Part shown: positions 1 through 64,000 of the stretch, piece after piece | Position numbering within the stretch: the first letter of the stretch is position 1 | How the letters are laid out: every line of letters starts with the position of its first letter | From: Elusimicrobiota bacterium | GTDB taxonomy: Bacteria > Elusimicrobiota > Elusimicrobia > F11 | Direction of reading: 5' to 3' | NCBI GenBank assembly: GCA_003140895.1 | Contig: PLLH01000118.1 | Span: 11,494 to 75,493, forward strand | DNA: 64,000 nucleotides | Program-made: the position numbers and the translations under genes | The notes under the pieces: model-generated | Seen by the model: the letters and a program-made list of their open reading frames with translations, nothing else | Told to the model about the DNA's origin: nothing | Database searches by the model: none

Positions 1-255
1 TCCCCTTTTTTAAGTTGATGGACTTTTTCCGTCACCTTCCCGACTTTCATCACGCTCACTTCCAAAACATCGTTGATGGATGGTTTGGAGGACGGCGTAA
101 AAGGGGATTCCCCGACGCCCGGAATGGTCAGCTCAATAAATTGTCCGGTGCGGAAGGGGACCGGCTGCTCCGGTTTAAACCGAATGGTTTTAATGGTCGG
201 AGTCTCGGCGGTGACTTCCAACACCTCCGCTTTCAGAATCCGATAGGGATTTTTC
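1..255 (-). CDS. FAD/NAD(P)-binding oxidoreductase subunit (ferredoxin-NADP-reductase fold; AsrB/HydG/PyrK-like). Only the N-terminal part is in the window and the gene continues past the window start.
   Basis: Minus-strand ATG at 255..253 overlaps the stop of the upstream gene (ATGA coupling). Translation begins MLEKNPYRILKAEVLEVTAETPTIKTIRFKPEQPVPFRTGQFIELTIPGVGESPFTPSS, a typical FAD-binding beta-barrel of FNR-like electron-transfer subunits. Confidence 0.55.
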
Positions 256-1290
256 TCAAGCATTGGCAACCAGCCTCTTCAAAACTTTTCGGATATCAAT
301 TTTGGCGGGGCAGGCGCTGATGCAGCGGCCGCAACCGGTGCAGGCATACACCTTGAGCACTTTGGGGAAGAAGTCAAACTTCTTTTCAAAACGGTTCCGA
401 AGCCGCATCCATAATCTTTTCCGGGGGTTCGCTCCGCCGGCCACCCGAGCGTAATCTTTAATCATGCAGGAATCCCATACGCGAAGGCGGGCCATCTTTT
501 TATCATCTTTCTGATCGTAGAGAAAGAAACAGTGGCAGGTGGGACAAATATTGGTGCAGGCTCCGCACTCAACACAGGTCTTGGCTTCTTCTTCCCAAAT
601 TTTGGAGGCAAAGTTCCGTTCGATGATTCCTTGAAACTTATCCTCGGTGGGAACCTGAAATTTTTTGAGGTTCTCTTCAACGGCCCGGGTGGTTTTGGCG
701 CGCTGCTCTTCCTTGGCCCGCAACTCGCTTTCGGCGGCATTTTTAAATAAGGAAGGATATTTTTCTAAAAGCGCTTTCCCTTTCTCCGACCCTTCTTCGA
801 CCACGTAACCTCCGGGAACGGTGGAGAGGTTCAAGTCAAAATCCCGATGGGGATAGGGTTTAATTCCAAGGGCGATGCAAAAGCAGGTGTCGATGGCGCA
901 GGTGCAATCGGCGCCAATAATTAGATTTTTCTCCCGGTTGTGGATATAAAAAGGATCTTCGAGACCGTTATTTTTAAAAACGAAATCCTGAATTTGAAAC
1001 CCTTTCAGGTCGCAGGCCTTAACCCCCACGATGGCGTACGGTTTGTGATTTATTTTGGGCGGTTCGGCGGAAAAATTCTCGGCCACGAATTCTCTGGCGC
1101 GAGAGAAAAAAGCTTTGAGCGGTTCGAAGGGCCGGACTTCTCCGACGACAGGGTGGTCATTGGCATTAACGAATTTTTTGAAGAACCGCTGAGAACCGTT
1201 TTTAACGGGGAAGAAAACGTCGAAGTCAAAGGACAACTTGTCCAGAAAGCCGGTGAAATCGGCATCCTTAAGAATAAAACTTTTTCCCAC
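256..1290 (-). CDS. 4Fe-4S dicluster protein, anaerobic sulfite reductase subunit A / sulfhydrogenase beta (AsrA/HydB)-like.
   Basis: 344 aa with two CxxCxxCxxxCP ferredoxin motifs (CVECGACTNICPTC and CTGCGRCISACP). GTG start at 1290 is preceded by AGGAG. Gene is tightly coupled to the downstream FAD-subunit gene. Confidence 0.6.
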   Translation of the reverse strand: MGKSFILKDADFTGFLDKLSFDFDVFFPVKNGSQRFFKKFVNANDHPVVGEVRPFEPLKAFFSRAREFVAENFSAEPPKINHKPYAIVGVKACDLKGFQIQDFVFKNNGLEDPFYIHNREKNLIIGADCTCAIDTCFCIALGIKPYPHRDFDLNLSTVPGGYVVEEGSEKGKALLEKYPSLFKNAAESELRAKEEQRAKTTRAVEENLKKFQVPTEDKFQGIIERNFASKIWEEEAKTCVECGACTNICPTCHCFFLYDQKDDKKMARLRVWDSCMIKDYARVAGGANPRKRLWMRLRNRFEKKFDFFPKVLKVYACTGCGRCISACPAKIDIRKVLKRLVANA

Positions 1291-1361
1291 CCTGATTCTC
1301 CTTTAGGCGGTCAACTATTTAATTTAGGATTTGACGCTGGATTGTTTAGGAATGCACGATG

Positions 1362-1389
1362 TTTATACAAATTTTCGCAATAGCGTCAA
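1362..1389 (-). promoter_or_regulatory. Candidate sigma70-type promoter for the Fe-S/FAD oxidoreductase pair.
   Basis: Minus-strand TTGACG (reverse complement of 1384..1389), a 16-nt spacer, then TATAAA (reverse complement of 1362..1367). It sits about 70 nt upstream of the GTG start in the 129-bp gap after the giant gene. Confidence 0.3.
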
Positions 1390-1419
1390 AAGTTTTCCAT
1401 CTTTTGGAAAAAGGAAAGG

Positions 1420-4400
1420 TTAAGCGGCTTTTAACGTTTGACTGGTTTCGTCGACGGAGCGTTGAACGTCCGGAGCCCAACGGGCCGAGAGAGCTTTGAG
1501 GAGTTCGTCGATCAAGAGATAAATCGTTTCTTTTTGGAGGAAGATTGAATTGGAGTCGAGGCCGTTCCAATTAAAGGCGGGCGCGTTTTGAGATGAAACG
1601 ATATTCATGGATCCATGCGCCTGAATGATTCGCGCGACGATCGGGAATTGAACCGCGTTTTCTCCGAAATACGTTTCCAATGTTTTGAGGCGCCATTCCC
1701 CCCCTTGCAAGGCGCCTGTTTGGTCCCCGTCCACAACGGAAACAAATGCCGGATTCACCAGCCCCCTTAACCGTTCCGCCAAAGCGTTTGTTTGAGCGAC
1801 CAGCGTTGTTGGCGTATGCGGGTCGAGGCTTTTCACGAGTTCTTCGAGGTGGGCTTCCAGGCTTGGATCGACGAAAATGAGAGTTCCACTGTTTTTCCTG
1901 AGCGGATCGGTTCGAAGAGTTTCCCCCAACCCCAGGTTGATCGGCGTCCCTTTCAGCAAGGACTCAAGCACAATTTGAGTGGGTGACATCGGAACCTTGC
2001 GGTTTGAGTTGTTAACCGCGCCGATTCTGTTCATGCAGGATAGTAGTGGTTTCACCAACAGGAATGATCCTACAGGCGTGAGGATGCCCCAAACTATATT
2101 GATCCCACTGAGCAATTTGGAATAAAGAATAGACAGAGAGCGTGCCAGCGGGTTGTAAACCCAATAGAGAGCGCGAGAAACGGAGGGTCGCGTTTCCACG
2201 CGGACCAATGGGATCTCCGGCAGGGAACTCGAGGCGTTCCAGTCAGGATCGAACAGCTTGTCATAGCTTGAATGCCAGTGGTGGTTGTGTCGCGCCCATT
2301 CAATAATTAAGTTGTCAATTTCTGAATAGTTGAGGTGAGGGCCGCCCTTTTGCGCCAAAAGGTCTCCTATGGCTCGCATATCATCCATGGAAAATGGGCT
2401 CATCCCCGGAAGAGGCTTGCCGGTTAATAAGTCTCGCCCATCCATTAGTCTGCCCGTGAGCAAGAGCACGTGATTGGAAAGATTTACGTGGTCTATAATC
2501 ACCGCACCTAAGCAAGCAAAGATGATTGCGCGCGTGAGGAGAGCTGGTTTGTCCTCGATCCCTTTTCCACTAAGCGCGGCAGATTGAGCCAGATGGATTG
2601 GGTTGTTGTAGTCTTTTGGCAACTGATCGGCATACGCGGCGACGCGATAGCCGTGGTCTCTCAATCCCTCTAATTCAAAAATGTGAGCACCTCCACGGAC
2701 AACGACCAACGCTCCAGAAGGATGTTCCCGCTTGTAGTCATCAATTTGATTCATCAATGCCTGGGCCCGTAATTCCAACATCTTGGCTTGGTCCCTTGAA
2801 AAAGATGCATATTCGTCCATGGCTTGATTTAAATGCCCTTGCCGGAAATGGTCAATGGCCAAGAAGTAATGAATTTCCGACAGGAAGTTGAATCGGACTG
2901 TATCTCCTGTTGGTATTTCTTCCAATGTTTGAATGTCACTTATGTTTTTTAAATGTTCATTCATTCGGGATATAAGCGGATTCTTCGGCTCGGCGGAATT
3001 CGGAGTGCGATTATACCAATCGACATATGCGCTCATTCCGGAGGCATTATTGCTGTCCTCAAGCAGGGCGATAAGATCTGGAAATTCAGCGTGGTCCTTC
3101 CATCTCTCGGCAAAATTAAGAAGGGCGTTAATTTCCGTATCCGTCAGCCCTGACTGACTTTGTTCCGCGCGAAACGACTCTCGATTATTTCGATATCTCG
3201 TTCCAAGAACATTCATATCGCGGTCAAAATCGTTGTAAGGACCTCCCCCACTCTCCTGCAAAACAGCGACTGACAGAGCCCCTCGTTTGCGGGCGTCTTT
3301 AATTGCTTCTTCAACGGAAGAGCTCATATGGTCATAGTCACCCTTTCTCCCGTGAGGTCCCAGTACGTAATAAATAAAGTCATGCTGTGGGTTCTGAATG
3401 AAGTAAGTGAGCGATTTCAGGAGAATAGCGATCACGATTGAAAAAATAACTGAACCCGCAATCCAAAAGCCGAGGGTTGGGTTAAGAAATGTAATGACGG
3501 GCCATGACAGAAGGGCGATGGCGGTTGTTAATTCGAAAACCGTGAACCCGTCGCGGGGGCCGGGCTTTTTGTGTGGCGCTTTCTGAATGAAGTTATCCAC
3601 TTCGTCTGTCAGTTTTTGTTGCCGGTTGTGGCGCTTGCGTTTTTCTTTCACGTCTTTCCCACCCATCCGAAGACTGACAATTGAATAGATGAGAACGAGG
3701 CCGAGCAGAATTCCCATGGTAACAACGGCCACAAGGGAGGCGTAAAAATTCGAAGCCAAACTGACGGGGGACCATCCCTGCTTAAAGTAATTGGTCAACC
3801 CGGCGGAGGCAACGATACTCAAGATAACAATCGTTTTGACGGGCCACGAAAGACTGTAGTCTGCTTTGGCGAACCGGTAGAGGAAATAAAAGAAAACAAA
3901 GGTCACAAACCACAGAATGTTGGTGGCGATGTTGATGGGTCCCATCATCCAGGAATTGGAGAGGGTCCCCACCATCAGAAACGTGGCTAGATAACCAATG
4001 AGGAGCAAGGTGGCGGAGAAGGAGAACGAATCTTTTTTCTGGTAGATGCGATCCAAGGACTTGCCGTGGCTATAGCGGCTGATCACCACTCCTAAGAGCA
4101 AATAGCCCAGGATACACAACGGGATGGAGATGATGAGCGTCAATAGGAAAGCCGGTAAGAGATCATTTCCTGCGACTCCAACGCCCCGGCCCAAATTGAG
4201 ACTCCTCTCAATCTCCCTCATGCTCCGGCCTTGCGCCCATAAATTCTGCCCTTGCGCCAAAATCCCAGTGATGGTTGCCCATAGTAGAAGAAGTTTTGTC
4301 GTTTGTCCGCCCAAGTGGGCGCCATCGGCGGGCGAATCGGCGGTTTCGGAAGGACGAGTGAAAACGACCAGGGTGTCAGCGTCTATTTGTTTATCGCGAT

Positions 4401-7400
4401 CAGCGTAGCCGCTAAAGCCTGGGAGAAAGCCACCGAATTTCCCCATGTGCCCAAAGGACAAAGCCCAGCGACCCTCTTTGCCGGCGAGTTCAGTTTGAAG
4501 CAGGGCCACCATGCGTTTGTCCTCCTCTAGGTTAAAGGAGGCGAGGAGTTCAGCCAATTCAATCCGCGCGGGTTTGCTTCTGGCCCCCTGGCCCTGATCG
4601 GACACGACGATTCGCCCCCCCGGTTTCATCAGCGCGGTCAAAACCCCGACGTCCGCCGGAGTCAACCCGATCGGATTCAATTTGCTCCTTGTTTCAAGAT
4701 GAAGGGTCCCGACGCTCCCCGGTTGAATCAGCGTTGGAAGCTGCGCTATGGGGCCAAAGTGAACCTTGACCTTGTCTTCAACGTCAATGACCAGGGCCGC
4801 TTTTTTAAGAAACCGCGCCCATTCCGGTTTGGTGGTAACAAAAACGACTTTGCGGGAACCCTTTTTGATTTCAGGCAAAGTGAAGAGGCCATGGAAGTTT
4901 GAACCGATGTCCAGATAAAGAGAGGCGGAGTTCCCCGGATTTTCGGCGTCATGAAGAAAAGGAGGAGTCTCCGCGGCATCCCACAATTTGTTCATATCTC
5001 GCCGGAGAAGGAGCGCGTCGCTCGTGGCGCGGTAATCCAACAGTTTGTTGGCGAAGGCCGGGTCGCTTTCGGCCCTGGAAAGAATGGCGGGAAAAACGCT
5101 CGGAATTTTGATATCGGGAGTGGATACCTTCGACACCCTTCCCTTCGTGGCCGCTTTTGCGGCGGCCCGAATTCGCGCCTGAAAAACGGTCTTGGCGTAC
5201 TTTTCAGAGAGCTCCGGTATCGATTCGAGAAGAGAAACGAAGAGATCTGAATAATTATGATCGGGGAAACGCAAGCTGAGATAATAATATTGGCTGGCCA
5301 CATCGGCGAAAGAATATCTCGTGCCAGAAGAGATCCCGCGGAGATCTTCTTCCGGGTCGGAGCGCCTTTCCATGAATTGCCTTTGTACTGATTTCCCCAT
5401 CATTGCCAGTTCGTGCTTGAAGTAGGCGTCTCTTTCTTGGGGGTCGGTGGGAATAGTGGAGGCCAACTCGTCCCATCCCTCCGGCTTTTCCAGGCAATCA
5501 AGAAAGACGTTGTATCGCCCGGCCAGAAACAGAACCAAATTCACCAAGGACTGAATGGTTTCCTTGTCCCTTTTCTTTGGAAAAAGAATGACAGTTTGCA
5601 CCCAATCCAACGCGTCATCCTCGAGAATGATTTTTTCCTCTTGAAGGAGTTTTCCTATTTCGTTCCCGATGTTTTCTGCCCATTGGGGCGGATTTCCTTT
5701 GATCTTTTTTGAAATTTCTTTGAGTTGATTCTTAAACTGAGGGAAATCGCCTTGGGCGCCGTCAATTTGGCGTTTGAATTCTTTAAGTGATAAAGAATTT
5801 TTCTCCGCGGAGTTGCTGTCGCTCAACCCCGGCAAGGCAACAGTCGCCCCCAGCATCAAAATTGACCCAATCCACAGACCCAGAAGCGGACTCATCCAGG
5901 TGATTCCGGCCCACGAAAAGAGGCCCATGGCCACGGTGAGTTCGTTCAACGCAAATCCGTTCCGTGAGCCGGGCTTGTTGGGTCGTTCCGATCTCATTGC
6001 CTTCGATTTATTAGCGTTAGCAAGATCGATACGCGACACCATGGGATAGACGCTCGTCTCAACCCCATCAATCGTTTTCTTTTTCGCATGGGGAGGCTGA
6101 GAAGCGTGCTGGAAACCTTCAGAGAGAAAGAACGGGAGATTTTCAATGGATCTCTCCGGGACGGCAAGGATGATTTTTTCATTATTTACATACCGGGCGG
6201 AGTTCTTAACGTTCTCCATCAGGCGGTGGCCCACGCCCAAGCGTCGGTAGTCCGGGTGAACGCCAATTTCCGCTATGGATTCTTTCCCCTCTCCATATCT
6301 AAACGCCACGGCCCCGATGATGTGTCCGGCAATCGTAGCGACCCGGGTCTCGATCTGGGCGTCATGAGCGGGGGAAAAGACGTCTCTTCCGTTGAACCAG
6401 GGACGATCGCTGCTGAACTCATCCCAGAGTATATCGGCCATATCTGATCCATTTGTTTCCATCATCGGTCTTATATGTAAAAAATCCTGGATCAATTTTT
6501 TACGAAAAGCGGGGTAATCGACAATTTGGGATTGTGTTAACTCAAGCGTCTTGTCGAGCAGGATTTTAGAGATTGAGTCGGTGATAAGCTCTGCTCGTCT
6601 CGGGAGCGCGTCAACGACTTCATAAGCAAGGTCTTCAATCGGAAGACGGGCAATCCGCGCGCGATCCGAGGTTGCGTTAAAGAAGGAGCGGCGTTCATAC
6701 TCATTCGGTTTGGGTCCCCAAAGGGAGGAGCGCTCTTTTCTGATGCCTTGTTCGTCATAGGACCAGTTGGGATGTTCTTTGAAAAATACCAGGCGCTCCA
6801 GAATTTGCCTTAACGAATGCGGGTCGAGATCAGGCCGAAGCGCGAATTTCGTCAATAACGTGAGAGAATTGGGGGTATTTGAACGCGCCAACACGTCTTC
6901 AAAGATTTTCCTTTTCCCTTCCTTGTCGGCGGATCTGAAACGCGTCATTTCCGGCGGTTCGGAGTGCTTTGTTATAGGGGTTCTGTCGCTATAATTCATG
7001 TTGGAAGCGTCAAATATCAGATGAGAGATGAGTGCCCAATAAGGCGAAGCGCCGAGGTAGGGAAGAACGGGATAGAGAGCAAAAATAAAAAGGCGAACAA
7101 GATTGATCCAGCGAAGCGGCGGCCCGCGGATGTCGGAGTTGGGGTGAACCCACTCAAAAACGATGTGAGCGGCAAAGAGCGGAATGAGCCACGCGAGCGC
7201 GGCAAAGATTCCATAATTGTTTGTGAGCCACGCCGCCAATGCCCCTTCCCCCGCCGCCCAGATCAGCGAAGCGGCTGAGATGAGCGTATGGGTTGTTTCC
7301 TCGCTGAACTTGGCTGAGATCCAGTCGTGAATCGCCGGAAGCGTGAGGATGAAGTAGATGAAAGATAAAGGGACTGTCCCTTGAGAACCGGACCCATTGA

Positions 7401-10400
7401 CACGGCCAAGCGTTCGTGTTTGGACGATGGTGATGGTCCAATGGCCAGGCTGCTGCGGGTCGGCTGTTATGACGACTTCGATGTCCCGGGGATTTTTTGC
7501 TTGAGCCTCCGTTTGCTGGCCGATCTCGCAGAGGGACCGGATCAAGCGATTCGCGTCGGGAAGTTTTAAAAATTCCTTCGTAACGGGAATGGTTTTTGTG
7601 CCGCCGGTTTTGGAGAGAACCGAGCAGCGTTTTTTATTTCCCGGAGATTTTTCGACAATCCTGTTGCGCGTCTTATCCCAGATGATCTGGGTTGGAGATC
7701 CGGCAAATCGGTTGTCATCTCCAACCAGCGATTCCCCCAAGCCCTGAACGGCCTCGATCACCAGATGGCTGGGTTCATTCAGGGCCACATCCGAAGTATG
7801 GATGACACATGAAAAATCCGCCGGTAAAGACGGAACAAGCCAGGCCGCCGGGAAAACGGTCGTTTCATTAATCTGATACTTTCGTCTATTCTCGAAGGCC
7901 TCGTCGGTCCAAACCGAGGCCATCACCTTTTTAATGGCGGGCCAGAAGGCGCGCTTTCCAACAATGTGCGGGATGGTGAGATAAATCCCCGCTCCAACAC
8001 CCGGATATTTTTCAAGATCCTGGGCGTTTGTTGAATCTCGGACAAAAGTCCCTTTTTCCCATTGGGGGTGTCCTTCCGCCTGTTCTAGCGTGGTCCAAAA
8101 CCGAGGGGCCAGGGCGTTTGTGTTTAATCCCATTATAAGACGTCTTATTTTTTTAAGTGTTTGAGCAGCCTGGAGTCCTTCGGCTCCGGTGAGTGATTGA
8201 ATCAGTTTTTTGAAATCAGCATAAACTCCGTTTTTCTTTAGAAGGTGGATAAAGGTTCTATAGGGGATTCCCACTCCTTTGGCGAACTCCGGGTGAATAC
8301 GGGGATCGGACAAGCGAGGGGAGTGGAGGGAGAGACGATTGACTTGAGCCGGTTTGTTGCCGACGACATTGGGCCGGACCATCTCGGGATCATTTGGGGC
8401 GAGGAAATAGTTGTCGCCTTCCAGCGTGACGGAGGGCAGTTGAACTTTGATGCGCCGGGGTTTTGAAATCCGGGGAAGATCGGATTTCGTCGCTTTTCGA
8501 ATGGAGGCGGACCGGTTTGTCACAGTGAGCACAACCATCTGGCCGTCGAGAGACCTTAGTAATTCCGGCCCGGGCCAAACGGCGAGAGGAATATTGTCGG
8601 CCAGAGCGCGCGCCCGGGCGTGTGAGGTTTTTCCCTCATTGATAAAAGTGACGATGCCGTTAAAACGGCCTTCGATATCGACGTAAGACTTTGGCAGAAA
8701 CTTCATGGCCACGATAGAGTTGCTTGGAACCCTCTTCAGGGCGGAAAGGGAAGGCTCTTCCCCCTTTATAATTTGAAGCTTCCCAACTCCTGTACCGGCG
8801 AATTCGGGGGTTGGTTTTTTAACCCGCTGGGGAGCGTAAGAGGTCGGTTGAGCGAATATTTGTGAAGCCTGTTTCCCCTCTGGTTGGAGTTTTTTTGAGA
8901 GGGTATTGATCTCCTCCATTGTTTCCCGCAATTTTTCTGCATAATCATTTGGGCAGTAGCGTTTCTGTAAAAAATCAGCTATTTGTTCGCCGAGTTTCGT
9001 TAAGAGAGTTTCATCGTCTATGGCCGAAAGAATTATTTTGCTGTTGTTTGGGTTAAGATAGCCGAATAAACCGGCAATCCCGCTTAAATTGTACTGAACC
9101 AGGTAGGTGTCTCCCTTAAATGTCATGGGCGCGTTTCTATTTTTGAGAGCCAATCCGCGTTTCACAATTGCGCCGAACAAGTCCATCTCCATCTTCCCGG
9201 ACTGAACTGTCGATTCCCATCGTTCGTGATTTCCCTTGACGCAGGCGAGGATCGTCGCCGCCAGATCCGGGTACCAGTAATATATGGCCCGCAAGGTGTT
9301 GGCGGCCGAGTCAAAAACGGGGTGATTGAGAATAAAAATATCGCCGATGCCCTGGATACTGTTTCCTTCTTTTGAGAATGGGAGAGTAGACTCGAAAATG
9401 TGCTCAACTAATTCTTTCTCGTAGTCCGGCTTTGGCCATTTTGGATTCCAATGTTTCGGGCCGGTTTTTTTCGGATTTGAAAGGGAAAGCTCCGTGCGGC
9501 CAAGATTGGCGAGCAATAGAATTTGGAAGAACTTCCTTAGCGTTTGGAGAACAGCGGGCGGCGCGCGGCCTGGGTAGTTTTCCCCCCACTGAACCAGCCC
9601 GTCGTTGGTGTAGTGGGCGAGAACAAGAAGGACGCTGGCGATCGAAAGTGGAAGCCATGGGTTCCAATCAATGGCGAGGCCGAGAACGCTCAAAATCCCG
9701 AAGGAGATGAAAAACACCTTTCGGAGCTGGTTGACGGCCGCGGCGCGGTTCTGAGAAATTAACTTTAATTCCTCAGCACTTAGCGTTTCCCGCTCCCCTC
9801 GCGTCACGGTATGAAGCCAGACGAAAAATGATTTATTGACCCACAAGCCGAGGATGAACAGAGAAGTTGACGCGACGGCGACAAGAACAGATGACAGTAA
9901 CGATAGAGACGTGGGGCCATAAACGCCGAGTGACCAAAGTAACCCCGTAAGAGGAAGGCCCAGTGGGATCACGCCGAAGACAAGGGACTCCAGGCCCGCC
10001 AGATAGTGGCGGTAGGGCCCCCATTTGAACAGGCTGAGTTCGCTCTCCGGCATCGACGTTGCCGATAGTTGGGCCATGACCGCGGCATGCTTAGCCTTAG
10101 TGATGGCCTGCTGGCGGTCGGCGAAATTGTCGAGCAGCGCTTGTTCTCCCATGAGTGTTGGGTGGGCCGCCACTTCTTCAAGAAGGGTATCAATCGACTC
10201 TGGGATGGCCGTCTCCCTTAAAATCTCAAGGATGGATTCGCCCATGCTTTTGTCATCAATCATCTCAGCCATAAAGCCTATACCCTGTACACCAGCCGTA
10301 TTCCCAATATGGTGATCGACAAGAGGAGGCCTTTCAAAGACGACTTTCCCTGCTCTCACTCGTTCTGTGGCGTAGGACATCATTGCATTGAGATCGTCGG

Positions 10401-13400
10401 TGATTGCTTTGGCTCTGGGAAAAACCCGCTTTACGCCAGCCAAATCCCCTTTGATGGCGGATAAGCGTGTTTCCTTAATTATCTCGCGCAGTTCTCTCAA
10501 ATAGGGAATCATCAAAGAGAAGAATTCGGCAGAATCTGCGATTACCTCATCTGGAACCACTCGTTTTTGAGGAGTCTCATCTTCCTGGTTCCCCCAATGA
10601 GGAAAGATGGGTTGGTAAGCGTGGAATCGTTGGGTTTTAAGAAGACGGTTCAGAACCCGCGACGTGTTCATCCACAGCAGCCAGCGGTGAATAGATCCAA
10701 GCCCTTTATCTTTCTCTTCAATCTTATTCCAATCAATAAGAACGTCGAGCAGGGGAATGTTTTGGCCTCCGATCTCGATTTGAGCGTCCTTATGAATATC
10801 CTCCAAAAGCTTGCTTAGGATTTCGATCAGTTTTGTGTTGGGATCGACACCCGGGTCGCGGACATATCTGTTGTAGAGGGCTCGTCTTTCTGAGGGCGTC
10901 CACTGCGTCCAACCACTCTTGAAGTTCTGCCTTCGGTTTGGTGGGAAGAACAGAAGAAGGATGAAGTCGTTTATGATTTCTCGGATCCTAACCGTTATTG
11001 GATCGGCGGGATGATCCCCCTCAAGGACGTGTATGGTTTCTTCCAGGAGTGACTTGTGCCAGTACTTGTAGTGGGGATCGACGATGACGATCCTTTTCGC
11101 ATCGGGATCAATACCGAGCGCCTCAAGAACTTGCCGTGGGGAAACATCCAATCTTTGCGCGATCACTTGAAGGTGGTCGTTGGTCAAATGGGTTCCCCAC
11201 GCGTGGGTCTTTCTCTTCCAGCCCTCATTTTCAATCGGGGAGTGCGTCCCGCCCCCGACGAATTTGCCGATGTAGAAAAGTTGATCCTCGGATCCCCAAG
11301 GCATCAATAATCCGTAGGCTGGATCGCCGACCTGAGGAAAAAGAACGGCCACCCCTTCGTTTTGCAGAATCCGGTGGAGGTCCTCGGCTGGGGGTAATCC
11401 CGGGATGGGAGAGCTTAAGGAGATTTCCCTTTGTTGTCGCCGGCTTTTCTCATTTTTCTTGTCCAACAAAGTGTCCCCTTTAGAATCGGTACGGGTGCCT
11501 TTCACAACGTATGCGGGATCCTTGACGAGCACGGTCGCGATGGCCTGCTCAAACCCTGTTCTCCGGGCCAGTACCCCCCCGATTTCATAGGCTTTCTTGT
11601 GTTTTTCAGGATCCCTATTTAATAACTCTAAAACCACGTTTGCTAAATACTCACCGTATTCATAACTAAAACCGGGTTCCAATTTAAACCGCCCGGTGAA
11701 CCTCGAAAACCAGCTTTCGTGCCGCTTGGCCAACTTTCGAAACCCCTTCTCCCAGGAGGAAGGCGGAAATTCAGCGATGATTTCACGGACGGTCTTAGCA
11801 CTTGATCCGCCATAGTGGCTGGTTGATATCCCCAATTCAGCGGCTCGTATGGTTCGAAAATAACTGGCCGCAAAAGCGTTCGAGCGGTCTCCCATGGCTA
11901 GGATTGGAAATACAACGTGGGTGAGCTCATGGAAAATATTCGCACGCAAGGAGGACTCATCAGGGAACCGCCACTTGAAAACCAATACTTTTTTACTGAA
12001 GTTCAGCTTGACTCCGTTGGCGCCCCGAAGGGTTTGAACCGTCGCTTTAGCTCCAAACAACAAAGACCAAAAACCAATCATCTTCAAAATCGGGATGAAA
12101 TCCCAGCCGATCAAAGAAAACGGCAGAAAAACGATGGCGAGCGGAACAAACCAGAATAGAAACTGAGGCACAATTAATCTTCGAAAGGCTTGCCACGGAC
12201 TTGAAGCGACTTCAACTGTCCTTCTTAACGGTTTTTCTAATCTCCTCCCTTTTGAACTTTCGGCATCCCCAGGAAAACCCGTCACCTCAATAAAGTGGCC
12301 CACTTCCTCCCGGACTATTCTTTCGTCGGCGGAAATTTGGGACGCCGGGTTCCTTGCGGCCATAACGTGAGCGTCAAATGGCATGTGGAAAGGAAGAGCA
12401 AAGTAGGGTGAGAATCCGAAACGAGGGAAAGCAATATAGAGAGCAAAAATAAAAAGGCGAACGAGATTGATCCATCGGAGCGGCGGCCCGCGGATGTCGG
12501 AGTTGGGGTGAACCCACTCAAAAACGATATGAGCGGCAAAGAGCGGCATGAGCCACGCGAGCGCGGCAAAGATTCCATAATTGTTTGTGAGCCACGCCGC
12601 CAATGCCCCTTCCCCCGCCGCCCAGATCAGCGAAGCGGTTGAGATGAGCGTATGGGTTGTTTCCTCGCTGAATTTGGCTGAGATCCAGTCGTGAATCGAC
12701 GGAAGCGTGAGGATAAGGTAGATGAAAGACAAGGGAGTTGTCCCTTGAGAACCTGACCCATTTATAGACTTGATACGTCTTTCGACTCGCTCCTTGGTTC
12801 CCAGCTTTGTCACGATACCCTTGGATTGTTGATTAATCGTGTTTTCAGGAGGGTGTGAAATATTCTGGCGGAAGGAATTAATTTCCAATATGCGGCTCCG
12901 AATGCGTCTAAACAATTCATCTTTCGAATCGCTTGAAGATAAGGTTTGATGAAGATCGGATCTTAACCGTTCCAGAGCCGGGCCATATTCGTCCTTGCGC
13001 AGTCCGCCACGGGCAATATACCTGGCTCTCATATCATGGAATCGGTTCATCTCCCCCATGAGTCTTTCGATAAAGAGATACCTTTCTACGGGCTTGACAT
13101 AGGGTCGTCTAAAGAATTCCAGCATAGACTCCACTTTATCTTGGACTGTTTCATGGACAAGTTTATGGAACGAGATTAAGATTTCTCTTCCAGATGCGGG
13201 ATGGATAAGCAGAGGTTTTCTGGTTTGGATAAGTGTTCTTTCTTGAACCGTAATCTGAAGATCATTCGTTGCGCTTATTAACTTCTGCTTCAGCCTTTCT
13301 ATGAACTGAAGTTCCAAATCACTGTCCAGAAAATGCGAAAATTGAATATCCAAGTCATCCACCGCTGAGAATGGGACGTAACCCTCTTCATCCTGGAGGT

Positions 13401-15687
13401 AAAATGCGCTCCCATAGGCTTGCGCCAAAACCCGTTGGCCATCGGGAGCCACCATCTCATCGGCGGTTTCCTGAATCATTTTCCGAAGAAACCCGAAATT
13501 GATTTCGTAATTTTTGAATCCCTTCTGTCTCGCAAAAACGGGATTCTTTATCTCAGCCAAGGAAAACCCCGAGAAACTATCGTTATAGAATAGTGACGCG
13601 GAGGTCTCTCTCCCCGATATCCGGCCCGAGCCGGGTCCGACATCGGGTTGGGAAGAATCCCTCATCATCGCCATCCCCACCACAAACGGCGCCATTGAAA
13701 GGAACGCGACTATTTCCTTTGCGTGGATCTTCATCCAATCCCAACCGAGGGCCATCCATTCGGGGTAAAGCAGGCTGACGAGGGCGCTTGTTGTGAGGAG
13801 GGCTGAGAGAGTGAGAGGGGTGCGGATGCTCTTCATCCCCCATTTTTCATCAATGGCAATCGTTAAAGATTTGGATGTGCGATTTGAGAGGGCCGTGATG
13901 TGGATAAGACCCGCTTTGGCGAGGTGGATTGTTGCGCGGGAGGCGATCCTCATTCTTCTTAAAACTTTCTCAACGTATTGTTGCGCGAACGGAATGCCGA
14001 TGACTTGTTTCATGACGCCTCGAGCGGCGAAGAAAAGGCCGGCTTTGGCGAACGCTGGGTTGGACACGGGCTCTTGGGCCAGGAAGAGTTTTTCCCCTTC
14101 GAAGAGCTTTTCAAGCGGGGTTTTCTCCTGAGTGAAGACGCTCAGATAGGTTGCCCCCGTTGATGAGTCCACTTTGGTCACTTTGGGAACAACGGTGATG
14201 GTGGTGAATCCGGCGTCCTGAGCCAGACGGTTGATCCCGCTTGAGTGATAGCCGCCGGTTACAAGAACCGCCACGTTGGTTTTATTCTCCCCCATGGTCC
14301 TTAAAAGGTTATTCGCCATCAAGGTGTCGCGCGCGTCGGCTTCGGAGTAAAATTTTTCAAACGGCGAAAAATTTGGTTGATGGTCTATGGACTGATACTC
14401 TTTCCACTCTTCTTTCGTGAGTCCAAAGTCGAGAAGTTTTCCAACAAGATACAGCCGCCGAGACTCTGCGACATCTTTTTTCTCGTCGTCCGTTCGGATC
14501 AACGACGCGTAGGTCGCGTCTTCTAAGTTGCTGATTTCTTGATGTAGCTTCTCCGCATCAATGGAGTCGGAGAGAAGGACATACTGGAGGTAATCGAACA
14601 TCGCTTTGTAATACGAAAGGTTGACGCCTTGTTTCTCGCACATGGTTTTTAAGGCTTGGTAGAAATCAGCGTGGTTGAGTTGGCCGAGACGGAACGCCAA
14701 CGTCAAATTAACGAGGGGTTGCGTTTGGTCGGCCGGCAGCTTCCTGAGGAGTTCCTCCAAAAGTAGAGAACGCTCCCGTTCAACGCGCGCGAAATCCAGC
14801 GACTTTTCAAGTTGGAGGGCGCGAAGGAAGTTGTTGAAATTGTGCCCGGGCACTTTTTTGTTATTGAACGAATTCAATAACTGCGCGTAGTCACCAAGTG
14901 AGAGGGTCCCCCTTTGGTACGCCTGGACGTTTCGGTCAAACGCTTTTAAATCGGGATTAAACCGGGTTTCTTTTTCTGCCGCCAGCGTTTGTTCAAGTTT
15001 TGCCAGTTTTTCTTTTTGGGTGGCGGTCTGCGGCGCGGATTCGCGGACGGCGTTGACGTTCGCTCCGTAGCGCGCGGCATCATCAATCCCGACGTACGGT
15101 GGCGGGGTGAGTTCGGAGACGAGAGCCGTATGAATCGGGCCTGAAATGGCGTTTTCGGCAAGCAGATGATCGGCTACCTCGCGGATGGTTTCTTTGTGAG
15201 GAAATTCTCTGAGGAGCGAAAGATCGAGCGGGGCGAAGGCTCCTTCGAGAGCCACCAGGTCCACCCGTTGTTTATTGATGAGCGTTTGGATTACGGCGGC
15301 GATGTTTTTCTGGGCTTCCCCATTCATGTGGATGTCTTGAACATGAATGATGATTTTCTGCTGAGAGCGGGACGCGGGCCTTGAAACAGAACGGATGCTC
15401 CCAAATTGAAGCGGGATGGCGCTTAATACATTTTTCAGGGAGAGGTCTTGCACATCTTTTGCCCATTTGTTGAAGTGGACATTCGCGGATAACGTGTCGG
15501 CAAAATTTGTTGGGAGCGAGGAATGGGTGAATCCCGCCACGGCGGGTAAACTCGCCAATTGGACGGATTTTTTTCGTTCCGTCCAGAAATCGGTTTCTGC
15601 TTTGTAGGCGAAGAGACAATTGGTGGAGAGAAGGGCCATGGCCAAGGCCATTGTGAGGCATCTTGAAAAGAAAGACGTATGCTTCAA
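1420..15687 (-). CDS. Giant (4755 aa) mosaic multidomain membrane protein. In order: signal peptide; Tiki/TraB/ChaN-like domain; transmembrane helices; repeated TM module; HExxH motif; phosphohistidine swivel plus PPDK_N nucleotide-binding (dikinase) module; second copy of the TM module; GNAT acetyltransferase domain; further TM clusters; second Tiki/TraB-like domain.
   Basis: A continuous 14,268-nt ORF without stops. TTG start at 15687 follows GGGAGA. N-terminus MKHTSFFSRCLTMALAMALLSTNCLFA is a signal peptide. Motifs seen in the translation: IIIHVQDIHMNGEAQ ... VLVTGGYHSSGINRL (ChaN/TraB-like, residues ~110-510); IFHELTHVVF (HExxH, residue 1253); IVTFINEGKTSHARARALADNIPLAVW (PEP-utilizer swivel, His ~2356); VVGNKPAQVNRL ... 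SVWTDEAFENRRKY ... VIEAVQGLGESLVGDD (PPDK_N, ~2440-2680); IIGAVAFRYGEGKESIAEIGVHPDYRRLGVGHRLM (GNAT, ~3115-3160); ALVVVRGGAHIFELEGL (second TraB-like GGxH motif, ~4330). There are multiple hydrophobic stretches. Confidence 0.8.
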   Translation of the reverse strand: MKHTSFFSRCLTMALAMALLSTNCLFAYKAETDFWTERKKSVQLASLPAVAGFTHSSLPTNFADTLSANVHFNKWAKDVQDLSLKNVLSAIPLQFGSIRSVSRPASRSQQKIIIHVQDIHMNGEAQKNIAAVIQTLINKQRVDLVALEGAFAPLDLSLLREFPHKETIREVADHLLAENAISGPIHTALVSELTPPPYVGIDDAARYGANVNAVRESAPQTATQKEKLAKLEQTLAAEKETRFNPDLKAFDRNVQAYQRGTLSLGDYAQLLNSFNNKKVPGHNFNNFLRALQLEKSLDFARVERERSLLLEELLRKLPADQTQPLVNLTLAFRLGQLNHADFYQALKTMCEKQGVNLSYYKAMFDYLQYVLLSDSIDAEKLHQEISNLEDATYASLIRTDDEKKDVAESRRLYLVGKLLDFGLTKEEWKEYQSIDHQPNFSPFEKFYSEADARDTLMANNLLRTMGENKTNVAVLVTGGYHSSGINRLAQDAGFTTITVVPKVTKVDSSTGATYLSVFTQEKTPLEKLFEGEKLFLAQEPVSNPAFAKAGLFFAARGVMKQVIGIPFAQQYVEKVLRRMRIASRATIHLAKAGLIHITALSNRTSKSLTIAIDEKWGMKSIRTPLTLSALLTTSALVSLLYPEWMALGWDWMKIHAKEIVAFLSMAPFVVGMAMMRDSSQPDVGPGSGRISGRETSASLFYNDSFSGFSLAEIKNPVFARQKGFKNYEINFGFLRKMIQETADEMVAPDGQRVLAQAYGSAFYLQDEEGYVPFSAVDDLDIQFSHFLDSDLELQFIERLKQKLISATNDLQITVQERTLIQTRKPLLIHPASGREILISFHKLVHETVQDKVESMLEFFRRPYVKPVERYLFIERLMGEMNRFHDMRARYIARGGLRKDEYGPALERLRSDLHQTLSSSDSKDELFRRIRSRILEINSFRQNISHPPENTINQQSKGIVTKLGTKERVERRIKSINGSGSQGTTPLSFIYLILTLPSIHDWISAKFSEETTHTLISTASLIWAAGEGALAAWLTNNYGIFAALAWLMPLFAAHIVFEWVHPNSDIRGPPLRWINLVRLFIFALYIAFPRFGFSPYFALPFHMPFDAHVMAARNPASQISADERIVREEVGHFIEVTGFPGDAESSKGRRLEKPLRRTVEVASSPWQAFRRLIVPQFLFWFVPLAIVFLPFSLIGWDFIPILKMIGFWSLLFGAKATVQTLRGANGVKLNFSKKVLVFKWRFPDESSLRANIFHELTHVVFPILAMGDRSNAFAASYFRTIRAAELGISTSHYGGSSAKTVREIIAEFPPSSWEKGFRKLAKRHESWFSRFTGRFKLEPGFSYEYGEYLANVVLELLNRDPEKHKKAYEIGGVLARRTGFEQAIATVLVKDPAYVVKGTRTDSKGDTLLDKKNEKSRRQQREISLSSPIPGLPPAEDLHRILQNEGVAVLFPQVGDPAYGLLMPWGSEDQLFYIGKFVGGGTHSPIENEGWKRKTHAWGTHLTNDHLQVIAQRLDVSPRQVLEALGIDPDAKRIVIVDPHYKYWHKSLLEETIHVLEGDHPADPITVRIREIINDFILLLFFPPNRRQNFKSGWTQWTPSERRALYNRYVRDPGVDPNTKLIEILSKLLEDIHKDAQIEIGGQNIPLLDVLIDWNKIEEKDKGLGSIHRWLLWMNTSRVLNRLLKTQRFHAYQPIFPHWGNQEDETPQKRVVPDEVIADSAEFFSLMIPYLRELREIIKETRLSAIKGDLAGVKRVFPRAKAITDDLNAMMSYATERVRAGKVVFERPPLVDHHIGNTAGVQGIGFMAEMIDDKSMGESILEILRETAIPESIDTLLEEVAAHPTLMGEQALLDNFADRQQAITKAKHAAVMAQLSATSMPESELSLFKWGPYRHYLAGLESLVFGVIPLGLPLTGLLWSLGVYGPTSLSLLSSVLVAVASTSLFILGLWVNKSFFVWLHTVTRGERETLSAEELKLISQNRAAAVNQLRKVFFISFGILSVLGLAIDWNPWLPLSIASVLLVLAHYTNDGLVQWGENYPGRAPPAVLQTLRKFFQILLLANLGRTELSLSNPKKTGPKHWNPKWPKPDYEKELVEHIFESTLPFSKEGNSIQGIGDIFILNHPVFDSAANTLRAIYYWYPDLAATILACVKGNHERWESTVQSGKMEMDLFGAIVKRGLALKNRNAPMTFKGDTYLVQYNLSGIAGLFGYLNPNNSKIILSAIDDETLLTKLGEQIADFLQKRYCPNDYAEKLRETMEEINTLSKKLQPEGKQASQIFAQPTSYAPQRVKKPTPEFAGTGVGKLQIIKGEEPSLSALKRVPSNSIVAMKFLPKSYVDIEGRFNGIVTFINEGKTSHARARALADNIPLAVWPGPELLRSLDGQMVVLTVTNRSASIRKATKSDLPRISKPRRIKVQLPSVTLEGDNYFLAPNDPEMVRPNVVGNKPAQVNRLSLHSPRLSDPRIHPEFAKGVGIPYRTFIHLLKKNGVYADFKKLIQSLTGAEGLQAAQTLKKIRRLIMGLNTNALAPRFWTTLEQAEGHPQWEKGTFVRDSTNAQDLEKYPGVGAGIYLTIPHIVGKRAFWPAIKKVMASVWTDEAFENRRKYQINETTVFPAAWLVPSLPADFSCVIHTSDVALNEPSHLVIEAVQGLGESLVGDDNRFAGSPTQIIWDKTRNRIVEKSPGNKKRCSVLSKTGGTKTIPVTKEFLKLPDANRLIRSLCEIGQQTEAQAKNPRDIEVVITADPQQPGHWTITIVQTRTLGRVNGSGSQGTVPLSFIYFILTLPAIHDWISAKFSEETTHTLISAASLIWAAGEGALAAWLTNNYGIFAALAWLIPLFAAHIVFEWVHPNSDIRGPPLRWINLVRLFIFALYPVLPYLGASPYWALISHLIFDASNMNYSDRTPITKHSEPPEMTRFRSADKEGKRKIFEDVLARSNTPNSLTLLTKFALRPDLDPHSLRQILERLVFFKEHPNWSYDEQGIRKERSSLWGPKPNEYERRSFFNATSDRARIARLPIEDLAYEVVDALPRRAELITDSISKILLDKTLELTQSQIVDYPAFRKKLIQDFLHIRPMMETNGSDMADILWDEFSSDRPWFNGRDVFSPAHDAQIETRVATIAGHIIGAVAFRYGEGKESIAEIGVHPDYRRLGVGHRLMENVKNSARYVNNEKIILAVPERSIENLPFFLSEGFQHASQPPHAKKKTIDGVETSVYPMVSRIDLANANKSKAMRSERPNKPGSRNGFALNELTVAMGLFSWAGITWMSPLLGLWIGSILMLGATVALPGLSDSNSAEKNSLSLKEFKRQIDGAQGDFPQFKNQLKEISKKIKGNPPQWAENIGNEIGKLLQEEKIILEDDALDWVQTVILFPKKRDKETIQSLVNLVLFLAGRYNVFLDCLEKPEGWDELASTIPTDPQERDAYFKHELAMMGKSVQRQFMERRSDPEEDLRGISSGTRYSFADVASQYYYLSLRFPDHNYSDLFVSLLESIPELSEKYAKTVFQARIRAAAKAATKGRVSKVSTPDIKIPSVFPAILSRAESDPAFANKLLDYRATSDALLLRRDMNKLWDAAETPPFLHDAENPGNSASLYLDIGSNFHGLFTLPEIKKGSRKVVFVTTKPEWARFLKKAALVIDVEDKVKVHFGPIAQLPTLIQPGSVGTLHLETRSKLNPIGLTPADVGVLTALMKPGGRIVVSDQGQGARSKPARIELAELLASFNLEEDKRMVALLQTELAGKEGRWALSFGHMGKFGGFLPGFSGYADRDKQIDADTLVVFTRPSETADSPADGAHLGGQTTKLLLLWATITGILAQGQNLWAQGRSMREIERSLNLGRGVGVAGNDLLPAFLLTLIISIPLCILGYLLLGVVISRYSHGKSLDRIYQKKDSFSFSATLLLIGYLATFLMVGTLSNSWMMGPINIATNILWFVTFVFFYFLYRFAKADYSLSWPVKTIVILSIVASAGLTNYFKQGWSPVSLASNFYASLVAVVTMGILLGLVLIYSIVSLRMGGKDVKEKRKRHNRQQKLTDEVDNFIQKAPHKKPGPRDGFTVFELTTAIALLSWPVITFLNPTLGFWIAGSVIFSIVIAILLKSLTYFIQNPQHDFIYYVLGPHGRKGDYDHMSSSVEEAIKDARKRGALSVAVLQESGGGPYNDFDRDMNVLGTRYRNNRESFRAEQSQSGLTDTEINALLNFAERWKDHAEFPDLIALLEDSNNASGMSAYVDWYNRTPNSAEPKNPLISRMNEHLKNISDIQTLEEIPTGDTVRFNFLSEIHYFLAIDHFRQGHLNQAMDEYASFSRDQAKMLELRAQALMNQIDDYKREHPSGALVVVRGGAHIFELEGLRDHGYRVAAYADQLPKDYNNPIHLAQSAALSGKGIEDKPALLTRAIIFACLGAVIIDHVNLSNHVLLLTGRLMDGRDLLTGKPLPGMSPFSMDDMRAIGDLLAQKGGPHLNYSEIDNLIIEWARHNHHWHSSYDKLFDPDWNASSSLPEIPLVRVETRPSVSRALYWVYNPLARSLSILYSKLLSGINIVWGILTPVGSFLLVKPLLSCMNRIGAVNNSNRKVPMSPTQIVLESLLKGTPINLGLGETLRTDPLRKNSGTLIFVDPSLEAHLEELVKSLDPHTPTTLVAQTNALAERLRGLVNPAFVSVVDGDQTGALQGGEWRLKTLETYFGENAVQFPIVARIIQAHGSMNIVSSQNAPAFNWNGLDSNSIFLQKETIYLLIDELLKALSARWAPDVQRSVDETSQTLKAA
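7072..7398 (-). repeat. Copy 2 of the 327-bp intragenic direct repeat (residues 2764-2872). It lies exactly 5364 bp (1788 codons) from copy 1, in the same frame.
   Basis: Near-identical DNA and peptide to 12436..12762. The alternative-frame ORFs 7017..7214 and 12315..12578 (both beginning MESLPRSRGS...) mirror the repeat. Confidence 0.9.
12436..12762 (-). repeat. Copy 1 of a 327-bp intragenic direct repeat (about 95% nucleotide identity) encoding a ~109-aa multi-TM module. It corresponds to residues 976-1084 of the giant protein.
   Basis: The DNA string atagagagcaaaaataaaaaggcgaac...gtcccttgagaacc recurs at 7072. The encoded peptide NGSGSQGTTPLSFIYLILTLPSIHDWISAKFSEETTHTLIS...RWINLVRLFIFALY is nearly identical in both copies. 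Confidence 0.9.
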
Positions 15688-15873
15688 AATGATTTCTCCC
15701 GAAGGAAGGAATAAGCGAAACGATGAATTCGGCTCTTATTAAGGAGAGATTTTACTCGAGGGGTGGTTAAGATCGTCTTAAGAACCTGTAAACAACTAGT
15801 AAATTATATTCCCCTCTTGAAATAACCGCGTTTTTTGTTAGATTTAAGTGTAAGTTCAGCAGAGGAGTCATTC

Positions 15874-16164
15874 ATGTTTCAATTCATTAAAAAAGTAGTG
15901 AATTGGTTCAAAGGGGACGCGGTTCCGCCAGTCCAGGCTGCCGCCGAGACGTCTCGTAAGGTTGCCGAGGCAGCCGCTCAAAAAAGAACCCCGGCTCTCT
16001 CGCCAACGGAAGATGTGTATAGGAAAATTATTGAAGACGCTCGCGTGGGCGATTTTTTGAAAGAACTTCAGTCCATCCCCCCCGCTACAAAGGAATTTGA
16101 AAAGTCCAAAGAAAACATGGTTCAAGAATTAAAGAAACTGAAATCTCCGAAACCCCCTCAATAA
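15874..16164 (+). CDS. Small hypothetical protein (96 aa from the ATG at 15874).
   Basis: ATG preceded by GGAG (agaggagtcattcATG). Lys/Glu-rich with no recognisable motif. The ORF track starts earlier at 15835 but has no RBS there. Confidence 0.4.
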   Translation: MFQFIKKVVNWFKGDAVPPVQAAAETSRKVAEAAAQKRTPALSPTEDVYRKIIEDARVGDFLKELQSIPPATKEFEKSKENMVQELKKLKSPKPPQ

Positions 16165-16527
16165 ATGGCTTCCTCCGACCGCAGAGAATCAAACCGGTTT
16201 CAAACCTCCTTGCCCGTCGAGATTCGTTTCTCCCCGGACGGCGTTCCGATGCAGGGAAAAAGCCTCGACATCGGTCCGAACGGAATGAGGTTGTTGACGC
16301 TTCAGCCGCTGGTGGAAGCCACTCTGATTCACATTTCTTTTCAGAACGCTTCCAACAACACCCACTGCGAAGGGCGCGTGGTGTGGACGCAACGGTCGGA
16401 AGACAACACGGAATTTGAAAGCGGGGTTGATATTCAGCGGTGGGGTGGCGGTGTTCCCGGTTCCGACGTCATCCACGAGATCCCGGATCTAAAACAGAAG
16501 AAAGACCGCCGCAACAAGTCTCGTTAA
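16165..16527 (+). CDS. PilZ domain protein (c-di-GMP binding).
   Basis: RRESNRFQTSLPVEIRF ... GKSLDIGPNGMRL matches the PilZ RxxxR ... (D/N)xSxxG signature. 120 aa. Confidence 0.6.
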   Translation: MASSDRRESNRFQTSLPVEIRFSPDGVPMQGKSLDIGPNGMRLLTLQPLVEATLIHISFQNASNNTHCEGRVVWTQRSEDNTEFESGVDIQRWGGGVPGSDVIHEIPDLKQKKDRRNKSR

Positions 16528-16545
16528 GACAGCCTTCCTCCCATA

Positions 16546-19500
16546 TTACGTGTTCGGCAGTTCTCCCAATTCCTTGAGCGCTTCTTTCAGGTCGGCGTCG
16601 TGTTTGTGGCTTTCAAACCGGGCGAGAAGACTATAGACGCACGGAACGACGAGAAGAGTGAGAAGGGTTGAAACCAGAACGCCTCCAATAACCACGAGGG
16701 CCATGGGGACGCGCGTTTCGCCTCCCGGCCCCATCCCAATCACCGGCGGAATGGCCGCCGCGATGGTCGAAACGGACGTCATGAGAATGGGTCTCAAACG
16801 AATCGGACAGGCTTCCATGAGGGCTTCCCGCAAGGGCTGACCTTTCTTGCGCCGTTCGTTTGTGAAATCCACCAGCATGATGGAATTTTTCTTAACGATA
16901 CCCATGAGCAGAATCATGCCGATAAAACTGTAGAGGTTGATGGATTTATGCCCCAGCCAGAGGGCGATAAAAGCGCCCGTAATGCTGAACGGAAGCGCCA
17001 AAAGAACCGTGAAGGGATGCGTGAAGCTGTTGAATTGCGATCCCAAGACCATATAGGCCACGAGGATTCCCAGCGCGAGGGCCAAGAAAAGGCTCGTGAA
17101 GGAGTCTTTAAAGGTTTGCGCGCTTCCGGAAATAACCAGCCGGTACCCTTCGGGGAGGATTTCTTTTCCCATTTTTTGAACGGCGTCGATGGCTTCCGCC
17201 TGGGATTTTCCCTGAGCCACGTTGGCGAAAACGCCGATGGCCCTCTCGCGGTTGCGACGAGAAATCGAGAGAAGCGTCGGTTTCTCCGAGATGCCGACCA
17301 CCTCCGATAGCCGGATCACTTCGCCGCGGTTATTCCGAACCCAAATCTTATTGATGTCGCTGGACTTTTGGCGGAACTGTTCGGCAAAACGGACGCGGAT
17401 GTCATAGCGCTTACCGCCTCTCGTGAATTTCCCCACGCGAATGCCTCCGATGGACGCGTTGATCGCGTTGGCGATGGCCTGAATGCTCACGCCCCGTTCC
17501 GCCGCTTTCTGCCGGTTTGGGACCACTTTGACCTCCGGCATGCCCAATTGGTAATCCGTATCCACGTCCACCATGAGGCCGGAAGCGTTCATCTTGTCCA
17601 TGATTTGCTGGCTGAAACCGGCCATCTTGTCCCAGTCGCTTCCGCGAATCGTGAATTCAATCGGGAATCCGCGTTGAGAGGTAAACCCGGCCAGAGACAA
17701 ATCTTGAGTCACAGCCCGGAAGAGGCCCGGGATTTGTTTCAGGTCTTTCCGCGCTTGATTCATGAAATCCTGCTGGCTGAATCTCTTTTTAGCGCCGGGG
17801 CGAAGAGGCCGGTCTCCGGGTTCTTTGAGAGTCACGAAAACAAAACCTTGGTTAACGACGGCGCCTCCCATCCCCCCCACCGATCCAAAATAACGCATCA
17901 CTTCCGGCTGCGCGGTGAGGTAAGCCTCCACCTTCTTAAAAACATCGTCGGTGAATTCAATGGAGGAACCCACGGGCGTTTGAATTCGCAACATCAGAAT
18001 GCTTTGGTCTTGCGACGGGACAAATTCTTTTTTGAGAGGGATCCAAAGCGATAGGGAAGCGATGAACATCAAAACGGAGATTCCGATCACTTTCCACCGG
18101 TTGTCCAAGCATAGGTTCAAAATGCGGCGATACGTATTCGCCAGCCCCTTCATCCAGTGGTCCATTTGTTTCCCGATCCAGGTGGTATGGCCTGTCTCAA
18201 GGAATTGCGAGGTTCGCATGGGCGTCAGTGTGAGCGCTTCAAAAAGGGAGAGCATCACAGCGACGGAAATCGTCACTCCGTATTGAAAGAAGTATTTTCC
18301 GACAATCCCGCTCATGAACACGACGGGGATAAAAACAGCCAGGATGGCGATGGACGCCGCCATCGCGGCGAAGGTGATTTCTCTCGCACCCACCAGCGCC
18401 GCGTGAACCCGGCGCGCGCCTTCTTCTTTGTGCCGCACGATGTTTTCCAACACCATAATGGCGTCGTCCACGACGATTCCGATCACGAGCGTCAGCCCCA
18501 AAAGCGTGAAGGTGTTGAGAGTGAATCCGAGAAAATAGAGAACGATAAAGGTTCCCAGAATGGACGTGGGAATGGCCAGAATAATATTGAAGGCGGAACT
18601 AAAGGACCCCAGGAAAAGCCAACAGACGATCGACGTGAGGATGGCCGAGAGAATCAAATTGAAATTAAGTTCATGCGTGGAATCTTTGATGAATTTGGTG
18701 CTGTCGAAATTGACGTCCAGATGAATACCGTTTGGGAGATTCTTCTGAATTTGGGCGAGGCGCTCTTTGACGCGATTGGCGACGTCCACCGCGTTGGACC
18801 CGCGTTGTTTTTTGATGCCGATCCCGACGCCGGGAAGGCCGTTGGTCCGGGAAAACCGCCGGGCGTCCTCCAGCCCGTCTTCCACCTGCGCCACGTCTCC
18901 GATGTGAAATTTTTTCCAAATGGGTGAACCGCTCCGGCGCGGAATCACGAGAGTTCGGAATTCTTCGACGCTCGCGGCTTCGCCCATGACGCGGACGTTC
19001 AGTTCATTTCTCCCGGTATCGATCGTGCCGGCCGGGAGTTCCGCGTGTTCGGTGGAAATGGCCGATGTGACATCATCCACCGTGAGTTCATTTTTCTCCA
19101 TCTTGTCGGCGTCCAACCAGACGCGCAAGTTGGGTTCCAAATAGCCGCCCAGCGTGACTTCTCCCACGCCGGAGACGGTCGTGAACTGGTCTTTGACCAC
19201 GTCTTTTGTGTACTGCATGAGGTATTTCAAATCGCGGTTTCCGGAGAGGCCGAGCCACAGGATCGGTTGGTCTTCGGGGTTTGTCTTCGTCACAATCGGA
19301 GGATCGATGTCTTTGGGGAGGTTGCGCTGGGCCTGGGCGATTTTGGTTTGAATTTCCTGAAGCGCCGCGTCAATATCCCGGCTCAGTTCAAATTCAACGG
19401 AAATGGAGGTTTGCCCCTGGCGTGAGATCGATGAAATTTCTTTGACGCCCTGGACCTGGATCACGGCGTCTTCAATGGTGTCCGTCACTTCGGTTTCCAT

Positions 19501-19674
19501 TACTTCCGGAGACGCCCCTTCCCATGTGACCTGAACCGAGATGACGGGAAAGTCCACGTCGGGGAGCTGGCTGATGCCGAGGCGCGTAAAGCTCAACCAG
19601 CCGAAAAACATGAGCCCGAACATGAGCATCCAGGCGAAAACGGGATTTTTTATGGAGACGTCAGAGAGTGTCAC
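16546..19674 (-). CDS. RND efflux transporter permease (AcrB/HAE1 family).
   Basis: 1042 aa. N-terminus MTLSDVSIKNPVFAWMLMFGLMFFG is the typical AcrB opening. Two large periplasmic loops and 12 TM helices are evident. Start overlaps the OMF stop by 4 nt. Confidence 0.9.
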   Translation of the reverse strand: MTLSDVSIKNPVFAWMLMFGLMFFGWLSFTRLGISQLPDVDFPVISVQVTWEGASPEVMETEVTDTIEDAVIQVQGVKEISSISRQGQTSISVEFELSRDIDAALQEIQTKIAQAQRNLPKDIDPPIVTKTNPEDQPILWLGLSGNRDLKYLMQYTKDVVKDQFTTVSGVGEVTLGGYLEPNLRVWLDADKMEKNELTVDDVTSAISTEHAELPAGTIDTGRNELNVRVMGEAASVEEFRTLVIPRRSGSPIWKKFHIGDVAQVEDGLEDARRFSRTNGLPGVGIGIKKQRGSNAVDVANRVKERLAQIQKNLPNGIHLDVNFDSTKFIKDSTHELNFNLILSAILTSIVCWLFLGSFSSAFNIILAIPTSILGTFIVLYFLGFTLNTFTLLGLTLVIGIVVDDAIMVLENIVRHKEEGARRVHAALVGAREITFAAMAASIAILAVFIPVVFMSGIVGKYFFQYGVTISVAVMLSLFEALTLTPMRTSQFLETGHTTWIGKQMDHWMKGLANTYRRILNLCLDNRWKVIGISVLMFIASLSLWIPLKKEFVPSQDQSILMLRIQTPVGSSIEFTDDVFKKVEAYLTAQPEVMRYFGSVGGMGGAVVNQGFVFVTLKEPGDRPLRPGAKKRFSQQDFMNQARKDLKQIPGLFRAVTQDLSLAGFTSQRGFPIEFTIRGSDWDKMAGFSQQIMDKMNASGLMVDVDTDYQLGMPEVKVVPNRQKAAERGVSIQAIANAINASIGGIRVGKFTRGGKRYDIRVRFAEQFRQKSSDINKIWVRNNRGEVIRLSEVVGISEKPTLLSISRRNRERAIGVFANVAQGKSQAEAIDAVQKMGKEILPEGYRLVISGSAQTFKDSFTSLFLALALGILVAYMVLGSQFNSFTHPFTVLLALPFSITGAFIALWLGHKSINLYSFIGMILLMGIVKKNSIMLVDFTNERRKKGQPLREALMEACPIRLRPILMTSVSTIAAAIPPVIGMGPGGETRVPMALVVIGGVLVSTLLTLLVVPCVYSLLARFESHKHDADLKEALKELGELPNT

Positions 19675-21005
19675 GGGATATCTTCCACTGTGATGCGCAG
19701 ATTAATTTCATTGAGTTTAGTTCCCACCTGGATCCCGTCCCACTGTTGTTTGGTTTGCTCCATCGTGTTTAAGGCAGACAAGACTTCCAGATTGTTCACG
19801 AGTCCAAGGCGGTATTCTTTAACCTGGATCTCATAACTTTTCTTCGCTTTCAAATAGGCGTCGTGAAGAAAATCCGATTGCCGGAGTGAGGATTCGAGCG
19901 TGAGATGGACGCTCTTGACATCTGATTTGATTTGCCGCGTTAGCCGTTCCACATCCAACCGGGCCTGTTCATAAATGGAACGGGCTTCTTTGACGTTCGC
20001 GTTCACCAATCCCCCTGAAAAAAGAGGAAGGTTGATATTAAAGAGAAGATCCCATTTGATGGGTTCTAACGATCCGTCTCTCGTTGTGTAATAATTTCCA
20101 ATGACGTCGGCGGCCGGCCAATGATCGCTTTGCGCGATGCGAATGGCGTACCTTTGCGCGTCCATTTCTTCTTTTACGGCCATCAAATCAGATCTCTCCA
20201 ACGCTTTTTTGACGGCGTCGTCGAGAGAGAGAAGGGAGGTGGGGCTGTCCAAATCAGATTGGAGCGGCGTGTCGCCGATTTCTTTCCCCGTCAAAAAGGA
20301 GAGGAGATTTCGGGCGATCGCGATGGCGCTTAAATCGCTTTCCCTATTGGAAAGAAGAGAGGAAAGTTGTGAATCGGCGCTGAGCAATTCGCTTTCACGG
20401 GATTTTCCCAGATTGATCCGCTGTTTCAATTCCGCAATTCGTTCCTGGGTGAGTTGAATAAAGGATTCCACGTCTTTGAGATCGATTTCCAATCGAACAA
20501 TGAGGAAATACGTTTGCGCTACATCCTGATAAAGGAGAAGAGAGGCTCGTTTATAAAGTTGTTTTGATTTTTCCGTTTCGAATTTGGAGCCTTTCATCGC
20601 GGCAAATTCTTTGAACCCTCGAAAGAGAGGTTGGCTTGCCGTGAACTTGGATAAGGTCGTTTCTCGCCGGGCGTTGGCGGGGTTGTTGTGTGTGTCGACG
20701 TCCTGGATCAGGCTCGATACGTTGAATTTCAGATTGGGAAGAATGGTGCTGAGGGCTTGGTTGTACCGTGTTTCGGCTTGAAGAATGTTTTGAGCGCTAC
20801 TTTTTAGAGTTTCGCTCTGCGCCAACGCCAGTTCGTAACACGCCTTCAGCGTGAACGCTTTCAGCGTGAGCGCTTTAAGCGTGAGCGGGGCGGCAGGCGA
20901 ATTCTGAGACGGTTGGGAGGCGTCTCCGGTGGAGTCGGTTGGAAGAAGAGCGACGAGGCTCAAGACGGCCATAAACAAGAGCGGCCGACCCCATTTGTGT
21001 TTCAC
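19671..21005 (-). CDS. Outer membrane efflux protein (TolC-like OMF).
   Basis: 444 aa with a signal peptide and the coiled-coil/beta repeat pattern of OMF proteins. GTG start at 21005 overlaps the carB stop by 1 nt. Confidence 0.8.
   Translation of the reverse strand: MKHKWGRPLLFMAVLSLVALLPTDSTGDASQPSQNSPAAPLTLKALTLKAFTLKACYELALAQSETLKSSAQNILQAETRYNQALSTILPNLKFNVSSLIQDVDTHNNPANARRETTLSKFTASQPLFRGFKEFAAMKGSKFETEKSKQLYKRASLLLYQDVAQTYFLIVRLEIDLKDVESFIQLTQERIAELKQRINLGKSRESELLSADSQLSSLLSNRESDLSAIAIARNLLSFLTGKEIGDTPLQSDLDSPTSLLSLDDAVKKALERSDLMAVKEEMDAQRYAIRIAQSDHWPAADVIGNYYTTRDGSLEPIKWDLLFNINLPLFSGGLVNANVKEARSIYEQARLDVERLTRQIKSDVKSVHLTLESSLRQSDFLHDAYLKAKKSYEIQVKEYRLGLVNNLEVLSALNTMEQTKQQWDGIQVGTKLNEINLRITVEDIP
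20841..20885 (-). repeat. In-frame 15-bp x 3 tandem repeat inside the OMF gene. It encodes TLKAL/TLKAF/TLKAC just after the signal peptide.
   Basis: cgccttcagcgtgaa / cgctttcagcgtgag / cgctttaagcgtgag. Confidence 0.85.
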
Positions 21006-24000
21006 TATGATTTCCTTAAGGGTGACACGTTCTTAGACGTCGTGGTCTTCGAATTTGTGTTACCAGAATCCGATGAATCCAGAAGCCGGTAGTAATCCTG
21101 AAGAGAACGAATGGTCCACGCCGTTTTCTGCAGGGAATCAATGGCGGTCGTGGCGGCTTCGGCGGCGGCCAGCGTTGTGATAATGGGGAGCCCCGCGGCC
21201 AAAGCGGCGTTACGAATGGCAAATCCATCCGACCTTGAATGCGCGGCGGAGGGCGTGTTGATCACGAGGGTCACTTCGCGGTTTGTGATGATGTCCACGA
21301 CATTGGGCCGGCCTTCGGCGATTTTCCGTACGGTTTCAACCGGGATATTGGCTTCTTTGAAAGCGGCGGCGGTCCCTTCGGTGGCAATGAGCGTGAACCC
21401 GAGTTTGGTCAGGCGTTCGGCGATCCCGATGGCTTTGTGCCGCGTCGATTTTTCGAGGCTGATCAATACTTTCCCCTTGGTGGGAAGCGGAGACCCCGCG
21501 GCCGCTTGAGATTTGGCGTACGCCGATGGAAAACTATCCGCGATGCCCATCACTTCTCCGGTGGACCTCATTTCAGGTCCGAGGACGGCATCGACGCCGG
21601 GGAACCTTGTCCAAGGAAGAACCGCTTCCTTGATGGACGTCCATTGAGGCTTAAATCCTTTTTTGCGGACGTGCGCCGGGAGAACCTCGGACAGTTTTTT
21701 GCCCAACATCAGCTTCGCGGCCAGTTTCGCCAACGGGACTCCGGTCGCTTTCGAAACAAACGGGACCGTGCGGCTCGCGCGCGGGTTCACTTCCAAAATA
21801 TAAATGACGTTGTCTTTGATGGCCAACTGCATGTTCATGAGCCCTTTCACTTTGAGGGCTTTGGCCAGGGTTTTGGTGTAGTGCTCGATGGTGTCCATGG
21901 TTTCTTTGGAGAACCGCCGGGAGGGAAGAACGCAGGCGGAGTCGCCGGAATGAATTCCGGCGGCTTCGATGTGCTCCATGACGCCGCCGATGTAGGTTTC
22001 CGTTCCGTCGGACAAAGCGTCGACGTCCACTTCCATGGCGTTATCAAGAAATTTGTCGATCAAGACCGGATGATCCGGCGAAACTGTTGTGGCGCGGTTG
22101 ATGTAGGACTCCAGCATGTTTTCGTCGTAGGCCACCTCCATGGCGCGCCCCCCCAACACATACGAGGGGCGGAGCATGACGGGGTAGCCGATTTTATTGG
22201 CGACGTTGCGCGCTTCTTCAAAGGAACGGGCCACGCCGTGGGGCGGTTGGGGAATGCCCAGTTTGCTGAGGAGCTGGCCAAAACGGCCCCGGTCTTCGGC
22301 CAGGTCGATGGAATCGGGAGAGGTTCCGAGAATGTTGACGCCCGCCGCTTCGAGGGGAAGCGCCAGGTTCAGCGGCGTTTGCCCGCCGAATTGAACGATG
22401 ACCCCTTTCGGCCTTTCCTTTTCAATGACGTTCAACACGTCTTCCAGCGTGAGAGGCTCGAAATAGAGGTGGTCGGCGGTGTCGTAGTCCGTCGAGACGG
22501 TTTCCGGGTTGCAATTGACCATGATGGTTTCGTATCCGTCTTCCCGAAGCGCCAGGACGGCGTGCACGCAGCAGTAGTCAAATTCAATTCCTTGTCCGAT
22601 GCGGTTGGGCCCCCCTCCCAGAATCATGACCTTCGTTTTTTTCGACGGGCGGGTTTCGTCTTCTTCGCTGTAGGTGGAATAATAATACGGCGTGTAGGCT
22701 TCGAATTCGGCGGCGCAGGTGTCCACCAGATTGTACACCGGCAGAATTTTGAGTTTTTTCCGGAGGGCCCGCATACTCTTTTCCGTCTGGCCCAGAAGAT
22801 ACGCCAGCTGGATGTCGGAGTACCCGAGTTTTTTGGCCTCCAACAGAAGCTCCCCGCTGATGACGCCGGCCCCTTCCTTTTTGTTTTTGACGCTCTCAAG
22901 GAGAGATTCTTCAAAACGGGCGAGCTCGTTGATCTGAGCGATGAACCAGGGGTCTATTTTCGACAAATTGAAAATTTCCTCTTCGGAGACTCCCAACTGA
23001 AGAGCCCCCTTCACGGCGAAGAGCCGGTCTGAATTCGGGATTCGGATTTTTTCCCGGAGCGTGGTCAGGAGGCCGGAGTATTTTTGGCTCCAGGCTTCCT
23101 GGCTCAATTTCAGTTTTTCTTTCAGGGCCTGATCGAATAAAGGATTGATGGCTTTCCCGTCGGAGCCGAGCCCGGCTCGTCCAATTTCCAACCCTCGGAA
23201 GGCTTTCTGGAGAGCTTCTTTAAAGTTTCGTCCGAGCGCCATCACTTCGCCGACCGATTTCATTTGAGTCCCGAGTTGCTGGCTGCTGGCGGAGAATTTT
23301 TCAAAAGCGAACCGAGGCACTTTGACCACGGTGTAATCGATGGTCGGTTCAAAACAGGCCGGGGTTTTCTTCGTGATGTCGTTTGAAATCTCATCTAACC
23401 GGTAACCAATGGCCAGGAGCGCCGCCATTTTGGCGATGGGAAACCCGGTGGCTTTGGACGCCAGCGCGCTGGACCTCGAAACCCGTGGATTCATTTCGAT
23501 GATCACCATGCGGCCGTTTTTGGGATTGACGGCGAATTGAACGTTGGACCCGCCCGTCTCGACGCCGATCGCGCGAATGCAGGTAAAGGCGGCGTCCCTC
23601 ATCCGTTGATATTCGCGGTCTGTCAGCGTCATGGCCGGCGCCACGGTGATGGAATCGCCGGTGTGAACCCCCATGGGGTCGACGTTTTCAATGGAGCAGA
23701 TCACGATGCATTGGTCGGCGTGATCGCGCATGACTTCCAACTCAAATTCTTTCCATCCTTCGAGGGATTCCTCAATCAACACTTCGCTGATGGGGCTGAG
23801 CTGGAGCCCCCGTGAGGCGGCGCTCAAAAACTCATCCCGCGTATAAACCAGCGACGAACCGGACCCCCCCAACGTGAACGACGGGCGAATGATGAGAGGG
23901 AATCCGATCATCTGCGATATTTCTTCGGCTTCCGTCAGATTTTTGGCGAAACCGCTGCGAGGCAAATCCAAGCCGGCTTCTTCCATGGTTTTCTTAAACA

Positions 24001-24391
24001 GGCGCCGGTCTTCGGCTTTGTGGATGGCGTCCAATTTGGCGCCGATCATTTCCACGTTGTATTTTTCGAGGGTGCCTCGTTTGGCCACTTCCACTGAGAG
24101 ATTGAGCGCCGTTTGCCCCCCGAGCGTGGGGAGAAGCGCGTCCGGGCGTTCCTTTTCAATAATGGATTCAAGAACTTGAGGCGTGAGAGGCTCGATGTAG
24201 GTGCCGTCCGCCAGTTCCGGATCGGTCATGATCGTGGCCGGATTGGAGTTGATCAGAATCACGTTGTACCCTTCTTTCTTGAGGGCTTTCACGGCCTGGG
24301 TTCCGGAATAGTCGAATTCACAGGCTTGGCCGATCACAATCGGGCCAGAGCCGATAATCAACACTTTTTTGATGTCAGTTCGTTTGGGCAT
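21005..24391 (-). CDS. carB: Carbamoyl-phosphate synthase large subunit.
   Basis: 1128 aa. Two ATP-grasp halves ([33 protein letters not shown] ... second half [25 protein letters not shown]) and an MGS-like C-terminus. Confidence 0.95.
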
Positions 24392-24412
24392 AGGAGTTAA
24401 AAAGGTTTCCTT

Positions 24413-25678
24413 TTAGTTTGTTTTCGAGTCCATGAGTTTTAAAAATCGATCGAACAGATGCCGTGCGTCGTGCGGGCCGGCGGAGGCTTCGGGATGATAC
24501 TGAACGGAAAAGAGAGGCAAGTCCCGGTGCCGGAGTCCCGCGATGGAAAAGTCGTTTAGATTGACGTGCGTGCAAATGATTTCTTTGTTTCCTTTGAGCG
24601 CCCACGTGTCGTCCTTTTGTTTTTCTCCTTCGACGGCGAATCCGTGGTTCTGGGTCGTGATGTCCACGCGTCCGGTTTCCACGTCTTTGATGGGATGGTT
24701 GGCCCCGTGGTGGCCGAATTTGAGTTTGAAGGTTTTGCCGCCCAGCGCCAAGCCCAACATCTGATGGCCGAGGCAGATTCCAAAAATCGCGAACCCTTTT
24801 TCCCCCTTCTTTTGACGGGTGAGGTTGTAGTCGATCAAATCTTTGATGGTGCCGATGCCGGTCGTGACGGCGGCGGGATCGCCCGGGCCGTTTGAAATCA
24901 TGATGCCGTCGGGTTTCAAATTCAAAATCTCGGAGGCCGGTGTGTTTGCCGGAACGACCGTGACGTCGCAGTTCCGATCCACGAGACAACGGAGGATGTT
25001 TTGTTTCACGCCGAAATCCATCACCACGACTTTCCGGCGGGAATATTTCGTTGGCGTCGTATTTTTGCCGGAGTCGATCTTCTCCCTCCACTCTCCCGAC
25101 CCGTGAGTCCATTCGTACGGCTTATCCGCCGTCACAACGTGAGTCAAATCCTGGCCTTCCAGGCTTGGAATGGCCTTTGCCTTTTTGATGAGGGTTTTCA
25201 CATCTGTTCCGTCCGTTGAAATAAGACCGTTCACGGAGCCTAATTCTCGTAGGTGCTTCGTCAGGGCGCGCACGTCAACGCCGGTCATCCCCGCCACGCC
25301 CGCCTTGGATAAATAGGCGTCCAGCGTTTCGTTGGCCCTCCAATTAGAGGAGATGTTGCTCAGTTCTTGAACAACGAACCCGGAGAGAAAAATCCGGCGC
25401 GATTCCATGTCTTCAGGGTTGATTCCGTAATTTCCGATATGAGAGGCCGTCATGGCGACGATCTGCCCTTGATACGACGGATCCGTCAAAATTTCCTGAT
25501 ACCCGCTTAGCGAGGTGTTAAAAACCACTTCACCGGTTGCAGGCCGACTGTCTTTCTTTCCGCCAGGAATGGCACCGCCGGGAATGGCGCCGCCGGGAAT
25601 GGCGCCGAAGCTCCATCCGGTGAAGACGCGTCCGGTGGCTAAGACGAGAACCGCTTTGGCGCGTTTTACTGAAGCCAC
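24413..25678 (-). CDS. carA: Carbamoyl-phosphate synthase small subunit (glutamine amidotransferase).
   Basis: GEVVFNTSLSGYQEILTDPSYQGQIV and a class-I GATase C-terminus (GICLGHQ). Contains a 3x GAIPG insertion. Confidence 0.95.
   Translation of the reverse strand: MASVKRAKAVLVLATGRVFTGWSFGAIPGGAIPGGAIPGGKKDSRPATGEVVFNTSLSGYQEILTDPSYQGQIVAMTASHIGNYGINPEDMESRRIFLSGFVVQELSNISSNWRANETLDAYLSKAGVAGMTGVDVRALTKHLRELGSVNGLISTDGTDVKTLIKKAKAIPSLEGQDLTHVVTADKPYEWTHGSGEWREKIDSGKNTTPTKYSRRKVVVMDFGVKQNILRCLVDRNCDVTVVPANTPASEILNLKPDGIMISNGPGDPAAVTTGIGTIKDLIDYNLTRQKKGEKGFAIFGICLGHQMLGLALGGKTFKLKFGHHGANHPIKDVETGRVDITTQNHGFAVEGEKQKDDTWALKGNKEIICTHVNLNDFSIAGLRHRDLPLFSVQYHPEASAGPHDARHLFDRFLKLMDSKTN
25562..25606 (-). 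repeat. In-frame 15-bp x 3 tandem repeat inside carA. It encodes GAIPG x3 inserted in an N-terminal loop.
   Basis: ccaggaatggcaccg / ccgggaatggcgccg / ccgggaatggcgccg. Confidence 0.85.
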
Positions 25679-26961
25679 GGGAAGTCCTTATCAAGGATGA
25701 GGGTTTCTTCGCGGCTTTTTCCCATGGAAACCAAGGCGCATTTGGCGTCGACGGCTTTTTCGATTTCTTTCACGAATCGCCGGGCTTCCAACGGGAAGGC
25801 TGAGAAATCCTTCAGCTCTCGCAGATTGCCTTTGAATCCGCGGAAGTTTTTGTAAATCGGAACGCTATTCGCTTGCAGCGTCCGGCTGACGGGGAAGTTG
25901 CTCAGCGTTTTGCTCCCCACTTTATAACCGACGCAGATGCGGATGGGATCGAGCCCTTCCAAAACGTCCAATTTTGTCAGCGCGAAGCGTTTAATCCCAT
26001 TGATTCGGAAGGCGTGTTTGACGACCAATGCGTCAAACCAGCCGCACCGCCGACGCCGGCCGGTTGTGGCGCCGAACTCCTGTCCTTTGGATTGAAGATA
26101 GTTGCCTTCGGCGCTGTTCAACTCCGTCGGGAACGGGCCGTCTCCCACGCGCGTCGTGTAAGCTTTGATGACGCCCAAAACCTCATCGATGTAGCGGGGG
26201 CCCACTCCGGCGCCGGAACACGCTCCTCCCGCGATCGGGTTAGACGATGTGACGTACGGGTAGGTCCCGAAGTCCACATCCAACATCGTTCCCTGCGCGC
26301 TTTCGAAGAGCATGCGTTGATCTTTCTTGATGGCGTTACTGAGAAGAATTGTGGTGTCGGTGGCGAATTGCTCCATGAAATCCCGGAGTTCCCGGTAGTC
26401 CTTCATGATCTCCTGCCGAATTTGCTTGATGGGTTTCACTTGCGAGAGAAGCGGTTCTTTCTCCTTCAGATTTTGATCGAGCAGGGTTTGGAAGAGCTCC
26501 GGTTCCAGATAATCCGCGACGCGGATGCCGGTTCGTCCCACTTTGTCGGAATAGGCGGGGCCGATTCCTTTGCGGGTTGTTCCGATGGCGCCGGATTTGG
26601 AGGCGGTTTCCCGGAGCGTATCCAAGTATTTGTGATAGGGAAGGATCACATGGGCGGCCAGGGACACGTAGAGGCGTCCGCGCACCTTGATTTTTCGATT
26701 TTCAAAAAATTCCACCTCTTCTTTGAAGGCGGCCGGATCGATGACCAGGCCGTTTCCCAGGACGCATTTTTTCCCGGGTTCTAAAATACCGGACGGAAGT
26801 AAGTGAAGCACGAAGTGCTTTCCGTCGAAAACAACCGTATGGCCGGCGTTGTTTCCGCCCTGATATCGAACGATGTAATCCGAATTTTTTCCGATGAGAT
26901 GAACGATTTTCCCTTTTCCTTCATCTCCCCATTGCGCTCCGATGACGACTAAAGATGGCAT
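25666..26961 (-). CDS. purA: Adenylosuccinate synthetase.
   Basis: MPSLVVIGAQWGDEGKGKIVHLIG ... GNNAGHTV ... typical PurA motifs. 431 aa. Overlaps carA by 13 nt. Confidence 0.95.
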   Translation of the reverse strand: MPSLVVIGAQWGDEGKGKIVHLIGKNSDYIVRYQGGNNAGHTVVFDGKHFVLHLLPSGILEPGKKCVLGNGLVIDPAAFKEEVEFFENRKIKVRGRLYVSLAAHVILPYHKYLDTLRETASKSGAIGTTRKGIGPAYSDKVGRTGIRVADYLEPELFQTLLDQNLKEKEPLLSQVKPIKQIRQEIMKDYRELRDFMEQFATDTTILLSNAIKKDQRMLFESAQGTMLDVDFGTYPYVTSSNPIAGGACSGAGVGPRYIDEVLGVIKAYTTRVGDGPFPTELNSAEGNYLQSKGQEFGATTGRRRRCGWFDALVVKHAFRINGIKRFALTKLDVLEGLDPIRICVGYKVGSKTLSNFPVSRTLQANSVPIYKNFRGFKGNLRELKDFSAFPLEARRFVKEIEKAVDAKCALVSMGKSREETLILDKDFPWLQ

Positions 26962-27566
26962 TAGTTCATAACCCCCAATTTTTTTAAATCCTGCACGAGT
27001 TGTACATAATTTTGATAGTGAATTCCGTTCATCCCCACGGCATTGGCCGAATCGATGTTGGCGGAAAGATCGTCAATAAAAACCGTCTCGGACGGCTCGA
27101 CTCCGAATTTCGAAATTGCCATTTTATAAATCGCGGGGTCTGGTTTTCGGACCCCCACCTCATTCGAGAGCCACAGATGGTCGAAGACCTGCATGATCGG
27201 ATAGGTTTTGAGAAGATGCGCGACGTGAATCGCGTTGGTGTTGGAAATAAGGCCCAGTTTGCAGGTCTTTTTGATTTGAGTCACGAGAGTGGAAACGCGT
27301 TTGTCTTCGTCAAAAATGTCATTAAAAATGGGGACAAATTCATCCAACGTTAGGTTCGTGATATCGCATGATGTTTTGATGTGCGCGAAGAAATCCGCGG
27401 GGCTCACTTTTCCCATCTCGAAGTTCTCAATAATGTGGTGGTTCCAGAACGATTCTAAAATACGATCCGGAGTTTGCTTGCAATATCGGGTGAGGACATT
27501 GGCCATACGAAACCCATCCACCGGCAAGATGACGTTGCCGAGGTCGAAATAAACCGCTTTTATCAT
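26961..27566 (-). CDS. HAD-superfamily hydrolase.
   Basis: MIKAVYFDLGNVIL (DxG motif I) ... VFIDDLSANIDSANAVG (motif IV). 201 aa. 1-nt overlap with purA. Confidence 0.7.
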   Translation of the reverse strand: MIKAVYFDLGNVILPVDGFRMANVLTRYCKQTPDRILESFWNHHIIENFEMGKVSPADFFAHIKTSCDITNLTLDEFVPIFNDIFDEDKRVSTLVTQIKKTCKLGLISNTNAIHVAHLLKTYPIMQVFDHLWLSNEVGVRKPDPAIYKMAISKFGVEPSETVFIDDLSANIDSANAVGMNGIHYQNYVQLVQDLKKLGVMN

Positions 27567-27683
27567 GTTGATTGTGTTCGGAGAACTCCTTTGTTGTGCT
27601 GCCCAAAACGATATTCTTCAGGCGGGAGAGAAGCCTAGCAAACGCTCTTTAGGGCGTCAATTGGGTCTCGTTTTTCAGAGGAG

Positions 27684-30506
27684 GTGTCGAAGGCGGCCGC
27701 GATCAAGGACGAAAACAAAATGGTGTTTCTCGTCGTGAATTTTGTTATAGTTCTTTCTATGGGGAGGAAATCCTATCTATCAAGCGGGTGTATCTCTGTT
27801 CTTTTGCCGCTTCTCTTTATCCTGCCTTCTTTCTCCCTCGTCAAGGTTGAACCCGAATTAACGTCCGAAACGATTGAGTCTCTTCAGAACCTCCCTCACG
27901 GTATCGGCAACCAGTCTTCCCTATTAATAAGGACCAAACATGTGGATTCTGTTGGTTTTTCAGGGGGAGGGGCCTTTAGCCAATACGGTTACACGCATGT
28001 TGAAGGGGTGGCTCAGACCGGGTTATGGCTTCGCCTCATCAACAAAGGGTCGTCTTGGTCCAGTGGAAGCATCAGTTTCCGGAAGGCCTTTGATCTTTCC
28101 AGGTACAATTCCGCGGTGATTTGGGCCCGGTCCCTCCAGCCAGGGCAAAAAATCATGTTGATTCTTCAGGATTCCAACTGGGTTCAAGGCGATACGCCTC
28201 AAGCGATCTCAGCCCCCTTCCCATCTCAAGGTTTTCCCAAAAATCAAATCGTCCAATTGGTTATTCCCTTTAGCTCGATTAAGGCCAATAAAGGCATCGA
28301 TTATTCTTCCATTCAACGGGTGGGGTTTGAGTTCGGTCACAAGACGGCGGGGAACGCGTTGACGAATGAAATTGAAATTATTGGTGTGTCCTTTGTCTCT
28401 CAGACGGAAGAGTTAAGCGGGCCCGTGTTGGTAGGATTGAAAGGAACGGATTCTCAGAAAACGGTTCAAGCGGACGCGCCGCCTCCGGTGGTGGCGGCGC
28501 GAAAGGCGCCGGAAGCAAAACCTGTCATTAAGAAGGCGGAAGAGAACGTTAAAGTCATTCAGCTGGCAGCTCAAAAAAAAGAGCCGTCCGCGCCTCTTCC
28601 CCCCCCCGCTCACGAGAAGAACGTGGTTCGGACCATTCAGGCCCCGCTCCTTCAGAAACCCGTCGCGGCCAAAGCGCCGGTGGTTCAACAGACCGGGACA
28701 GTCAGCGGGATTAAACCGGTTGTGGCTCCTGCCGCCCCGGCGATTGCCGCCCCGGCGGGGGCCGCCCCGGCCATGAACGTCCTCCCGAAAAGCTTAAGGG
28801 TTGATGCTTTCACACCGGTTTTATTAGGCCTTAAAGACGATGTTGAAAAAATCCGGACCGCGGTTTCGTCCGCTGTGATGCAAATGGTCAACCGCATTCA
28901 TTGGCGGTTGGTGGGGATCGTTGCGGCCCTTCTCGCGGCGTTGTTAGGTCTTGTTTTCCTGGCGAGATTCCTTAAAACCTCTTTCTCTTCAGAGTGGACC
29001 TTGGAAAAAGTGATTCATGAAATTCGCTGGCCGCACACGTTGGACGGCGAGTCAAGCCACGCCCGGGAACAGAAAAAGTTTTGGAGGGAGTTGAGCCTGA
29101 TGGGCGTGAAACAAGGGTGGCTTTCCCCGTTCCAAGCGTCGTTTGATAAGCCCAGCTCCACCGCGGAGCCCTCCTCCGGATCCTTATCAACCGGTTCCGC
29201 CGAGCCGTCCCAAAAAGAATCATCGCTTGAGGAGTATCGAGGCGAGATGTTCCTTTATCGCCAACGTGGTTTTGCCGAGCAGGCTGGCGTTGAAATGATT
29301 CCGAGCTTCTGCTTTGTTCGAACGCTGTTTCATTACGAAACGTTTTTGGCGAACCCCAAACTTTACCTGATTAAACACGTGCCGGTGTCCGATCGGCATT
29401 TTAGCGACGAAGAGTTGCGAATCAAAAACATCGGATTTTTCCCCGTGTGGATCCCCCCCTTCTGGCAGAAGCAACATGAGCTGCCGGAGCGAGTCCTGGT
29501 TCCGTATGGAAAGCTCCCGGGCGTCATGGTGTCGAACGACAGCATTCAATTTAACTTGGCCACGCCGGAGCTGCGGACGTTCGCTATTTCTGTTTTGGAA
29601 CGATGCGCCGCCCGGGCTGACGCGGTCCGCATTGAAGGAGCGGCGGCGATGCTCAATTCCTTTATCCGCCGTTACTGGCGCGGGTCGATTCCGAGTATCC
29701 GCGCCGTTCAACGGACCGAGTTTTGGACGGACGTCATCGGCGCCGTGAAGGAAAAATTCCCCAAATTCGTGATGATCGCCGACGGGGCCGGTTCTGAAGG
29801 GCAAAAGCTTCTTGAACTGGGATTTGACCGGTTTGAGAACAATCACCTTCGGGATATCATCGTGAATCAGATCCGCCTGGAGTCCGTCGGTAATTTGGTC
29901 AACGCCCTGCAGGGAGAGGCGGTCCCCTTCCTGGATAAATCCATTTATAATTTGACGCCGCTCACATCCTCGGAACAATTCGTCGTCGAGATGTCCCGTA
30001 AACAAAATCTTCTTTGCTGTTACGTGTTGGCGCTCCTTCCCGGGAATATTTCAATCGACAACCGGATTCCTCATGACCTCGATGAGTTTTTGAAGATTGT
30101 CTCAAAATTGCCTGTCATCAAGCGGGGCCGTTTTTCACTCCTGCAAACATCCTCAACGTCTGTGATGGGGATCGCTCGGTGGGACCAACAGGTCCTCTCC
30201 GTTGCCGTCGTGAATTTCTCGATGACGCAGCAAGATCTCTCGGTTCGTTTTGACCCGGTCCAGAGCGGGTTTAGCGATAAAAAATTATATTTGTTCAGCG
30301 ATATGCTTCATGGCACTCCTTTTCGCCGGAACCTCCCCGCGAGTTCCTCCGACAAGCCGGCCATCACCGTTTTGGGGGAGGACTTGCGCGAATCAGGACT
30401 CACCTTGACCTTGCCCCCCCTCGGTATCAAAATGGTCTCCGTCCCTATGTCCAGTCCCATTCACGATGAACCTTCTTCAGAACTACGCCAAGTTCATAAA
30501 GCTTGA
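27684..30506 (+). CDS. Large membrane-anchored protein. In order: signal/TM; CBM-like beta-sandwich domain; Pro/Ala/Lys-rich linker; TM helix; divergent alpha-amylase-family-like (TIM-barrel) C-terminal domain.
   Basis: 940 aa. An alternative start is at MGRKSYLSS (27759). The linker is PPPVVAARKAPEAKP...VAPAAPAIAAPAGAAPA. TM helix WRLVGIVAALLAALLGLVFLARFL. C-domain motifs ADAVRIEGAAAM (resembles GH13 region II) and FENNHLRD (resembles region IV). The 3' end overlaps the mqnP-like gene by 41 nt. Confidence 0.55.
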   Translation: MSKAAAIKDENKMVFLVVNFVIVLSMGRKSYLSSGCISVLLPLLFILPSFSLVKVEPELTSETIESLQNLPHGIGNQSSLLIRTKHVDSVGFSGGGAFSQYGYTHVEGVAQTGLWLRLINKGSSWSSGSISFRKAFDLSRYNSAVIWARSLQPGQKIMLILQDSNWVQGDTPQAISAPFPSQGFPKNQIVQLVIPFSSIKANKGIDYSSIQRVGFEFGHKTAGNALTNEIEIIGVSFVSQTEELSGPVLVGLKGTDSQKTVQADAPPPVVAARKAPEAKPVIKKAEENVKVIQLAAQKKEPSAPLPPPAHEKNVVRTIQAPLLQKPVAAKAPVVQQTGTVSGIKPVVAPAAPAIAAPAGAAPAMNVLPKSLRVDAFTPVLLGLKDDVEKIRTAVSSAVMQMVNRIHWRLVGIVAALLAALLGLVFLARFLKTSFSSEWTLEKVIHEIRWPHTLDGESSHAREQKKFWRELSLMGVKQGWLSPFQASFDKPSSTAEPSSGSLSTGSAEPSQKESSLEEYRGEMFLYRQRGFAEQAGVEMIPSFCFVRTLFHYETFLANPKLYLIKHVPVSDRHFSDEELRIKNIGFFPVWIPPFWQKQHELPERVLVPYGKLPGVMVSNDSIQFNLATPELRTFAISVLERCAARADAVRIEGAAAMLNSFIRRYWRGSIPSIRAVQRTEFWTDVIGAVKEKFPKFVMIADGAGSEGQKLLELGFDRFENNHLRDIIVNQIRLESVGNLVNALQGEAVPFLDKSIYNLTPLTSSEQFVVEMSRKQNLLCCYVLALLPGNISIDNRIPHDLDEFLKIVSKLPVIKRGRFSLLQTSSTSVMGIARWDQQVLSVAVVNFSMTQQDLSVRFDPVQSGFSDKKLYLFSDMLHGTPFRRNLPASSSDKPAITVLGEDLRESGLTLTLPPLGIKMVSVPMSSPIHDEPSSELRQVHKA

Positions 30507-31308
30507 ACACACGCTGTTTTCGATTCCGCTGATCCTCTCTGGGGCTCTTTTAGCGGAGCGAGGGTGGCCTTCTCCGATGTCTCTCCTGTTGATTTTCCTC
30601 GCGGCGGGCGGAGCGCGGACGTTCGCTTTGTGCCTGAACCGGATTATCGACCGGAACATCGATCGACAGAATCCACGAACGAAAGACCGCCCGTTGGCCA
30701 ACGGGTCCATGTCGCTCCTTGAAGCGTGGCTCTTGGCCGCTGTTTCCATCATTATCTATTTGGCGGCGGCGAAATCATTGTCGGGATTTTGCTTAAAATA
30801 TTCATGGATTCCGCTTGTGGCGTTTACGATTTATCCCTATTTCAAACGGTTCACCAAGTGGAGCCATATCGGCCTTGGATTGGTTTGGTCTTTAATTCCG
30901 CTGTCGGGATTTTTTGCGGTTAAGCCGGCGTTTGATGGATTGGGCGCGGTTTTGATGCTGGCGCTCTTTAGCCTCTTTTGGCTGGCGGGATTCGATATTA
31001 TCTATTCCACGTTGGATGAGGATTTTGATCGGGAAGCCGGGCTCCATTCTCTCCCCTGCGCGTGGGGAAGCGAGCGGGCGCTTAAATTGTCGGGCACGTT
31101 TCATCTCATTTCGTTTATGGTTTTGGTGGTGCTTTATGGCGTGTGGTTGGGGGGTCCCGTGACGGTGATGTTCTTAGGTATCATCGGTATTCTTCTTTAT
31201 CTTGAACAGCAATTCGCCAATTACGTCGATTTGTCCTTCTTTAAAATGAACGTGGCCATCGGCTTCGCCGTTTTCTTTTTTATCTGGTCGGGGCTTAAAG
31301 GGGTATGA
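30466..31308 (+). CDS. UbiA-family prenyltransferase (MqnP-like 1,4-dihydroxy-6-naphthoate prenyltransferase).
   Basis: 280 aa polytopic protein with NRIIDRNIDRQNPRTKDRPL (first Asp-rich motif) and a DxxxD-like second motif. Confidence 0.8.
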   Translation: MNLLQNYAKFIKLEHTLFSIPLILSGALLAERGWPSPMSLLLIFLAAGGARTFALCLNRIIDRNIDRQNPRTKDRPLANGSMSLLEAWLLAAVSIIIYLAAAKSLSGFCLKYSWIPLVAFTIYPYFKRFTKWSHIGLGLVWSLIPLSGFFAVKPAFDGLGAVLMLALFSLFWLAGFDIIYSTLDEDFDREAGLHSLPCAWGSERALKLSGTFHLISFMVLVVLYGVWLGGPVTVMFLGIIGILLYLEQQFANYVDLSFFKMNVAIGFAVFFFIWSGLKGV

Positions 31309-31309
31309 C

Positions 31310-31858
31310 ATGAGAACAGTGGTTGGGTTAACGGGAGCCTCGGGCGCGGCGGTGGCCGTCGATTTTTTGAAACGTTGCCCCGGCGAGAAGTATCTGATTT
31401 TGTCCCGCTGGGGGAAGTCCGTTCTCTTTCAGGAAACAGGGCTCACGCCGGAAAATCTGGCTCCTTATGTGGATCACATTTTTTCGAATGACGATATGAA
31501 CGCGCCTTTCGCGTCCGGTTCCGTTTCATTCGATCAATATGTGATTCTCCCGTGTTCGCTCACAACTCTCGCTCGGTTGGCGGGCGGCATTGGAGAGAAT
31601 TTGATTTCCCGCGTCGGAGAGGTGGCTCTTAAAGAGAACCGCCGAATGCTCTTGGGCCTTCGGGAATCCCCTCTCTCCGCGATCGCTCTTGAAAACGCTC
31701 TCAAGTTGTCCCGCCTCGGCGTCACGATCATGCCGTTGTCGCCCGCTTTTTACTTGCAACCCAAATCCGTCGATCAAATGGTGTCTGATTTTGTAGATCA
31801 TATTTTTTCCGCGCTTCATCTGCCGTCGAAACAAGGGTGGCGAGAAGAATTGATTTAA
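31310..31858 (+). CDS. UbiX-family flavin prenyltransferase (MqnL-like).
   Basis: MRTVVGLTGASGAAVAVDFLK is the typical UbiX/Pad1 N-terminus. 182 aa. Confidence 0.85.
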   Translation: MRTVVGLTGASGAAVAVDFLKRCPGEKYLILSRWGKSVLFQETGLTPENLAPYVDHIFSNDDMNAPFASGSVSFDQYVILPCSLTTLARLAGGIGENLISRVGEVALKENRRMLLGLRESPLSAIALENALKLSRLGVTIMPLSPAFYLQPKSVDQMVSDFVDHIFSALHLPSKQGWREELI

Positions 31859-33633
31859 GAAGGATCGCCATGTCATTTTCCCATCTGCGCTCGTTTGTCG
31901 ATTTTCTTGAAGGAAAAGGAGACCTTTGCCGCGTTAAGGCGGAGGTGGATTCTGAATTGGAAGTCACGGAAATAGCCACCCGGGTTTTTCGAGAAAAAGG
32001 ACCGGCGCTCCTCTTTGAAAACGTCAAAGGATCGGCCTTCCCTCTTTTGATCAATGTTCTCGGAACGCCCAGCCGCATTGAGGCGGCGTTGGGGCGAGCT
32101 CCGGCGGAGGTGGGAGAGGCGCTCACGAAAGCCGCTGAGAGTTTTCTGCCTCCCACGCCTCGGAAAATTTGGGACGAGCGTTTCACTCTGTCTCGTTTTC
32201 TCTCCATGCGCCTTAAACCCAAACGAGCGGCCCCTGTTATGGCCCACCGGATTTCTCCGGCCGATTTAAGCCGCCTTCCTATTCTCAAATGCTGGCCCTT
32301 CGATGCAGGCCGGTTTATCACGTTTCCTCTGGTCGTCACAAAAAGTCCGGTCGACGGGCGCCAGAACCTGGGCGTGTATCGAATGCAGGCGTTCAACGCG
32401 CGGGAAACAGGCATGCATTGGCAGATTTCTCGCGGGGGCGGCGCTCATTATCAAGAAGCGGAACGCCGGAATGAACCGCTTCCCTTGGCAGCGGTTGTGG
32501 GAGCGGATCCGATTCTCCTCCTGGCGGGGGTGCTTCCTTTGCCGGAAGGCCTGGATGAGATGGCCTTCGCCGGATTTCTTCGAGGTCGCCAGACGGAAAC
32601 CGTTTCCTGCTGCGGCGGTCGCCTGGCGGTTCCGGCCGAAGCCGAGTTTTTGTTAGAGGGAGTTGTTCCCCCGAATGAACGCCGGACCGAAGGGCCGTTC
32701 GGCGATCACTTCGGACATTACTCGCAGGAGGCGCTGTTTCCCGTGTTTCACATCGAGCGGATTTATCACCGGGACAATCCCATATTCCCTGTCGCCGTGG
32801 TCGGCAAGCCGCCGCAGGAAGATCAGGTGATCGGAGACGCCATTCAAGAGATGTTGGTTCCCTTATTAAAACTCATGCACCCGGAGTTGGTGGATTTGTG
32901 GGCGTATCAGGAAGCGGGGTTCCATAATCTTCTGGTCGCCAGCGTGAACGAGCGGTTTGAAAAGGAAGCGCTTAAAACCGCCCTTTGGATTTTGGGAGAG
33001 GGTCAGCTGGCGATGACCAAATGCGTGGTGTTGGTGGGGCCCAAGGTCAATGTCCGCCGGTTTGACGAGGTGCTGCGGGCCCTTCGGGATCATTTTGATC
33101 CCAGCGAGGATTTCATCCTTCTTCCCGGGACGTCTCAGGACACCTTGGATTTCACGAGTTTCAAGATGAATCTCGGAAGTAAAATGATTTTGGACGCCAC
33201 GGTGCGCTCGCCAAAGCCCGCGCCGCGCCGGGAGGTTGATATCGACAAAATAAAACGGCTCGATTCCCGGATTTTGGGCGCTCGTTTGGTGGAAAACTCT
33301 CTTTTGGCCCTTCAGGTCAAGTCGGACGGCCGCTCTGTTTTAGAAGGCGTGTTGGCTTCCTCGCTCCTGGGGCCGGTGCCGATCGTGGCGGCGGTGAGCG
33401 CCGACATCCCCTTGAACGACCCCGTCCTTCTTATTTGGGGCCTTTTTACGCGATTTGACTGTGAACGAGACACGTTTTTTTCTCAGGCTTCTCTTCAAAA
33501 GGGGCATCCTGTCTATGGCGGGACGTTGGCCATCGATGCCACGTGGAAAGAGGGATATCCCGCGCCTCTGTCTATGTCGGAAGAGGTGGTCAAAAAAGTT
33601 GATCAGAGATGGAAGGAGTATCAAATTAAGTGA
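31837..33633 (+). CDS. UbiD-family (prFMN-dependent) decarboxylase (MqnM-like).
   Basis: 598 aa with the UbiD-like core (VVTKSPVDGRQNLGVYRMQ ... EGPFGDHFGHY). Overlaps the UbiX-like gene by 22 nt. Confidence 0.85.
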   Translation: MARRIDLRRIAMSFSHLRSFVDFLEGKGDLCRVKAEVDSELEVTEIATRVFREKGPALLFENVKGSAFPLLINVLGTPSRIEAALGRAPAEVGEALTKAAESFLPPTPRKIWDERFTLSRFLSMRLKPKRAAPVMAHRISPADLSRLPILKCWPFDAGRFITFPLVVTKSPVDGRQNLGVYRMQAFNARETGMHWQISRGGGAHYQEAERRNEPLPLAAVVGADPILLLAGVLPLPEGLDEMAFAGFLRGRQTETVSCCGGRLAVPAEAEFLLEGVVPPNERRTEGPFGDHFGHYSQEALFPVFHIERIYHRDNPIFPVAVVGKPPQEDQVIGDAIQEMLVPLLKLMHPELVDLWAYQEAGFHNLLVASVNERFEKEALKTALWILGEGQLAMTKCVVLVGPKVNVRRFDEVLRALRDHFDPSEDFILLPGTSQDTLDFTSFKMNLGSKMILDATVRSPKPAPRREVDIDKIKRLDSRILGARLVENSLLALQVKSDGRSVLEGVLASSLLGPVPIVAAVSADIPLNDPVLLIWGLFTRFDCERDTFFSQASLQKGHPVYGGTLAIDATWKEGYPAPLSMSEEVVKKVDQRWKEYQIK

Positions 33634-33670
33634 TAGTCTATATCCAACGCACTCCTACGGAGGTGCTCCC

Positions 33671-34774
33671 ATTCTGATCAAAGATTCCTCCCTATTCCCC
33701 CTCTGGAAAAAAGTCCAGGACGGCCAGCGCCTCACCTTTGAGGAGGGGCTGGTTCTTTTCTCCACCGATGATATTTTGGGTCTCGGTCACATGGCCAATT
33801 GGGTGAAGGAAAAAAAGACCGGAAACCACGGCTTCTTTGTCGTCAACCGCCAGATCAATCCGACCAATATCTGCGTTTTATCCTGCCGTTTTTGCGATTT
33901 CGCCAAGAAAAAGACCGATCCGGCCGCCACCGTTATGAGTGACGACGCCATTGTGGCCGCGTGCAGCCCCGAATTGACGGAAGTCCATATCGTGAGCGGT
34001 CTCTATAGCGGATGGCGGTTTGACCAGTATCTGAACGTCATTCACCTTATTAAAGCCAACTATCCCCATATTCAGGTCAAAGCGTACACGGCGGTGGAGA
34101 TTGAGTTTTTTGCCCGCATCGAAAAGATTTCCATCAAAGAGGTGTTGGAAAAAATGAAAGCGGCCGGAGTCGTGTGTATTCCGGGAGGTGGGGCGGAGGT
34201 GTTTAGCGAACGGGTTCGGAAAGCCTTGTTTCCCTTTAAGATTGGAGCCCGAACCTGGCTTGACGTGCATCGGACCGCTCACTCCATCGGCCTTAAATCG
34301 AACGCCACGCTGCTTTACGGGCATATGGAGACCGTTGAGGAGCGGGTGACTCATATGTTGAAACTCCGAGAACTGCAGGATGAGACGCACGGGTTTCTCT
34401 CATTTATTCCGTTGGCGTATCAACCGGGCACCACGAAGGTGGTGGAACGGCCGGCGTCGGCGCTGGACGATTTGAAAACAACGGCGGTCTCACGGCTCCT
34501 CTTGGATAATTTTGTTCACATCAAAGCGTATTGGGTGACGATGGGCGAGCAGATGGCCTCCGTCGCCCTTCATTTCGGCGCCGATGACATCGACGGGACG
34601 ATTGGCGAGGAAAAAATCATGCATGCGGCCCGGGCGTCGTCCCCGGTCGCGATGGCGCGCGAGAGGATGGTGAGTCTCATTCGGGAAGCCGGGCGCCACC
34701 CCATTGAGAGGGACGCCCTCTACAACGTTGTGGCCTCTTATGACGAAGCGGACCGCGTCGCGGTGATTCCATGA
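33671..34774 (+). CDS. Radical SAM menaquinone (futalosine pathway) enzyme, MqnC/MqnE family.
   Basis: NICVLSCRFCDF CxxxCxxC cluster motif and GGGAE region. The start is uncertain: no canonical start lies between the UbiD stop and the first in-frame ATG at 33791. The ORF track extends the frame back to 33455, inside the upstream gene. Confidence 0.75.
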   Translation: MLIKDSSLFPLWKKVQDGQRLTFEEGLVLFSTDDILGLGHMANWVKEKKTGNHGFFVVNRQINPTNICVLSCRFCDFAKKKTDPAATVMSDDAIVAACSPELTEVHIVSGLYSGWRFDQYLNVIHLIKANYPHIQVKAYTAVEIEFFARIEKISIKEVLEKMKAAGVVCIPGGGAEVFSERVRKALFPFKIGARTWLDVHRTAHSIGLKSNATLLYGHMETVEERVTHMLKLRELQDETHGFLSFIPLAYQPGTTKVVERPASALDDLKTTAVSRLLLDNFVHIKAYWVTMGEQMASVALHFGADDIDGTIGEEKIMHAARASSPVAMARERMVSLIREAGRHPIERDALYNVVASYDEADRVAVIP

Positions 34775-35559
34775 CGATTCCGATGAACGTGGGACGCATT
34801 ATCTACACGAATACAGAGCCTTTTTTCGCGAAGTGGCCCTATCATCTTTTTCCCGTCATGTCGGGGTTCCCCAGGCAGCTGGCTCAGGCCGCCAGAGACG
34901 GAGAGATTGTGGCGGGGGCGCTCCCCATCGTCGAATGTTGGAATTTAGAGAGAGAGTTTGATCCTCTTGGATCCTTTGGAATCGCCGCCAAAGGAGCCTG
35001 CCAGAGCGTTTTGCTCCTTTCAAAGCGGCCGATGTCGGATTTAAGACGCGTGACGGTGGGGTTAACGCGTGAGTCCTCCACATCCGTGATGCTGCTCGAT
35101 GTCTTAATGAAATACCGATACCAACAGATCGATATCACCTACAAGCGCGGTCTTCAGCCGAATGATGACGCCTGGCTCATGATCGGCGACCAAGCCCTCC
35201 GGGTCTGGGACAAGGGCGGACTCCCTCAGTGGCCGTATGTGACGGATCTGGCGGTGGAGTGGTGGAAATGGCAGCAGCTCCCCTTCGTTTTTGCCCTGTG
35301 GGTGTGCCTGCGCCGGATAGAATTCCAAATGAAAGAGAGGCTTCATCAAACATTGGCCAGTTCGTTGGAAGCGGGTCTGGCCTCTTTGCCGGAGATTGCC
35401 GCCCGGCAATGGCCCACTCTCCTGATTCCTTCCGAAAAAATCGTGCGCTACCTCCAAGGGTTTACTTACATGTTGGGAGAAGAGGAAATGGAATCCGCGC
35501 GGATATTTCGGCAGTTGGCTCACGGGCGGGTGAGTGAGCTGGCGTCGTCTCCGGTTTAA
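34771..35559 (+). CDS. mqnA: Chorismate dehydratase MqnA-like (MqnA/MqnD family).
   Basis: VGRIIYTNTEPFF matches the MqnA GRIxYLNxxP-type N-terminal motif. 262 aa. Coupled to the flanking rSAM genes. Confidence 0.7.
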   Translation: MTIPMNVGRIIYTNTEPFFAKWPYHLFPVMSGFPRQLAQAARDGEIVAGALPIVECWNLEREFDPLGSFGIAAKGACQSVLLLSKRPMSDLRRVTVGLTRESSTSVMLLDVLMKYRYQQIDITYKRGLQPNDDAWLMIGDQALRVWDKGGLPQWPYVTDLAVEWWKWQQLPFVFALWVCLRRIEFQMKERLHQTLASSLEAGLASLPEIAARQWPTLLIPSEKIVRYLQGFTYMLGEEEMESARIFRQLAHGRVSELASSPV

Positions 35560-35561
35560 TT

Positions 35562-36764
35562 ATGGGATCTCCTCTTTCCAATATCATCGAGAAGAAGATC
35601 CTGCGCCAGGAGCGCCTCTCTGTGGAGGAAGGCCTTTTCCTTCTTGACGACGCGCCCCTCCTGTGGCTGGGTCGTTTGGCATCGGAGGAACGGTTTCGGC
35701 GTTTCCCTCAAAAAGAAGTGACCTTTGTTTTGGATACCAATCCGAATTACACCAATGTGTGCGAAACGGCCTGCCAGTTTTGCGCTTTTTACCGCCATTC
35801 GGAAGACCCGGACGCGTACACGCTGAGCGTCGACGAGGTGATGGAAAAAATTGACAAGGCTGTTCAAAACGGCGTCACGACGGTCCTTCTTCAAGGAGGG
35901 CACAACGACGCCTTGCCGTTGGATTATTATCTCTCCTTGGTGCGTGAAACGAAGAAACGCTTTCCCACGGTCACGCCTCATTTCTTTTCCGCGTCTGAAA
36001 TTCAAATGATGTCGCGCGTGTCCGGATTGTCTGTCATCGATGTTCTTCGAAAACTTAAAGAAGCGGGGCAGACGTCCCTCCCCGGGGGCGGGGCTGAAAT
36101 CTTATCCGACCGCGTCAGAGACAAAATCTCCCCCCAAAAAGGCGGCCCCTCGGAGTGGTTGTCTGTTCACAGCGCGGCGCATGAACTGGGTTTCCTGTCG
36201 ACGGCCACGATGATGTACGGCCACGTGGAAGAATCGGAAGATGTGGCGGAGCATTGGGAAGCGGTTCGCCAATTGCAGGATGAGTCGAAAGCAAAAAAAA
36301 TGGGCGGTCACTTCACCGCGTTTGTTCCGTGGAGCTTTAAACCGGAAAACACGGCCCTCGAGCGGCGTTTCCCCCGCCGGGCCGGGACGATCCCTTATTT
36401 AAGAATGATCGCGGCCTCCCGCCTCTATTTGGACAATATCGACCATATTCAGGCGTCCTGGTTTTCAGAAGGCAAGAAAGTGGGGCAGACGGCGCTTCAA
36501 TTCGGGGCGGACGATTTTGGCGGGACTCTCTTTGAAGAGAACGTGCATGCCGAGGCGGGGTTCGTCAATACAACCACTCCCTCCGAAGTGATCACTCTTA
36601 TTCATGAAGCCGGATTTGACGCGGTACAGCGAACCACGGACTATCAGAGGATTAAAACAAACCAGCGCTCGGATTCCGGAAGTTCCATTGGGCCTTTGAC
36701 GGGCGCCGGCGACATGCCCATTCGGAAAAACACGGCCACCCCCATCGATTTCGTGTCGATGTAA
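35562..36764 (+). CDS. Radical SAM menaquinone (futalosine pathway) enzyme, MqnC/MqnE family, with a C-terminal extension.
   Basis: CETACQFCAF cluster motif. 400 aa. Paralogous to 33671..34774. Confidence 0.8.
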   Translation: MGSPLSNIIEKKILRQERLSVEEGLFLLDDAPLLWLGRLASEERFRRFPQKEVTFVLDTNPNYTNVCETACQFCAFYRHSEDPDAYTLSVDEVMEKIDKAVQNGVTTVLLQGGHNDALPLDYYLSLVRETKKRFPTVTPHFFSASEIQMMSRVSGLSVIDVLRKLKEAGQTSLPGGGAEILSDRVRDKISPQKGGPSEWLSVHSAAHELGFLSTATMMYGHVEESEDVAEHWEAVRQLQDESKAKKMGGHFTAFVPWSFKPENTALERRFPRRAGTIPYLRMIAASRLYLDNIDHIQASWFSEGKKVGQTALQFGADDFGGTLFEENVHAEAGFVNTTTPSEVITLIHEAGFDAVQRTTDYQRIKTNQRSDSGSSIGPLTGAGDMPIRKNTATPIDFVSM

Positions 36765-36776
36765 AAGAGAGGATTT

Positions 36777-37571
36777 TTACCTCTCTTTTTTCGCTTTGGT
36801 TTTATGCAGCCGTTTGAGCGCCTTCATTTTTTTGACATCCACCAAAATTGAATCATAAAGAATTTCTTTTTCCGGTGATTTTTCATAAATGTTGACTTGA
36901 AAACGGTTTTTGGGAGAGCGTGTTTCAGGGACATTCACCCGGACGCCCAGGGCCCCCCCCCGTTTTTTGACCTCCGACGTGAATTGCTGGATATCAGGCA
37001 GTTCGCTGACGATCTGAATGGCTTTGTCGATATCTTCCGGCGGGATGGGTCTGGCAAGGCCGATGGATTTCTTGATGCGTTTTATTTTGATCGTCCAGGG
37101 ACGAAGGTCAAATCGACGTGTGCCTTTATTCCAGTAGAAATCCTGACCCTCGCCGCAGTTCGCGCAGAATGAAATAGAAAATGCTTGGTCTCCCGGGTCG
37201 CCTTGTCCCGTTGTACCGGGGGCATGAATGTAAACCGGTTCTTTGACTTCAATGAAATAGAGCTTTTGATAGCGGTGCGGATCTTTTAACTCGGTCGCAA
37301 CCAACAGAAAATAGCGCGGTCCCCCGTCGGGAAGGTCGTAGAGGCCCGATATGGCGATATCATCTTGACCGTCTTTGTTGAAATCTCCCTGAGGCGCGAA
37401 TAACGGTTGTGGATCCTCGGGCCGAAGCGATGGAATGTCGTCCGAGTTGAGAACGCGCGGCAATTTTTCATGATCGAGAAGAAGATCCAACACGTTGTTG
37501 GGTTCGATTCCATAGAGGATCGGAGGGAACAAGACCAGGCAGAGCGACAAGAGGAAACCGTTCAATTTCAT
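36777..37571 (-). CDS. Secreted hypothetical protein.
   Basis: 264 aa with signal peptide MKLNGFLLSLCLVLFPPILYG and no recognisable catalytic motif. Confidence 0.5.
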   Translation of the reverse strand: MKLNGFLLSLCLVLFPPILYGIEPNNVLDLLLDHEKLPRVLNSDDIPSLRPEDPQPLFAPQGDFNKDGQDDIAISGLYDLPDGGPRYFLLVATELKDPHRYQKLYFIEVKEPVYIHAPGTTGQGDPGDQAFSISFCANCGEGQDFYWNKGTRRFDLRPWTIKIKRIKKSIGLARPIPPEDIDKAIQIVSELPDIQQFTSEVKKRGGALGVRVNVPETRSPKNRFQVNIYEKSPEKEILYDSILVDVKKMKALKRLHKTKAKKER

Positions 37572-37740
37572 TTGTTTATATTAAACGAAAAGGAGCCTTC
37601 ATTCTAGTCGGATCGACCATTAATAAACGGTGTCAAAAAAGACGCCTGGTGTTGTAAAATCCCAAGTCGCCAAAGCCGGGGGTCGGGATTTCTCCTTAAG
37701 TCGCATCAAAGAAAATCGGCCCTCGCAAAAGGAGAGAGTC

Positions 37741-38124
37741 ATGACGGCATTGAAAATAATTCTTGCTGTTGATGATGAGCCTGGGTATCTGGAAGTGATT
37801 AAGTTTGAGTATTCAGGGAAAGGGTTCACAATTTTCTCAGCGAGAAATGCCGACGATGCCCTCGCGGTTCTCAAGAGAGAAAGCATAGATCTTGTTATCA
37901 CGGACATGAAGATGCCGGGCAAAGATGGGTTAGACCTGGTGATTCAGATTCGAAAAACCCTTCCGGATCTCCCCATTATTATCATGACGGGCTATGCGAT
38001 GGAAGATCGCCTTAAACGGGTTCTTGAATTTAAACGAACCGTTCACATCCATAAACCATTCGACCTTGATAAGTTGGGGGCCACCGTATCTCAACTCCTG
38101 TCTGAAGAAAAACTCCTGTCCTAA
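37741..38124 (+). CDS. Single-domain response regulator (CheY-like receiver only).
   Basis: ILAVDDEPGYLEVIK ... DLVITDMKMPGKDGLDLV ... IIIMTGYA. ATG at 37741 preceded by AAAGGAGAG. The ORF track N-extension from 37630 lacks an RBS. Confidence 0.8.
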   Translation: MTALKIILAVDDEPGYLEVIKFEYSGKGFTIFSARNADDALAVLKRESIDLVITDMKMPGKDGLDLVIQIRKTLPDLPIIIMTGYAMEDRLKRVLEFKRTVHIHKPFDLDKLGATVSQLLSEEKLLS

Positions 38125-38157
38125 TCAATCCAACCATAGTGATAACGAAGGGATGAA

Positions 38158-39267
38158 TTAGCGAATTTTCTTAAAGAAGGTCGGGCCGTTGATTCGGGGA
38201 ACAACCTTGAAGATGAACGGGTGAGTGAGAGCCATTGTATTGAAGGAACCGGCGGCCGGCTCCTTTAGTTTGAAATAAACAATCCGCGCTGGTTTTCCCT
38301 CCCAGCTGGTTTCTTCCACCTTGGCGATTTGAAACGCGAAGCCTCCGCTGTTTTTAACACCTGCGAAAAGAGCGATCACTTGATTGTTTTTGAAATCAAC
38401 GCGAGGACTCGTCGCCGGCGGGGTTTGAAATTCTGCATGATTTTTCCATATCTTTTCCCATGCGTCTTGTTTCGAAATGACGGTTTCAAGGGGCTCTATA
38501 ACCCCGCTATTTTGGCCGCTTAATTCCTGGAAAGGCGGTTCTGCAGCGGCCGAATCCGCAACGGGTTGCGCTTTCATTTTTTCCTCTTGTTTTTCTATCC
38601 CGATCTTATCGCTTTGAGTTCCTTTCAAGAGCAACTGTTTTTCCGAGCGCGGGGCGACAGCGACAGACGCAGAGTTTAATGCGATCGCTTGTGGTTGAAC
38701 CGATTTTTCGCCCAGGGCTGGCGGAACGCCGAGGGTCTTGGATTGAAGATTCATGGCCCATCCCTGATGCCCCTCTTTCTTCTGATCCAGCAGAGGCGTT
38801 GCCGGGAGGTTGGTGAGAGCGTCCGTTTGGGGTTCGCGAGCGATTTCTTTATGACGAGATTGGACGGGGACGGCTTGTTGACGGGTCGAAAAGGTCAGCG
38901 TGTCGTCCGGGATATTTCGAATGACCATCACAGCCAGAACCCCGGCCACGGCCCATCCCAACGTTTTATAAAAGGGAAAATGAAACGATCCATGAGAAGG
39001 CTCTGCTCGTTTTATTTTTTCCGGTTTTTGTTTTTCTTGAACCGAAGCGGGACTCAACCATTGGTTCAGTATTTTCTTTTCCAGCCCTGATGGGATCTCC
39101 ACGGTCGGAACGGCTTTTAACAGGCGGATGTTGTGTTGAATCTCGTCCAGATGGCGGCGACACCCCAGGCAAAAAATCAAATGGGACCGGACCTTCTCCC
39201 TTTGCGGCGTGGAGAGGGTCTCGTCAACATAATCCGTTAATAAGTCAGTGATGTGGTTGTCGATCAT
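38158..39267 (-). CDS. Anti-sigma factor (zinc-finger type, single TM helix).
   Basis: N-terminal HLIFCLGCRRHL zinc-finger-like motif, TM helix LGWAVAGVLAVMVI, and 4-nt overlap with the ECF sigma gene. Confidence 0.6.
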   Translation of the reverse strand: MIDNHITDLLTDYVDETLSTPQREKVRSHLIFCLGCRRHLDEIQHNIRLLKAVPTVEIPSGLEKKILNQWLSPASVQEKQKPEKIKRAEPSHGSFHFPFYKTLGWAVAGVLAVMVIRNIPDDTLTFSTRQQAVPVQSRHKEIAREPQTDALTNLPATPLLDQKKEGHQGWAMNLQSKTLGVPPALGEKSVQPQAIALNSASVAVAPRSEKQLLLKGTQSDKIGIEKQEEKMKAQPVADSAAAEPPFQELSGQNSGVIEPLETVISKQDAWEKIWKNHAEFQTPPATSPRVDFKNNQVIALFAGVKNSGGFAFQIAKVEETSWEGKPARIVYFKLKEPAAGSFNTMALTHPFIFKVVPRINGPTFFKKIR

Positions 39268-39878
39268 GGATACCGTCCTCCCAGTCGCCGGTAGGTTTCT
39301 CGAAGCGCTTCTCGGGCCCGGAATAGACGTGATTTAACCGTTCCCATGTTCAAGTCCATCGTCTTGGCGATGTCCTCGTAAGATCTGTTTTCAATGTCTT
39401 TCAAGAGGATCACTATTTTGTCATCGGGATTTAATTTGTCCAGCGCTTTCATGATGAAGTGGTTGTTTTCCAATTCTTCAATTCGTTGATCGGGGCGCAG
39501 GGCCTTGTCGACCAGTTCGATCTCGGATTCGTTTTCCTCGGCATCCGTTGGCCCTTGAAGCGAAAAATGCATTCCAAAAAAGCGCCTTTTTTCATATCGA
39601 ACCCGATTTTTCCAAGCGTTGATGGCGATTCGGTGCAGCCATGTCGAGAAGGCGGCGTCTCCTTTGAATTTTTTAACGGCTTGAAACGCCTTAACAAAAA
39701 CCTCCTGGCACAAATCCTCGGCATCGGATTGATGAAGGCACAGTTTTAAACATAAGTTGTACACCCGAGGAAGCTCCGCTTTAACAAGCCGAGCCACCGC
39801 GTCGGGGTCCTCTTTTTGAATGAGGACCATCAATTCGTTTTGATCTGTTCGTGCCGCGTTTTCCATCAAGTTAGACAC
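39264..39878 (-). CDS. ECF (sigma-70 family group IV) RNA polymerase sigma factor.
   Basis: Region 2 (LCQEVFVKAFQAV ... FSTWLHRIAINAWKN) and region 4 (SYEDIAKTMDLNMGTVKSRLFRAREALR) are recognisable. 204 aa. Confidence 0.85.
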   Translation of the reverse strand: MSNLMENAARTDQNELMVLIQKEDPDAVARLVKAELPRVYNLCLKLCLHQSDAEDLCQEVFVKAFQAVKKFKGDAAFSTWLHRIAINAWKNRVRYEKRRFFGMHFSLQGPTDAEENESEIELVDKALRPDQRIEELENNHFIMKALDKLNPDDKIVILLKDIENRSYEDIAKTMDLNMGTVKSRLFRAREALRETYRRLGGRYP

Positions 39879-39911
39879 CCGTTTGAGAATAATGTTTCAT
39901 GAAAATGATTT

Positions 39912-40856
39912 TCAAGAAGAAACGACAGGCGGTTGCGTGAGTTCTTTGGGAAGGGCAAAGATCACATTTTCTTCTCGTACGAAGATTTCCTCCGTTTCAG
40001 CTCCATAGTCGCTCTTGAGGCGGTTGACAACGGATTGGACGAGATATTCCGGCGCCGACGCTCCGGCTGTCAGTCCCACGACGGAATCGGAGGCAAGCCA
40101 GGAGGCATCGATTTCAGAGGCTTTATCGATCAAGTAGGCTTTCACGCCTTGTTCCCGCGCCACTTCACAAAGCCGTCTTGAATTGGAGCTGTTTTGCGAG
40201 CCGACGACAAGGAGAACGTCAATTCCCTTCTTTAACAGTTCCCGGATGGCGTCCTGGCGGTTCTGGGTGGCATAGCAGATGTCATCCTTCGGCGGGGTTT
40301 GGGCCGACGGAAATTTTTTTCGGATGGCGGCGATAATTCCTTTCGCTTCATCGATGCTCAACGTCGTTTGAGTGAGGATCATGACCTTTCCCGGATTCGG
40401 GACGGATAAGGATGGCACGTCGTTCACATTTTGGACGAGCTGAATTTTGTCCGGCGCTTCTCCGACGGTCCCGATGACCTCATCGTGGTCTTTGTGGCCG
40501 ATCAACACGAGAGAATAGCCGTCTCGAATAAAACGGTGGACCTCGAAATGAACCTTGGTGACCAGGGGGCAGGTGGCGTCGATGGTTTTAAGGTCCCGCT
40601 CCTTGGCCTGCTCGCGGACATCCGGGGCGATGCCGTGCGCGCTGAAAATAACGCAGCTTCCACGAGGCGCTTCATCCAGCTCATCGATGAAAATAACGCC
40701 CCGCTCTTTAAAATCATCGACGACAGATTTATTGTGGACGATTTCCTTTCGGACGTAAATGGGCGAGTGGTGACGCTCCAGCGCCAAGTTGACGATCTCA
40801 ATGGCTCTTCGCACGCCGGCGCAAAATCCCCTCGGGGCGACGGTGAGGACCTTCAC
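39912..40856 (-). CDS. ispH: 4-hydroxy-3-methylbut-2-enyl diphosphate reductase.
   Basis: MKVLTVAPRGFCAGVRRAIEIV is the IspH/LytB signature. 314 aa. Confidence 0.9.
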   Translation of the reverse strand: MKVLTVAPRGFCAGVRRAIEIVNLALERHHSPIYVRKEIVHNKSVVDDFKERGVIFIDELDEAPRGSCVIFSAHGIAPDVREQAKERDLKTIDATCPLVTKVHFEVHRFIRDGYSLVLIGHKDHDEVIGTVGEAPDKIQLVQNVNDVPSLSVPNPGKVMILTQTTLSIDEAKGIIAAIRKKFPSAQTPPKDDICYATQNRQDAIRELLKKGIDVLLVVGSQNSSNSRRLCEVAREQGVKAYLIDKASEIDASWLASDSVVGLTAGASAPEYLVQSVVNRLKSDYGAETEEIFVREENVIFALPKELTQPPVVSS

Positions 40857-41527
40857 CGTATCAACTGAAAGAATTCATCCTGGAATTGTTCGAACAGGCC
40901 GTATTCCTTCAGTTTCTTCCCAAGAACAGGGACGAGGGCCCGATCTGTCTTGGCCTTCTGAATCAGCTGTTGGATTTCGCGTTCTTGGCGTTTGGTGGCG
41001 ACGTCCTCTTCGAAAAAACCGCGCTCGTGAAGTTCATTCACATTGGAGGTGAAAGACGAGAGCGTCTCTTCGACGATAAATTTCATGATCGATAGCTCCC
41101 ACAGTTTGTCGGTTCCCTTGATGATGGCCGATCGTGTCTGGCTCTGACGGTCGAAATCCTTGGTGAGTTCCGCGATGAGAACCGAGGGTGGAACCAACTC
41201 AACCCGGACGTTCTGCGGTTCATTCCGAAAATGATATTCCAAGCCCTTCAGCGCTTCTCCGTATTGGGCGATGAGCGAGTCGGCGTATTCTTGCGCGACC
41301 TCGCCGAACCCTTCAAAACGTTCTTTGAGGATGCGCGGGGTGATGATCTGGGGTTTGGCCGCCGTGACGCGGCCCATGCGAACGCGCGAACGGTCGGGAA
41401 GCCCCGGAACGTCGGTCACCAGTTGGTAAAGGATGTCGGAGGTTCCAAACGTCGATAACCGGTGTTTGGGAGGCCGCACCACTTGGATTTGTTGCATGAG
41501 TTTTTTGAACTGCGTGAAACTCGCCAT
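40853..41527 (-). CDS. Hypothetical protein.
   Basis: 224-aa ORF with a 4-nt overlap with ispH. No recognisable motif. Confidence 0.45.
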   Translation of the reverse strand: MASFTQFKKLMQQIQVVRPPKHRLSTFGTSDILYQLVTDVPGLPDRSRVRMGRVTAAKPQIITPRILKERFEGFGEVAQEYADSLIAQYGEALKGLEYHFRNEPQNVRVELVPPSVLIAELTKDFDRQSQTRSAIIKGTDKLWELSIMKFIVEETLSSFTSNVNELHERGFFEEDVATKRQEREIQQLIQKAKTDRALVPVLGKKLKEYGLFEQFQDEFFQLIR

Positions 41528-41654
41528 AGGCGCATTCTACTTAATTTTTCCCGGAGAGAACGTTCCGCGCGTGAGTCTTCTCCGCCCCATACATTGGGGT
41601 TGCAGAAAAGATAATATCAGGCCACGTTGACGCGATAAAAGGAGTTTTCACCAG

Positions 41655-42455
41655 ATGGAGCGGTTTGTGAGCGGTTCTGTCGTTCGTTGGCGCTGGTTCC
41701 ATGCGGCGGTGGTCTTGGCTGTTTCTTCTGCGGCGTTGGGCTTTTTTATGGGGCCAAAAGAGATGGCGGGGGCCTCTATGGGCGGGCTCCTCGTTGCCGG
41801 CCTTGGGTTGTATTTATGCTTTGTCCGATCCGATCAGTACCCTCCCCGATGGATCATGGCGGGGGCGGTCGTGATCCATATCGTTCTTCTGGGGGGCGCG
41901 GTGTTTCTTCAGAGGTTTTTCTTGAGCGCGTTGCCGTCCGGTTCCATGATTTTCCCCCCCTTGTCTCACACGTATCTTGATCCAGGGAAACGATTTCGCG
42001 TGCGAGGGCCGGAGCATTGGGATTACACGCCGATCGATTCATCCTTTGAACAGGGGGTCCTCATCAGCCCCGGTTCCCGTGGGGCGTATATGGGGGTTTC
42101 GGAGGTCCGTCTCTATTTGAAACAGTTGGATGAAGCGCCGGCCTCCAAAGAAGAGGCTCTTTCAAAAATGGCCGCTTGGGCTGATAACCCGCGCACCAAA
42201 GGAGACAAAGAGAAAAAAATTTCTTTTTCCGTCGATCCAGTGGATCTGTTGAATGGAGAAAAGGGCTTGTTCGCCGTGTTAGAGGCCAAGCGTTTTTGGG
42301 TTCCTGTTCGCCAGGTGACTCTTTTTGGCATCAAACGGGGCCGTACTCTTGTCACCGTCACGGCTGTTGGCCTCGCGTCCCACGCCGTGTTGGCCAAAGT
42401 GCTGTGTCTCGGCCTTTTCGAAAAAACGGTGCCCCTCGTCATCCCGTCGAATTAA
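41655..42455 (+). CDS. Hypothetical membrane protein.
   Basis: 266 aa with two N-terminal hydrophobic helices. No recognisable motif. Confidence 0.4.
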   Translation: MERFVSGSVVRWRWFHAAVVLAVSSAALGFFMGPKEMAGASMGGLLVAGLGLYLCFVRSDQYPPRWIMAGAVVIHIVLLGGAVFLQRFFLSALPSGSMIFPPLSHTYLDPGKRFRVRGPEHWDYTPIDSSFEQGVLISPGSRGAYMGVSEVRLYLKQLDEAPASKEEALSKMAAWADNPRTKGDKEKKISFSVDPVDLLNGEKGLFAVLEAKRFWVPVRQVTLFGIKRGRTLVTVTAVGLASHAVLAKVLCLGLFEKTVPLVIPSN

Positions 42456-42503
42456 ATAAATAAAGCCCTTCAAATCGCATGGATTTCTGGTTACAATATT
42501 TAG

Positions 42504-44648
42504 GTGACTCCGATTGACGATCACACTCCTTTTTCTCTAAGCCGATATCGATGGCAAATCAAAGAAATTGCCATCGTCTTGTTTGTCCTCGGCTTCTTCG
42601 GCGTTTATTCGAAGGTTCCCTTTGTTTCCCATATCGTGGATGCGGTTGTCGAACCCAGCGTCCGCGGTTTGTCTCTCGCCTACAGCAAACTCTCAACGTC
42701 GCTCTATAGCGCCACCAACCTTGATGCGGGCTTGGTCAATCCTTCGTTGGATCCTGACTTTCTCTTCCGCGTTCAATTGGCCACTTATGTCAATGAGCGG
42801 CGGGCGGGCCCCCTCCTTGATTTGGCCGACAACAAGCTGATTCCCCTGAGCCGCCGTGAAGCGGCCTTGCAAGCGCTTCATAAATTCGATTCTTCTTCCG
42901 AGTGGATTCAACCGTTCCTCAACGAATTGCCCAAGGGAGGCATGTTGGGGCTCTATGACGAGAAGTCTCCGCTGATTGACGAGTTGATGCGAAACATTCG
43001 AGAGGAAGGCGGAATCCAGAAGAGTTTGGTTAAAGCCTACGCCGAAGTGGTTTTTGAATTCATGATGCAGGTTCCTGATCGCGTGGTTCGCATTCACGCG
43101 GTCAAGTGGCTTTCCGATATCTTGCCTGAGGAGTCGATTTTTTTGATTGTGCGCCGGTTGCCCTATGAAACAGACCCCGATGTCCGGAATGAAATCGTGA
43201 ACGCTCTTTGGGATGTCAGAGCCATCTCGGACCCCTCCAAAGCGTTCAATTTGCTCATGCCGATTTCCCAGCAGCTTCCGTGGCCTGACCTCCGCCCGCC
43301 TCTCTCAGTGATTATGTATCGGTTAAGCCATTCCAAGACGAAAGGATATTTGGAATCAATGCTCAAATCGCCGACTCTGTCGGAAGATCAGAAGATCAGC
43401 ATCAGCGTCGCGTTGGCGCAGACGTCGTATCCAACGGAATTGAAACGGACAACGGAACGGCAAAAGAAATTGGATGATCGCCGAAAGATGCGCGAATCGC
43501 AGTATCTTCTCGCGAAAAACAAACAGCAGAAGATTTTAAAGGAAGAACAATTGGCGAAACTCGCCATGATGGCGGGGACCGCCGCCGATTTGTCCGAAGA
43601 AGTCATTGCCCCTAAAAAGACGGCCCTTCCCGTTCAAAAGAAAATAGGAGCGGCGTCTTCTGCGGGTGCGATTTCCAAAGCGAAAACATCCAAGCCGAAA
43701 GAGGCGGTCGTTTCTCCGCCCTCAGTGAAACCGGTGGCCGTTGTCGAGACGCCGAAGGAATCAGTTGCGCCGGCGCCGGCACAGGTGGCTTTGGCCCCCC
43801 AGATCCCTGTGTCCCTCCCCGCGCTTCCCGAACCTCCCGTGGAAGAGGTTAAGCACGGGTCTAACATGCGGACGGTCGATATCATTTTTGAAACGAAAGA
43901 CAAGGTTCCTCTCTATCAAAATCCCGGATACGATTCACCCACGGGCACCGCTTTGCCGTCGGGATCCAAAGGGAAGGCCAGCCTCGAATATGTGGATGGT
44001 GATGAGAAGTGGTATCAAGTGAAATCAAAGAAAGGAAGCGGCTGGGCGAATAGTCGACTGTTGACGATGTTTGATCTCGCTCCTCTGGCTCCCCCCATGG
44101 CCCCCCCGGTTGAAGAGGTTCAAATTCAACGTCAGGAAGACGACAAGACAGGAGAAGAGGAATCCCAGGAAAAAATTTATTTCGAAGCCAATATGGAAAA
44201 TGCGCCTGCCTATGAAAAGACGTCTGATCAGTCAACCGTCGTTGGACATCTGACGGAAGGTCAAATCTATTCGGCCACGCGTTCGGACAAGGTTGGGAAT
44301 GATCGGTGGTTCCTTTTGGAAATAAAGAAGGGAGAAAAAGGGTGGGTTCAAGGCTTTAATTTGCTGTTGGCGGACGCTCCGTCGGCGCCCGCGGCGTCAA
44401 AGCCGCTGGGTCGTCAGAACCAGTCCGCTTTTGCCGCTCGATGGATTGTGGCGGACGTCAAAGACGTGACGGTCTACGCCCGGCCTTCCATCGCCGGAAA
44501 ATCGATGAAACAGATTTCCCCTCCCACGGTCTATGAGGTTTTGGAATCCAACGAGGGCGGCGGGGATGAGTGGTACAAGATAAAACTTCCCAACGGAGGA
44601 GAGGGTTGGGTCAAGGCGATGGATGTTAACTTGACGAAGCCGAAGTAA
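42504..44648 (+). CDS. HEAT-like repeat protein with a Pro/Ala-rich linker and three C-terminal SH3b-like repeats.
   Basis: GTG start at 42504. PBS-lyase/HEAT-like DPDVRNEIVNALWDV. Three motifs of the form W[YF]..K....GW. (EKWYQVKSKKGSGWAN, DRWFLLEIKKGEKGWVQ, DEWYKIKLPNGGEGWVK). Confidence 0.55.
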   Translation: MTPIDDHTPFSLSRYRWQIKEIAIVLFVLGFFGVYSKVPFVSHIVDAVVEPSVRGLSLAYSKLSTSLYSATNLDAGLVNPSLDPDFLFRVQLATYVNERRAGPLLDLADNKLIPLSRREAALQALHKFDSSSEWIQPFLNELPKGGMLGLYDEKSPLIDELMRNIREEGGIQKSLVKAYAEVVFEFMMQVPDRVVRIHAVKWLSDILPEESIFLIVRRLPYETDPDVRNEIVNALWDVRAISDPSKAFNLLMPISQQLPWPDLRPPLSVIMYRLSHSKTKGYLESMLKSPTLSEDQKISISVALAQTSYPTELKRTTERQKKLDDRRKMRESQYLLAKNKQQKILKEEQLAKLAMMAGTAADLSEEVIAPKKTALPVQKKIGAASSAGAISKAKTSKPKEAVVSPPSVKPVAVVETPKESVAPAPAQVALAPQIPVSLPALPEPPVEEVKHGSNMRTVDIIFETKDKVPLYQNPGYDSPTGTALPSGSKGKASLEYVDGDEKWYQVKSKKGSGWANSRLLTMFDLAPLAPPMAPPVEEVQIQRQEDDKTGEEESQEKIYFEANMENAPAYEKTSDQSTVVGHLTEGQIYSATRSDKVGNDRWFLLEIKKGEKGWVQGFNLLLADAPSAPAASKPLGRQNQSAFAARWIVADVKDVTVYARPSIAGKSMKQISPPTVYEVLESNEGGGDEWYKIKLPNGGEGWVKAMDVNLTKPK

Positions 44649-45393
44649 ACCGGACTGTTTCAATCTCGTTTGTTTTGACCCATCCCTTCAGTCCTTGTTG
44701 AGGCACGCCGATTTGAATCCAATCCGGCCGTTGATTTAAAACGATCACTTTGCTTCCTTCCGGAACCGTGAATCCAACGGCGTAATCATTTCCCGGGCCG
44801 TTTCGCACTTCTCCCGGCGATTGTGTCACCACGGCCGCCGGCGTCTGTCCGAAGAAAAGGGAGAGGCCCAACCAAGAGGCGGTTAGAAGAAGAAAAAGCC
44901 CGGAGGTCCACAACGTCGCGGCCGGCCATAGTTCCCCTTCAATCCAACCCAATCTGAGCGCTCCGAACACACCGAAAAAAATCCAGAGAAGAAGGAGGAG
45001 TGTCGCGGCCAGCTCGTTTTCGGTGAACGTTGAAATGATGGATTGAATCAAGGGGTCTTTTTCATCTTTGAGATGAGAACGCGCCATGGCGAGATTAAAT
45101 TGGACATCGCCGTCCCTTGGAGAGAGCATGCGGGCCCGCTCATACCATAAAATCGCTTTCCCCCGTTCTCCTTTCCGATACGCGATATTCCCCAGGTTGT
45201 AGGCGAGCGCCGTTCCGCCGAACCCTTTTCGAACGAGCGTGGCATATATCTCCTGGGCTTTGTCCAAATCACCTTTCTCCAGGAGGGCGTTGGCTTGATT
45301 GAATTGCTCTTGTTCGATGAGGGCCGCTTTTGGAACGGCCGGAAGAAAAAGGGCCAGGAGGGCGCCGAGAAGAAGGGTCCGAGATGATGTCAT
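44626..45393 (-). CDS. BatE-like protein (TPR repeats, TM helices, C-terminal SH3 domain).
   Basis: Signal peptide, TPR region (AYNLGNIAYRKGERGKAILWYERA), two TM helices, and SH3-like GWVKTNEIE. It is the last gene of the Bat operon. Confidence 0.6.
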   Translation of the reverse strand: MTSSRTLLLGALLALFLPAVPKAALIEQEQFNQANALLEKGDLDKAQEIYATLVRKGFGGTALAYNLGNIAYRKGERGKAILWYERARMLSPRDGDVQFNLAMARSHLKDEKDPLIQSIISTFTENELAATLLLLLWIFFGVFGALRLGWIEGELWPAATLWTSGLFLLLTASWLGLSLFFGQTPAAVVTQSPGEVRNGPGNDYAVGFTVPEGSKVIVLNQRPDWIQIGVPQQGLKGWVKTNEIETVRFTSASSS

Positions 45394-47243
45394 GGTAAGA
45401 CCTCGTTTAACTGTTCCAATAATGTCTGGGTTTTTGCCAGACTGGCTTCGCGCGTTTCTTCCGAGAAGGTCGTTGTCCCGAATCGAACCATATCCGCCTC
45501 TTCCCAGATTTCCCGGAGGGATGTTCGCAGTTCAGCTGCGACTCCTTTTTCAGCCAGTTGCCGGTCCACTTCGTCCCACACCATTTCCGATGCGGGAATA
45601 GAGAGCTTGTCCGCGCAATATCCCTTCACGGCGGCATTAAGAACCCCGTAGAAATCCGTTGGGTCTTGCATGCGGAATAATTTTTTCGAATTTTTGAGTT
45701 TCTTCTTCGCTTTTCGGAGCGCTTCTCGGGAGCGGTAATGGGCGGCGTTGGTGATCCGTCTGTTCGTTCTCCATTCCGTTAAGACGGCGCCGAAAGCGAA
45801 AATAAGGGGCAGAAGAGCGGCGGTGATGAAAAGGCCGTCGGACAAAAGTCCGTCGGACAAGAACGGTTTTTTCCGGGAAGAAATTTTGCCGCTTTTCAGG
45901 AATCGAATGTCTTTCTCAACGACCTTAACCCCTTCGGTGGCTTGTCCCGCTCCTGGCGGCACAAAGGTTTCCGGAGCCCCTTGGGACGGCGCCCCGGGCT
46001 TGACGGTCAATGGAATCTCGTGGGTTGATTCAGTGACGTATTGGTTTTGTTCGGGATTGAAATAGGAAAAAGAAAGGGATGGAAGAGAAATTTGTCCTGA
46101 GACTTGCGGGATCAGGAGGATCTTAAAATCCTTCGAGCCGTGAATAAATTTTCCTTCATTGTTGATGTTGGATGAGGAGATGCCTTCATAGCGGCGAAAC
46201 GATCCCATCTCAGGCAGGGCCGGCTCTTTGATGGATTTTATATTCCCCACCCCTTCGATCTTGACGATCAAATTCAACGGTTTCCCGACTTCCAATGGGC
46301 CTCCGCCGGCATCGACGCTCGCGGCCATTTTGTATCGCCCCACGGCGCCGGTGAAATGGGCCGGTTTGTTTTTTGGAAGGGCCCTGACTTGAATGGGAAT
46401 GGCTCGCGTGTTCAGTTTCACCGTTTGACTGCGTCCGAAGAATCCCTGGAAGAAACCGTTGGGGTCGAACGGGTCGATTTGAGTGTGGACCGCCAAGTCA
46501 ACATTGGCGCTTCCAATCACGAATTCTCCGTCGGAGGTCGGGAAGAGGGCGTACCGGAGTTCCGTCACCTGATATTGGACCCCTTGGATGGTTGTCGTGA
46601 ATTCCTGTTGTTTCATCGGTTCGACGATAAAGCCCGTCATGTCGGGTTCTGAGTAGCGGGGTTGAGAGGCCAGGCGAATGTCCGGCCGCCGGATAAATTG
46701 GATGGATAAAAGAATTTGCTGTCCCACGTAGGCTTCTTTCACATCTGTGTTGGCCGTGAGAAAAACAGGCTTTAACCCTTCGGACGGGACGGAAATTGAT
46801 TTTGCCCCCGTTGAGTCTTGTTGGTTGGATTGGTTGGAGCCCGATGGCGTCCCTGTGCTTGATCCCGGGCGGACCGTGATGTTGATGGGCTGGCTGCTGG
46901 CCGACTTTCCGTCGCTGTTCAAATTGATGGGAGGGATTTGAAAGGTTCCCGAATTGGTCGGAGTCAGAATATAGTTGAAGGCGATGAGAGAGGACGATTG
47001 CCCATTGACCCATTGATACGATTGCGTTTGTCCCGCTGATTGAATTTGAAATCCGGGGATGGATGGGCTTGGCGCGTTGCTGACATTGGAGACGCCGGAA
47101 ATTTCAATGGTGAGCGTGATCGAATCGTTGAGTGAAATGTCCGTCGAACTGACTCGAGTGGCGATCTGCGGCTCCGCCCAAAGGCCCGCCGCCAGGAGAA
47201 GCCCGCTTCCAAGGAAGCCGATAAATTTAATCGTTTTCACCAA
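45390..47243 (-). CDS. BatD-like oxygen-tolerance protein.
   Basis: 617 aa with signal peptide, long beta-rich ectodomain, C-terminal TM helix and TPR-like tail. Position in operon matches BatD. Confidence 0.6.
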   Translation of the reverse strand: MVKTIKFIGFLGSGLLLAAGLWAEPQIATRVSSTDISLNDSITLTIEISGVSNVSNAPSPSIPGFQIQSAGQTQSYQWVNGQSSSLIAFNYILTPTNSGTFQIPPINLNSDGKSASSQPINITVRPGSSTGTPSGSNQSNQQDSTGAKSISVPSEGLKPVFLTANTDVKEAYVGQQILLSIQFIRRPDIRLASQPRYSEPDMTGFIVEPMKQQEFTTTIQGVQYQVTELRYALFPTSDGEFVIGSANVDLAVHTQIDPFDPNGFFQGFFGRSQTVKLNTRAIPIQVRALPKNKPAHFTGAVGRYKMAASVDAGGGPLEVGKPLNLIVKIEGVGNIKSIKEPALPEMGSFRRYEGISSSNINNEGKFIHGSKDFKILLIPQVSGQISLPSLSFSYFNPEQNQYVTESTHEIPLTVKPGAPSQGAPETFVPPGAGQATEGVKVVEKDIRFLKSGKISSRKKPFLSDGLLSDGLFITAALLPLIFAFGAVLTEWRTNRRITNAAHYRSREALRKAKKKLKNSKKLFRMQDPTDFYGVLNAAVKGYCADKLSIPASEMVWDEVDRQLAEKGVAAELRTSLREIWEEADMVRFGTTTFSEETREASLAKTQTLLEQLNEVLP

Positions 47244-48985
47244 TCTTCTTCCCCTTCGTTCTGCTTCTTCGGTTTTTTCGTGCCGATGGAAACCGGTTTT
47301 CCCTTCCTCATTTTATCGGCTTCTTGCTCTTGCATCATTTGGAGAACGCGTTCAGCGTCTTCTTTTTTTATTTCGCCGCTGTTCTTCGTTCGTTCGTCCT
47401 GTTTCTCATTTGATGGGGAGGAATCTCCCTTGCCTTTTTCCTGCTGACTTTTATTATCAGACGAGTCTTTGCTTTTTTGATCCTGGTTTTGCGGACGTTG
47501 TGGCGGAGGCGGCGGTTGCTTTCCCGCTTTGATGTATTCGATATTATACTTGGCATCCATGTCTTTTGGATTGAGTTTCAAGCACTCTTTGAATTCATTG
47601 ATGGCTTCTTCCCGTTTTCCCATGGTGAAAAGAAGGTGGCCGAGGTTGTAGTGAATTTTTGATTTGAGATCGGGCCCGGTGGCGGCCGCTTTGGCTTTCT
47701 CATATGTTTTCTGAGCCTGTTCCAAATTCCCTTCCAAATAATACGTTCCGGCGATGTTGTACGGCAAAAAGGCCGCTTCGGGAGCGTCGATTTGGGCGGA
47801 CTCGAATTCCGCTCTAGCTCCCGCATAGTCTCCTTTCTGAACCAAATGATTCCCTTCCCTCACCTGATCTTTCCAATGGGCCTGAACGGTTCCGGCGAGA
47901 AAGGTCAACATGAGAAGAAGGCCTGAGCTTCGCCCCACCCGTTTCATGAACCCCTGTTGCGATTGTATCCATTGAAGAATCCGTTTCCCTGCTCCCGGAC
48001 ATTCGGCAAAGAAAAATTCGAACAGGAGCAGAAGCAAACCGAGAAGGCCCGCGTATTGATAGCGCTCTTCAAACCGCTGGAAAATTTTGGACGACAATTC
48101 TTTCTTGTCAAAGCCGTTTAACATGTCCGCGATCTCGTCGATCTCTTTGTCCGTTGAGCTGGCGCGGTAGTAATGCCCTCCCGTGATCGTGGCGATTTTT
48201 GCGAGCAGGGCTTCGTCCAGACGGCTCAAGACCATTTCCCCTTTGAATTTGTGAAATTCAATCACTTTTCCCTGTTCATCGCGTTCTTTGATCACTTCGC
48301 CTTTGGCGGTCCCGATGCCGATGGGCAACAGGACGACGCCGTTGTCCTTGGCGAGATTGGCGGCCGCGATCGGATCGGAGCGGTGGTCTTCTCCATCGGT
48401 CAGGAGGACGATGGCTTTCCCGGTTTTGTCTTCCTTATTAAAGCTGTTGACCCCAAGACGGATGGCGTCGCCGATGGAGGTTCCTTGAGAGGGAACCGTT
48501 TTTTCATCGATGATATCGAGGAACATGCGCGCGGCTTCCGTATCCGTTGTGAGCGGGCACTGTAGGACGGGGTATTGGGCGAAGGCGATAATGCCGACTC
48601 GGTTCCCCTCCAATTTGCTGATGAGTAGTTCCAGCGATCGTTTGGCCCGCTCAAGACGGGACGGCGGGACGTCTTCGGCCAGCATGCTCCGGGAGGTGTC
48701 GATGGCGATAAACACGTCGACGCCTCTGTGCTTGACTTCGGCCAATTTCGAGCCGAATTGAGGCCCCACCGCGGCCAGGAGAATGAACAGGATCCCGATC
48801 AGAGTGAGAACATCTTTGGTTTGTCGCCGCTTCAAGGCGGCGACGGGAACCAAGTGTTGAATCAACCGCCAATCCCCCAATTTGAGAATATCGCGCCGCC
48901 TCCGAAACCGGGACCAAAACGTCAGGGCGATCGCCAAGGCGTATCCGAATAGAAAATTAAAATGGGAAGGGTAATGAAAATGCAT
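47237..48985 (-). CDS. VWA-domain protein fused to TPR repeats (BatB/BatC-like).
   Basis: VWA MIDAS motif DVFIAIDTSRSM ... IVLLTDGEDH, followed by a TPR region and an acidic Lys/Glu tail. Confidence 0.75.
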   Translation of the reverse strand: MHFHYPSHFNFLFGYALAIALTFWSRFRRRRDILKLGDWRLIQHLVPVAALKRRQTKDVLTLIGILFILLAAVGPQFGSKLAEVKHRGVDVFIAIDTSRSMLAEDVPPSRLERAKRSLELLISKLEGNRVGIIAFAQYPVLQCPLTTDTEAARMFLDIIDEKTVPSQGTSIGDAIRLGVNSFNKEDKTGKAIVLLTDGEDHRSDPIAAANLAKDNGVVLLPIGIGTAKGEVIKERDEQGKVIEFHKFKGEMVLSRLDEALLAKIATITGGHYYRASSTDKEIDEIADMLNGFDKKELSSKIFQRFEERYQYAGLLGLLLLLFEFFFAECPGAGKRILQWIQSQQGFMKRVGRSSGLLLMLTFLAGTVQAHWKDQVREGNHLVQKGDYAGARAEFESAQIDAPEAAFLPYNIAGTYYLEGNLEQAQKTYEKAKAAATGPDLKSKIHYNLGHLLFTMGKREEAINEFKECLKLNPKDMDAKYNIEYIKAGKQPPPPPQRPQNQDQKSKDSSDNKSQQEKGKGDSSPSNEKQDERTKNSGEIKKEDAERVLQMMQEQEADKMRKGKPVSIGTKKPKKQNEGEEDW

Positions 48986-49977
48986 TAGGGCACCGTCCGA
49001 AAAATTGTTTTTGCCAATCCGAATTCCAAGAGGAGAAGGATCAGGCAGGGAAGCAGGAAGTAAATATAGAGGTCTTCGTAATCCATGTAGGATTTCGTTT
49101 TGATGTCGGTCTTTTCCATCTTATCGATCTCAGAGAAAATGCTTTTAAGTCCGCCCGACGTTTTAGCCCGGAAATAGGCGCCGTTCGTTTCATTGGCGAT
49201 TTTGAGCAGGGCGTTCTCGTCGAGATCGTTGCCGCTGGGCACGAGGCGTTGGCCGAAAATGGGATCGTCAATCGGCATGAGGCCTCCGTCGGGCGAGCCG
49301 GCGCCGATCGCGTAAATTTTGATGTTGAAGGCGGCGGCGGATTTGGCGGCGGTGATGGGGTCGATCGTCCCGGCGTTGTTGGAGCCGTCCGTGACCAGGA
49401 TGATCACTTTGCTTTTGGCTTTGGAGTTTTTGAGGCGGTTCACGGCGGTGGCGATCCCAACGCCGATGGCGGTTTGATCCGGCGGAATCGACCCCACGTT
49501 TATTTTTTCGAGAATGGAGAGGAGGGCGGTTTTATCGAAGGTGAGCGGACATTGCGTGATGGCGTGCTCGGCGAAGAGAACCAGCCCGAGCCGGTCGCGC
49601 TCGCGGCCTTTGATGAATTCTCCGATCACGCTTTTGGCGACTTGAAAACGGTTTTCCGGTTTAAAATCGACGGAGAGCATGCTGCGCGAGGAGTCCAGAC
49701 AGAGCATGATGTCGGTGGCTTTCGTGGTCATCTCTTCCGTTCTTAAGCCCTTTTGCGGCCGGGCCAGGCTCAAAATCAGGAACAAAAGGGCGGTCATTCG
49801 AAGCCCTCCCAAAACCCAGACGCTCACATTGAGGTTTACATGTCCGCTCCGGCTGAGCTTTTCCAGTGAAGAGAAACGGAAACTGGGGATGTCGTTCGAT
49901 CGAAAGAAAGCCAGATAGAACGCCAGGAGCGCAAGCGCCAGGAGGAACCAGAAATAGAGGGGATCGGCAAATTTCAT
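48985..49977 (-). CDS. VWA-domain protein BatA-like (aerotolerance N-terminal TM region plus VWA).
   Basis: Start taken at MKFADPLYFWFLLALALLAFYLAF (ATG 49977, ATGA overlap with the upstream gene). VWA motif DIMLCLDSSRSM ... ILVTDGSNN. The ORF-track N-extension to 50265 overlaps the upstream gene and is rejected. Confidence 0.75.
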   Translation of the reverse strand: MKFADPLYFWFLLALALLAFYLAFFRSNDIPSFRFSSLEKLSRSGHVNLNVSVWVLGGLRMTALLFLILSLARPQKGLRTEEMTTKATDIMLCLDSSRSMLSVDFKPENRFQVAKSVIGEFIKGRERDRLGLVLFAEHAITQCPLTFDKTALLSILEKINVGSIPPDQTAIGVGIATAVNRLKNSKAKSKVIILVTDGSNNAGTIDPITAAKSAAAFNIKIYAIGAGSPDGGLMPIDDPIFGQRLVPSGNDLDENALLKIANETNGAYFRAKTSGGLKSIFSEIDKMEKTDIKTKSYMDYEDLYIYFLLPCLILLLLEFGLAKTIFRTVP

Positions 49978-50951
49978 AGCGGCGCCGGCTCCTTCGGCGT
50001 CTCTTTCGTTTCCGGGGTCGTGACGGAGATGATCTTTTTCACCTGGACCAGGTCGTTTTCGATCTCTTCTTCCGTCGGCGTCCATTTGGCGAATTTGACC
50101 AGGTCGCTGTTGTCGAAAAATGTCCGGAGATCGGTTGATAAATCCAAGGAGAAATTGAGCCGGCGAAATTCCAGGAGCAGCTCGGTCGTCGTCCGGTCGA
50201 GAGCGGAAAACTGGAACCGGTCCTCCAGATAGCGGCGGAGAATGAGTGATAGACGAAAATACCATTCTTTGATCTGGCCCGTGGACAGAAGGTCCGAGTC
50301 CTCCAAGGCTTGCAGGGTCTCCCAGGCCCGTTCTTCAGGCTGTTTGGGCGGGCCTTCCGGGAAGAGTCCCTCTCTTTTCTTTTTGAAATAAAAGAAGGCG
50401 AAGCCCCCTCCTGCCAGAAGAAGGAGGGCCAACGCGATCCAAACCCACACATACGACCGGAAATTAAAGAATCCTTTGAGAGGCTGGAGGTTTCCCCGGT
50501 CGCCCCACATCTCAAGAACGGATTTGACGGTGATGTCGATGGTTTCTGTCTTGGCTTCGGCTTGCTTTCCGTCGGTGGTTGAGAACAAAAGCGATAAGGA
50601 TGGGAGGGTATGGGTCCCGGTGGAAAACGACGTGAGGATCAGGTGATGCGTCAGCGTCAATTTCTCGTTAGGCAGTTTCTTGGGTTGTGACGGCGCGTAG
50701 TCCAGAAGTTCAAAATCCCCCATTGGATTTGGAACAGAAAGAGGGGACGGCGCCACTTCGTTTGAATAGACGACGGTCATGGAATAGTGAATGGGGTCGC
50801 CAATGGTGATTTCTTTTGGGTTGACTTCCACTCGCAACTGGATGGAGGCGGGTGTCGCCGCCTGAAGAGGCGGGGTGTTTAAGAGTGGAGCCCCACACGC
50901 CAGCGGGAGAAGTAGGAACCATCGAAGAATGCGGTGGCGAATCCGTCTCAT
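49974..50951 (-). CDS. Hypothetical protein of the Bat operon (DUF4381-like position; signal peptide plus internal TM helix).
   Basis: 325 aa. Signal peptide followed by a beta-rich domain and an internal hydrophobic helix (ALALLLLAGGGFAFFYF) around residue 190, with a cytoplasmic tail. Coupled on both sides. Confidence 0.5.
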   Translation of the reverse strand: MRRIRHRILRWFLLLPLACGAPLLNTPPLQAATPASIQLRVEVNPKEITIGDPIHYSMTVVYSNEVAPSPLSVPNPMGDFELLDYAPSQPKKLPNEKLTLTHHLILTSFSTGTHTLPSLSLLFSTTDGKQAEAKTETIDITVKSVLEMWGDRGNLQPLKGFFNFRSYVWVWIALALLLLAGGGFAFFYFKKKREGLFPEGPPKQPEERAWETLQALEDSDLLSTGQIKEWYFRLSLILRRYLEDRFQFSALDRTTTELLLEFRRLNFSLDLSTDLRTFFDNSDLVKFAKWTPTEEEIENDLVQVKKIISVTTPETKETPKEPAPL

Positions 50952-51850
50952 CGGAATCGCCTGGCCCGGTCCTGGAAGAACGCCATGAGAGGCTTTACGT
51001 AGTCTTGGTTGGTCTGAAACACCACGCGGTCCATGTTCATCTTTCCAAAGAGGATGTCCCGGGCGGAACGTTGGTCCATCATGGTTCTTTCAAAAACCTC
51101 TCGAGCTCGTGAGTTTTTCATTGAAATGAGTTGTTTGTGACCTGTTTCCGCGTCTTCAACGAGAACCCGCCCCAGTTTGGGCCATCGTTGCTCCAGGGGG
51201 TCTTCCAGAACGAAGGAGATGGTGTCATGACGACGCTGGGTGATGGAGAGGCTTTTTTCAAAGTTGACGTCCACAAAGTCGGAGATGAGAAACACAATGG
51301 CGCGCTTTTTCTGAACGCGGTTCAAATATTGGAGGGCGGTGTCAATGTTGGTTCCGGCGTGTTGCGGTTCAAAGCTGAGAACGTCCCGGACGAGCCGGAG
51401 CGTGTGGCTTTTCGATTTTCGGGGTGGAATATAGGTTTCGATGCGGTCGGAGAAGAGAAGAAGCCCCACTTTGTCGTTGTTTTTTAGCGATGAGAAAGCC
51501 AGGAGCGCCACCAGTTCCGCCGCCAGTTCGGATTTAAAGCGGGCCCGCGTTCCGAAGGAGTTGGAGGCTGAAACGTCGACGGCAATGAGAATGGTTAGTT
51601 CGCGTTCTTCGGTGAAACGTTTGATGTAGGGATGTCCGAGACGAGCGGTCACGGCCCAATGGATGTTCCGGACGTCGTCGCCGGGGATGTATTCGCGGAT
51701 ATCGCAAAACTCCATCCCGCGGCCCTTGAACGTGGAGAGATACCGCCCGCCGAAGAGCTCGTTGACGAGCCGGGACGTGCGGATCTCAATGCGCCGGGTT
51801 TTTTTGAAAATTTCGGCTGGAGTCGTGTTGGTTAACGATGCTCGCGGCAT
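50948..51850 (-). CDS. DUF58-family protein (vWA-like, MoxR partner).
   Basis: 300 aa. RRIEIRTSRLVNELFGGRYLSTFKGRGMEFCDIREYIPGDDVRNIHW is the conserved DUF58 core. Confidence 0.75.
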   Translation of the reverse strand: MPRASLTNTTPAEIFKKTRRIEIRTSRLVNELFGGRYLSTFKGRGMEFCDIREYIPGDDVRNIHWAVTARLGHPYIKRFTEERELTILIAVDVSASNSFGTRARFKSELAAELVALLAFSSLKNNDKVGLLLFSDRIETYIPPRKSKSHTLRLVRDVLSFEPQHAGTNIDTALQYLNRVQKKRAIVFLISDFVDVNFEKSLSITQRRHDTISFVLEDPLEQRWPKLGRVLVEDAETGHKQLISMKNSRAREVFERTMMDQRSARDILFGKMNMDRVVFQTNQDYVKPLMAFFQDRARRFR

Positions 51851-51876
51851 GAAAGCCTCTTTACGCCGGACTCGAA

Positions 51877-52863
51877 TTACGGGACCTCTACCACATCCAG
51901 AATTTGATGAAGGATATCGTCGGACGTTTTGTTTTCCGCCTCCGCTTCAAAGCTGGGGATGATGCGGTGGCGAAGAATATCGGGTCCGATGGATTTGATG
52001 TCCTCCGGCGTCACGTAGCCGCGTCCTTTCAGAAAGGCATAGGCCTTGGCGGCGATCGAGAGAGCAATGGTCGCTCTGGGTGAGGCCCCATAGGAGATGA
52101 GGCTTGTCATGTCTTTGAGGTTGAATTTGGCCGGTTCGCGTGTCGCGAAGACCAGGTCCAGGATGTAGCCTTTGATTTTTTCGTCCATATAGACTTCCCG
52201 AACGGTTTGCCGGACTTCTTCAATCCGCTGGGGTGTCATGAGGCACCGAACGGCTTCCTCCGGCCCGGATTTTTTCTCAAGAATGGCCTTTTCCTCCTCG
52301 CGGTTCGGATACGTGATGGAAATTTTCAGCATGAACCGGTCAATTTGGGCTTCAGGCAAGGGGTAGGTTCCTTCTTGTTCAATCGGATTTTGTGTGGCCA
52401 ACACCAGAAAGGGCGACGGCAATGGATAGGTGGTATCTCCGATCGTCACCTGTTTTTCCTGCATGGCTTCCAGAAGGGCCGACTGCACTTTGGCCGGAGC
52501 GCGGTTGATTTCATCGGCAAGAATAATGTTCGCAAAGACGGGGCCTTTCTTAATGCCGAAATCTCCCGATTTGGGATTGTAGATCAGGGTTCCGATCAAG
52601 TCGGACGGCAAGAGATCCGGCGTGAATTGGATTCGTTGGAATTTGGCGTCGATGGTGCTGGCCAGGGTTCTCACGGCGAGGGTTTTGGCGAGGCCCGGAA
52701 CCCCTTCCAATAAAATGTGGCCGTCGGCGAGAAGTCCCACCAGGAGTCGTTCCAAAAGGTACCGTTGTCCGACGATGGCTTTCCCGATTTCATGAAACAT
52801 TTCTTCGACGAAGATACTTTCTTTTCGCACCTTCTCATTAATCGCACGAATGTCTTGCGCCAT
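51877..52863 (-). CDS. MoxR-family AAA+ ATPase.
   Basis: Walker A GVPGLAKT, Walker B ILADEINRA. 328 aa. Confidence 0.9.
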   Translation of the reverse strand: MAQDIRAINEKVRKESIFVEEMFHEIGKAIVGQRYLLERLLVGLLADGHILLEGVPGLAKTLAVRTLASTIDAKFQRIQFTPDLLPSDLIGTLIYNPKSGDFGIKKGPVFANIILADEINRAPAKVQSALLEAMQEKQVTIGDTTYPLPSPFLVLATQNPIEQEGTYPLPEAQIDRFMLKISITYPNREEEKAILEKKSGPEEAVRCLMTPQRIEEVRQTVREVYMDEKIKGYILDLVFATREPAKFNLKDMTSLISYGASPRATIALSIAAKAYAFLKGRGYVTPEDIKSIGPDILRHRIIPSFEAEAENKTSDDILHQILDVVEVP

Positions 52864-52954
52864 GTGTCGTAATCCTCCTCACGTGTTGAGTAGAAACAGA
52901 GTGACCGTTTTTTAGATTGGAACAGGTGAAATTTAAAAAGTTTTTAGATGAATT

Positions 52955-54178
52955 TCAACTTCTGAAACGCGCTTGCCGGGAGGACGGTATCCGTCGCCGG
53001 AACTTTCCAAAGCGATCTGCCAGATTCGTTGGTTTTGAGATGAGTTGAGGAGGCACGAGATAAGGGAAATTGGGGATCACGCCTCGGGGCAGCGTTTTGG
53101 AAATAAATTTTTCAATCCGTTTTAAATAAGATTCTTCGTCGGGAGCCACCAGCGTAAAGGCGTCGCCCGTCGCATGAGCCCGGCCGGTGCGGCCAATGCG
53201 GTGAACGTAATCTTCCGGGTGTTGCGGAACGTCATAATTAATCACGTGGCTGATGTCTTTGACGTCGATGCCTCGAGAAGCGATGTCCGTGGCGACGAGG
53301 ATTTGAAATTTCTTCATCCGAAAGCCGTCCAGCGCGGCTGTCCGCTCGTTTTGGCTTTTGTTGGAGTGAATGACCGCCGCCCCTTTCCCCATTCGCCTGA
53401 GAATGCTCAAGAGGTGGTCCGCGCCGTGTTTTGTCCGGCAGAAAATGAGGGCGGAAATGATGTTGCTGCTTTCAAAAAGCGCCTGAAGAAACGCCTCTTT
53501 CTGCGACCGGGAAATCGGATAGACCATCTGGGTCACGGTGTTGGCGGGGACGGACGGCGAGAGATCGATGGTGATGGGGTTTTTAAGAAAGCTTGTCACC
53601 AGTCCCTGGATTTCAATCGGGTACGTGGCGGAGAAGAGCATGGTCTGGCGTTTCGGCGGAACCAAGGACAAAATACGGCGGATGTCCGGTAGAAATCCCA
53701 TGTCCAACATGCGATCGGCTTCATCAAGAATGAGCGTGTCGATGTGTTTCAGCGTGAGCGTACGGCGTTGAACGTGATCGAGGAGCCGCCCGGGGGTCGC
53801 GACGATGATATCCGCTCCGGCCTGAATTTGCTTTACCTGGCGGTCAAAATTCATTCCCCCCAGGAGAAGAGCTCCTTTGATTTTCGTGAAGCGTCCGGCG
53901 TCCCGAAGGACGGTCATGCCTTGGGCGCTCAGTTCCCGTGTCGGGGAAACGATGAGAACGGACGGCTTGACGTGATGCGGGTGATGGAGCAATTTGTTGA
54001 GGATCGGGACGATAAAGGCGATGGTTTTCCCGGTTCCGGTTTGGGCGCAGGCGCGGATATCGTGTCCCAGGAGCGCTTCAGGAATCGCCTTGTCTTGAAC
54101 CGGGGTCGGGATGGTGTATCCCAATTCCCGGATTCCTTTCATAAGGTCTGGATGAAGGTCAAATTTGGTAAATCCCAT
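52955..54178 (-). CDS. DEAD-box ATP-dependent RNA helicase.
   Basis: Q-motif, AQTGTGKT, DEAD (ILDEADRMLDMGF), SAT, HRIGRTGR. Confidence 0.9.
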   Translation of the reverse strand: MGFTKFDLHPDLMKGIRELGYTIPTPVQDKAIPEALLGHDIRACAQTGTGKTIAFIVPILNKLLHHPHHVKPSVLIVSPTRELSAQGMTVLRDAGRFTKIKGALLLGGMNFDRQVKQIQAGADIIVATPGRLLDHVQRRTLTLKHIDTLILDEADRMLDMGFLPDIRRILSLVPPKRQTMLFSATYPIEIQGLVTSFLKNPITIDLSPSVPANTVTQMVYPISRSQKEAFLQALFESSNIISALIFCRTKHGADHLLSILRRMGKGAAVIHSNKSQNERTAALDGFRMKKFQILVATDIASRGIDVKDISHVINYDVPQHPEDYVHRIGRTGRAHATGDAFTLVAPDEESYLKRIEKFISKTLPRGVIPNFPYLVPPQLISKPTNLADRFGKFRRRIPSSRQARFRS

Positions 54179-54253
54179 TGGGGGGTTTTTTCCTTGTTGG
54201 CCGAGTTAGAAAAAGAAATGCCAAGTACGGCAAGAATACATCATTCTGTATCG

Positions 54254-55111
54254 TTAGAGTACATCCCTCAGAATGTCAACGCGGGTCGGCGCGGGGATGA
54301 TTCCCGCACGGTAGGCTTTGTCATAGAGAAGATTGAGGGCGCGTTCCCCTTCTTCTCCGATGTTCAGTGTATCGTTGTTCACGTACATGCCGATAAATTG
54401 ATCGCCCAACGGTTGGGAGAGGCCGCGTCCAAATTTAATGGCGTAGGAAACGGCTTCTTCACGTTGCGCGAGGCCGATTTGAATGCTCTGTTTTAGAGCG
54501 AGCCCGATTTTGACGGCCATCTCTTTTCCCAGATCTTTTCTGACGACATCGAGCCCCAAGGGAATCGGAAGGCGGGTTTCCTCCATCCAGCGCTCGCCCA
54601 AATTCATCACTTTTTCCAACCCCATCGATTCATAGGTGATTTGGGCTTCGTGGATGAGGAGGCCGTAATCGATGTCGCCGGAGTTGAGCGCGGCGGGAAT
54701 TTCATCAAACCGGTATGAGATCGGTTGGTAGTCTTCCGTGTAAAGTCGCAGAAGGAGGAAGGCTGTCGTATAGCGTCCTGGAATGCCGATTCGTTTGGTC
54801 GCGGGGGTGGTTCCAGCTTTTTTAACAACGACAGGGCCGTAATTTCGTCCCACGCTGGCTCCCACGGGCAAAATCCAATACGAGTGTTGCAAAGACGGAT
54901 ACACCGCCGCTGAGACGGCGGTGACTTCGATCTCGCCATGGAGAGCTTTTTGATTGAGGGTTTGAATGTCTTCCAGCACATGCTGAACTTCATAATCGTC
55001 GATTTGGACCTGTCCCGAGGCGAACCCGTAAAACATGAAGGCGTCATCCGGATCGGGCGTATGGCCAATTCGAAGAGTTTTATTCAAGAGCGGGAGTGTG
55101 GAGGGGTTCAT
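54254..55111 (-). CDS. mqnD: 1,4-dihydroxy-6-naphthoate synthase MqnD-like (MqnA/MqnD family).
   Basis: LRIGHTPDPDDAFMFYGFASGQV resembles the MqnD LxxGxSPCPNDTFxF N-terminal motif. 285 aa. Confidence 0.65.
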   Translation of the reverse strand: MNPSTLPLLNKTLRIGHTPDPDDAFMFYGFASGQVQIDDYEVQHVLEDIQTLNQKALHGEIEVTAVSAAVYPSLQHSYWILPVGASVGRNYGPVVVKKAGTTPATKRIGIPGRYTTAFLLLRLYTEDYQPISYRFDEIPAALNSGDIDYGLLIHEAQITYESMGLEKVMNLGERWMEETRLPIPLGLDVVRKDLGKEMAVKIGLALKQSIQIGLAQREEAVSYAIKFGRGLSQPLGDQFIGMYVNNDTLNIGEEGERALNLLYDKAYRAGIIPAPTRVDILRDVL

Positions 55112-55120
55112 AATGGCCGG

Positions 55121-56599
55121 TTATTGAAGGGAGATTAAATAATGCAGGAGCGTTCGGACCATGGCGCCGGTTCCGCCGGCGGGCGAAAGAGCGGTTCCCT
55201 CGTCCGTCCATGCCACGTTGGCGATGTCGATGTGCGCCCACGGAAGACCTCTCTCGACAAATTCGCTCAGGAAAAGCCCCCCCATGATGGTGCCCGCTTC
55301 GCCGGCGGGACCGATATTTTTAATGTCAGCCACTTTGCTGTCCAATCCTTTGCGGTATTCTTTTTCAAGCGGGAGTTCCCACAGTTTTTCCCCGGAATCA
55401 TTGGAACTATTTTTGAGGCGTTGAAGGAGGTCCGCATTGTTTCCCATGAGAGCGGCAATTTTATCCCCCAAGGCGATCCGACACGCGCCGGTTAAGGTGG
55501 CCACGTCGATGATTTCATCCGGCTTTTGGCGGCAGGCGTAGGCCAGCGTGTCGGCCAGAATCAGGCGCCCTTCGGCATCCGTGTTTAAGACTTCGATGGT
55601 TTTCCCTTGGAGTGATCTGAGGACGTCCCCCGGTTTCAGGGCATTTTCCCCCGGCATGTTTTCCGTCAACGCGGCGAAACCGTGAATTTCAACCGCTGGT
55701 TTAAGACGCGGAAGCAGTGCGAAAATGGCCAGGACCGCCGCCGCTCCGGACATATCGTCTTTCATCGTTTCCATGGATTTGGCGGGTTTGAGAGAAAGGC
55801 CCCCGGAATCGAAGGTGATTCCTTTCCCGCAAAGAGCGATCCGGCGTTTCGGCTTTGTGTTGGGGCGATAGATGAGATGGATAAAAAATGGAGGTTTGCC
55901 GCTTCCGCGGTTAACTCCCAAAAGGGCGCCCATGCCTAGTTTGGCCATTTGTTGTTTGTTTAAGACGGTGAGCTTAATGCCTTTTTTGGCGACGGTTTTG
56001 GCGATGGACACGAGATCGCTGGGAGTTGTGTCGCTGGGCGGTTGATTAATGAGATCCCGGGCAAAATTGGTGGCTTCGGCGAACAGGAGCCCTCGTGCGA
56101 AGCCCTGATCCATCGTTTTTTTCTCAGCCCCGTTTTTAACAGACACAAGGATTGACTCAACCGCCTTTTTTGACTCCGAATTGGTTTTGTACCGGGTGTA
56201 GGCGTAAGCTCCGAGAAGGGCCCCTTCGGCGGCGGCGTGCGCGCTCCCGCCGGCATTGCCGATGAGAGGCAGTTTTGTGAAAAGCTGTTTTATTGATTGG
56301 CGCTCCGCCAGGCGAACCAGAGAGGCCATGCCTTGGCGAAGCGTTTCAAGCGTGGCGTCTTTTCGGGGGCCCAGTCCAATGAAAACGACTCGGGGAATTT
56401 TCTTGTTCGGGGTGTGAACCAGTTGGTTTTGGCCGCATTTTCCTTCGAAGCCTTCTTTTTGAGCCCAGGCGAAAGCCTGGACCACCGGCGCCGATGAAAA
56501 CAGAGGCCACACAGACAAGCCGCTTTTTTCGAACGCAAACACAACCAGGGGGCTGGAGGGAGGACAGGATTGAGAGAGTGTAGAATCAACTCGAAGCAT
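55121..56599 (-). CDS. pepA: Leucyl aminopeptidase (M17).
   Basis: VLNTDAEGRLILADTLAYA is the M17 signature. 492 aa. Confidence 0.85.
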   Translation of the reverse strand: MLRVDSTLSQSCPPSSPLVVFAFEKSGLSVWPLFSSAPVVQAFAWAQKEGFEGKCGQNQLVHTPNKKIPRVVFIGLGPRKDATLETLRQGMASLVRLAERQSIKQLFTKLPLIGNAGGSAHAAAEGALLGAYAYTRYKTNSESKKAVESILVSVKNGAEKKTMDQGFARGLLFAEATNFARDLINQPPSDTTPSDLVSIAKTVAKKGIKLTVLNKQQMAKLGMGALLGVNRGSGKPPFFIHLIYRPNTKPKRRIALCGKGITFDSGGLSLKPAKSMETMKDDMSGAAAVLAIFALLPRLKPAVEIHGFAALTENMPGENALKPGDVLRSLQGKTIEVLNTDAEGRLILADTLAYACRQKPDEIIDVATLTGACRIALGDKIAALMGNNADLLQRLKNSSNDSGEKLWELPLEKEYRKGLDSKVADIKNIGPAGEAGTIMGGLFLSEFVERGLPWAHIDIANVAWTDEGTALSPAGGTGAMVRTLLHYLISLQ

Positions 56600-56626
56600 A
56601 AAACGGCTTAGTGCAGGGAACGGGAG

Positions 56627-57082
56627 TTAGGAGCGCTCAAAACGGGCTTGGCACTTGATGCAGTAGCGGGCGTAGGGCATATATTTGAGACGCATGGCCT
56701 TGATCCGGCTGACGCAGGATTCGCAATAACCGAACGTTCCTTTTTCAATTCGCCGCAAAGCGGCTTCCACCTCATCCAGGAGGCGGTGTTCGTTATCCGT
56801 TAATTCAAAAACGAGGTCGCGCGCGACGGAACGAGAGGCAACGTCCCCTTCGTCTCCCACTTCCGTTTCCGGGAGGGCTTCTTCGCGCTTTTTCTGTACG
56901 GTCTTCAGTAAATCGGCCCGCAAGGCCTCGAGTTTCTTTCGATAAAAATCGAGGTTCCCAATCCGTTTGATGCCGGGCGCTTTTTTCTTCGCCGTTTTCG
57001 ATTTTCGTTTGTTTTTTGGCTTTTTCATGAGCGCACCTTTTATCTTATTTACGTTCCCTTGAACAGAAGATTTTCGTCTCAA
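56627..57082 (-). CDS. DksA/TraR-family C4-type zinc-finger protein.
   Basis: C-terminal CESC ... CIKC four-cysteine finger with a coiled-coil region. Lys-rich N-terminal tail. Confidence 0.7.
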   Translation of the reverse strand: MRRKSSVQGNVNKIKGALMKKPKNKRKSKTAKKKAPGIKRIGNLDFYRKKLEALRADLLKTVQKKREEALPETEVGDEGDVASRSVARDLVFELTDNEHRLLDEVEAALRRIEKGTFGYCESCVSRIKAMRLKYMPYARYCIKCQARFERS

Positions 57083-57096
57083 GAAGCTCGGAGGAA

Positions 57097-58581
57097 TTAG
57101 TGCAAGGCGACGACGCGAACCGTTCGGAGCGCTTCCGCTTCCTGGCCTGAAACCCGAATGGCCCGTTCCGTTAAGTCTTCCAGATATTCAACAATCTCCG
57201 CCGTGATACGTTCTCCGGGGATCAGGACCGGGATGCCCGGAGGATAGGGTGTCAACGACTGAGCCGAAATATGGCCGATGGCTTTCCGAAGAGAAACGCG
57301 TTTGGACCGGTAAAGAAGGAACACATCGCGCGGGTTCATGACGAGTTCGGTTGAGAGAGACGGGATCCGCAAGACCCAGTTTTGCGCTTCCCCCCTCTTT
57401 TTTCCGTCGATTTCACTTAGAGCGTTCACCAGAGCGTCGAGGTCCGCCTTGGTGGTACCGGTTCCGCAGATGGCGATCAGATTGAAAAGATCGGCGGCGT
57501 CCACCTGGATATTAAAATCTTTCGCCAGGACCTCGCTGATTTGCTGGCCTGAATAACCGGAGCGGGTCACGTTGATGGTGAGCTTGGTGACGTCTAAGTC
57601 GCATCCGCGTCCTTGGATTTCCGCGCGCGTGAAACAGCTGAAATTGGTGAGGTGGTTGATGGCCGCCCGCGCCCGCTCGGTGTGTTGAATGAGTTTGGTG
57701 AGGATCTTCTCCCCTTCCGCCACCATTTGCCGGCGGGCGAGATCAAGACTGGCCAACGTCAAATAATTGGGGCTTGTGGTCTGAAGCATGGAAACCACGC
57801 GTTTCACCTTGCTCATTTCAACGAGCTTGGAGTTGAAATGAAGCACCGATCCCTGCGAGATGGCCGAGAGCGTTTTATGCGTCGATTGAACGATGAGATC
57901 CGCGCCCGCTTCAATGGCGGACATCGGCAAATCTTTGTGAAAAATTAAATGCGCGCCGTGGGCTTCGTCGACGAGAAGGACTTTTCCGCGGGCGTGGCAA
58001 ATCTCGGCGATCTTTTTGATGTTGGTGGTGACGCCGTTGTACGTGGGGCTCGTGACAAGCACCGCTTTGGCTTCGGGGTATTGTTTGAGAGTGGCTTCCA
58101 CTTGTTCCGGCGTCGCGTCGAACAGGATGTCCAGGTTTTGATCGATGCCCGGTTGGATCCAGATGGGCCACACGCCGGCGAGAATGATGCCTCCCAAGGT
58201 CGATTTGTGCGCGTTTCGGGAAATGATAATGGAATCGCCGGGCCGGCAAACGGAAAGAATCATGGCCATATTTCCGGTGGAAGAACCGTTGACCAGGAAG
58301 AACGATTGCTCGACGCCGTAGGCGCGCGCCATGAGCTGTTGGGCTTTCCGAATGGGGCCTGTCGGATCGTGCAGGGAATCGACTTCGGGGAAAACCGTGA
58401 CGTCCAGCGCATACACGTTCCGGCCGGTGAAGCTGGCCAGCCGTTTGTCGATGCCGCGGCCGTTTTTGTGTCCCGGCGTGTGAAAGGAGATGACTTTCCG
58501 CTTGGCGTGAGAGATCAGCGTGTCGAGAAGAGGGGTTTTATCCTGGTTGAGAGCCCCGTTTTTTGGTTTAGCGTTCCTCAT
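57097..58581 (-). CDS. Orn/Lys/Arg decarboxylase family (arginine decarboxylase SpeA-like, PLP-dependent).
   Basis: 494 aa. STHKTLSAISQGS is the PLP-lysine motif of the OKR decarboxylase fold. Position in a polyamine operon. Confidence 0.8.
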   Translation of the reverse strand: MRNAKPKNGALNQDKTPLLDTLISHAKRKVISFHTPGHKNGRGIDKRLASFTGRNVYALDVTVFPEVDSLHDPTGPIRKAQQLMARAYGVEQSFFLVNGSSTGNMAMILSVCRPGDSIIISRNAHKSTLGGIILAGVWPIWIQPGIDQNLDILFDATPEQVEATLKQYPEAKAVLVTSPTYNGVTTNIKKIAEICHARGKVLLVDEAHGAHLIFHKDLPMSAIEAGADLIVQSTHKTLSAISQGSVLHFNSKLVEMSKVKRVVSMLQTTSPNYLTLASLDLARRQMVAEGEKILTKLIQHTERARAAINHLTNFSCFTRAEIQGRGCDLDVTKLTINVTRSGYSGQQISEVLAKDFNIQVDAADLFNLIAICGTGTTKADLDALVNALSEIDGKKRGEAQNWVLRIPSLSTELVMNPRDVFLLYRSKRVSLRKAIGHISAQSLTPYPPGIPVLIPGERITAEIVEYLEDLTERAIRVSGQEAEALRTVRVVALH

Positions 58582-58586
58582 GGGCT

Positions 58587-59519
58587 CTATTTGTAGAAGT
58601 AGATGAGTTTGTCTTTTGTGATGAGGCGCTTTTCCGCGGTCAGGCGCGTTCGCAAGTATTTGGGAATATGGAACAGGCCGACGTGAGCCACGCCGTCATA
58701 GAAACTGAGTTTCCCCCGCAGTCTCTTTTTGATGAGCGCGTCGGTTCGCTTTTGATTCATGCGAAGCGGATCGGTGGTATTGGACCCGATCAGGAAAGCC
58801 CACGGGACATCGAACGAGGGGACGTAGGCGTAAAAAGGCCGGACAATCTTAAACATGTGCCGGATGGTGGAATTAAGAACTTGATGGAGTTCAAATTGAA
58901 GAAGGTTCCCGGAGCCCGCTTGCATGACGAAAACGCCGTTCGGGTTGAACCGCTTCATGAGGTCCTTATAAAACTCGATGGTATAAAGGAGGTAAGCCGG
59001 TCCTCCCTCGATGGGGGATGGCAGGTCGGAGATGATCACGTCGAACGTTTCATCGGTTTCTTCCACGAATTTTTTCGCGTCGCCGACGATCAATTGAAGC
59101 CGCTTGTTTTTGAACGCCCCCTGATGCCAGGAGGTGAGATGTTTTTTGCAAAATTCGATGACGTCCCCGTCAATGTCCACCATCGTGATTTTTTGGACGG
59201 TTTTGTGTTTCAGGAGTTCGCGGACCGTGGCTCCCTCTCCGCCGCCCATGATGAGAATGTTCTTCGGATTCGGATGACAGAGAAGCGCCGGGTGAACGAG
59301 GCATTCATGGTAAATAAATTCGTCATGCTGGCTGGATTGCATTTCGCCGTCGAGAATGAGGCATTTGCCGAAGGAATATGATTCGGCGACGATGGCGTCT
59401 TGAAACGGCGTTCGCTTGCGGACCAGGGTGCGTTTGATGTGGTGAGAATGGGATTCGTGCGGCGTGAACCATTCTTTGAGCCATGTGGGTTTGTTTTTAA
59501 TTTTTTTATCGAGGTTCAT
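58587..59519 (-). CDS. speE: Spermidine synthase.
   Basis: ILIMGGGEGATVRELLKH ... MVDIDGDVIEFCKKHL ... DVIISDLPSP. Confidence 0.85.
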   Translation of the reverse strand: MNLDKKIKNKPTWLKEWFTPHESHSHHIKRTLVRKRTPFQDAIVAESYSFGKCLILDGEMQSSQHDEFIYHECLVHPALLCHPNPKNILIMGGGEGATVRELLKHKTVQKITMVDIDGDVIEFCKKHLTSWHQGAFKNKRLQLIVGDAKKFVEETDETFDVIISDLPSPIEGGPAYLLYTIEFYKDLMKRFNPNGVFVMQAGSGNLLQFELHQVLNSTIRHMFKIVRPFYAYVPSFDVPWAFLIGSNTTDPLRMNQKRTDALIKKRLRGKLSFYDGVAHVGLFHIPKYLRTRLTAEKRLITKDKLIYFYK

Positions 59520-59554
59520 AATAGTCGAGAGGGAATGCGAGGGTTGAATGGGAG

Positions 59555-59932
59555 TTAGCCTAGCTTCGCTGTTCTTTTGCCTGCCGGAAACAGGCCCCGT
59601 TTAAATTCCATCGCTGTCACGTTTTTAGATTTGAAATTTTTATGAATGTATTCATAGGCTCTCCAGGGGTTGACCTTGGAGCCGCAGGTGTAAATGTCGA
59701 CGGAAGCGAAATCATATTCGGGCCAGGTGTGGATGGACAGATGGGACTCGGAAATGACGATCATGCCGGAAATGCCGTTGGGGCTGAAATTGTGGAACAC
59801 CACGTCCACAATGTGTGCCTTCGCGTGCTTGGCGGCGCCCACCATGATCTCTTCAATACGGCGCACGTCCGAGATAACCCGGTGATCGCATTGATACATT
59901 TCGACGAGAAGATGACGGCCTAACGTTTTCAA
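59555..59932 (-). CDS. speH: S-adenosylmethionine decarboxylase proenzyme (class I, bacterial/archaeal type).
   Basis: 125 aa. ISESHLSIHTWPE contains the autoprocessing Ser (ES/HL cleavage site). Confidence 0.85.
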   Translation of the reverse strand: MKTLGRHLLVEMYQCDHRVISDVRRIEEIMVGAAKHAKAHIVDVVFHNFSPNGISGMIVISESHLSIHTWPEYDFASVDIYTCGSKVNPWRAYEYIHKNFKSKNVTAMEFKRGLFPAGKRTAKLG

Positions 59933-60052
59933 TTTGGTTGACGTTCCTTTTTTCGCGGCTTGGATGGGAGAAAGTATGACTTTTCTGACTGCGTGTCAAG
60001 AATAGGCGCGTTCGCGGGAGCCATTTTTATCGACGGTAAAAAAATAGTTGGA

Positions 60053-61942
60053 TTAATTGTCAAACCGGATTGTAATGCCGGCCCAGTAGGTTCGTTCCGG
60101 AAGCGGCAATAATGAGGTGAGGGGAACGCTTCCCCCCACAGGCGTGAACGTGTTGACGGCCTCGGCGTATCGTCGGCTTGTCACGTTTTCAATATCGGCG
60201 TGAAGATCCGCCTTTAATATTTTTATTTTGACGCGGAGGTTCCAAACGTAAAACGGCGGAACGCGGACGCCAAAGCGATTGTCGAACTGGTACTGCTCGG
60301 ATTTGTATTGTATTTCGTTCGTGAGAGTGAGTTTCCCCGGAAGATGCTGATTGAGTTGAGCGAAGACCAGATGCCGCGGCGTCATGGCCGTGGAAGAGAA
60401 GCTGCCTCCGCCCGCCAACGACCTATGGCTTTCTTGCGCTGTCCACGTGGCGTTCAGCTCGATGTTTCGAAACGTTGTTTTTTCTCCCAGCCGGACGTTG
60501 ATCTCGGTCTCGACACCCCTATTCTCTTCCCGGCCTGAGTTGGTCAAAAGAACTGAATTGGGCTGCGTATGGATCAAATCATTCACCTGGGAATAAAAGC
60601 CTGTCAGAGACGAATGGAACCAAGGTCCGGGCTTCCAGTTGAGGCCCACATCATACGACCACGCTTTCTCGGCCTCAGCGCCTCCGGCCACGCGCGCGTT
60701 TCCGCTTGAAACAAACAGTTCGTCGAAGGCCGGGGCGCGGAAAGAGCGCTCCGCGTTCGAGGAAATAAGAAACGAGCTGGAGGGGTGAAATTGAAGCGCG
60801 AGACGCGCGGTGGGCTGGCCTTTGATGTCGGAATGATCGTCGTATCGAAGTTGCGGCAGCACCATCCATTTGTCCGATGCCCACGTGTTGAGGAGGTAGG
60901 CGCCGCTTCGATGTATTTTTTCCGACACGTATGGATATTGCTTTTCCCTTTCAATCTCGCCTTGAGCTCCCATCTCAAATTCCCCCTTCCTCCATTTGAG
61001 TTGGGCGATGGAGCGATTCGTGTCTTGGGATAGAAACGAAACTCCGTCGTGGGTGAATCGCTCGTCGGATTTCCGGGTGAGCGACATGGCCATGGCGTAA
61101 AAATGTCCTCCCCTCCACTCGGGGCTGCCGAAAGATATTTTCTCGTGTTGGGTCTTCTCCGTCCGTTGTTGCGTGAGGGAGAGTGGCTCCCGCTCGAGCC
61201 GGCGGTTCCATTGATCGAAGGGGACGGCGGTTCCTTGCGGGAGTCCCACCTCGGCGGCGTGGTTATAATATTCCGTTCCCCAAAACCCTCCTTGGCCGAA
61301 CGATCGCGATAGAGTGGCGAAATGATTTTCCGCCTGATAATCGTCGTTGAAGGTGAAGCCGCTCTGATTGACTCGGTTGGGCAGATACGCGATGTCTCCG
61401 ACGAAGGATCTCACCTGAAAACGGCCTTCGACGTTTCGTTCCCCGTTCCGGCCGGCCCCCGTTCCGAGTTCCGTCACAAGACCGTCTTCTTTCGGACGGC
61501 TCGTGATGATGTGAATAACGCCCCCCACCGCTTCGCCACTGTACGAGAGAGACGATCCCCCGCGCGTGATTTCAATCCGTTCGACGATGTTCAAGGGTAT
61601 TTGGGCGAGGTCCACTTGGGCATTGGAATCAGGGTTAAGCGCAATCCCGTCCAGAAGAACCAGAACGCCTCTCGATGTCGCACCGCCCCGGATTTTGGCG
61701 CGCGTTCGCGAGCCGCGAGAGCCTTCGTGTTCAAGATTGATGGAGGAAACGCCTTCCAACGCGTCGGCCACGGAGAAAAGAGGACGGCCGCGAAAATCGT
61801 CGCGCGTGAGCACCGTCACATCAGCCGGCATCATGGGCCCGGCGTGCCCGGGACGTGCCCACAAAAGGAGAAATACGGACAGGATCAGGACAAGTCGGCG
61901 TGCGAGAAGAAACAACAGCGGTTTACGCGCAAGAGCAGTCAT
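60053..61942 (-). CDS. TonB-dependent outer membrane receptor.
   Basis: Signal peptide and plug domain (LEGVSSINLEHEGSRGSRTRAKIRGGATSRGVLVLLDGIALNP), followed by a ~450-aa beta-barrel region. 629 aa. Confidence 0.8.
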   Translation of the reverse strand: MTALARKPLLFLLARRLVLILSVFLLLWARPGHAGPMMPADVTVLTRDDFRGRPLFSVADALEGVSSINLEHEGSRGSRTRAKIRGGATSRGVLVLLDGIALNPDSNAQVDLAQIPLNIVERIEITRGGSSLSYSGEAVGGVIHIITSRPKEDGLVTELGTGAGRNGERNVEGRFQVRSFVGDIAYLPNRVNQSGFTFNDDYQAENHFATLSRSFGQGGFWGTEYYNHAAEVGLPQGTAVPFDQWNRRLEREPLSLTQQRTEKTQHEKISFGSPEWRGGHFYAMAMSLTRKSDERFTHDGVSFLSQDTNRSIAQLKWRKGEFEMGAQGEIEREKQYPYVSEKIHRSGAYLLNTWASDKWMVLPQLRYDDHSDIKGQPTARLALQFHPSSSFLISSNAERSFRAPAFDELFVSSGNARVAGGAEAEKAWSYDVGLNWKPGPWFHSSLTGFYSQVNDLIHTQPNSVLLTNSGREENRGVETEINVRLGEKTTFRNIELNATWTAQESHRSLAGGGSFSSTAMTPRHLVFAQLNQHLPGKLTLTNEIQYKSEQYQFDNRFGVRVPPFYVWNLRVKIKILKADLHADIENVTSRRYAEAVNTFTPVGGSVPLTSLLPLPERTYWAGITIRFDN

Positions 61943-61957
61943 ATCTCATGGGGTCGA

Positions 61958-62548
61958 TTATCGGGGTGAGACAGGCTTAACGGTGACGATGGACCGGCCC
62001 TCGTTGGACACGCGTTTTGTGTTGGGGTCCGGGATCCGTTTGTCGTTCACGATAAACATGTATTCGTATGTCCCCGGTTTTAATTTGAGTGAGACGCCCC
62101 ACAGGTTGTTTTTCTTTTTGGTGAGCGGCTCCCTCGTCCAATTGTTGAAGCTTCCGACGATGAAGACCTGTTTGGCGGCTGAGTTGTGATAGGAGAACAA
62201 AATATTTCTCAATGAAGAAGACGTGTTGTGAGAGGCTTTTTCTTTCGGAGCCGGTTTCGAATGGGTTTTGGCCGGAGCCGGTTCTTCGAGCGGCGCCGGC
62301 TCTTCGAGCCGCGCCGGTTCTGATGTTTGGGCGCCGGCCGGCATGCGATCTGTTTTCATCGGGGAGGCCGCGGACGAATCGGATGATGACGGAGTGACTG
62401 GCAAGGGAGCTGGAGCGGCTGGTTCAACTTGTTTGAGCGGAACATCCACAATGGATTTTTCTTGAAGGGCCATGAAGAGATAACTGGCGGATCCCACCGC
62501 CACAACGAGGGATATCAGCGTGACTCCTCCCCAAAATCGTTTGTTCAT
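61958..62548 (-). CDS. Membrane-anchored protein with a CBM48/AMPK-beta glycogen-binding-like domain.
   Basis: N-terminal TM helix and a Pro/Glu-rich linker containing LEEPAP x2 (an 18-bp DNA repeat). C-terminal VFIVGSFNNWTREPLTKKKNNLWGVSLKLKPGTYEYMFIVNDKRIPDP matches the CBM48/E-set glycogen-binding fold. Confidence 0.55.
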   Translation of the reverse strand: MNKRFWGGVTLISLVVAVGSASYLFMALQEKSIVDVPLKQVEPAAPAPLPVTPSSSDSSAASPMKTDRMPAGAQTSEPARLEEPAPLEEPAPAKTHSKPAPKEKASHNTSSSLRNILFSYHNSAAKQVFIVGSFNNWTREPLTKKKNNLWGVSLKLKPGTYEYMFIVNDKRIPDPNTKRVSNEGRSIVTVKPVSPR

Positions 62549-63348
62549 AGCGGCATAACGGGCGGTTTAGGATTTACGGCGCCCAGCGCTGGCGACCCCG
62601 GCGTTGCCGATCCCGGCGTCGCCGGTTTCGGGGCCATAATAATCGTCGCATCGGGGTTCGCGCGAGGTCCCGGTTCCTTCCCTTTCAATCGGGCCATTTC
62701 CTTCTCTAAAATAATGACATGCTCGGCCAGTTTGAGCAGCTTTTGAGCGAAATCACCCATGTCTCTCGGCATTTCCTTGAGTTCCCCCGCCTCCGCTTTT
62801 TTCGTTGCGTTGCTGGTGTTCTCAAAGCTGTCCTCCAGGTCGGACACTTTTTTGTTCAAATTTTTAATCTGAGTGATGACGATATCCAGCTGGCCCTGTA
62901 TGGCCGCTTCTCCGGGGGCGATGACCATGGTTTTGTCGGAACGGTCCTCTTTTTTGACGCTCGGAGAGATGGGTGGCGTTGGGAGCGGATGGTCTTCCAC
63001 CACCGGATTGATTTGTTGGGGTTCTTCTTTTATGGGGATGGCGATCGGGGCGGGCGCGGGCGTTTCATCAGCGGGAATTTCCCCACTTGGAATTGGTTCC
63101 TCCACGTCCCCATGCGGAACCGTGAAGGCATCCGCGCTTTTTCGCGGCGAGGCGATCCATTTGATGAGACCAAAGAAAAACGCCAGAAAACTCAGAATGA
63201 AAAGGATGGTTCCGATCAACAGGAGTGGATCGGAGAGGATTTGATCGATGTTGATCATTCCAATGAGCCGGTTTAAAAGCGTCACAGTGTGAACCTCTTT
63301 TGGATAATTTTTGGATGAATCAGCGGGTGATGGGAATCGAACCCACAT
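62545..63348 (-). CDS. Hypothetical membrane protein with a coiled-coil segment.
   Basis: 267 aa with a TM helix (LLLIGTILFILSFLAFFFGLIKW). 4-nt overlap with the downstream gene. Confidence 0.45.
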   Translation of the reverse strand: MWVRFPSPADSSKNYPKEVHTVTLLNRLIGMINIDQILSDPLLLIGTILFILSFLAFFFGLIKWIASPRKSADAFTVPHGDVEEPIPSGEIPADETPAPAPIAIPIKEEPQQINPVVEDHPLPTPPISPSVKKEDRSDKTMVIAPGEAAIQGQLDIVITQIKNLNKKVSDLEDSFENTSNATKKAEAGELKEMPRDMGDFAQKLLKLAEHVIILEKEMARLKGKEPGPRANPDATIIMAPKPATPGSATPGSPALGAVNPKPPVMPL

Positions 63349-63392
63349 CTAAAGCTTGGGAAGCTTTCATTCTACCACTGAACTACACCCGC
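63322..63392 (-). tRNA. tRNA-Gly (anticodon CCC).
   Basis: Minus-strand GCGGGTGTAGTTCAGTGGTAGAATGAAAGCTTCCCAAGCTTTAGATGTGGGTTCGATTCCCATCACCCGCT folds into a cloverleaf. Acceptor GCGGGTG/CACCCGC, D-arm GTTC..GAAT, anticodon stem AAAGC/GCTTT with loop TTCCCAA, T-arm GTGGG-TTCGATT-CCCAT, discriminator U. 71 nt, CCA not encoded. Confidence 0.8.
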
Positions 63393-63397
63393 GAAAA

Positions 63398-64000
63398 TTA
63401 AACGCTAACAGCAACTTTCCCCATATTCTTTATACTTTTAAAATTGCCTTTGGTAGTATTTTTGGTAGTATTTAATTTGGGACTGTACCCATACATACTT
63501 CCAATGACCGCTCCCGCCACTTGAAGGTCATTTTGCGTAGGATTGACATAGATTTGGGTCATTTTAATGTCGCTATGACCCAAATACTTGGATACCGTTC
63601 CGATATCAATGCCTTTTTGAAGCATCATCCTCGCTCCTGTCCTTCTTAAGTCTCGAAATTGAAACCAGGGAATTTTCGATTTTTTCCTGGCTTCATTAAA
63701 CAGCTTCGAAAAATTCGTGAAATCAAATATTACATCACCCTGAGCTGTTTCAATAAGTTTTCGCATTGTTTCATTTATGGGAACTTGATACAACTTTTTA
63801 ACCTTGGACTGTGTCCCCCCAAAGACGTTGGCAGCCTCGTAAATGTTTTTCTTTGTCAAGATTTTGAGGGTTTTCCAGCGCAAGGTTGTGTTTACGGCCG
63901 CTATGCAGATTCGCCGTACGGATTCAGGTGCGACATTCAAAAACTTTTGGAATTCTTCAGGGGCCACAATCCGTGTTCGTGAATAGGGGCGTTCGTCGGC
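63398..64000 (-). mobile_element. Tyrosine recombinase (phage-type integrase). Only the C-terminal catalytic domain is in the window; the reading frame stays open to the window end.
   Basis: FRDLRRTGARMMLQKGIDIGTVSKYLGHSDIKMTQIYV shows the box II / LGH...Y catalytic tyrosine pattern. The frame is open upstream of the GTG at 63967, so the N-terminus lies beyond 64000. The stop is 5 bp from the tRNA-Gly 5' end. Confidence 0.75.

Follow-up and report, generated by a model that had tools for sequence, protein, structure and literature searches.

Comparison of sequences showed that the last two genes of a six-gene operon in DNA of an Elusimicrobiota bacterium represent a widespread and self-contained type of two-gene efflux cassette, which encodes a TolC-type outer-membrane factor (OMF) and an RND pump but no periplasmic adaptor (MFP). 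Far from being a local oddity, the OMF-RND pair without adaptor is a conserved and defining property of a large clade. It was found at 85 loci in several bacterial phyla, with hosts including Elusimicrobiota, Gammaproteobacteria, Bdellovibrionota and others. The first-pass annotation of the window, i.e. of the whole stretch of 64,000 nucleotides (64 kb) analysed here, had presented the fusion of a biosynthetic operon with an efflux system as atypical. This fusion is indeed peculiar to this genome, but it is not the main oddity, and the emphasis is to be reversed: the adaptor-less pair is the real feature and the link to carB is secondary.

Periplasmic adaptors are regarded as indispensable in the efflux pumps of Gram-negative bacteria and, more widely, in every tripartite efflux or type-I secretion assembly. 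Besides connecting the pump to the channel, they open the latter, activate the former and serve as drug targets, and an architecture with direct docking is a long-abandoned model. In the literature searched, no description of adaptor-less OMF-RND cassettes was found. If the pair has truly discarded the adaptor, either direct docking exists in nature or there is a systematic arrangement with an in-trans or non-homologous adaptor, and the cassette offers a directly testable case with two genes (4.5 kb), close adaptor-containing relatives as controls and two small candidate contact motifs. For cassette-bearing genomes, counting adaptor genes would under-estimate the efflux capacity.

Distribution and ancestry of the two-gene cassette

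Relatives were searched for with the motif of OMF tip 2 as pattern, and OMF loci were found with a 14-sequence subset of the alignment, the 49-sequence alignment being too diverse. Among 84 distinct loci centred on the OMF, 77 have the N-terminus of an RND protein at the stop of the OMF gene, and 55 of these 77 junctions are ATGA (46), GTGA (8) or TTGA (1). In 73 of the 77 the distance between OMF and RND genes is between -30 and +60 nt, and none of the 77 has room for an MFP gene; a sample of metagenomes centred independently on the RND gave 8 further pairs. The genomes that bear cassettes stem from samples of groundwater, sediment and wastewater. Directly upstream of the cassette a TetR gene was found in 11 loci, a MarR gene in 6 and an ECF sigma/anti-sigma pair in one Elusimicrobia locus (L003), and some loci carry tandem OMF-RND-OMF-RND arrays, again with no MFP. 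RND identity is high across phyla: the window RND shares 68% identity with the pump of L003 as well as with that of L029 from Pseudomonadota. Within the clade RND identity ranges from 48 to 94%, and more than 100 database relatives reach at least 63%, which argues for purifying selection; the divergence of OMF and RND is tightly correlated (Pearson 0.86).

The adaptor gene that is encoded with the RND gene in tripartite systems had been reported as missing next to the pair, and it is missing from the entire 64-kb window, in which no MFP was detected by Pfam annotation of all genes or by an HMM built from 10 E. coli adaptors and run on all stop-to-stop ORFs. With the same HMM no RND-type adaptor was found within about 10 kb of the 85 cassettes, and the 1.36 Mb around cassettes gave two matches only, both of them ABC-linked MFPs. 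As a positive control, the HMM detected the adaptor beside 54 non-cassette RND genes from metagenomes, and the absence of adaptors beside the OMF-RND pairs is far beyond chance. A phmmer screen with AcrA, MdtA and CusB was too insensitive and the HMM was used instead: phmmer missed the MacA-like adaptor in the cassette-bearing Elusimicrobia genome L017, which belongs to a MacB-type ABC pump and whose gene was also hidden by greedy ORF choice in the flank analysis. Pfam analysis of 120 + 30 flanking ORFs of cassettes revealed no HlyD/MFP families, and clustering of neighbours revealed no conserved third partner gene, no family being present in more than 10 of about 75 loci. GDSL-like proteins that flank the pair in L004, an LTXXQ/Spy-like protein (L003), small unknown ORFs (L008) and an M48 peptidase (L028/L057) were considered as cryptic third components and dropped as unconserved.

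The cassettes form one clade, with 100% bootstrap, together with a few OMF-MFP-RND operons from metagenomes (L109, L111-L113, L118 and L119), whose RND proteins are 50-55% identical to the window pump. These operons have the gene order of the cassettes save for a middle gene, retained between those of channel and pump, for a lipoprotein adaptor of MdtA-like type; records from Acidobacteriota and Aminicenantes name this adaptor family. The adaptor-containing relatives are nested among the cassettes in a BLOSUM62 NJ tree and lie outside a monophyletic cassette clade, with 65% bootstrap, in a Kimura NJ tree. As cassettes and canonical operons share one clade, the sequences show that the cassette arose from an OMF-MFP-RND operon of the canonical kind by loss of the middle gene.

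Crown of the pump and tip of the channel

The ACR_tran match of the RND protein spans positions 2-1020 of 1021, in agreement with a full-length architecture of 12 TM helices plus two large loops in the periplasm that form the porter and docking domains. The best sequence match in the PDB is MdtB (3e-148), the AF2 model (pLDDT 83) aligns to AcrD/AcrB with a TM of 0.89, and the longest indel with respect to AcrB is at most 6 aa. The proton relay (D407/D408/K940/R971/T978, AcrB numbering) is identical in the window RND and in 48 of 48 family members, and because of this invariance the pump looks active. Scores obtained with the NCBIfam models RND_permease_2 (931.6 bits, cut-off 1250) and TIGR00915 (638, cut-off 940) are below the family cut-offs, and its sequence places the protein in a divergent clade within the HAE1 family.

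For the OMF, public gene calls start at ATG 20972, which leaves a protein of 433 aa and a gap of 33 nt after carB. GTG 21005 is the preferred candidate start because it yields a proper signal peptide (MKHKWGRPLLFMAVLSLVALLP) and is preceded by AAGGAA 9 nt upstream. Two OEP repeats, the N-terminal signal peptide, a 4-strand share of the barrel and long alpha-barrel helices are those of the TolC family; the AF2 model (pLDDT 91) matches TolC in having two helices of 67 residues along with four beta strands, and Foldseek matches were TolC, OprM, CusC and VceC (TM 0.7-0.78). A canonical G-L/V turn is present on one repeat, tip 2 having LGL and tip 1 LGKSR. A lipoprotein anchor was rejected, as there is no lipobox and the context of the conserved Cys55 is unsuitable. 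An enlarged channel or pump standing in for the adaptor was also rejected on the basis of helix lengths and indel maps.

In fold and proton relay the pair resembles AcrAB-TolC and MdtABC-TolC, and by analogy the cassette is presumably likewise a proton-driven trimer exporting via a trimeric channel. Unlike in these systems, where the adaptor is encoded beside the pump (0 of 85 cassettes), the linkage is OMF-RND and not MFP-RND, and two sites differ. The stretch equivalent to AcrB G257-D264 has 10-11 aa in all 58 cassette RNDs, whereas it has 6 aa in 5 of 5 adaptor-linked relatives and in 15 of 15 outgroups, AcrB and MdtB included; the crown hairpin is 4-5 aa longer in 58/58 cassettes versus 0/20 others. 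In the window pump AF2 predicts a beta hairpin for this region (243-247/250-257). Similarly, OMF tip 1 reads G[KR]SR in 51 of the 58 OMFs encoded by cassettes and a close variant of it in the remaining 7, whereas G-[LVITSA] was found in 3 of 3 adaptor-linked relatives and 7 of 7 canonical OMFs, so that a tip of the G[KR]SR type occurs in 58/58 cassettes versus 0/10 others. Alignment A2 shows no variation at residues G200, S202, R203 and E206. The changes in crown and tip track the loss of the adaptor, at surfaces that direct docking would bring together, and they may have occurred on a single ancestral branch, so that they may reflect one evolutionary event rather than 58.

Table 1. Features of the six-gene operon and its upstream region (window positions)
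Feature	Position	Strand	Remarks
Putative promoter region, 117-bp divergent intergenic	27567..27683	-	Read by eye
HAD-family phosphatase, first gene, 201 aa	26961..27566	-	Pfam Hydrolase/HAD_2
purA, adenylosuccinate synthetase, 431 aa	25666..26961	-	Pfam Adenylsucc_synt, 554 bits
carA, carbamoyl-phosphate synthase small chain, 421 aa	24413..25678	-	Pfam CPSase_sm_chain + GATase
carB, carbamoyl-phosphate synthase large chain, 1128 aa	21005..24391	-	Pfam CPSase_L_D1/D2/D3 + MGS
TolC-type OMF, 444 aa from GTG 21005	19671..21005	-	Pfam OEP x2
OMF periplasmic tip 1, L199-E206 LGKSRESE	20388..20411	-	Clade-specific G-(K/R)-S-R; cassette alignments
OMF periplasmic tip 2, E397-L409 EYRLGLVNNLEVL	19779..19817	-	Canonical G-L turn; strongly conserved
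RND permease, HAE1 / MdtB-MdtC type, 1042 aa	16546..19674	-	Pfam ACR_tran, 946 bits
RND docking-domain (DN) crown hairpin, residues ~248-257 SGSPIWKKFH	18904..18933	-	4-residue clade-specific lengthening

Proposed direct docking and its alternatives

The first-pass annotation had left two options, an MFP encoded elsewhere or a pair that functions differently, and the correlated changes in crown and tip tilt the choice toward the latter. Our preferred reading, to which we give an even chance, is direct docking of the RND trimer on the OMF trimer, with no periplasmic adaptor. The lengthened DN crown hairpins, with their conserved Pro-Ile/Val-Trp/Tyr, would contact the channel at its altered tips, G-(K/R)-S-R, and this contact would bridge the periplasm (about 70 Å plus 100 Å) and open the channel, jobs that are normally those of the adaptor hexamer. 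That the cross-phylum RND clade as a whole is a two-component trans-envelope machine, in which the pump docks on the channel by longer crown hairpins and a tip remodelled to G-(K/R)-S-R and no longer has an adaptor, is proposed tentatively, at somewhat less than even confidence. The contexts of the relatives, general detoxification or envelope stress, suggest amphiphilic toxic compounds as possible substrates of the cassettes.

It is established that an adaptor is required in all RND-OMF assemblies studied so far and that AcrB and TolC do not touch in structures determined in situ (reviews PMC8277102 and PMC6570770). It is quite possible, although we would not expect it, that the pair is an AcrD-like 'orphan', i.e. 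a normal tripartite pump with its adaptor encoded elsewhere and possibly shared with another RND system. The review PMC8277102 describes AcrD, AcrA and TolC as encoded at separate loci, with AcrD borrowing AcrA and TolC and depending on AcrA. AcrD from Enterobacteria is, as in the cassettes, an RND gene without an adjoining adaptor gene, but it has no linked channel gene and occurs in one bacterial order, whereas the channel gene of the cassettes is adjacent or overlapping in 77 of 84 loci and their clade extends across phyla. Pump and channel are standard in size and fold, with ordinary dimensions and no large extension, tip 2 of the OMF retains the canonical turn of adaptor-binding type, and the closest relatives use an MdtA-like adaptor, so that the pump lineage is adaptor-competent; all three observations speak for an adaptor in trans and against direct docking. 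Genome L017 also demonstrates an adaptor in a cassette-bearing Elusimicrobia, of the MacB-type ABC pump, whereas an RND-type adaptor is lacking within 10 kb of all 85 cassettes and, as weak evidence, the best 120 matches to the adaptor family of the relatives include none on cassette-bearing contigs. An adaptor in trans also fits poorly with a conserved linkage that is the reverse of the usual MFP-RND one, with cassettes that have their own regulators and duplicate in tandem without an adaptor, and with the replacement of the adaptor-contact-type G-L turn of tip 1 in all members; the passage of the cassette between phyla as a two-gene unit would be hard if a specific host adaptor were required. 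For docking of a non-standard kind there is a precedent in BesABC from Borrelia burgdorferi, whose adaptor, as summarised in PMC8277102, has no alpha-hairpin and departs from the standard docking of adaptor hairpins to the channel; BesA is, however, present and encoded with the pump, whereas no adaptor gene exists at the cassettes.

An unlikely alternative to direct docking is that RND and OMF are physically uncoupled, the pump delivering to the periplasm and the channel releasing independently, or that a non-homologous, unrecognised bridge replaces the adaptor. In its favour, neither protein is structurally extended, and many unannotated small ORFs flank individual loci; no flanking family is, however, common to more than 10 of about 75 loci, the 4-nt overlap in 55 of 77 junctions and the Pearson correlation of 0.86 point to a stoichiometric, co-evolving pair, and the changes are located precisely on the crown of the pump and on the tip of the channel.

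The six-gene operon and the linkage to carB

Pfam families and the junctions read from the sequence bear out the earlier description of six genes, HAD-purA-carA-carB-OMF-RND, arranged head-to-tail on the minus strand, as well as the sizes of their overlaps. HAD and purA share TAATG (1-nt overlap), the purA ATG lying on the HAD stop, and purA and carA overlap by 13 nt, GTG 25678 being the sole start codon ahead of the conserved N-terminus of CarA. The carA-carB spacer, with 21 nt the largest gap, contains AAGGAA before the carB ATG; carB and OMF share TAGTG (1-nt overlap), and OMF and RND share GTGA (4-nt overlap), the RND GTG start lying on the OMF stop. CarB ends with a low-complexity tail of about 25 aa that reaches as far as the OMF start, and for the HAD protein NCBIfam matches were at subfamily level only. 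No terminator-like site was found at any of the junctions, including that between carB and OMF, promoter-like sites across the junctions had the frequency expected by chance, Shine-Dalgarno sites lie inside upstream genes, and Rfam revealed no riboswitch or leader RNA in the operon. The six genes plausibly form one tightly packed transcription unit, and the translational coupling and co-transcription previously suggested for them are equally plausible. The divergent intergenic region upstream is likely the promoter region of the operon: it contains a weak TTGACG-17 nt-TAGGCT at 27660-27632, omitted from the promoter scan because the -10 hexamer matches at just 3 of 6 positions, and AAAGGAG as Shine-Dalgarno precedes the HAD ATG.

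The synteny comparison proposed earlier did not extend the link to biosynthesis beyond this genome, as carB is upstream of the pair in none of about 85 related loci, the closest relative (83% RND identity) included. The carB-efflux linkage is incidental. A functional link, such as the export of a by-product of the nucleotide/arginine pathway, would fit the tight coupling that all six genes show here, but it is very improbable, as the linkage is absent from all related loci and the contexts elsewhere are mutually unrelated (TetR, MarR, ECF sigma, GDSL-like proteins, M48 peptidase). The source is a metagenome assembly, but the chance of a chimeric junction or of a decaying remnant of a tripartite operon is negligible, since two independent assemblies, ENA and Logan, agree on the carB-OMF-RND order, which argues against mis-assembly, the ORFs are intact with an invariant proton relay and confident AF2 models, and the RND is conserved across the clade and its database relatives.

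A search of the carB tail for a retained ancestral promoter revealed no resemblance to the upstream sequence in the closest relative. The window cassette has settled behind carB and lost its own regulator, of the TetR, MarR or ECF-sigma kinds present upstream of the pair in other genomes, and its expression in this position is probably constitutive, together with that of the genes for nucleotide and arginine biosynthesis. Although minor in itself, the carB linkage illustrates how a housekeeping operon captures a mobile efflux cassette, which loses its regulator.

The six-gene operon and its two efflux proteins

On the minus strand of the window, six ORFs follow one another head-to-tail: genes for a HAD phosphatase, PurA, CarA and CarB are succeeded by those for a TolC-type outer-membrane channel (OMF) and an AcrB/MdtB-type pump (RND). 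Direct reading of the sequence and Pfam searches confirmed this arrangement and the close junctions described in the first-pass annotation, and the gene order was identical in independent assemblies (ENA and Logan). The junctions read TAATG (HAD/purA), TAGTG (carB/OMF) and GTGA (OMF/RND), purA and carA overlap by 13 nt, with no start other than GTG 25678 preceding the conserved N-terminus of CarA, and a 21-nt spacer containing AAGGAA separates carA from carB. In public gene calls the OMF begins at an ATG 33 nt downstream of the GTG, but the sequence favours the GTG start, which lies 9 nt downstream of AAGGAA and yields a normal signal peptide whose n-region is basic. No terminator-like sites were found at any junction, including carB-OMF, promoter-like sites occurred in the operon only at chance-level frequency, and the 117-bp divergent region preceding HAD is the one non-coding segment of appreciable size; a weak TTGACG-17-TAGGCT was read there by eye. 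We infer that the six genes are co-transcribed. In CarA, a peptide of three tandem GAIPG units is inserted directly after the conserved N-terminal strand, and an ORF of 940 aa without a Pfam or NCBIfam match lies divergent to the operon.

Coordinates of features in the window and in homologous loci (L numbers) from other genomes
Feature	Sequence	Position	Strand	Basis
HAD phosphatase	window	26961-27566	-	Pfam
purA	window	25666-26961	-	Pfam
carA	window	24413-25678	-	Pfam
carB, 1128 aa	window	21005-24391	-	Pfam
OMF, two OEP repeats	window	19671-21005	-	Pfam
RND permease, full-length ACR_tran	window	16546-19674	-	Pfam, 946 bits
CarA insertion	window	~25560-25615	-	
CarB tail	window	21005-21090	-	
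OMF C55	window	~20841-20843		
940-aa ORF	window	27684-30506	+	
4755-aa ORF	window	1420-15687	-	
Menaquinone cluster	window	30466-36764		
BatA-D/MoxR/DUF58 operon	window	44626-52863		
Unknown ORFs, TonB-dependent receptor	window	60053-63348		
tRNA-Gly(CCC), integrase	window	63322-64000	-	
6046-aa ORF	L003	16275-end		
8096-aa ORF	L105	19345-end		
Tandem array, peptidase	L028	9920-20263		
Tandem array, peptidase	L057	5231-14937		
Cassette locus with MacA/MacB	L017	15760-20062		
MarR-OMF ORF	L107	8221-9999		

Among solved structures the top sequence match of the window RND is MdtB (3e-148), and its nearest NCBIfam family is RND_permease_2, at a score under the cut-off. Its AF2 model (pLDDT 83) superposes on AcrD and AcrB with a TM of 0.89, no indel of more than 6 residues separates it from AcrB, and all five proton-relay residues are retained, as in 48 of 48 relatives. 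The OMF, modelled by AF2 with a pLDDT of 91, adopts the TolC fold; each protomer contributes four strands and two helices of 67 residues, matching TolC. In these models and the comparison with AcrB and TolC, neither protein has an extension able to replace an adaptor, and both are structurally ordinary. A cysteine of the OMF, C55 in the first mature helix (TLxxCYxxAL), is conserved across over half the family, and its context is not a lipobox.

Distribution of the pair and search for an adaptor

The absence of a periplasmic adaptor (MFP), already remarked on in the first-pass annotation, extends to all annotated genes of the 64-kb window. Homologues of the OMF, mostly from Elusimicrobiota, were adjacent to an RND with no MFP in every context looked up, in unrelated neighbourhoods (ECF sigma/anti-sigma, TetR, GDSL-like proteins, PMT_2 glycosyltransferase). 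A scan of species-representative genomes centred on the OMF yielded 80 loci, from 32 Elusimicrobiota, 32 Gamma- or other Pseudomonadota (mainly Sulfurifustaceae, Acidiferrobacterales, Sulfuricaulis and 'Muproteobacteria'), 5 Bdellovibrionota, 3 'Deltaproteobacteria', Methylomirabilis, Acidobacteriota and others. Of 84 distinct loci, 77 have the RND N-terminus at the OMF stop; the other seven comprise four OMFs without an adjacent pump, an inversion, a frameshifted locus and a contig end. The spacing was within -30 to +60 nt in 73 of the 77, none of which had room for an extra gene, and 55 junctions are start/stop overlaps (ATGA 46, GTGA 8, TTGA 1). Because the divergence of the OMF correlates with that of the RND (Pearson 0.86) and cassette pumps are 48-94% identical across phyla, the pair travels as a unit. 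Every one of the 8000 scored database candidates reached E <= 1e-50, with at least 63% identity in each of the best 120.

Two Elusimicrobia loci (L028 and L057) carry a tandem OMF-RND-OMF-RND array followed by an M48 (HtpX/CAAX-type) peptidase gene; the second pump of L028 is from another, more remote RND group and likewise has no adaptor. Three independent sequences (from L107 and the homologous proteins P0008 and P0031) are single ORFs of 571-592 aa in which a MarR domain precedes a complete OMF, with a signal-peptide-like segment (RRTLTRFWLVPFLLLAALPVRA|EQ) and no stop codon between the domains; they encode either a membrane-tethered regulator-channel precursor or an OMF with an internal start.

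In neighbour clustering of about 75 loci, no gene family was common to more than 10, a TetR regulator being the commonest gene directly upstream, and Pfam detected no HlyD-type family on 120 flanking ORFs and 30 selected neighbours. A phmmer screen was too insensitive, as it missed the MacA-like adaptor beside the MacB gene in L017, an Elusimicrobia locus in which the cassette is followed by an MFS_3 transporter, a second OMF, this adaptor and the MacB ABC pump. An HMM of ten E. coli adaptors recovered the MacA-like protein (1e-28) together with a second ABC-linked adaptor (8e-26), and beyond these it found none in 1.36 Mb around the cassettes; the tandem arrays of L028 and L057 also contained none. 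As L017 illustrates, at least one genome with the cassette does encode adaptors, for an ABC system. A search with the adaptor family of the relatives, a weak test, gave no match on cassette-bearing contigs among the best 120 matches. No report of conserved adaptor-less OMF-RND cassettes was found in the full-text literature, the coverage of which was incomplete.

Origin of the pair and its docking surfaces

As a control, an RND-centred scan of metagenome contigs provided pumps at 27% to 62% identity, and the HMM placed an adaptor directly beside 54 control RND pumps (48 MFP-RND, 6 RND-OMF-MFP). Control pumps scoring above 1000 bits to the window protein included eight adaptor-less OMF-RND pairs and also five or six canonical MFP-RND or OMF-MFP-RND operons, the adaptors of which are MdtA-like lipoproteins. 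In neighbor-joining trees, cassette pumps and these adaptor-containing operons formed one clade (100% bootstrap) far from other RNDs; the adaptor-containing lineages were nested inside the cassettes with BLOSUM62 distances and outside a monophyletic cassette clade (65% bootstrap) with Kimura distances. Since every outgroup has an adaptor and only the middle gene distinguishes the gene orders, the simplest history would be that an OMF-MFP-RND ancestor lost its adaptor gene, probably once, and that a large radiation followed.

The docking sub-domain DN at the RND crown is topped by a beta-hairpin, whose length was counted between the equivalents of AcrB G257 and D264. This stretch has 10-11 residues in 58 of 58 cassette pumps (SGSPIWKKFH in the window, with Pro-Ile/Val-Trp/Tyr conserved), 11-13 in two cassette-like pumps without a detected adjoining channel gene, one of them at a contig end, and 6 in all 5 adaptor-containing relatives and all 15 outgroups, including AcrB and MdtB. 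The tip of the first periplasmic helix-turn-helix of the OMF is G-(K/R)-S-R in 51 of 58 cassette channels and a close variant in the other 7, and it is G plus a small or hydrophobic residue in 3 of 3 channels of adaptor-containing relatives and in seven canonical channels, including TolC and CusC. The G-L/V turn of the channel is the part meeting the adaptor hairpins, and in early direct-docking work cross-links were reportedly placed at the tip of the AcrB hairpin (Q255-G257) and at the glycines of the TolC turn, so both changes lie where pump and channel would touch if docked directly. The longer hairpin and altered tip 1 are derived features that coincide with adaptor loss; if the loss happened once, features and loss fall on one branch and the association counts as one event. 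The later invariance of both features shows selection.

The best-supported reading, which we hold with middling confidence, is that OMF and RND form a two-component pump that works autonomously: the RND crown would touch the channel directly, and this contact would open it without an adaptor. The main rival, which we consider less probable, is that an adaptor is instead encoded elsewhere in the genome, as for AcrD (PMC8277102). Such an arrangement would suit the adaptor-competent relatives, the canonical second OMF tip of the cassettes and the ordinary dimensions of both proteins, but it fits poorly with cassettes in which the linkage logic is reversed, which have their own regulators, are duplicated in tandem and have spread across phyla, and with the altered tip 1.

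Linkage to carB and other features of the window

Of the earlier proposal that biosynthesis and efflux genes are fused, the observation stands and the interpretation is supported in part. carB is linked to the pair in the window, and it was absent upstream of OMF-RND in all related loci examined. In the closest relative (pump 83% identical), the pair stands alone after a Zip transporter gene in divergent orientation. A regulator is missing from the window copy, and CarB ends in a low-complexity tail of about 25 aa that reaches the OMF start, shows no similarity to the region upstream of the closest relative and may be former intergenic sequence. Because related carB linkages and a regulator are missing and the tail is unlike the relative's upstream region, the fusion is best seen as a lineage-specific capture that would subject the pump to housekeeping expression, and not as a metabolic link.

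Downstream of the pump lies a giant ORF with PPDK_N and GNAT acetyltransferase domains, and giant ORFs near OMF-RND pairs also occur in L003 (PPDK_N, PEP-utilizers and enolase domains) and L105 (no Pfam match). Ordinary neighbours in the window are a futalosine-route menaquinone cluster (UbiA, flavoprotein, UbiD, two radical-SAM CofH_C and VitK2_biosynth) and a BatA-D/MoxR/DUF58 operon. At the far end, a phage-type integrase gene, interrupted by the end of the window, directly follows tRNA-Gly(CCC), with two unknown ORFs and a TonB-dependent receptor adjoining, and this region may therefore be the edge of an integrated element.

Follow-up and report, generated by a model that had tools for sequence, protein, structure and literature searches.

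Catalytically dead glycosidase folds that have taken on new roles are known mainly from eukaryotes, with 4F2hc and rBAT as the examples. These SLC3 heavy chains are single-pass membrane proteins with a GH13 fold after the transmembrane (TM) helix and no demonstrated glycosidase activity; 4F2hc (CD98hc) is without the GH13 catalytic residues (PMC8537225). GH13 enzymes of the BmaN1 type have other residues at the canonical nucleophile and transition-state positions and are nonetheless active (PMC5347038). Subfamily GH13_48 includes the maltogenic amylase AmyB from Thermotoga neapolitana (PDB 4GKL) and a Lactobacillus plantarum protein (3DHU). It is recognised by a Cys that immediately precedes the nucleophile, by GQ closing CSR-VII and L-[DN] closing CSR-V, and by an Asp (Asp135 in AmyB) just ahead of CSR-V; some members have already been noted as being without catalytic residues (PMC11239784). 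A membrane-anchored architecture goes unmentioned in that paper, which has 0 occurrences of the word 'transmembrane'. Comparative genomics predicted the late steps of the futalosine pathway to menaquinone, which are membrane-associated (MqnP, MqnL and MqnM; PMC4746308); in the literature searched, we found no accessory factor described for them.

Here we describe a gene for a membrane-anchored, GH13-like protein, protein X, at the head of a menaquinone operon in a 64-kb window (the whole stretch of DNA analysed, 64,000 nucleotides). The parts of the gene are:

27684..30506, + strand: maximal open reading frame of protein X, 940 aa from GTG
27759, + strand: ATG at Met26, probable true start, giving 915 aa
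27759..27848, + strand: predicted Sec signal peptide (MGRKSYLSSGCISVLLPLLFILPSFSLVKV), from the hydropathy peak and homologue N-termini
27861..28439, + strand: jelly-roll beta-sandwich domain, predicted periplasmic, residues ~60-252, with a CBM11/CIA30/CBM8-like fold
28440..28883, + strand: Ala/Val/Pro/Lys-rich low-complexity linker, residues ~253-400, from composition
28908..28973, + strand: single TM helix, residues 409-430, Kyte-Doolittle peak 2.88
29010..30119, + strand: degenerate GH13 (beta/alpha)8 barrel with a domain-B-like insertion, residues ~443-812
29151-29225, + strand: disordered Ser-rich insert inside the barrel, residues 490-514
30129..30446, + strand: GH13 domain C, an all-beta sandwich, residues ~816-921, from AF2 strands

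An earlier note, made from the sequence of the window, had described a protein of 940 aa. The reading frame does have that length from its GTG, but the start is likely to be Met26, because this choice gives a canonical signal peptide as in the homologues and agrees with the public gene call (P0001, 915 aa). The N-termini of the homologues are basic and then hydrophobic, and stop right before a conserved 'EP.L(S/T)'. Protein X has no sequence match in Pfam, NCBIfam or the PDB.

The layout that the earlier note proposed (CBM-like beta-sandwich, Pro/Ala/Lys-rich linker, one TM helix and GH13-like C-terminal domain) agrees with what we find in each part. The N-terminal domain is predicted to adopt the jelly-roll beta-sandwich fold of the CBM11/CIA30 group, also resembling CBM8; this fold leaves the ligand open, since carbohydrate-binding modules and CIA30 score equally. 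Its identity with CBM11, CBM8 and CBM30 modules and with the CIA30 complex-I assembly-factor domain is only 8-16%, and none of the Pfam families, the CBM and CIA30 models included, matches it even at E <= 1. Residues 250-400 contain 19% Ala, 14% Val, 13% Pro and 11% Lys, and the alignment shows that the linker differs between homologues in both length and sequence. The linker was also considered as a real tandem repeat and rejected as such, with merely a trivial 15-bp x 2.8 repeat present. A single internal helix follows at about residues 409-430; its sequence is not conserved among family members. In 19 of 21 family members, the stretch after the helix carries a net charge of +3 to +7. By this positive-inside pattern, taken with the signal peptide, the N-terminal domain is predicted to be periplasmic and the C-terminal, GH13-like domain cytoplasmic.

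For the homologue search, the post-TM region was used alone as the query, as a full-length query is dominated by the low-complexity linker. A phmmer search of 1.84 billion proteins leads from protein X to proteins of ~800 aa with PF00128 and Malt_amylase_C (E 2e-29 to 1e-10), and an hhalign comparison of the X family with its intact cousins gives a probability of 100% and E 3.9e-60 over 685 columns, the N-terminal domain included. The C-terminal region has the barrel, the domain B insertion after beta3 and the all-beta domain C that characterise GH13 and clan GH-H. The outcome that would have spoken against the earlier reading, no family match together with a fold other than a TIM barrel, did not occur, since the predicted fold is that of a GH13 barrel. 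PF00128 itself gives no match in protein X at E <= 1 and none in the 13 family members searched at E <= 0.1, and no catalytic-domain match for the family was found in Pfam or NCBIfam. Domain C gives weak Malt_amylase_C matches in 8 of 13 members, and the family profile searched against PDB sequences gives marginal matches to domain C only, including that of trehalose synthase.

The intact cousins are rare bitopic GH13_48-like proteins (P0036, P0039, P0040, P0042, P0043, P0046 and the protein at locus L010). Like protein X, they have a signal peptide, a beta-sandwich with 'FE.G..T.GN', a linker, a TM helix, a basic stretch, a GH13 domain and domain C. Unlike protein X, they keep DFVPNH, GVRCDMA, FIAE(S/T)YW and F(L/I)ENHDE, and PF00128 scores above its threshold. 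Their closest solved relative by sequence is 4GKL (E 5e-25), and they show all four GH13_48 hallmarks, as GVRCD, HQGQ, AQLD and the equivalent of AmyB Asp135. At these places protein X carries Ile650, closes CSR-VII with Asp-Asn and CSR-V with Phe623-Asn624, and retains Asp619, the Asp135 equivalent, which is invariant in the family. On this alignment, protein X is best described as derived from a GH13_48-like lineage, and not as a functional member of it. The parent architecture, a periplasmic CBM-like domain joined to a cytoplasmic GH13 domain, appears to be undescribed.

The catalytic positions were assigned by MAFFT alignment with the intact cousins. Together with one motif from the domain-B region, the relevant segments are:

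29295..29321, + strand: equivalent of GH13 region I ('MIPSFCFVR' against 'VVDFVPNH'), Asp replaced by Ser541, Asn by Val545 and His by Arg546
29439..29471, + strand: FPVWIPPFWQK, residues 586-596, domain-B region, near-invariant and family-specific, model pLDDT ~90
29616..29651, + strand: equivalent of region II ('ADAVRIEGAAAM', residues 645-656), aligned with 'DGVRCDMAML' of the cousins
29766..29789, + strand: equivalent of region III ('FVMIADGA'), acid/base Glu replaced by Asp700
29832..29855, + strand: 'FENNHLRD', residues 717-724, end of beta6 and start of alpha6
29940..29966, + strand: true equivalent of region IV ('SIYNLTPLT', residues 753-761, against 'SVHFLENHD'), from the alignment

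The segment first read as a look-alike of region II is indeed its counterpart, with Arg649 retained, Ile650 in place of the GH13_48 Cys and Glu651 at the position of the nucleophile Asp. FENNHLRD, taken in the earlier note for region IV, aligns instead with 'TYNKPLYE' of the intact cousins, after beta6; its Glu718 is invariant (25/25). In the true region IV, the His is Leu760 and the transition-state Asp is Thr761, so the NHD end reads Pro759-Leu760-Thr761, and the NH end of region I reads Val545-Arg546. Only the Arg649 of region II, as (A/G)-V-R, is kept from the NH, GxR and NHD signatures, and the 14 family members aligned have no carboxylate at the transition-state position. The reported replacement of the nucleophile Asp by Glu is correct for protein X, but the degeneration far exceeds that one change, since it extends to the acid/base Glu and has removed the signatures of regions I and IV. 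Nor do the family members conserve the triad: position 651 is Glu in 21 of 25 family members and Gln in the other four, and position 700 is Asp in 23 of 25. With the catalytic machinery gone and Gln at 651 in those four, the description 'glycan enzyme' is unlikely to apply, and protein X has most likely, to judge from its residues, lost the ability to cleave or transfer alpha-glucosidic bonds.

The same residues bear on whether protein X could still be an enzyme, with a remodelled cleft (Arg649, Glu651, Asp700, Glu718 and Asp619) as a new active site for some glycoside of the cytoplasm (an alpha-glucan or a different sugar-like substrate) and a tether that only localises it. Conserved carboxylates do stand at the ends of beta4, beta5 and beta6, the counterpart of AmyB Asp135 is invariant (PMC11239784), and conservation is highest in domain B and the cleft. 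The precedent of BmaN1-type amylases, active with an aberrant triad (PMC5347038), also favours activity, but the residue after 651 is a conserved Gly, leaving no shifted nucleophile as in BmaN1. One of the proteins with Gln651 (P0006) nevertheless precedes mqnP, the transition-state Asp and both conserved His have become Thr, Leu and Arg, and PF00128 is undetectable in 13/13 members tested. We consider retained enzymatic activity unlikely.

The X family comprises ~28 clusters, and the genome bins found to contain it come from only 3 of ~185,000 species, all Elusimicrobia. Because protein X has no Pfam, NCBIfam or PDB sequence match and has lost all catalytic residues, its reading frame might be thought a decaying pseudogene or an annotation artefact. 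Conservation effectively refutes this: the ~28 cluster representatives have intact reading frames of 770-950 aa at 35-54% identity, with some 60 positions that never vary, clustered in domain B and at strand ends, and the AF2 models are confident. When conservation is mapped on the secondary-structure elements, the most conserved part is the former substrate cleft, formed by domain B and by the barrel strands at their C-terminal ends (Arg649, Asp700, Glu718, Asp619). FPVWIPPFWQK stands where the intact cousins have 'FPYRTPSYPEG'. The conservation peak at the former cleft and this new aromatic motif suggest that the cleft may have been re-used as a binding surface. Separately, the conserved acidic cleft residues (Glu/Gln651, Asp700, Glu718) leave room for new chemistry; BmaN1 may be compared (PMC5347038).

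Protein X is the first cistron of a futalosine menaquinone operon, in which the following features lie downstream:

30466..30506, + strand: 41-nt dual-coding overlap of the X tail (…SELRQVHKA, then stop) and the MqnP N-terminus (MNLLQNYAKFIKL), with the mqnP frame at +1 relative to X
30466-31308, + strand: MqnP/UbiA
31310-31858, + strand: UbiX/MqnM
31837-33633, + strand: UbiD/MqnL
33455-34774, + strand: MqnE
34771-35559, + strand: MqnA
35562-36764, + strand: MqnC

These neighbours bear out the earlier claim that the gene is co-operonic with menaquinone genes, and the UbiA/MqnP-like gene begins at 30466, giving the overlap of 41 nt already reported. The pairing with quinone genes, called odd at the time, is real: mqnP lies directly downstream of X in 10/10 readable contexts, at protein identities down to 39%, and the two genes overlap by ~32-41 nt in nine of these. 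Seven of the eight junctions read directly overlap by 35-41 nt, all in the same +1 relative frame; the overlaps at L004 and L005 (~32-38 nt) are estimated from tblastn coordinates. No Shine-Dalgarno-like motif was seen in the seven overlapping junctions read directly, and the sole non-overlapping junction carries a GAGGAA motif. The overlap indicates co-transcription and probably coupled translation; shared function does not follow from it. Protein X has no Pfam or NCBIfam homology to the known Mqn enzyme families (MqnA-E, MqnP/L/M), and operon position is its sole link to them. A comparison of the upstream intergenic region with Rfam gave nothing credible.

Adjacency alone is weak evidence, because the whole family is confined to one narrow lineage in which synteny is broadly conserved. 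The carAB-purA-HAD genes precede X-mqn in most members, just as one lineage would show, and protein X could therefore be an envelope or glycan membrane protein unrelated to menaquinone, such as a periplasmic glycan-binding anchor or sensor, that shares the mqn transcript in this Elusimicrobia lineage. The CBM-like periplasmic domain and the unconserved TM helix would fit such a passenger, as would the occurrence of the same architecture in cousins that are not mqn-linked. The only full-length intact-cousin locus with usable context in our metagenome scan, L010, lacks mqn genes within 8 kb. On the other side, mqn linkage was observed in the degenerate branch alone, with n=1 for the intact branch. 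Further arguments against a passenger are the retention of the junction at such low identities, the recurrence of the overlap in one frame, and the persistence of the junction where upstream synteny is broken: on the P0016 contig it is intact despite four other genes inserted upstream. We regard an unrelated passenger as possible, though doubtful.

Another way to account for the gene's position is that protein X replaces an absent futalosine-pathway enzyme acting on ribosyl intermediates, for example a nucleosidase of the MqnB/MTAN type. Futalosine intermediates contain ribose, the domain is predicted to be cytoplasmic with a conserved polar cleft, and neither an MqnB nor an MTAN gene was seen in the operon or in the rest of the window. 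MTAN is normally encoded at some other place in the genome, so failing to see it within 64 kb carries no information, and MqnD is present, as a second PF02621 gene (54254-55111, E 2e-71). Protein X was also considered as a substitute for MqnD and rejected for that reason. In addition, a soluble-pathway enzyme needs no signal peptide, periplasmic domain or TM anchor, and the candidate catalytic residue at 651 alternates between Glu and Gln. A substitute of this kind is highly improbable.

The earlier note also saw a recurring alpha-glucan flavour in the region. The gene at 61958 has a real CBM48/AMPK-CBM domain (E 1e-12), as it had suggested, and adjoins a TonB-dependent receptor. The supposed GWD-like dikinase in the giant protein does contain a PPDK_N domain (E 2e-20), which is not specific to glucan-water dikinases. 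These genes are >12 kb and >30 kb away from X, on the other strand and in unrelated operons, so we reject an alpha-glucan neighbourhood.

We therefore return to what a conserved extra cistron could do at this place. Its position as the first cistron and its probable translational coupling to mqnP lead us to propose an accessory subunit, and the constant place upstream of mqnP suggests a helper role that is non-enzymatic. With moderate confidence, we take protein X to be a GH13 pseudoenzyme serving as a non-catalytic membrane accessory of late menaquinone synthesis. It is predicted to be a type-I bitopic inner-membrane protein, and it descends from rare membrane-anchored GH13_48-like alpha-glucan enzymes of identical layout; in this Elusimicrobia lineage its GH13 domain has retained the fold and shed the catalytic machinery. 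Held by its tether on the cytoplasmic side of the membrane, it would regulate MqnP, a polytopic prenyltransferase, or keep it stable or in place, and might also offer a docking site to the MqnL/MqnM decarboxylase, which is soluble. Its periplasmic domain would anchor to, or sense, envelope glycan. As no accessory factor for these steps was found described, a conserved and probably translationally coupled extra cistron makes protein X a concrete candidate.

A more specific, SLC3-like version, which we think rather unlikely, would have protein X in a stoichiometric complex with MqnP, its remodelled Trp/Phe-rich cleft (FPVWIPPFWQK) holding the prenylated naphthoate or passing it to MqnL/MqnM and its periplasmic CBM-like domain, on the long linker, coupling the process to envelope state. 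If so, protein X would provide the scaffold of a membrane-anchored menaquinone 'metabolon'. A tight helix-helix interface as in 4F2hc-LAT1 is disfavoured by the lack of sequence conservation in the TM helix. As a pseudoenzyme, protein X would be a bacterial case of a dead GH13 domain with its series at hand, from soluble GH13_48 through membrane-anchored intact proteins to a degenerate, mqn-locked branch. Practical value is limited for now, with uncultured hosts, a tiny family and a function known by inference only.

From GH13_48, protein X keeps the (beta/alpha)8 barrel with domains B and C, the Arg of region II, the Asp135 equivalent and, as a remnant of L-[DN], F-N. It differs in that the three catalytic residues and both conserved His are replaced, Cys has become Ile and GQ Asp-Asn, ~35 residues after beta2 and ~20 after beta8 are deleted, FPVWIPPFWQK is new, and PF00128 no longer detects it; unlike GH13_48 as described, it is membrane-anchored with a periplasmic N-terminal domain. 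BmaN1 still has its acid/base Glu, with an Asp in the position that follows the nucleophile site, whereas protein X has Asp for that Glu, a Gly past the nucleophile site, and variation between Glu and Gln at the site itself. In layout, protein X fits the SLC3 heavy chains, with one TM helix followed by a GH13-like domain that is inactive as judged from its residues, and the role of those chains as accessory subunits of polytopic membrane proteins is what we propose for it by analogy. The SLC3 proteins are eukaryotic and type II, with an extracellular GH13-like domain and a disulfide link to their SLC7 partners; protein X is predicted to have its GH13-like domain in the cytoplasm and, in addition, an N-terminal domain that is exported, and its putative partner is a UbiA-family prenyltransferase. 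The two have independent origins in different GH13 subfamilies, and the likeness is one of mechanism by analogy, not of family membership.

The gene studied here, called X for its protein product, is the ORF at 27684..30506 on the + strand, which encodes 940 aa when counted from its GTG. The true start is probably the ATG at 27759 (Met26), for a protein of 915 aa: this ATG is used in the public gene call (P0001), it yields a canonical signal peptide matching the homologues (basic n-region, hydrophobic core, and an end just 5' of the conserved 'EP.L(T/S)'), and the GGAGG 5' of the GTG touches it, with zero spacer. As the earlier note had described, a Pro/Ala/Lys linker and a single internal TM helix (residues 409-430) can be seen in X; residues 250-400 are Ala/Val/Pro/Lys-rich, and no genuine tandem repeat was found in them.

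Searches of Pfam, NCBIfam and the PDB sequences with X return zero matches, even at E <= 1 to 10, and a full-length word-index search retrieves X alone, since linker matches crowd out other candidates. With the post-TM region as sole query, 12 homologues are returned (39-48% identity), all of them lacking Pfam domains, along with two distant PF00128 proteins. Exhaustive phmmer against 1.84 billion representatives gives three tiers of matches: the family proper (~28 proteins, E < 1e-30, 770-950 aa), ~10 intermediates of ~800 aa with 22-30% identity, and ~170 soluble proteins of ~490 aa. PF00128 is above threshold in the intermediates and soluble proteins; most intermediates also have Malt_amylase_C matches, all weak and sub-threshold. 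The intermediates share the architecture of X (signal peptide, N-domain with 'FE.G..T.GN', linker, TM helix, basic stretch, then GH13), and in a comparison of profiles the X family matches them with a probability of 100% (E 3.9e-60, 685 columns, N-domain included). AlphaFold2 models of the N-domain (pLDDT 84, pTM 0.79) and C-domain (pLDDT 82, pTM 0.82) are confident; the latter has eight beta/alpha units followed by a C-terminal beta-sandwich, with disorder limited to a Ser-rich insert (490-514), and fold searches concur. The proposed GH13-like C-terminal domain is upheld, and X descends from intact GH13_48-like proteins of like architecture.

For the active site, X was aligned to its intact cousins, a rare catalytically intact GH13_48-like group (P0036, P0039, P0040, P0042, P0043, P0046 and L010:7427-10024), with residue counts over 25 family members.

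GH13 regions in the intact cousins and in X
Region I: cousins VDFVPNH; X IPSFCFVR; Asp to Ser541, Asn to Val545, His to Arg546
Region II: cousins DGVRCDMAML; X DAVRIEGAAAM; nucleophile Asp to Glu651 (Glu in 21, Gln in 4 of 25)
Region III: cousins FIAE(S/T)YW; X VMIADGAG; acid/base Glu to Asp700 (23/25)
Region IV: cousins F(L/I)ENHDE; X YNLTPLT; His to Leu760, Asp to Thr761

GH13 double displacement requires an Asp nucleophile, a Glu acid/base and an Asp stabiliser. The region II look-alike with Glu at the nucleophile site is borne out by this alignment; Arg649 is retained in 24/25 members, and a conserved Gly directly follows position 651. 'FENNHLRD', previously read as region IV, is not: these residues (717-724) align to 'TYNKPLYE' at the end of beta6/start of alpha6, and Glu718 within them is invariant in the family. 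As to whether the triad is conserved in homologues, it is replaced, with a carboxylate at the region IV Asp position in 0 of 14 aligned members, and the Gln variants make a conserved nucleophile at 651 untenable. Since the GH13 mechanism needs the three replaced residues, we infer that alpha-glucan hydrolysis/transfer has been lost. Relative to the cousins, X is without ~35 residues after beta2 and ~20 after beta8, and has gained FPVWIPPFWQK (586-596), an aromatic motif of the domain-B region that hardly varies within the family.

Purifying selection on the family is clear, and we give next to no weight to X being a pseudogene or artefact. Conserved positions cluster at the C-terminal strand ends of the barrel and in domain B, the former substrate cleft, a pattern that points to a retained binding function over a purely structural scaffold. 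Activity through a re-tooled site is conceivable, with BmaN1 as a precedent for GH13 activity despite an aberrant triad (PMC5347038); set beside the replaced triad, a re-tooled enzyme seems unlikely to us.

Nearly all family members have a signal-peptide-like N-terminal segment. The net charge is +3 to +7 in the 15 residues after the TM helix (19/21 members) and -3 to +3 before it, a pattern shared by the intact cousins; strand beta1 of X begins ~12 residues past the membrane. Judged from the signal peptide and this asymmetry, the N-domain and linker would be periplasmic and the GH13-like domain cytoplasmic.

The family occurs in 3 of ~185,000 species-level genomes, all three uncultured Elusimicrobia MAGs; the NCBI label of one member is 'hypothetical protein [Elusimicrobia bacterium]'. 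X is the first cistron of a futalosine menaquinone (mqn) operon, and the genes downstream of it are:

From 30466: UbiA/MqnP
Next: UbiX (MqnM-like)
Next: UbiD (MqnL-like; 475 bits against TIGR03701, just under the 495.9-bit cut-off)
Maximal ORF from TTG 33455: MqnE, overlapping the UbiD gene by ~180 nt (33455-33633)
Next: MqnA
Next: MqnC

The TIGR03700 match in the maximal MqnE ORF starts at residue 85, and in homologous contigs MqnE is called at 364-386 aa; the real start therefore probably lies far 3' of 33455, which would leave a UbiD overlap much below ~180 nt or none.

The reported 41-nt overlap of X with mqnP reads cleanly in both frames. UbiA/MqnP is directly 3' of X in all ten contexts where the 3' flank can be read (the window, the contigs of P0004, P0007, P0019, P0013, P0009, P0011, P0016 and P0006 (L005), and L004). 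In 7 of 8 directly read junctions the overlap is 35-41 nt in the same +1 frame, and none of these seven has a Shine-Dalgarno-like motif 5' of the mqnP ATG; the overlaps in L004 and L005 (~32 and ~38 nt) are estimates from tblastn coordinates. In P0013, the most divergent member, the two genes instead lie 35 nt apart, and the gap contains a GAGGAA motif. At window 30466-30506 and junctions L001, L007, L008, L091, L092 and L093, the conserved C-terminal tail of X, (I/V)R(Q/E/K)L(H/Y)(K/Q)(A/T), ending at the stop, is found only in members overlapping mqnP, and not in P0013. The MqnP N-terminus 'KYASFIKLEH' is conserved with or without overlap, so the tail probably reflects the demands of dual coding and is not a motif with a function of its own in X.

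This context bears on the rival reading that X rides in the operon with no functional tie to it. The whole carB-carA-purA-HAD / X-mqn block is common to most contigs and, taken alone, would indicate just one lineage; on the P0016 contig, four unrelated genes lie between HAD and X, yet the overlap is unchanged. L010, the only intact cousin whose surroundings could be used, is flanked by genes for glycine cleavage, lipoate ligase, TPR and QueG, and MqnP is absent within 8 kb (n=1 cousin context). We consider a passenger rather unlikely, if deserving of real weight.

In the model that we propose, X would not process alpha-glucans, and its conserved former cleft would bind a partner or ligand. X would be made together with MqnP and would assist or scaffold the late menaquinone steps on the cytoplasmic side of the membrane, while its periplasmic domain would anchor to, or sense, envelope glycan. 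We are highly confident of the account given of structure and evolution: X is bitopic, its CBM-like domain is predicted to be exported, its GH13 domain, predicted to be cytoplasmic, has lost the catalytic signatures, and the protein is conserved under selection. The menaquinone-accessory function is tentative, at somewhat less than an even chance, and for the two as a combined statement the balance is level. The main weaknesses of the accessory model are that the TM sequence is not conserved and the taxonomic range is narrow.

Neither an MqnB nor an MTAN gene is seen anywhere within the 64-kb window; X as their substitute is nonetheless highly improbable. A substitute for MqnD is excluded by a second PF02621 gene. 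The remaining features are:

54254-55111 (-): PF02621 (MqnA/MqnD family; E 2e-71), probably MqnD, off the main mqn operon and adjoining an M17 aminopeptidase
36777-37571 (-): conserved ~260-aa gene without Pfam match, directly after mqnC on the opposite strand, then two small ORFs (~55 and ~125 aa); also in L001, L007, L008 and L093, the four homologous contigs with flank past mqnC
45390-52863 (-): complete Bat/MoxR-type aerotolerance-like cluster (MoxR AAA ATPase, DUF58, BatA-VWA, VWA-TPR, BatD), with its TPR-SH3 protein at 44626-45393
63398-63967 (-): phage-integrase-family (tyrosine recombinase) gene fragment at the window edge
61958-62548 (-): 196-aa protein with a C-terminal CBM48/AMPK-CBM module (E 1e-12), directly upstream of a TonB-dependent receptor (60053-61942, -) with which it may be co-transcribed
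1420-15687 (-): giant ORF, 4755 aa, its only Pfam matches PPDK_N (2468-2762, E 2e-20) and a GNAT acetyltransferase (~3083-3197), with >85% of its length without family assignment

The last two bear on the recurring alpha-glucan flavour suggested by the earlier note. The CBM48 assignment is confirmed, >30 kb from X. In the giant protein a PPDK_N domain is present, but this family turns up in many enzymes that use PEP and does not mark a glucan-water dikinase. Neither offers a functional link to X, and the suggestion falls.

The family is small, its organisms are uncultured and its function is inferred; X nevertheless has a clear evolutionary story and is a candidate, open to test, for an accessory factor of the late futalosine steps, which are poorly characterised. 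Degenerate GH13 proteins are already known, as in 4F2hc (PMC8537225), and members without catalytic residues have been noted within GH13_48 itself (PMC11239784). Of the four GH13_48 hallmarks (Cys before the nucleophile, GQ ending CSR-VII, L-[DN] ending CSR-V and the Asp135 equivalent; PMC11239784), all are present in the intact cousins, whereas X retains just Asp619 and an F-N remnant. The cousins combine a signal peptide, periplasmic CBM-like beta-sandwich, linker, TM helix and predicted cytoplasmic GH13 domain, a membrane architecture that the GH13_48 paper (PMC11239784) does not mention. This type-I bitopic layout, with a periplasmic CBM-like and a cytoplasmic GH13 domain, appears to be undescribed, as do the thoroughly remodelled yet conserved cleft of X and its invariant, translationally coupled position before mqnP.

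What the first reader, a model, noticed from the sequence alone, without database searches (positions are those of the whole stretch)
63322..64000. tRNA-Gly(CCC) abutted by a truncated-at-window-edge tyrosine integrase: likely integrative element boundary
The integrase stop is 5 bp from the tRNA 5' end. The integrase catalytic domain carries the LGH...Y tyrosine; its N-terminus lies beyond the window. tRNA plus integrase is the classic signature of a genomic island or prophage attachment site. The element could extend to the right of the window, or leftward over the TonB receptor, CBM48 and hypothetical genes.
Basis: partly seen in the sequence, partly recalled or inferred. Interest (0 to 1): 0.55.

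Follow-up and report, generated by a model that had tools for sequence, protein, structure and literature searches.

The report
Conjugative element joined to tRNA-Gly 5′ end
The window ends at the junction between a bacterial chromosome (probably Elusimicrobiota) and an integrated conjugative element; its integrase belongs to a small, uncharacterised group that sits on the rarely used 5′ side of tRNA genes instead of the usual 3′ side.

Summary
tRNA-Gly(CCC) lies at 63322-63392 (-). Five bases upstream on the same strand is the stop of a tyrosine integrase with all catalytic residues. The gene is cut only by the window edge and is a complete 361 aa in the source contig.

It is an integrative-element boundary, and the direction is resolved. 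Near-identical public contigs (99.9%) continue rightward into xis-like HTH_17, ORF6N and a type IV secretion operon (VirB2/3/4/6/8-like/10), so this is an integrative conjugative element (ICE). The 63 kb to the left is host housekeeping DNA with no tRNA-derived repeat.

The geometry is not the classic one, because the element abuts the tRNA's 5′ end. The three other loci with close integrase relatives (50-54% identity) and a downstream tRNA show the same geometry (Arg-GCG, Arg-CCT, Val-TAC). So does a sister ICE with a different integrase (Phe-GAA).

A circular 8.7-kb relative carries only tRNA-Glu positions 1-41 after its integrase, between repeated arm-type sites. That is an attP holding the tRNA 5′ half.

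I infer that integration crosses over near the anticodon loop, with the element supplying the tRNA's 5′ half. The far end of this ICE was not retrievable, so this step is untested here. The reversed orientation is rare but known, so interest is moderate.

The parts
63322..63392 (-). tRNA-Gly(CCC), intact, 71 nt, no encoded CCA. It is the chromosome/element junction (attR-type). Inferred to be a hybrid whose 5' part (about positions 1-40) was supplied by the element.
   Evidence: ARAGORN; Rfam 72.6 bits. The hybrid nature is inferred from the attP of circular relative L017.
63393..63397 (-). 5-nt spacer (TTTTC on the minus strand) between the integrase stop and tRNA position 1. There is no room here for a separate promoter.
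   Evidence: Sequence. The promoter scan finds nothing here.
63398..64000 (-). C-terminal 200 codons plus stop of a tyrosine integrase, cut by the window edge. The full gene is 361 aa, with Int_N (PF24624) plus the PF00589 catalytic domain. It is the terminal gene of the element, transcribed towards the tRNA.
   Evidence: PF00589 E 4.4e-15. Full-length P0023/P0001. Catalytic R, K, R, H, Y invariant. GC 41% against host 52.5%.
63449..63472 (-). Perfect tandem 12-mer (AATACTACCAAA x2 on the minus strand), 57-80 nt upstream of tRNA position 1, inside the integrase tail codons. Candidate arm-type integrase binding sites (P arm of the att site).
   Evidence: the repeat finder D4. Tandem 11-12-nt repeats of different sequence sit at a similar distance from the tRNA in L016, L015, L117 and L120. 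In L117 they lie outside the integrase ORF. In the circular L017 the equivalent motif recurs on both sides of the tRNA fragment.
62545..63285 (-). First host gene after the tRNA (246 aa, no Pfam hit). It marks the chromosomal side and is not part of the element.
   Evidence: Called gene in L001/L002. Host-like GC. Followed by CBM48, TonB receptor and polyamine genes.

Best explanation
Window 63322-64000 is the integrase-proximal junction of an integrative conjugative element (ICE). The element lies to the right of the window in a genome that is probably Elusimicrobiota.

Shown:
- The element's last genes, read towards the tRNA, are a type IV secretion operon, ORF6N, an HTH_17 excisionase-like gene and a 361-aa tyrosine integrase.
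- The integrase stop is 5 nt from position 1 of tRNA-Gly(CCC).
- Host genes follow the tRNA's 3' end.

Inferred from relatives:
- This integrase group uses tRNA genes in the reversed orientation. The element's attP carries the 5' part of the tRNA (position 1 to just past the anticodon loop) directly after the integrase, flanked by arm-type repeats.
- Recombination with the chromosomal tRNA near the anticodon loop therefore leaves an intact hybrid tRNA next to the integrase, which is what the window shows.
- It should also leave the displaced native 5' fragment, with the native promoter, at the far end of the element, which was not seen.
- The tRNA next to the integrase would then be transcribed from inside or through the integrase gene.
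For: Element identity and direction:
- The window's last 12,043 nt are 99.99% identical to ENA contig L001, and L001 is 99.94% identical over 3,510 nt to L011.
- L011 carries TrbC/VirB2, TraL/VirB3, VirB4/TraC, TrbL/VirB6, VirB8-like, TrbI/VirB10, ORF6N, HTH_17 and Int, ending in the tRNA.
- A sister backbone, L120 (VirB4 84% aa), adds a coupling protein.
- The same int-tRNA junction occurs in four independent assemblies.
- The integrase is full length with an intact active site.
- The left side is housekeeping DNA at host GC.

Reversed geometry recurs:
- Integrase stop followed by a same-strand tRNA 5' end is seen in L016 (54% identity, tRNA-Arg GCG, 10-nt gap) and L117 (52%, tRNA-Arg CCT, 99 nt).
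- It is also seen in L015 (52%, tRNA-Val, with an integrase-tail remnant directly upstream) and L120 (tRNA-Phe, overlapping the integrase stop).
- Host genes follow the tRNA in each.
- In a background of 80 distant phage integrases, 5 of the 6 tRNA-adjacent cases are the classical convergent type.

attP evidence:
- L017 (integrase 50% identical) is a circular contig with a 115-nt terminal overlap.
- Its integrase is followed 18 nt later by tRNA-Glu(CTC) positions 1-41 only.
- That fragment sits between exact 17-nt direct repeats at -86 and +110.

Other:
- Tandem repeats lie at a conserved distance upstream of the tRNA in all members.
- No copy of either tRNA half exists in the 63 kb to the left.
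Against: - The far end of this particular ICE was never seen. Every contig stops within 11-12 kb, so no att repeat, no displaced 5' fragment and no empty site is documented for it.
- The 5'-half attP is shown only in a 50%-identical relative that targets another tRNA.
- 21.6 kb of the sister ICE L120 contain no tRNA-Phe repeat.
- No relaxase was identified. A coupling protein was seen only in the sister element.
- No convincing promoter for the tRNA was found (2 consensus sites against 1.3 expected, none adjacent).
- More distant family members (P0009, P0010, P0014; 39-42% identity) have no adjacent tRNA.
Confidence: 0.7

Rival explanations
1. Classical orientation with a long identity block. 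The element integrated 3' of a tRNA-Gly copy at its far end, and its attP carries the whole tRNA (as in Streptomyces SLP1). The tRNA next to the integrase would then be the second, full-length repeat copy.
For: A complete tRNA rather than a fragment follows the integrase. Contigs in two samples break at or inside the tRNA: L002 starts at position 1 and L011 ends at position 55. A repeat could cause that.
Against: The circular relative L017 carries only positions 1-41 of its tRNA in attP. L002 runs from tRNA position 1 straight into host DNA without a break at the tRNA 3' end, and other assemblies span the junction. The identical 71-nt tRNA occurs in many other organisms, which alone can explain the assembly breaks.
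Confidence: 0.12
2. The att site does not overlap the tRNA. Either the element inserted into an intergenic site just upstream of the tRNA, or the tRNA is cargo of the element and the true boundary lies a little to its left.
For: An 18-nt motif downstream of the tRNA (63297-63314) is 78% similar to the tandem-repeat region upstream (D1). The far end is unknown.
Against: The L017 attP contains a tRNA 5' half, so att sites of this group overlap tRNA genes. GC returns to host level just downstream of the tRNA. In L016 the tRNA-Arg is followed by a small gene and the host tmRNA. The downstream motif lacks the TACTACC core and is A/T-rich low-complexity sequence.
Confidence: 0.07
3. The element is an immobile fossil: a junction left by an old integration whose ICE is no longer able to excise or transfer.
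For: No relaxase or coupling protein was seen in the 11 kb available. Relatives do decay: in L117 the integrase is truncated by an IS3-family insertion, and L015 holds an integrase-tail remnant.
Against: The integrase is full length with all catalytic residues and differs by one residue between samples. The xis-like gene and an uninterrupted T4SS operon are present.
Confidence: 0.1
4. Assembly or binning chimera: a low-GC integrase contig mis-joined to the host contig at a tRNA shared between organisms.
For: The tRNA is 100% identical in at least 12 unrelated metagenome contigs. GC drops sharply at the junction.
Against: The identical junction appears in four independent assemblies from different samples. 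The ICE backbone beyond the xis-int module has host-like GC of 52.5%.
Confidence: 0.01

Closest known systems
Integrative elements that use the 5' part of a tRNA gene ('reversed target gene orientation', Zhao & Williams 2002 J Bacteriol 184:859; also some archaeal viruses and plasmids, as listed in PMC6563490)
   Same: The element abuts the tRNA 5' end. The attP of a relative carries the 5' portion of the tRNA. The element must therefore supply the upstream part, and expression, of the restored gene.
   Different: I could not read the 2002 paper, so the comparison rests on its citation in PMC6563490 and on my own recollection. Here the trait appears in several related bacterial integrases and in a sister ICE's unrelated integrase, across Gly, Arg, Arg, Val, Phe and Glu tRNAs, with a conjugative (T4SS) element. 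The integrase ORF ends within 5-10 nt of, or inside, the tRNA.
Classical tRNA-targeting ICEs and genomic islands (for example ICEclc at tRNA-Gly, P4-like islands) and phages whose common core holds the tRNA 3' half (PMC10865867; PMC7192596)
   Same: A tyrosine integrase at the element terminus, an adjacent xis-like gene, a tRNA gene as target, arm-type repeat candidates, and restoration of an intact tRNA.
   Different: The orientation is opposite. The element lies 5' of the tRNA, and no 3'-end repeat is found on the 3' side.
P2 / HP1-type phage integrases (PDB 5c6k, 5dor, 1aih)
   Same: These are the best solved-structure and phage matches: 5c6k E 1.8e-10, HP1 integrase E 1.3e-6, and Klebsiella prophage integrases at 25% identity over 88% of the length.
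   Different: Identity is only about 25%. No NCBIfam integrase model reaches its cut-off. The first His of the HxxR box is Arg in this subgroup. That 5c6k is the P2 integrase is from my memory; the tool calls it only 'Integrase'.
VirB/Trb- and TraC-type type IV secretion systems of conjugative elements
   Same: TrbC/VirB2, TraL/VirB3, VirB4/TraC, TrbL/VirB6 and TrbI/VirB10 occur in one operon.
   Different: All NCBIfam VirB4 and TraC models score far below cut-off. The operon also carries a PorV/PorQ-like outer-membrane protein with TPR. Relatives come almost only from Elusimicrobiota MAGs. The MPF class was not assigned.

Membership tests
Tyrosine recombinase / phage integrase (PF00589) | Catalytic-domain match above the curated threshold | tested here: met
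   Window fragment E 4.4e-15, 56.3 bits against a cut-off of 27.1. Full-length protein also matches.
Tyrosine recombinase / phage integrase (PF00589) | Catalytic residues R...K...H/x-x-x-R...H/W...Y | tested here: met
   R202, K227, R280, H303 and Y312 are invariant in alignment A1. The first His of HxxR is Arg (R277) in the close subgroup. All lie within window codons.
Integrative conjugative element (ICE) | Site-specific integrase at the element terminus next to a chromosomal junction | tested here: met
Integrative conjugative element (ICE) | Mating-pair-formation (type IV secretion) genes including a VirB4-family ATPase | tested here: met
   Seen in the 99.9%-identical contig L011, outside the window.
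Integrative conjugative element (ICE) | Coupling protein and relaxase | tested here: inconclusive
   A coupling protein appears only in sister element L120. No relaxase was recognised in any available stretch. The far part of this ICE was not retrievable.
Integrative conjugative element (ICE) | Direct att repeats at both ends; excision to a circle; transfer | not testable with these tools
   All contigs end within about 11-12 kb of the tRNA. The source contig was not retrievable.
5'-side ('reversed orientation') tRNA-integrating elements | Element lies on the 5' side of the intact tRNA, host DNA on the 3' side | tested here: met
   The same holds in L016, L117, L015 and L120.
5'-side ('reversed orientation') tRNA-integrating elements | attP carries the 5' portion of the tRNA gene | tested here: inconclusive
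   Met in circular relative L017 (tRNA-Glu positions 1-41 between arm repeats). No attP form of this ICE is available.
5'-side ('reversed orientation') tRNA-integrating elements | Displaced 5' tRNA fragment with native promoter at the far junction | not testable with these tools
   The far end was not reached. It is absent from 21.6 kb of L120.
5'-side ('reversed orientation') tRNA-integrating elements | Element-supplied promoter for the restored tRNA | tested here: inconclusive
   The consensus scan gave 2 sites against 1.3 expected, none adjacent to the tRNA. The spacer is only 5 nt.
Classical 3'-end tRNA integration | Element 3' of the tRNA with a repeat of the tRNA 3' part at the other end | tested here: not met
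   No match longer than 13 nt to any part of the tRNA in the 63 kb on its 3' side. That side is housekeeping DNA.

The most novel reading that the evidence does not exclude
A coherent group of bacterial integrases (Int_N plus catalytic domain, so far mostly from Elusimicrobiota-type metagenomes) may be specialised for the 5' halves of tRNA genes. Their ORFs end within a few bases of, or inside, the tRNA; in L120 the stop codon is tRNA U8-A9-G10. The host's restored tRNA would then be transcribed only as a read-through of the integrase gene. This would tie supply of a host tRNA to the element's integrase promoter, and RNase P cleavage to the integrase mRNA's 3' end. It would be a built-in regulatory or addiction link between the element and its host.
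Probability: 0.2. Interest if true: 0.6.

Novelty: new member of a known kind. Interest (0 to 1): 0.4.

Why it matters
Island-finding tools and human readers usually look for the tRNA 3′ fragment as the second boundary. For this integrase group that search would probably fail or mis-place the island, because the expected repeat is the 5′ half.

The locus also gives a first outline of a conjugative-element family in Elusimicrobiota, a poorly sampled phylum. The family has interchangeable integration modules that target at least five different tRNAs.

If the tRNA is really expressed from the integrase gene, it would be a clear case of a mobile element taking over expression of a host tRNA.

Tried and rejected
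- **Species-representative genomes, scanned with the full integrase.** Only three distant partial hits came back; the source genome is absent.
- **Exact look-up of the window's own integrase (P0023).** Not on record, so the 77-kb source contig could not be extended.
- **Look-ups of the two host genes next to the tRNA, to find an empty site.** Only occupied or truncated contigs were returned.
- **JGI metagenomes, scanned with tRNA positions 1-36.** This gave 17 loci, none from this species and none with a related integrase. No empty site or far-end fragment was found. The same pattern in viral contigs gave 0 hits.
- **IMG/VR, searched with the family alignment.** Only generic integrases at 31% identity or less over full-length matches came back. 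I used them as a background for geometry.
- **Far end of sister ICE L120.** No tRNA-Phe repeat in 21.6 kb. There were also no tRNA repeats in L015, L016 or L117.
- **Promoter and terminator scan near the tRNA.** Nothing above chance. A TTTAAT box at -10..-5 is too close to position 1 to count as a promoter, so I did not annotate it.
- **Rfam on L017.** It does not report the half tRNA. I confirmed the fragment by completing it in silico.
- **Assembly-graph argument.** L002 starts at tRNA position 1 and L011 ends at position 55. I first read this as co-existing empty and occupied sites. I downgraded it because the identical tRNA is shared by many organisms.
- **GC shift as a marker of the whole element.** Rejected: only the xis-int module is low-GC (42%), while the T4SS part matches the host at 52.5%.
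- **Papers.** Zhao & Williams 2002 and Williams 2002 are not held.

Full report
**1. The observation**

The window holds one tRNA, tRNA-Gly(CCC), at 63322..63392 on the minus strand (ARAGORN; Rfam 72.6 bits, full length). The minus-strand frame from 64000 to 63398 is open for 200 codons and ends in TAA. It matches the phage-integrase catalytic domain (PF00589, E 4.4e-15).

Five bases (63393-63397) separate the stop from tRNA position 1. Both genes are on the same strand, so the integrase faces the tRNA's 5′ end. In an alignment of 19 family members the catalytic Arg, Lys, Arg, His and Tyr are invariant, and all are encoded inside the window.

The gene is cut only by the window edge. A 361-aa protein with an identical C-terminal part, including the Ile that marks the window's allele, exists on an NCBI contig of 77,056 bp.

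**2. What lies on each side**

Looking up the neighbouring CBM48 gene led to ENA contig L001. It is 99.99% identical to the last 12,043 nt of the window. Beyond the integrase it continues into an HTH_17 (excisionase-like) gene, an ORF6N gene and TrbI/VirB10.

A second contig, L011, is 99.94% identical to L001 over 3,510 nt. It extends 11 kb and carries:
- TrbC/VirB2, TraL/VirB3 and an 825-aa VirB4/TraC ATPase;
- TrbL/VirB6, a VirB8-like protein and TrbI/VirB10;
- a PorV/PorQ-like outer-membrane protein.

A sister element, L120 (VirB4 84% identical, backbone 74-78% identical in DNA), adds a coupling protein. The element is therefore an integrative conjugative element lying to the right of the window.

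To the left are a 246-aa protein, CBM48, a TonB-dependent receptor, SAM decarboxylase, spermidine synthase, an Orn/Lys/Arg decarboxylase, DksA, leucyl aminopeptidase and MqnA-type genes. GC there is 52.5%. No match to any part of the tRNA exceeds 13 nt. The leftward alternative is rejected.

The best named relatives of the aminopeptidase are Elusimicrobia/Elusimicrobiota MAG proteins at 48-54% identity. The nearest non-self hit is only 58%. The host is probably a poorly sampled Elusimicrobiota lineage. VirB4 relatives are likewise mostly from Elusimicrobiota MAGs.

**3. The geometry is the unusual part**

Tyrosine-integrase elements normally recombine with the 3′ half of a tRNA gene and lie 3′ of the restored gene (PMC10865867; PMC7192596). 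Use of the 5′-distal region is described as 'considerably less frequent' (PMC6563490, citing Zhao & Williams 2002). Here the element lies 5′ of the tRNA. This is not a one-off:

| Locus | Integrase identity to this one | tRNA | Relation of integrase stop to tRNA 5′ end |
|---|---|---|---|
| L016 | 54% | Arg(GCG) | 10-nt gap |
| L117 | 52%, truncated by an IS3-family insertion | Arg(CCT) | 99-nt gap |
| L015 | 52% | Val(TAC) | integrase-tail remnant directly upstream |
| L120 | 24% | Phe(GAA) | tRNA overlaps the integrase ORF; stop codon is tRNA positions 8-10 |

In each case mobile-element genes precede the integrase and host genes follow the tRNA.

As a rough background I took 80 distant phage integrases from IMG/VR. 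Six have an adjacent tRNA. Five of those are the classical convergent type. The single same-strand case, L041, shares the tandem-repeat architecture described below.

**4. Evidence for how it works**

L017 carries an integrase 50% identical to this one. It is a circular contig with a 115-nt terminal overlap and a unit length of 8,677 bp. Its integrase stop is followed 18 nt later by positions 1-41 of a tRNA-Glu(CTC): acceptor strand, D-arm, anticodon stem 5′ strand, loop and two more bases. After that the sequence is unrelated. ARAGORN calls a normal tRNA-Glu(ctc) when a generic complementary 3′ half is appended.

An exact 17-nt repeat, GGGGCGAAAATGGGGGC, lies 86 nt upstream and 110 nt downstream of the fragment. 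This is the layout expected of arm-type sites on both arms of an attP. So in this integrase group the element carries the tRNA's 5′ half, and the crossover is at or near the anticodon loop.

The window has a perfect tandem 12-mer (AATACTACCAAA x2, 63449-63472) 57-80 nt upstream of the tRNA. Tandem 11-12-nt repeats of different sequence sit at a similar distance in L016, L015, L117 and L120. In L117 they lie outside the integrase ORF, which argues that their position is set by the att site rather than by coding. I read them as the P-arm integrase sites.

From this I infer that the window's tRNA is a hybrid whose 5′ part came from the ICE. I also infer that the far junction holds the displaced native 5′ fragment. 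This last step is inference by homology. It is not shown for this element.

**5. Open points**

The source contig could not be fetched. The genome and metagenome scans found neither this species nor an empty site. The 21.6 kb of L120 hold no tRNA-Phe repeat. No relaxase was recognised.

No promoter-like site stands out near the tRNA. With only 5 nt between stop and tRNA, expression presumably starts inside or upstream of the integrase gene, but this is untested.

Only the xis-int module is low in GC (42.4%). The T4SS part is 52.5%, like the host. L120 carries a quite different integrase on a similar backbone. This suggests that integration modules are exchanged between these elements.

**6. 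Comparison and verdict**

The integrase's nearest solved or annotated relatives are the integrase of PDB 5c6k, HP1 integrase and prophage integrases, at about 25% identity. No NCBIfam integrase model reaches its cut-off. Only 22 proteins match at E ≤ 1e-10 in the large protein collection.

The element is a new member of known kinds: an ICE, tRNA-targeted, of the rare reversed-orientation type. The element lies to the right, and the repeat to look for is the tRNA 5′ half, not the 3′ end.

Interest is moderate. The boundary itself is ordinary. The recurrent 5′-side usage by a group of bacterial integrases, and the tight integrase-tRNA coupling, are worth a specialist's follow-up.

Noticed in passing
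L120 20897-20969 (ENA ERZ1823576 HuN_farmland_Scaff1245684): In the sister ICE the integrase ORF runs 10 nt into tRNA-Phe(GAA). Its TAG stop codon is tRNA positions U8-A9-G10. RNase P processing of a co-transcript would therefore remove the integrase mRNA's stop codon.
   Followed up: partly
L033 about 878-1008 (OBEQ011042877.1): Directly upstream of an intact tRNA-Gly(CCC) lies a copy of tRNA positions 1-34 with a 20-nt GC palindrome (CCTGCCTGCCGGCAGGCAGG) inserted in the D-loop. Six nt later comes the full tRNA. It may be a scar of a 5'-side integration, or a small palindromic insertion. L035 has a similar palindrome upstream of its tRNA.
   Followed up: no
L016 2140-4529 (NCBI GCA_936419225.1, CAKYZE010000368.1): A tiny host segment (tRNA-Arg, a 143-aa gene, and tmRNA at 142.9 bits) is flanked by two mobile elements. 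This integrase family's element lies on the tRNA 5' side. A serine-recombinase gene overlaps the tmRNA 3' end on the other side.
   Followed up: partly
L011 9778-11128 versus 1-9742; L120 19770-20906: The xis-int module of the ICE has 42.4% GC, while its T4SS backbone has 52.5%, the same as the host. The sister ICE has a 24%-identical integrase on a 74-78%-identical backbone. Integration modules seem to be swapped between these elements.
   Followed up: partly
L015 5826-5969 (JGI 3300020918 Ga0207107_1269): A 144-nt remnant of an integrase 3' tail lies directly upstream of tRNA-Val. It is 83% identical to the intact integrase 830 nt away and contains the tandem 12-mers. A BrnT toxin pair sits between the two. 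The origin of this arrangement is unclear.
   Followed up: partly
L117 8758-10744 (NCBI GCA_022709755.1): A family integrase is truncated at its N-terminus by an IS3-family insertion (rve, HTH_Tnp_1) but keeps the tandem repeats and the downstream tRNA-Arg(CCT). Two JGI contigs break at the same IS.
   Followed up: no
L041 about 10840-10998 (IMGVR_UViG_3300007987_001205): A distant (24%) integrase ORF in a viral-collection (IMG/VR) contig overlaps the 5' end of tRNA-Gly(GCC) by 21 nt. Three GGATAC repeats spaced 11-12 nt apart lie upstream. The same architecture may therefore extend well beyond the close family.
   Followed up: partly
window 63297-63314: An 18-nt motif just downstream of the tRNA (CTTTTGGATAATTTTTGG) is 78% similar to the tandem-repeat region upstream (63448-63465). 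It is probably A/T-rich chance similarity, but this was not excluded.
   Followed up: no
window 62545-63348: The mechanical 267-aa ORF overlaps the tRNA's 3' end. Public gene calls use GTG at 63285 (246 aa, no Pfam hit, N-terminal hydrophobic stretch).
   Followed up: partly
window 1420-15687 (-): A giant ORF of 4,755 aa, not examined.
   Followed up: no
L020-L036: The 71-nt tRNA-Gly(CCC) of the window is 100% identical in at least 12 metagenome contigs with unrelated flanks. Several contigs (L027, L032, and L002 from this species) start exactly at tRNA position 1.
   Followed up: partly
window 62560-62656 (+): Weak PreQ1-III riboswitch match (24 bits against a gathering score of 63, E 0.099) inside a coding region. 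Almost certainly chance.
   Followed up: no
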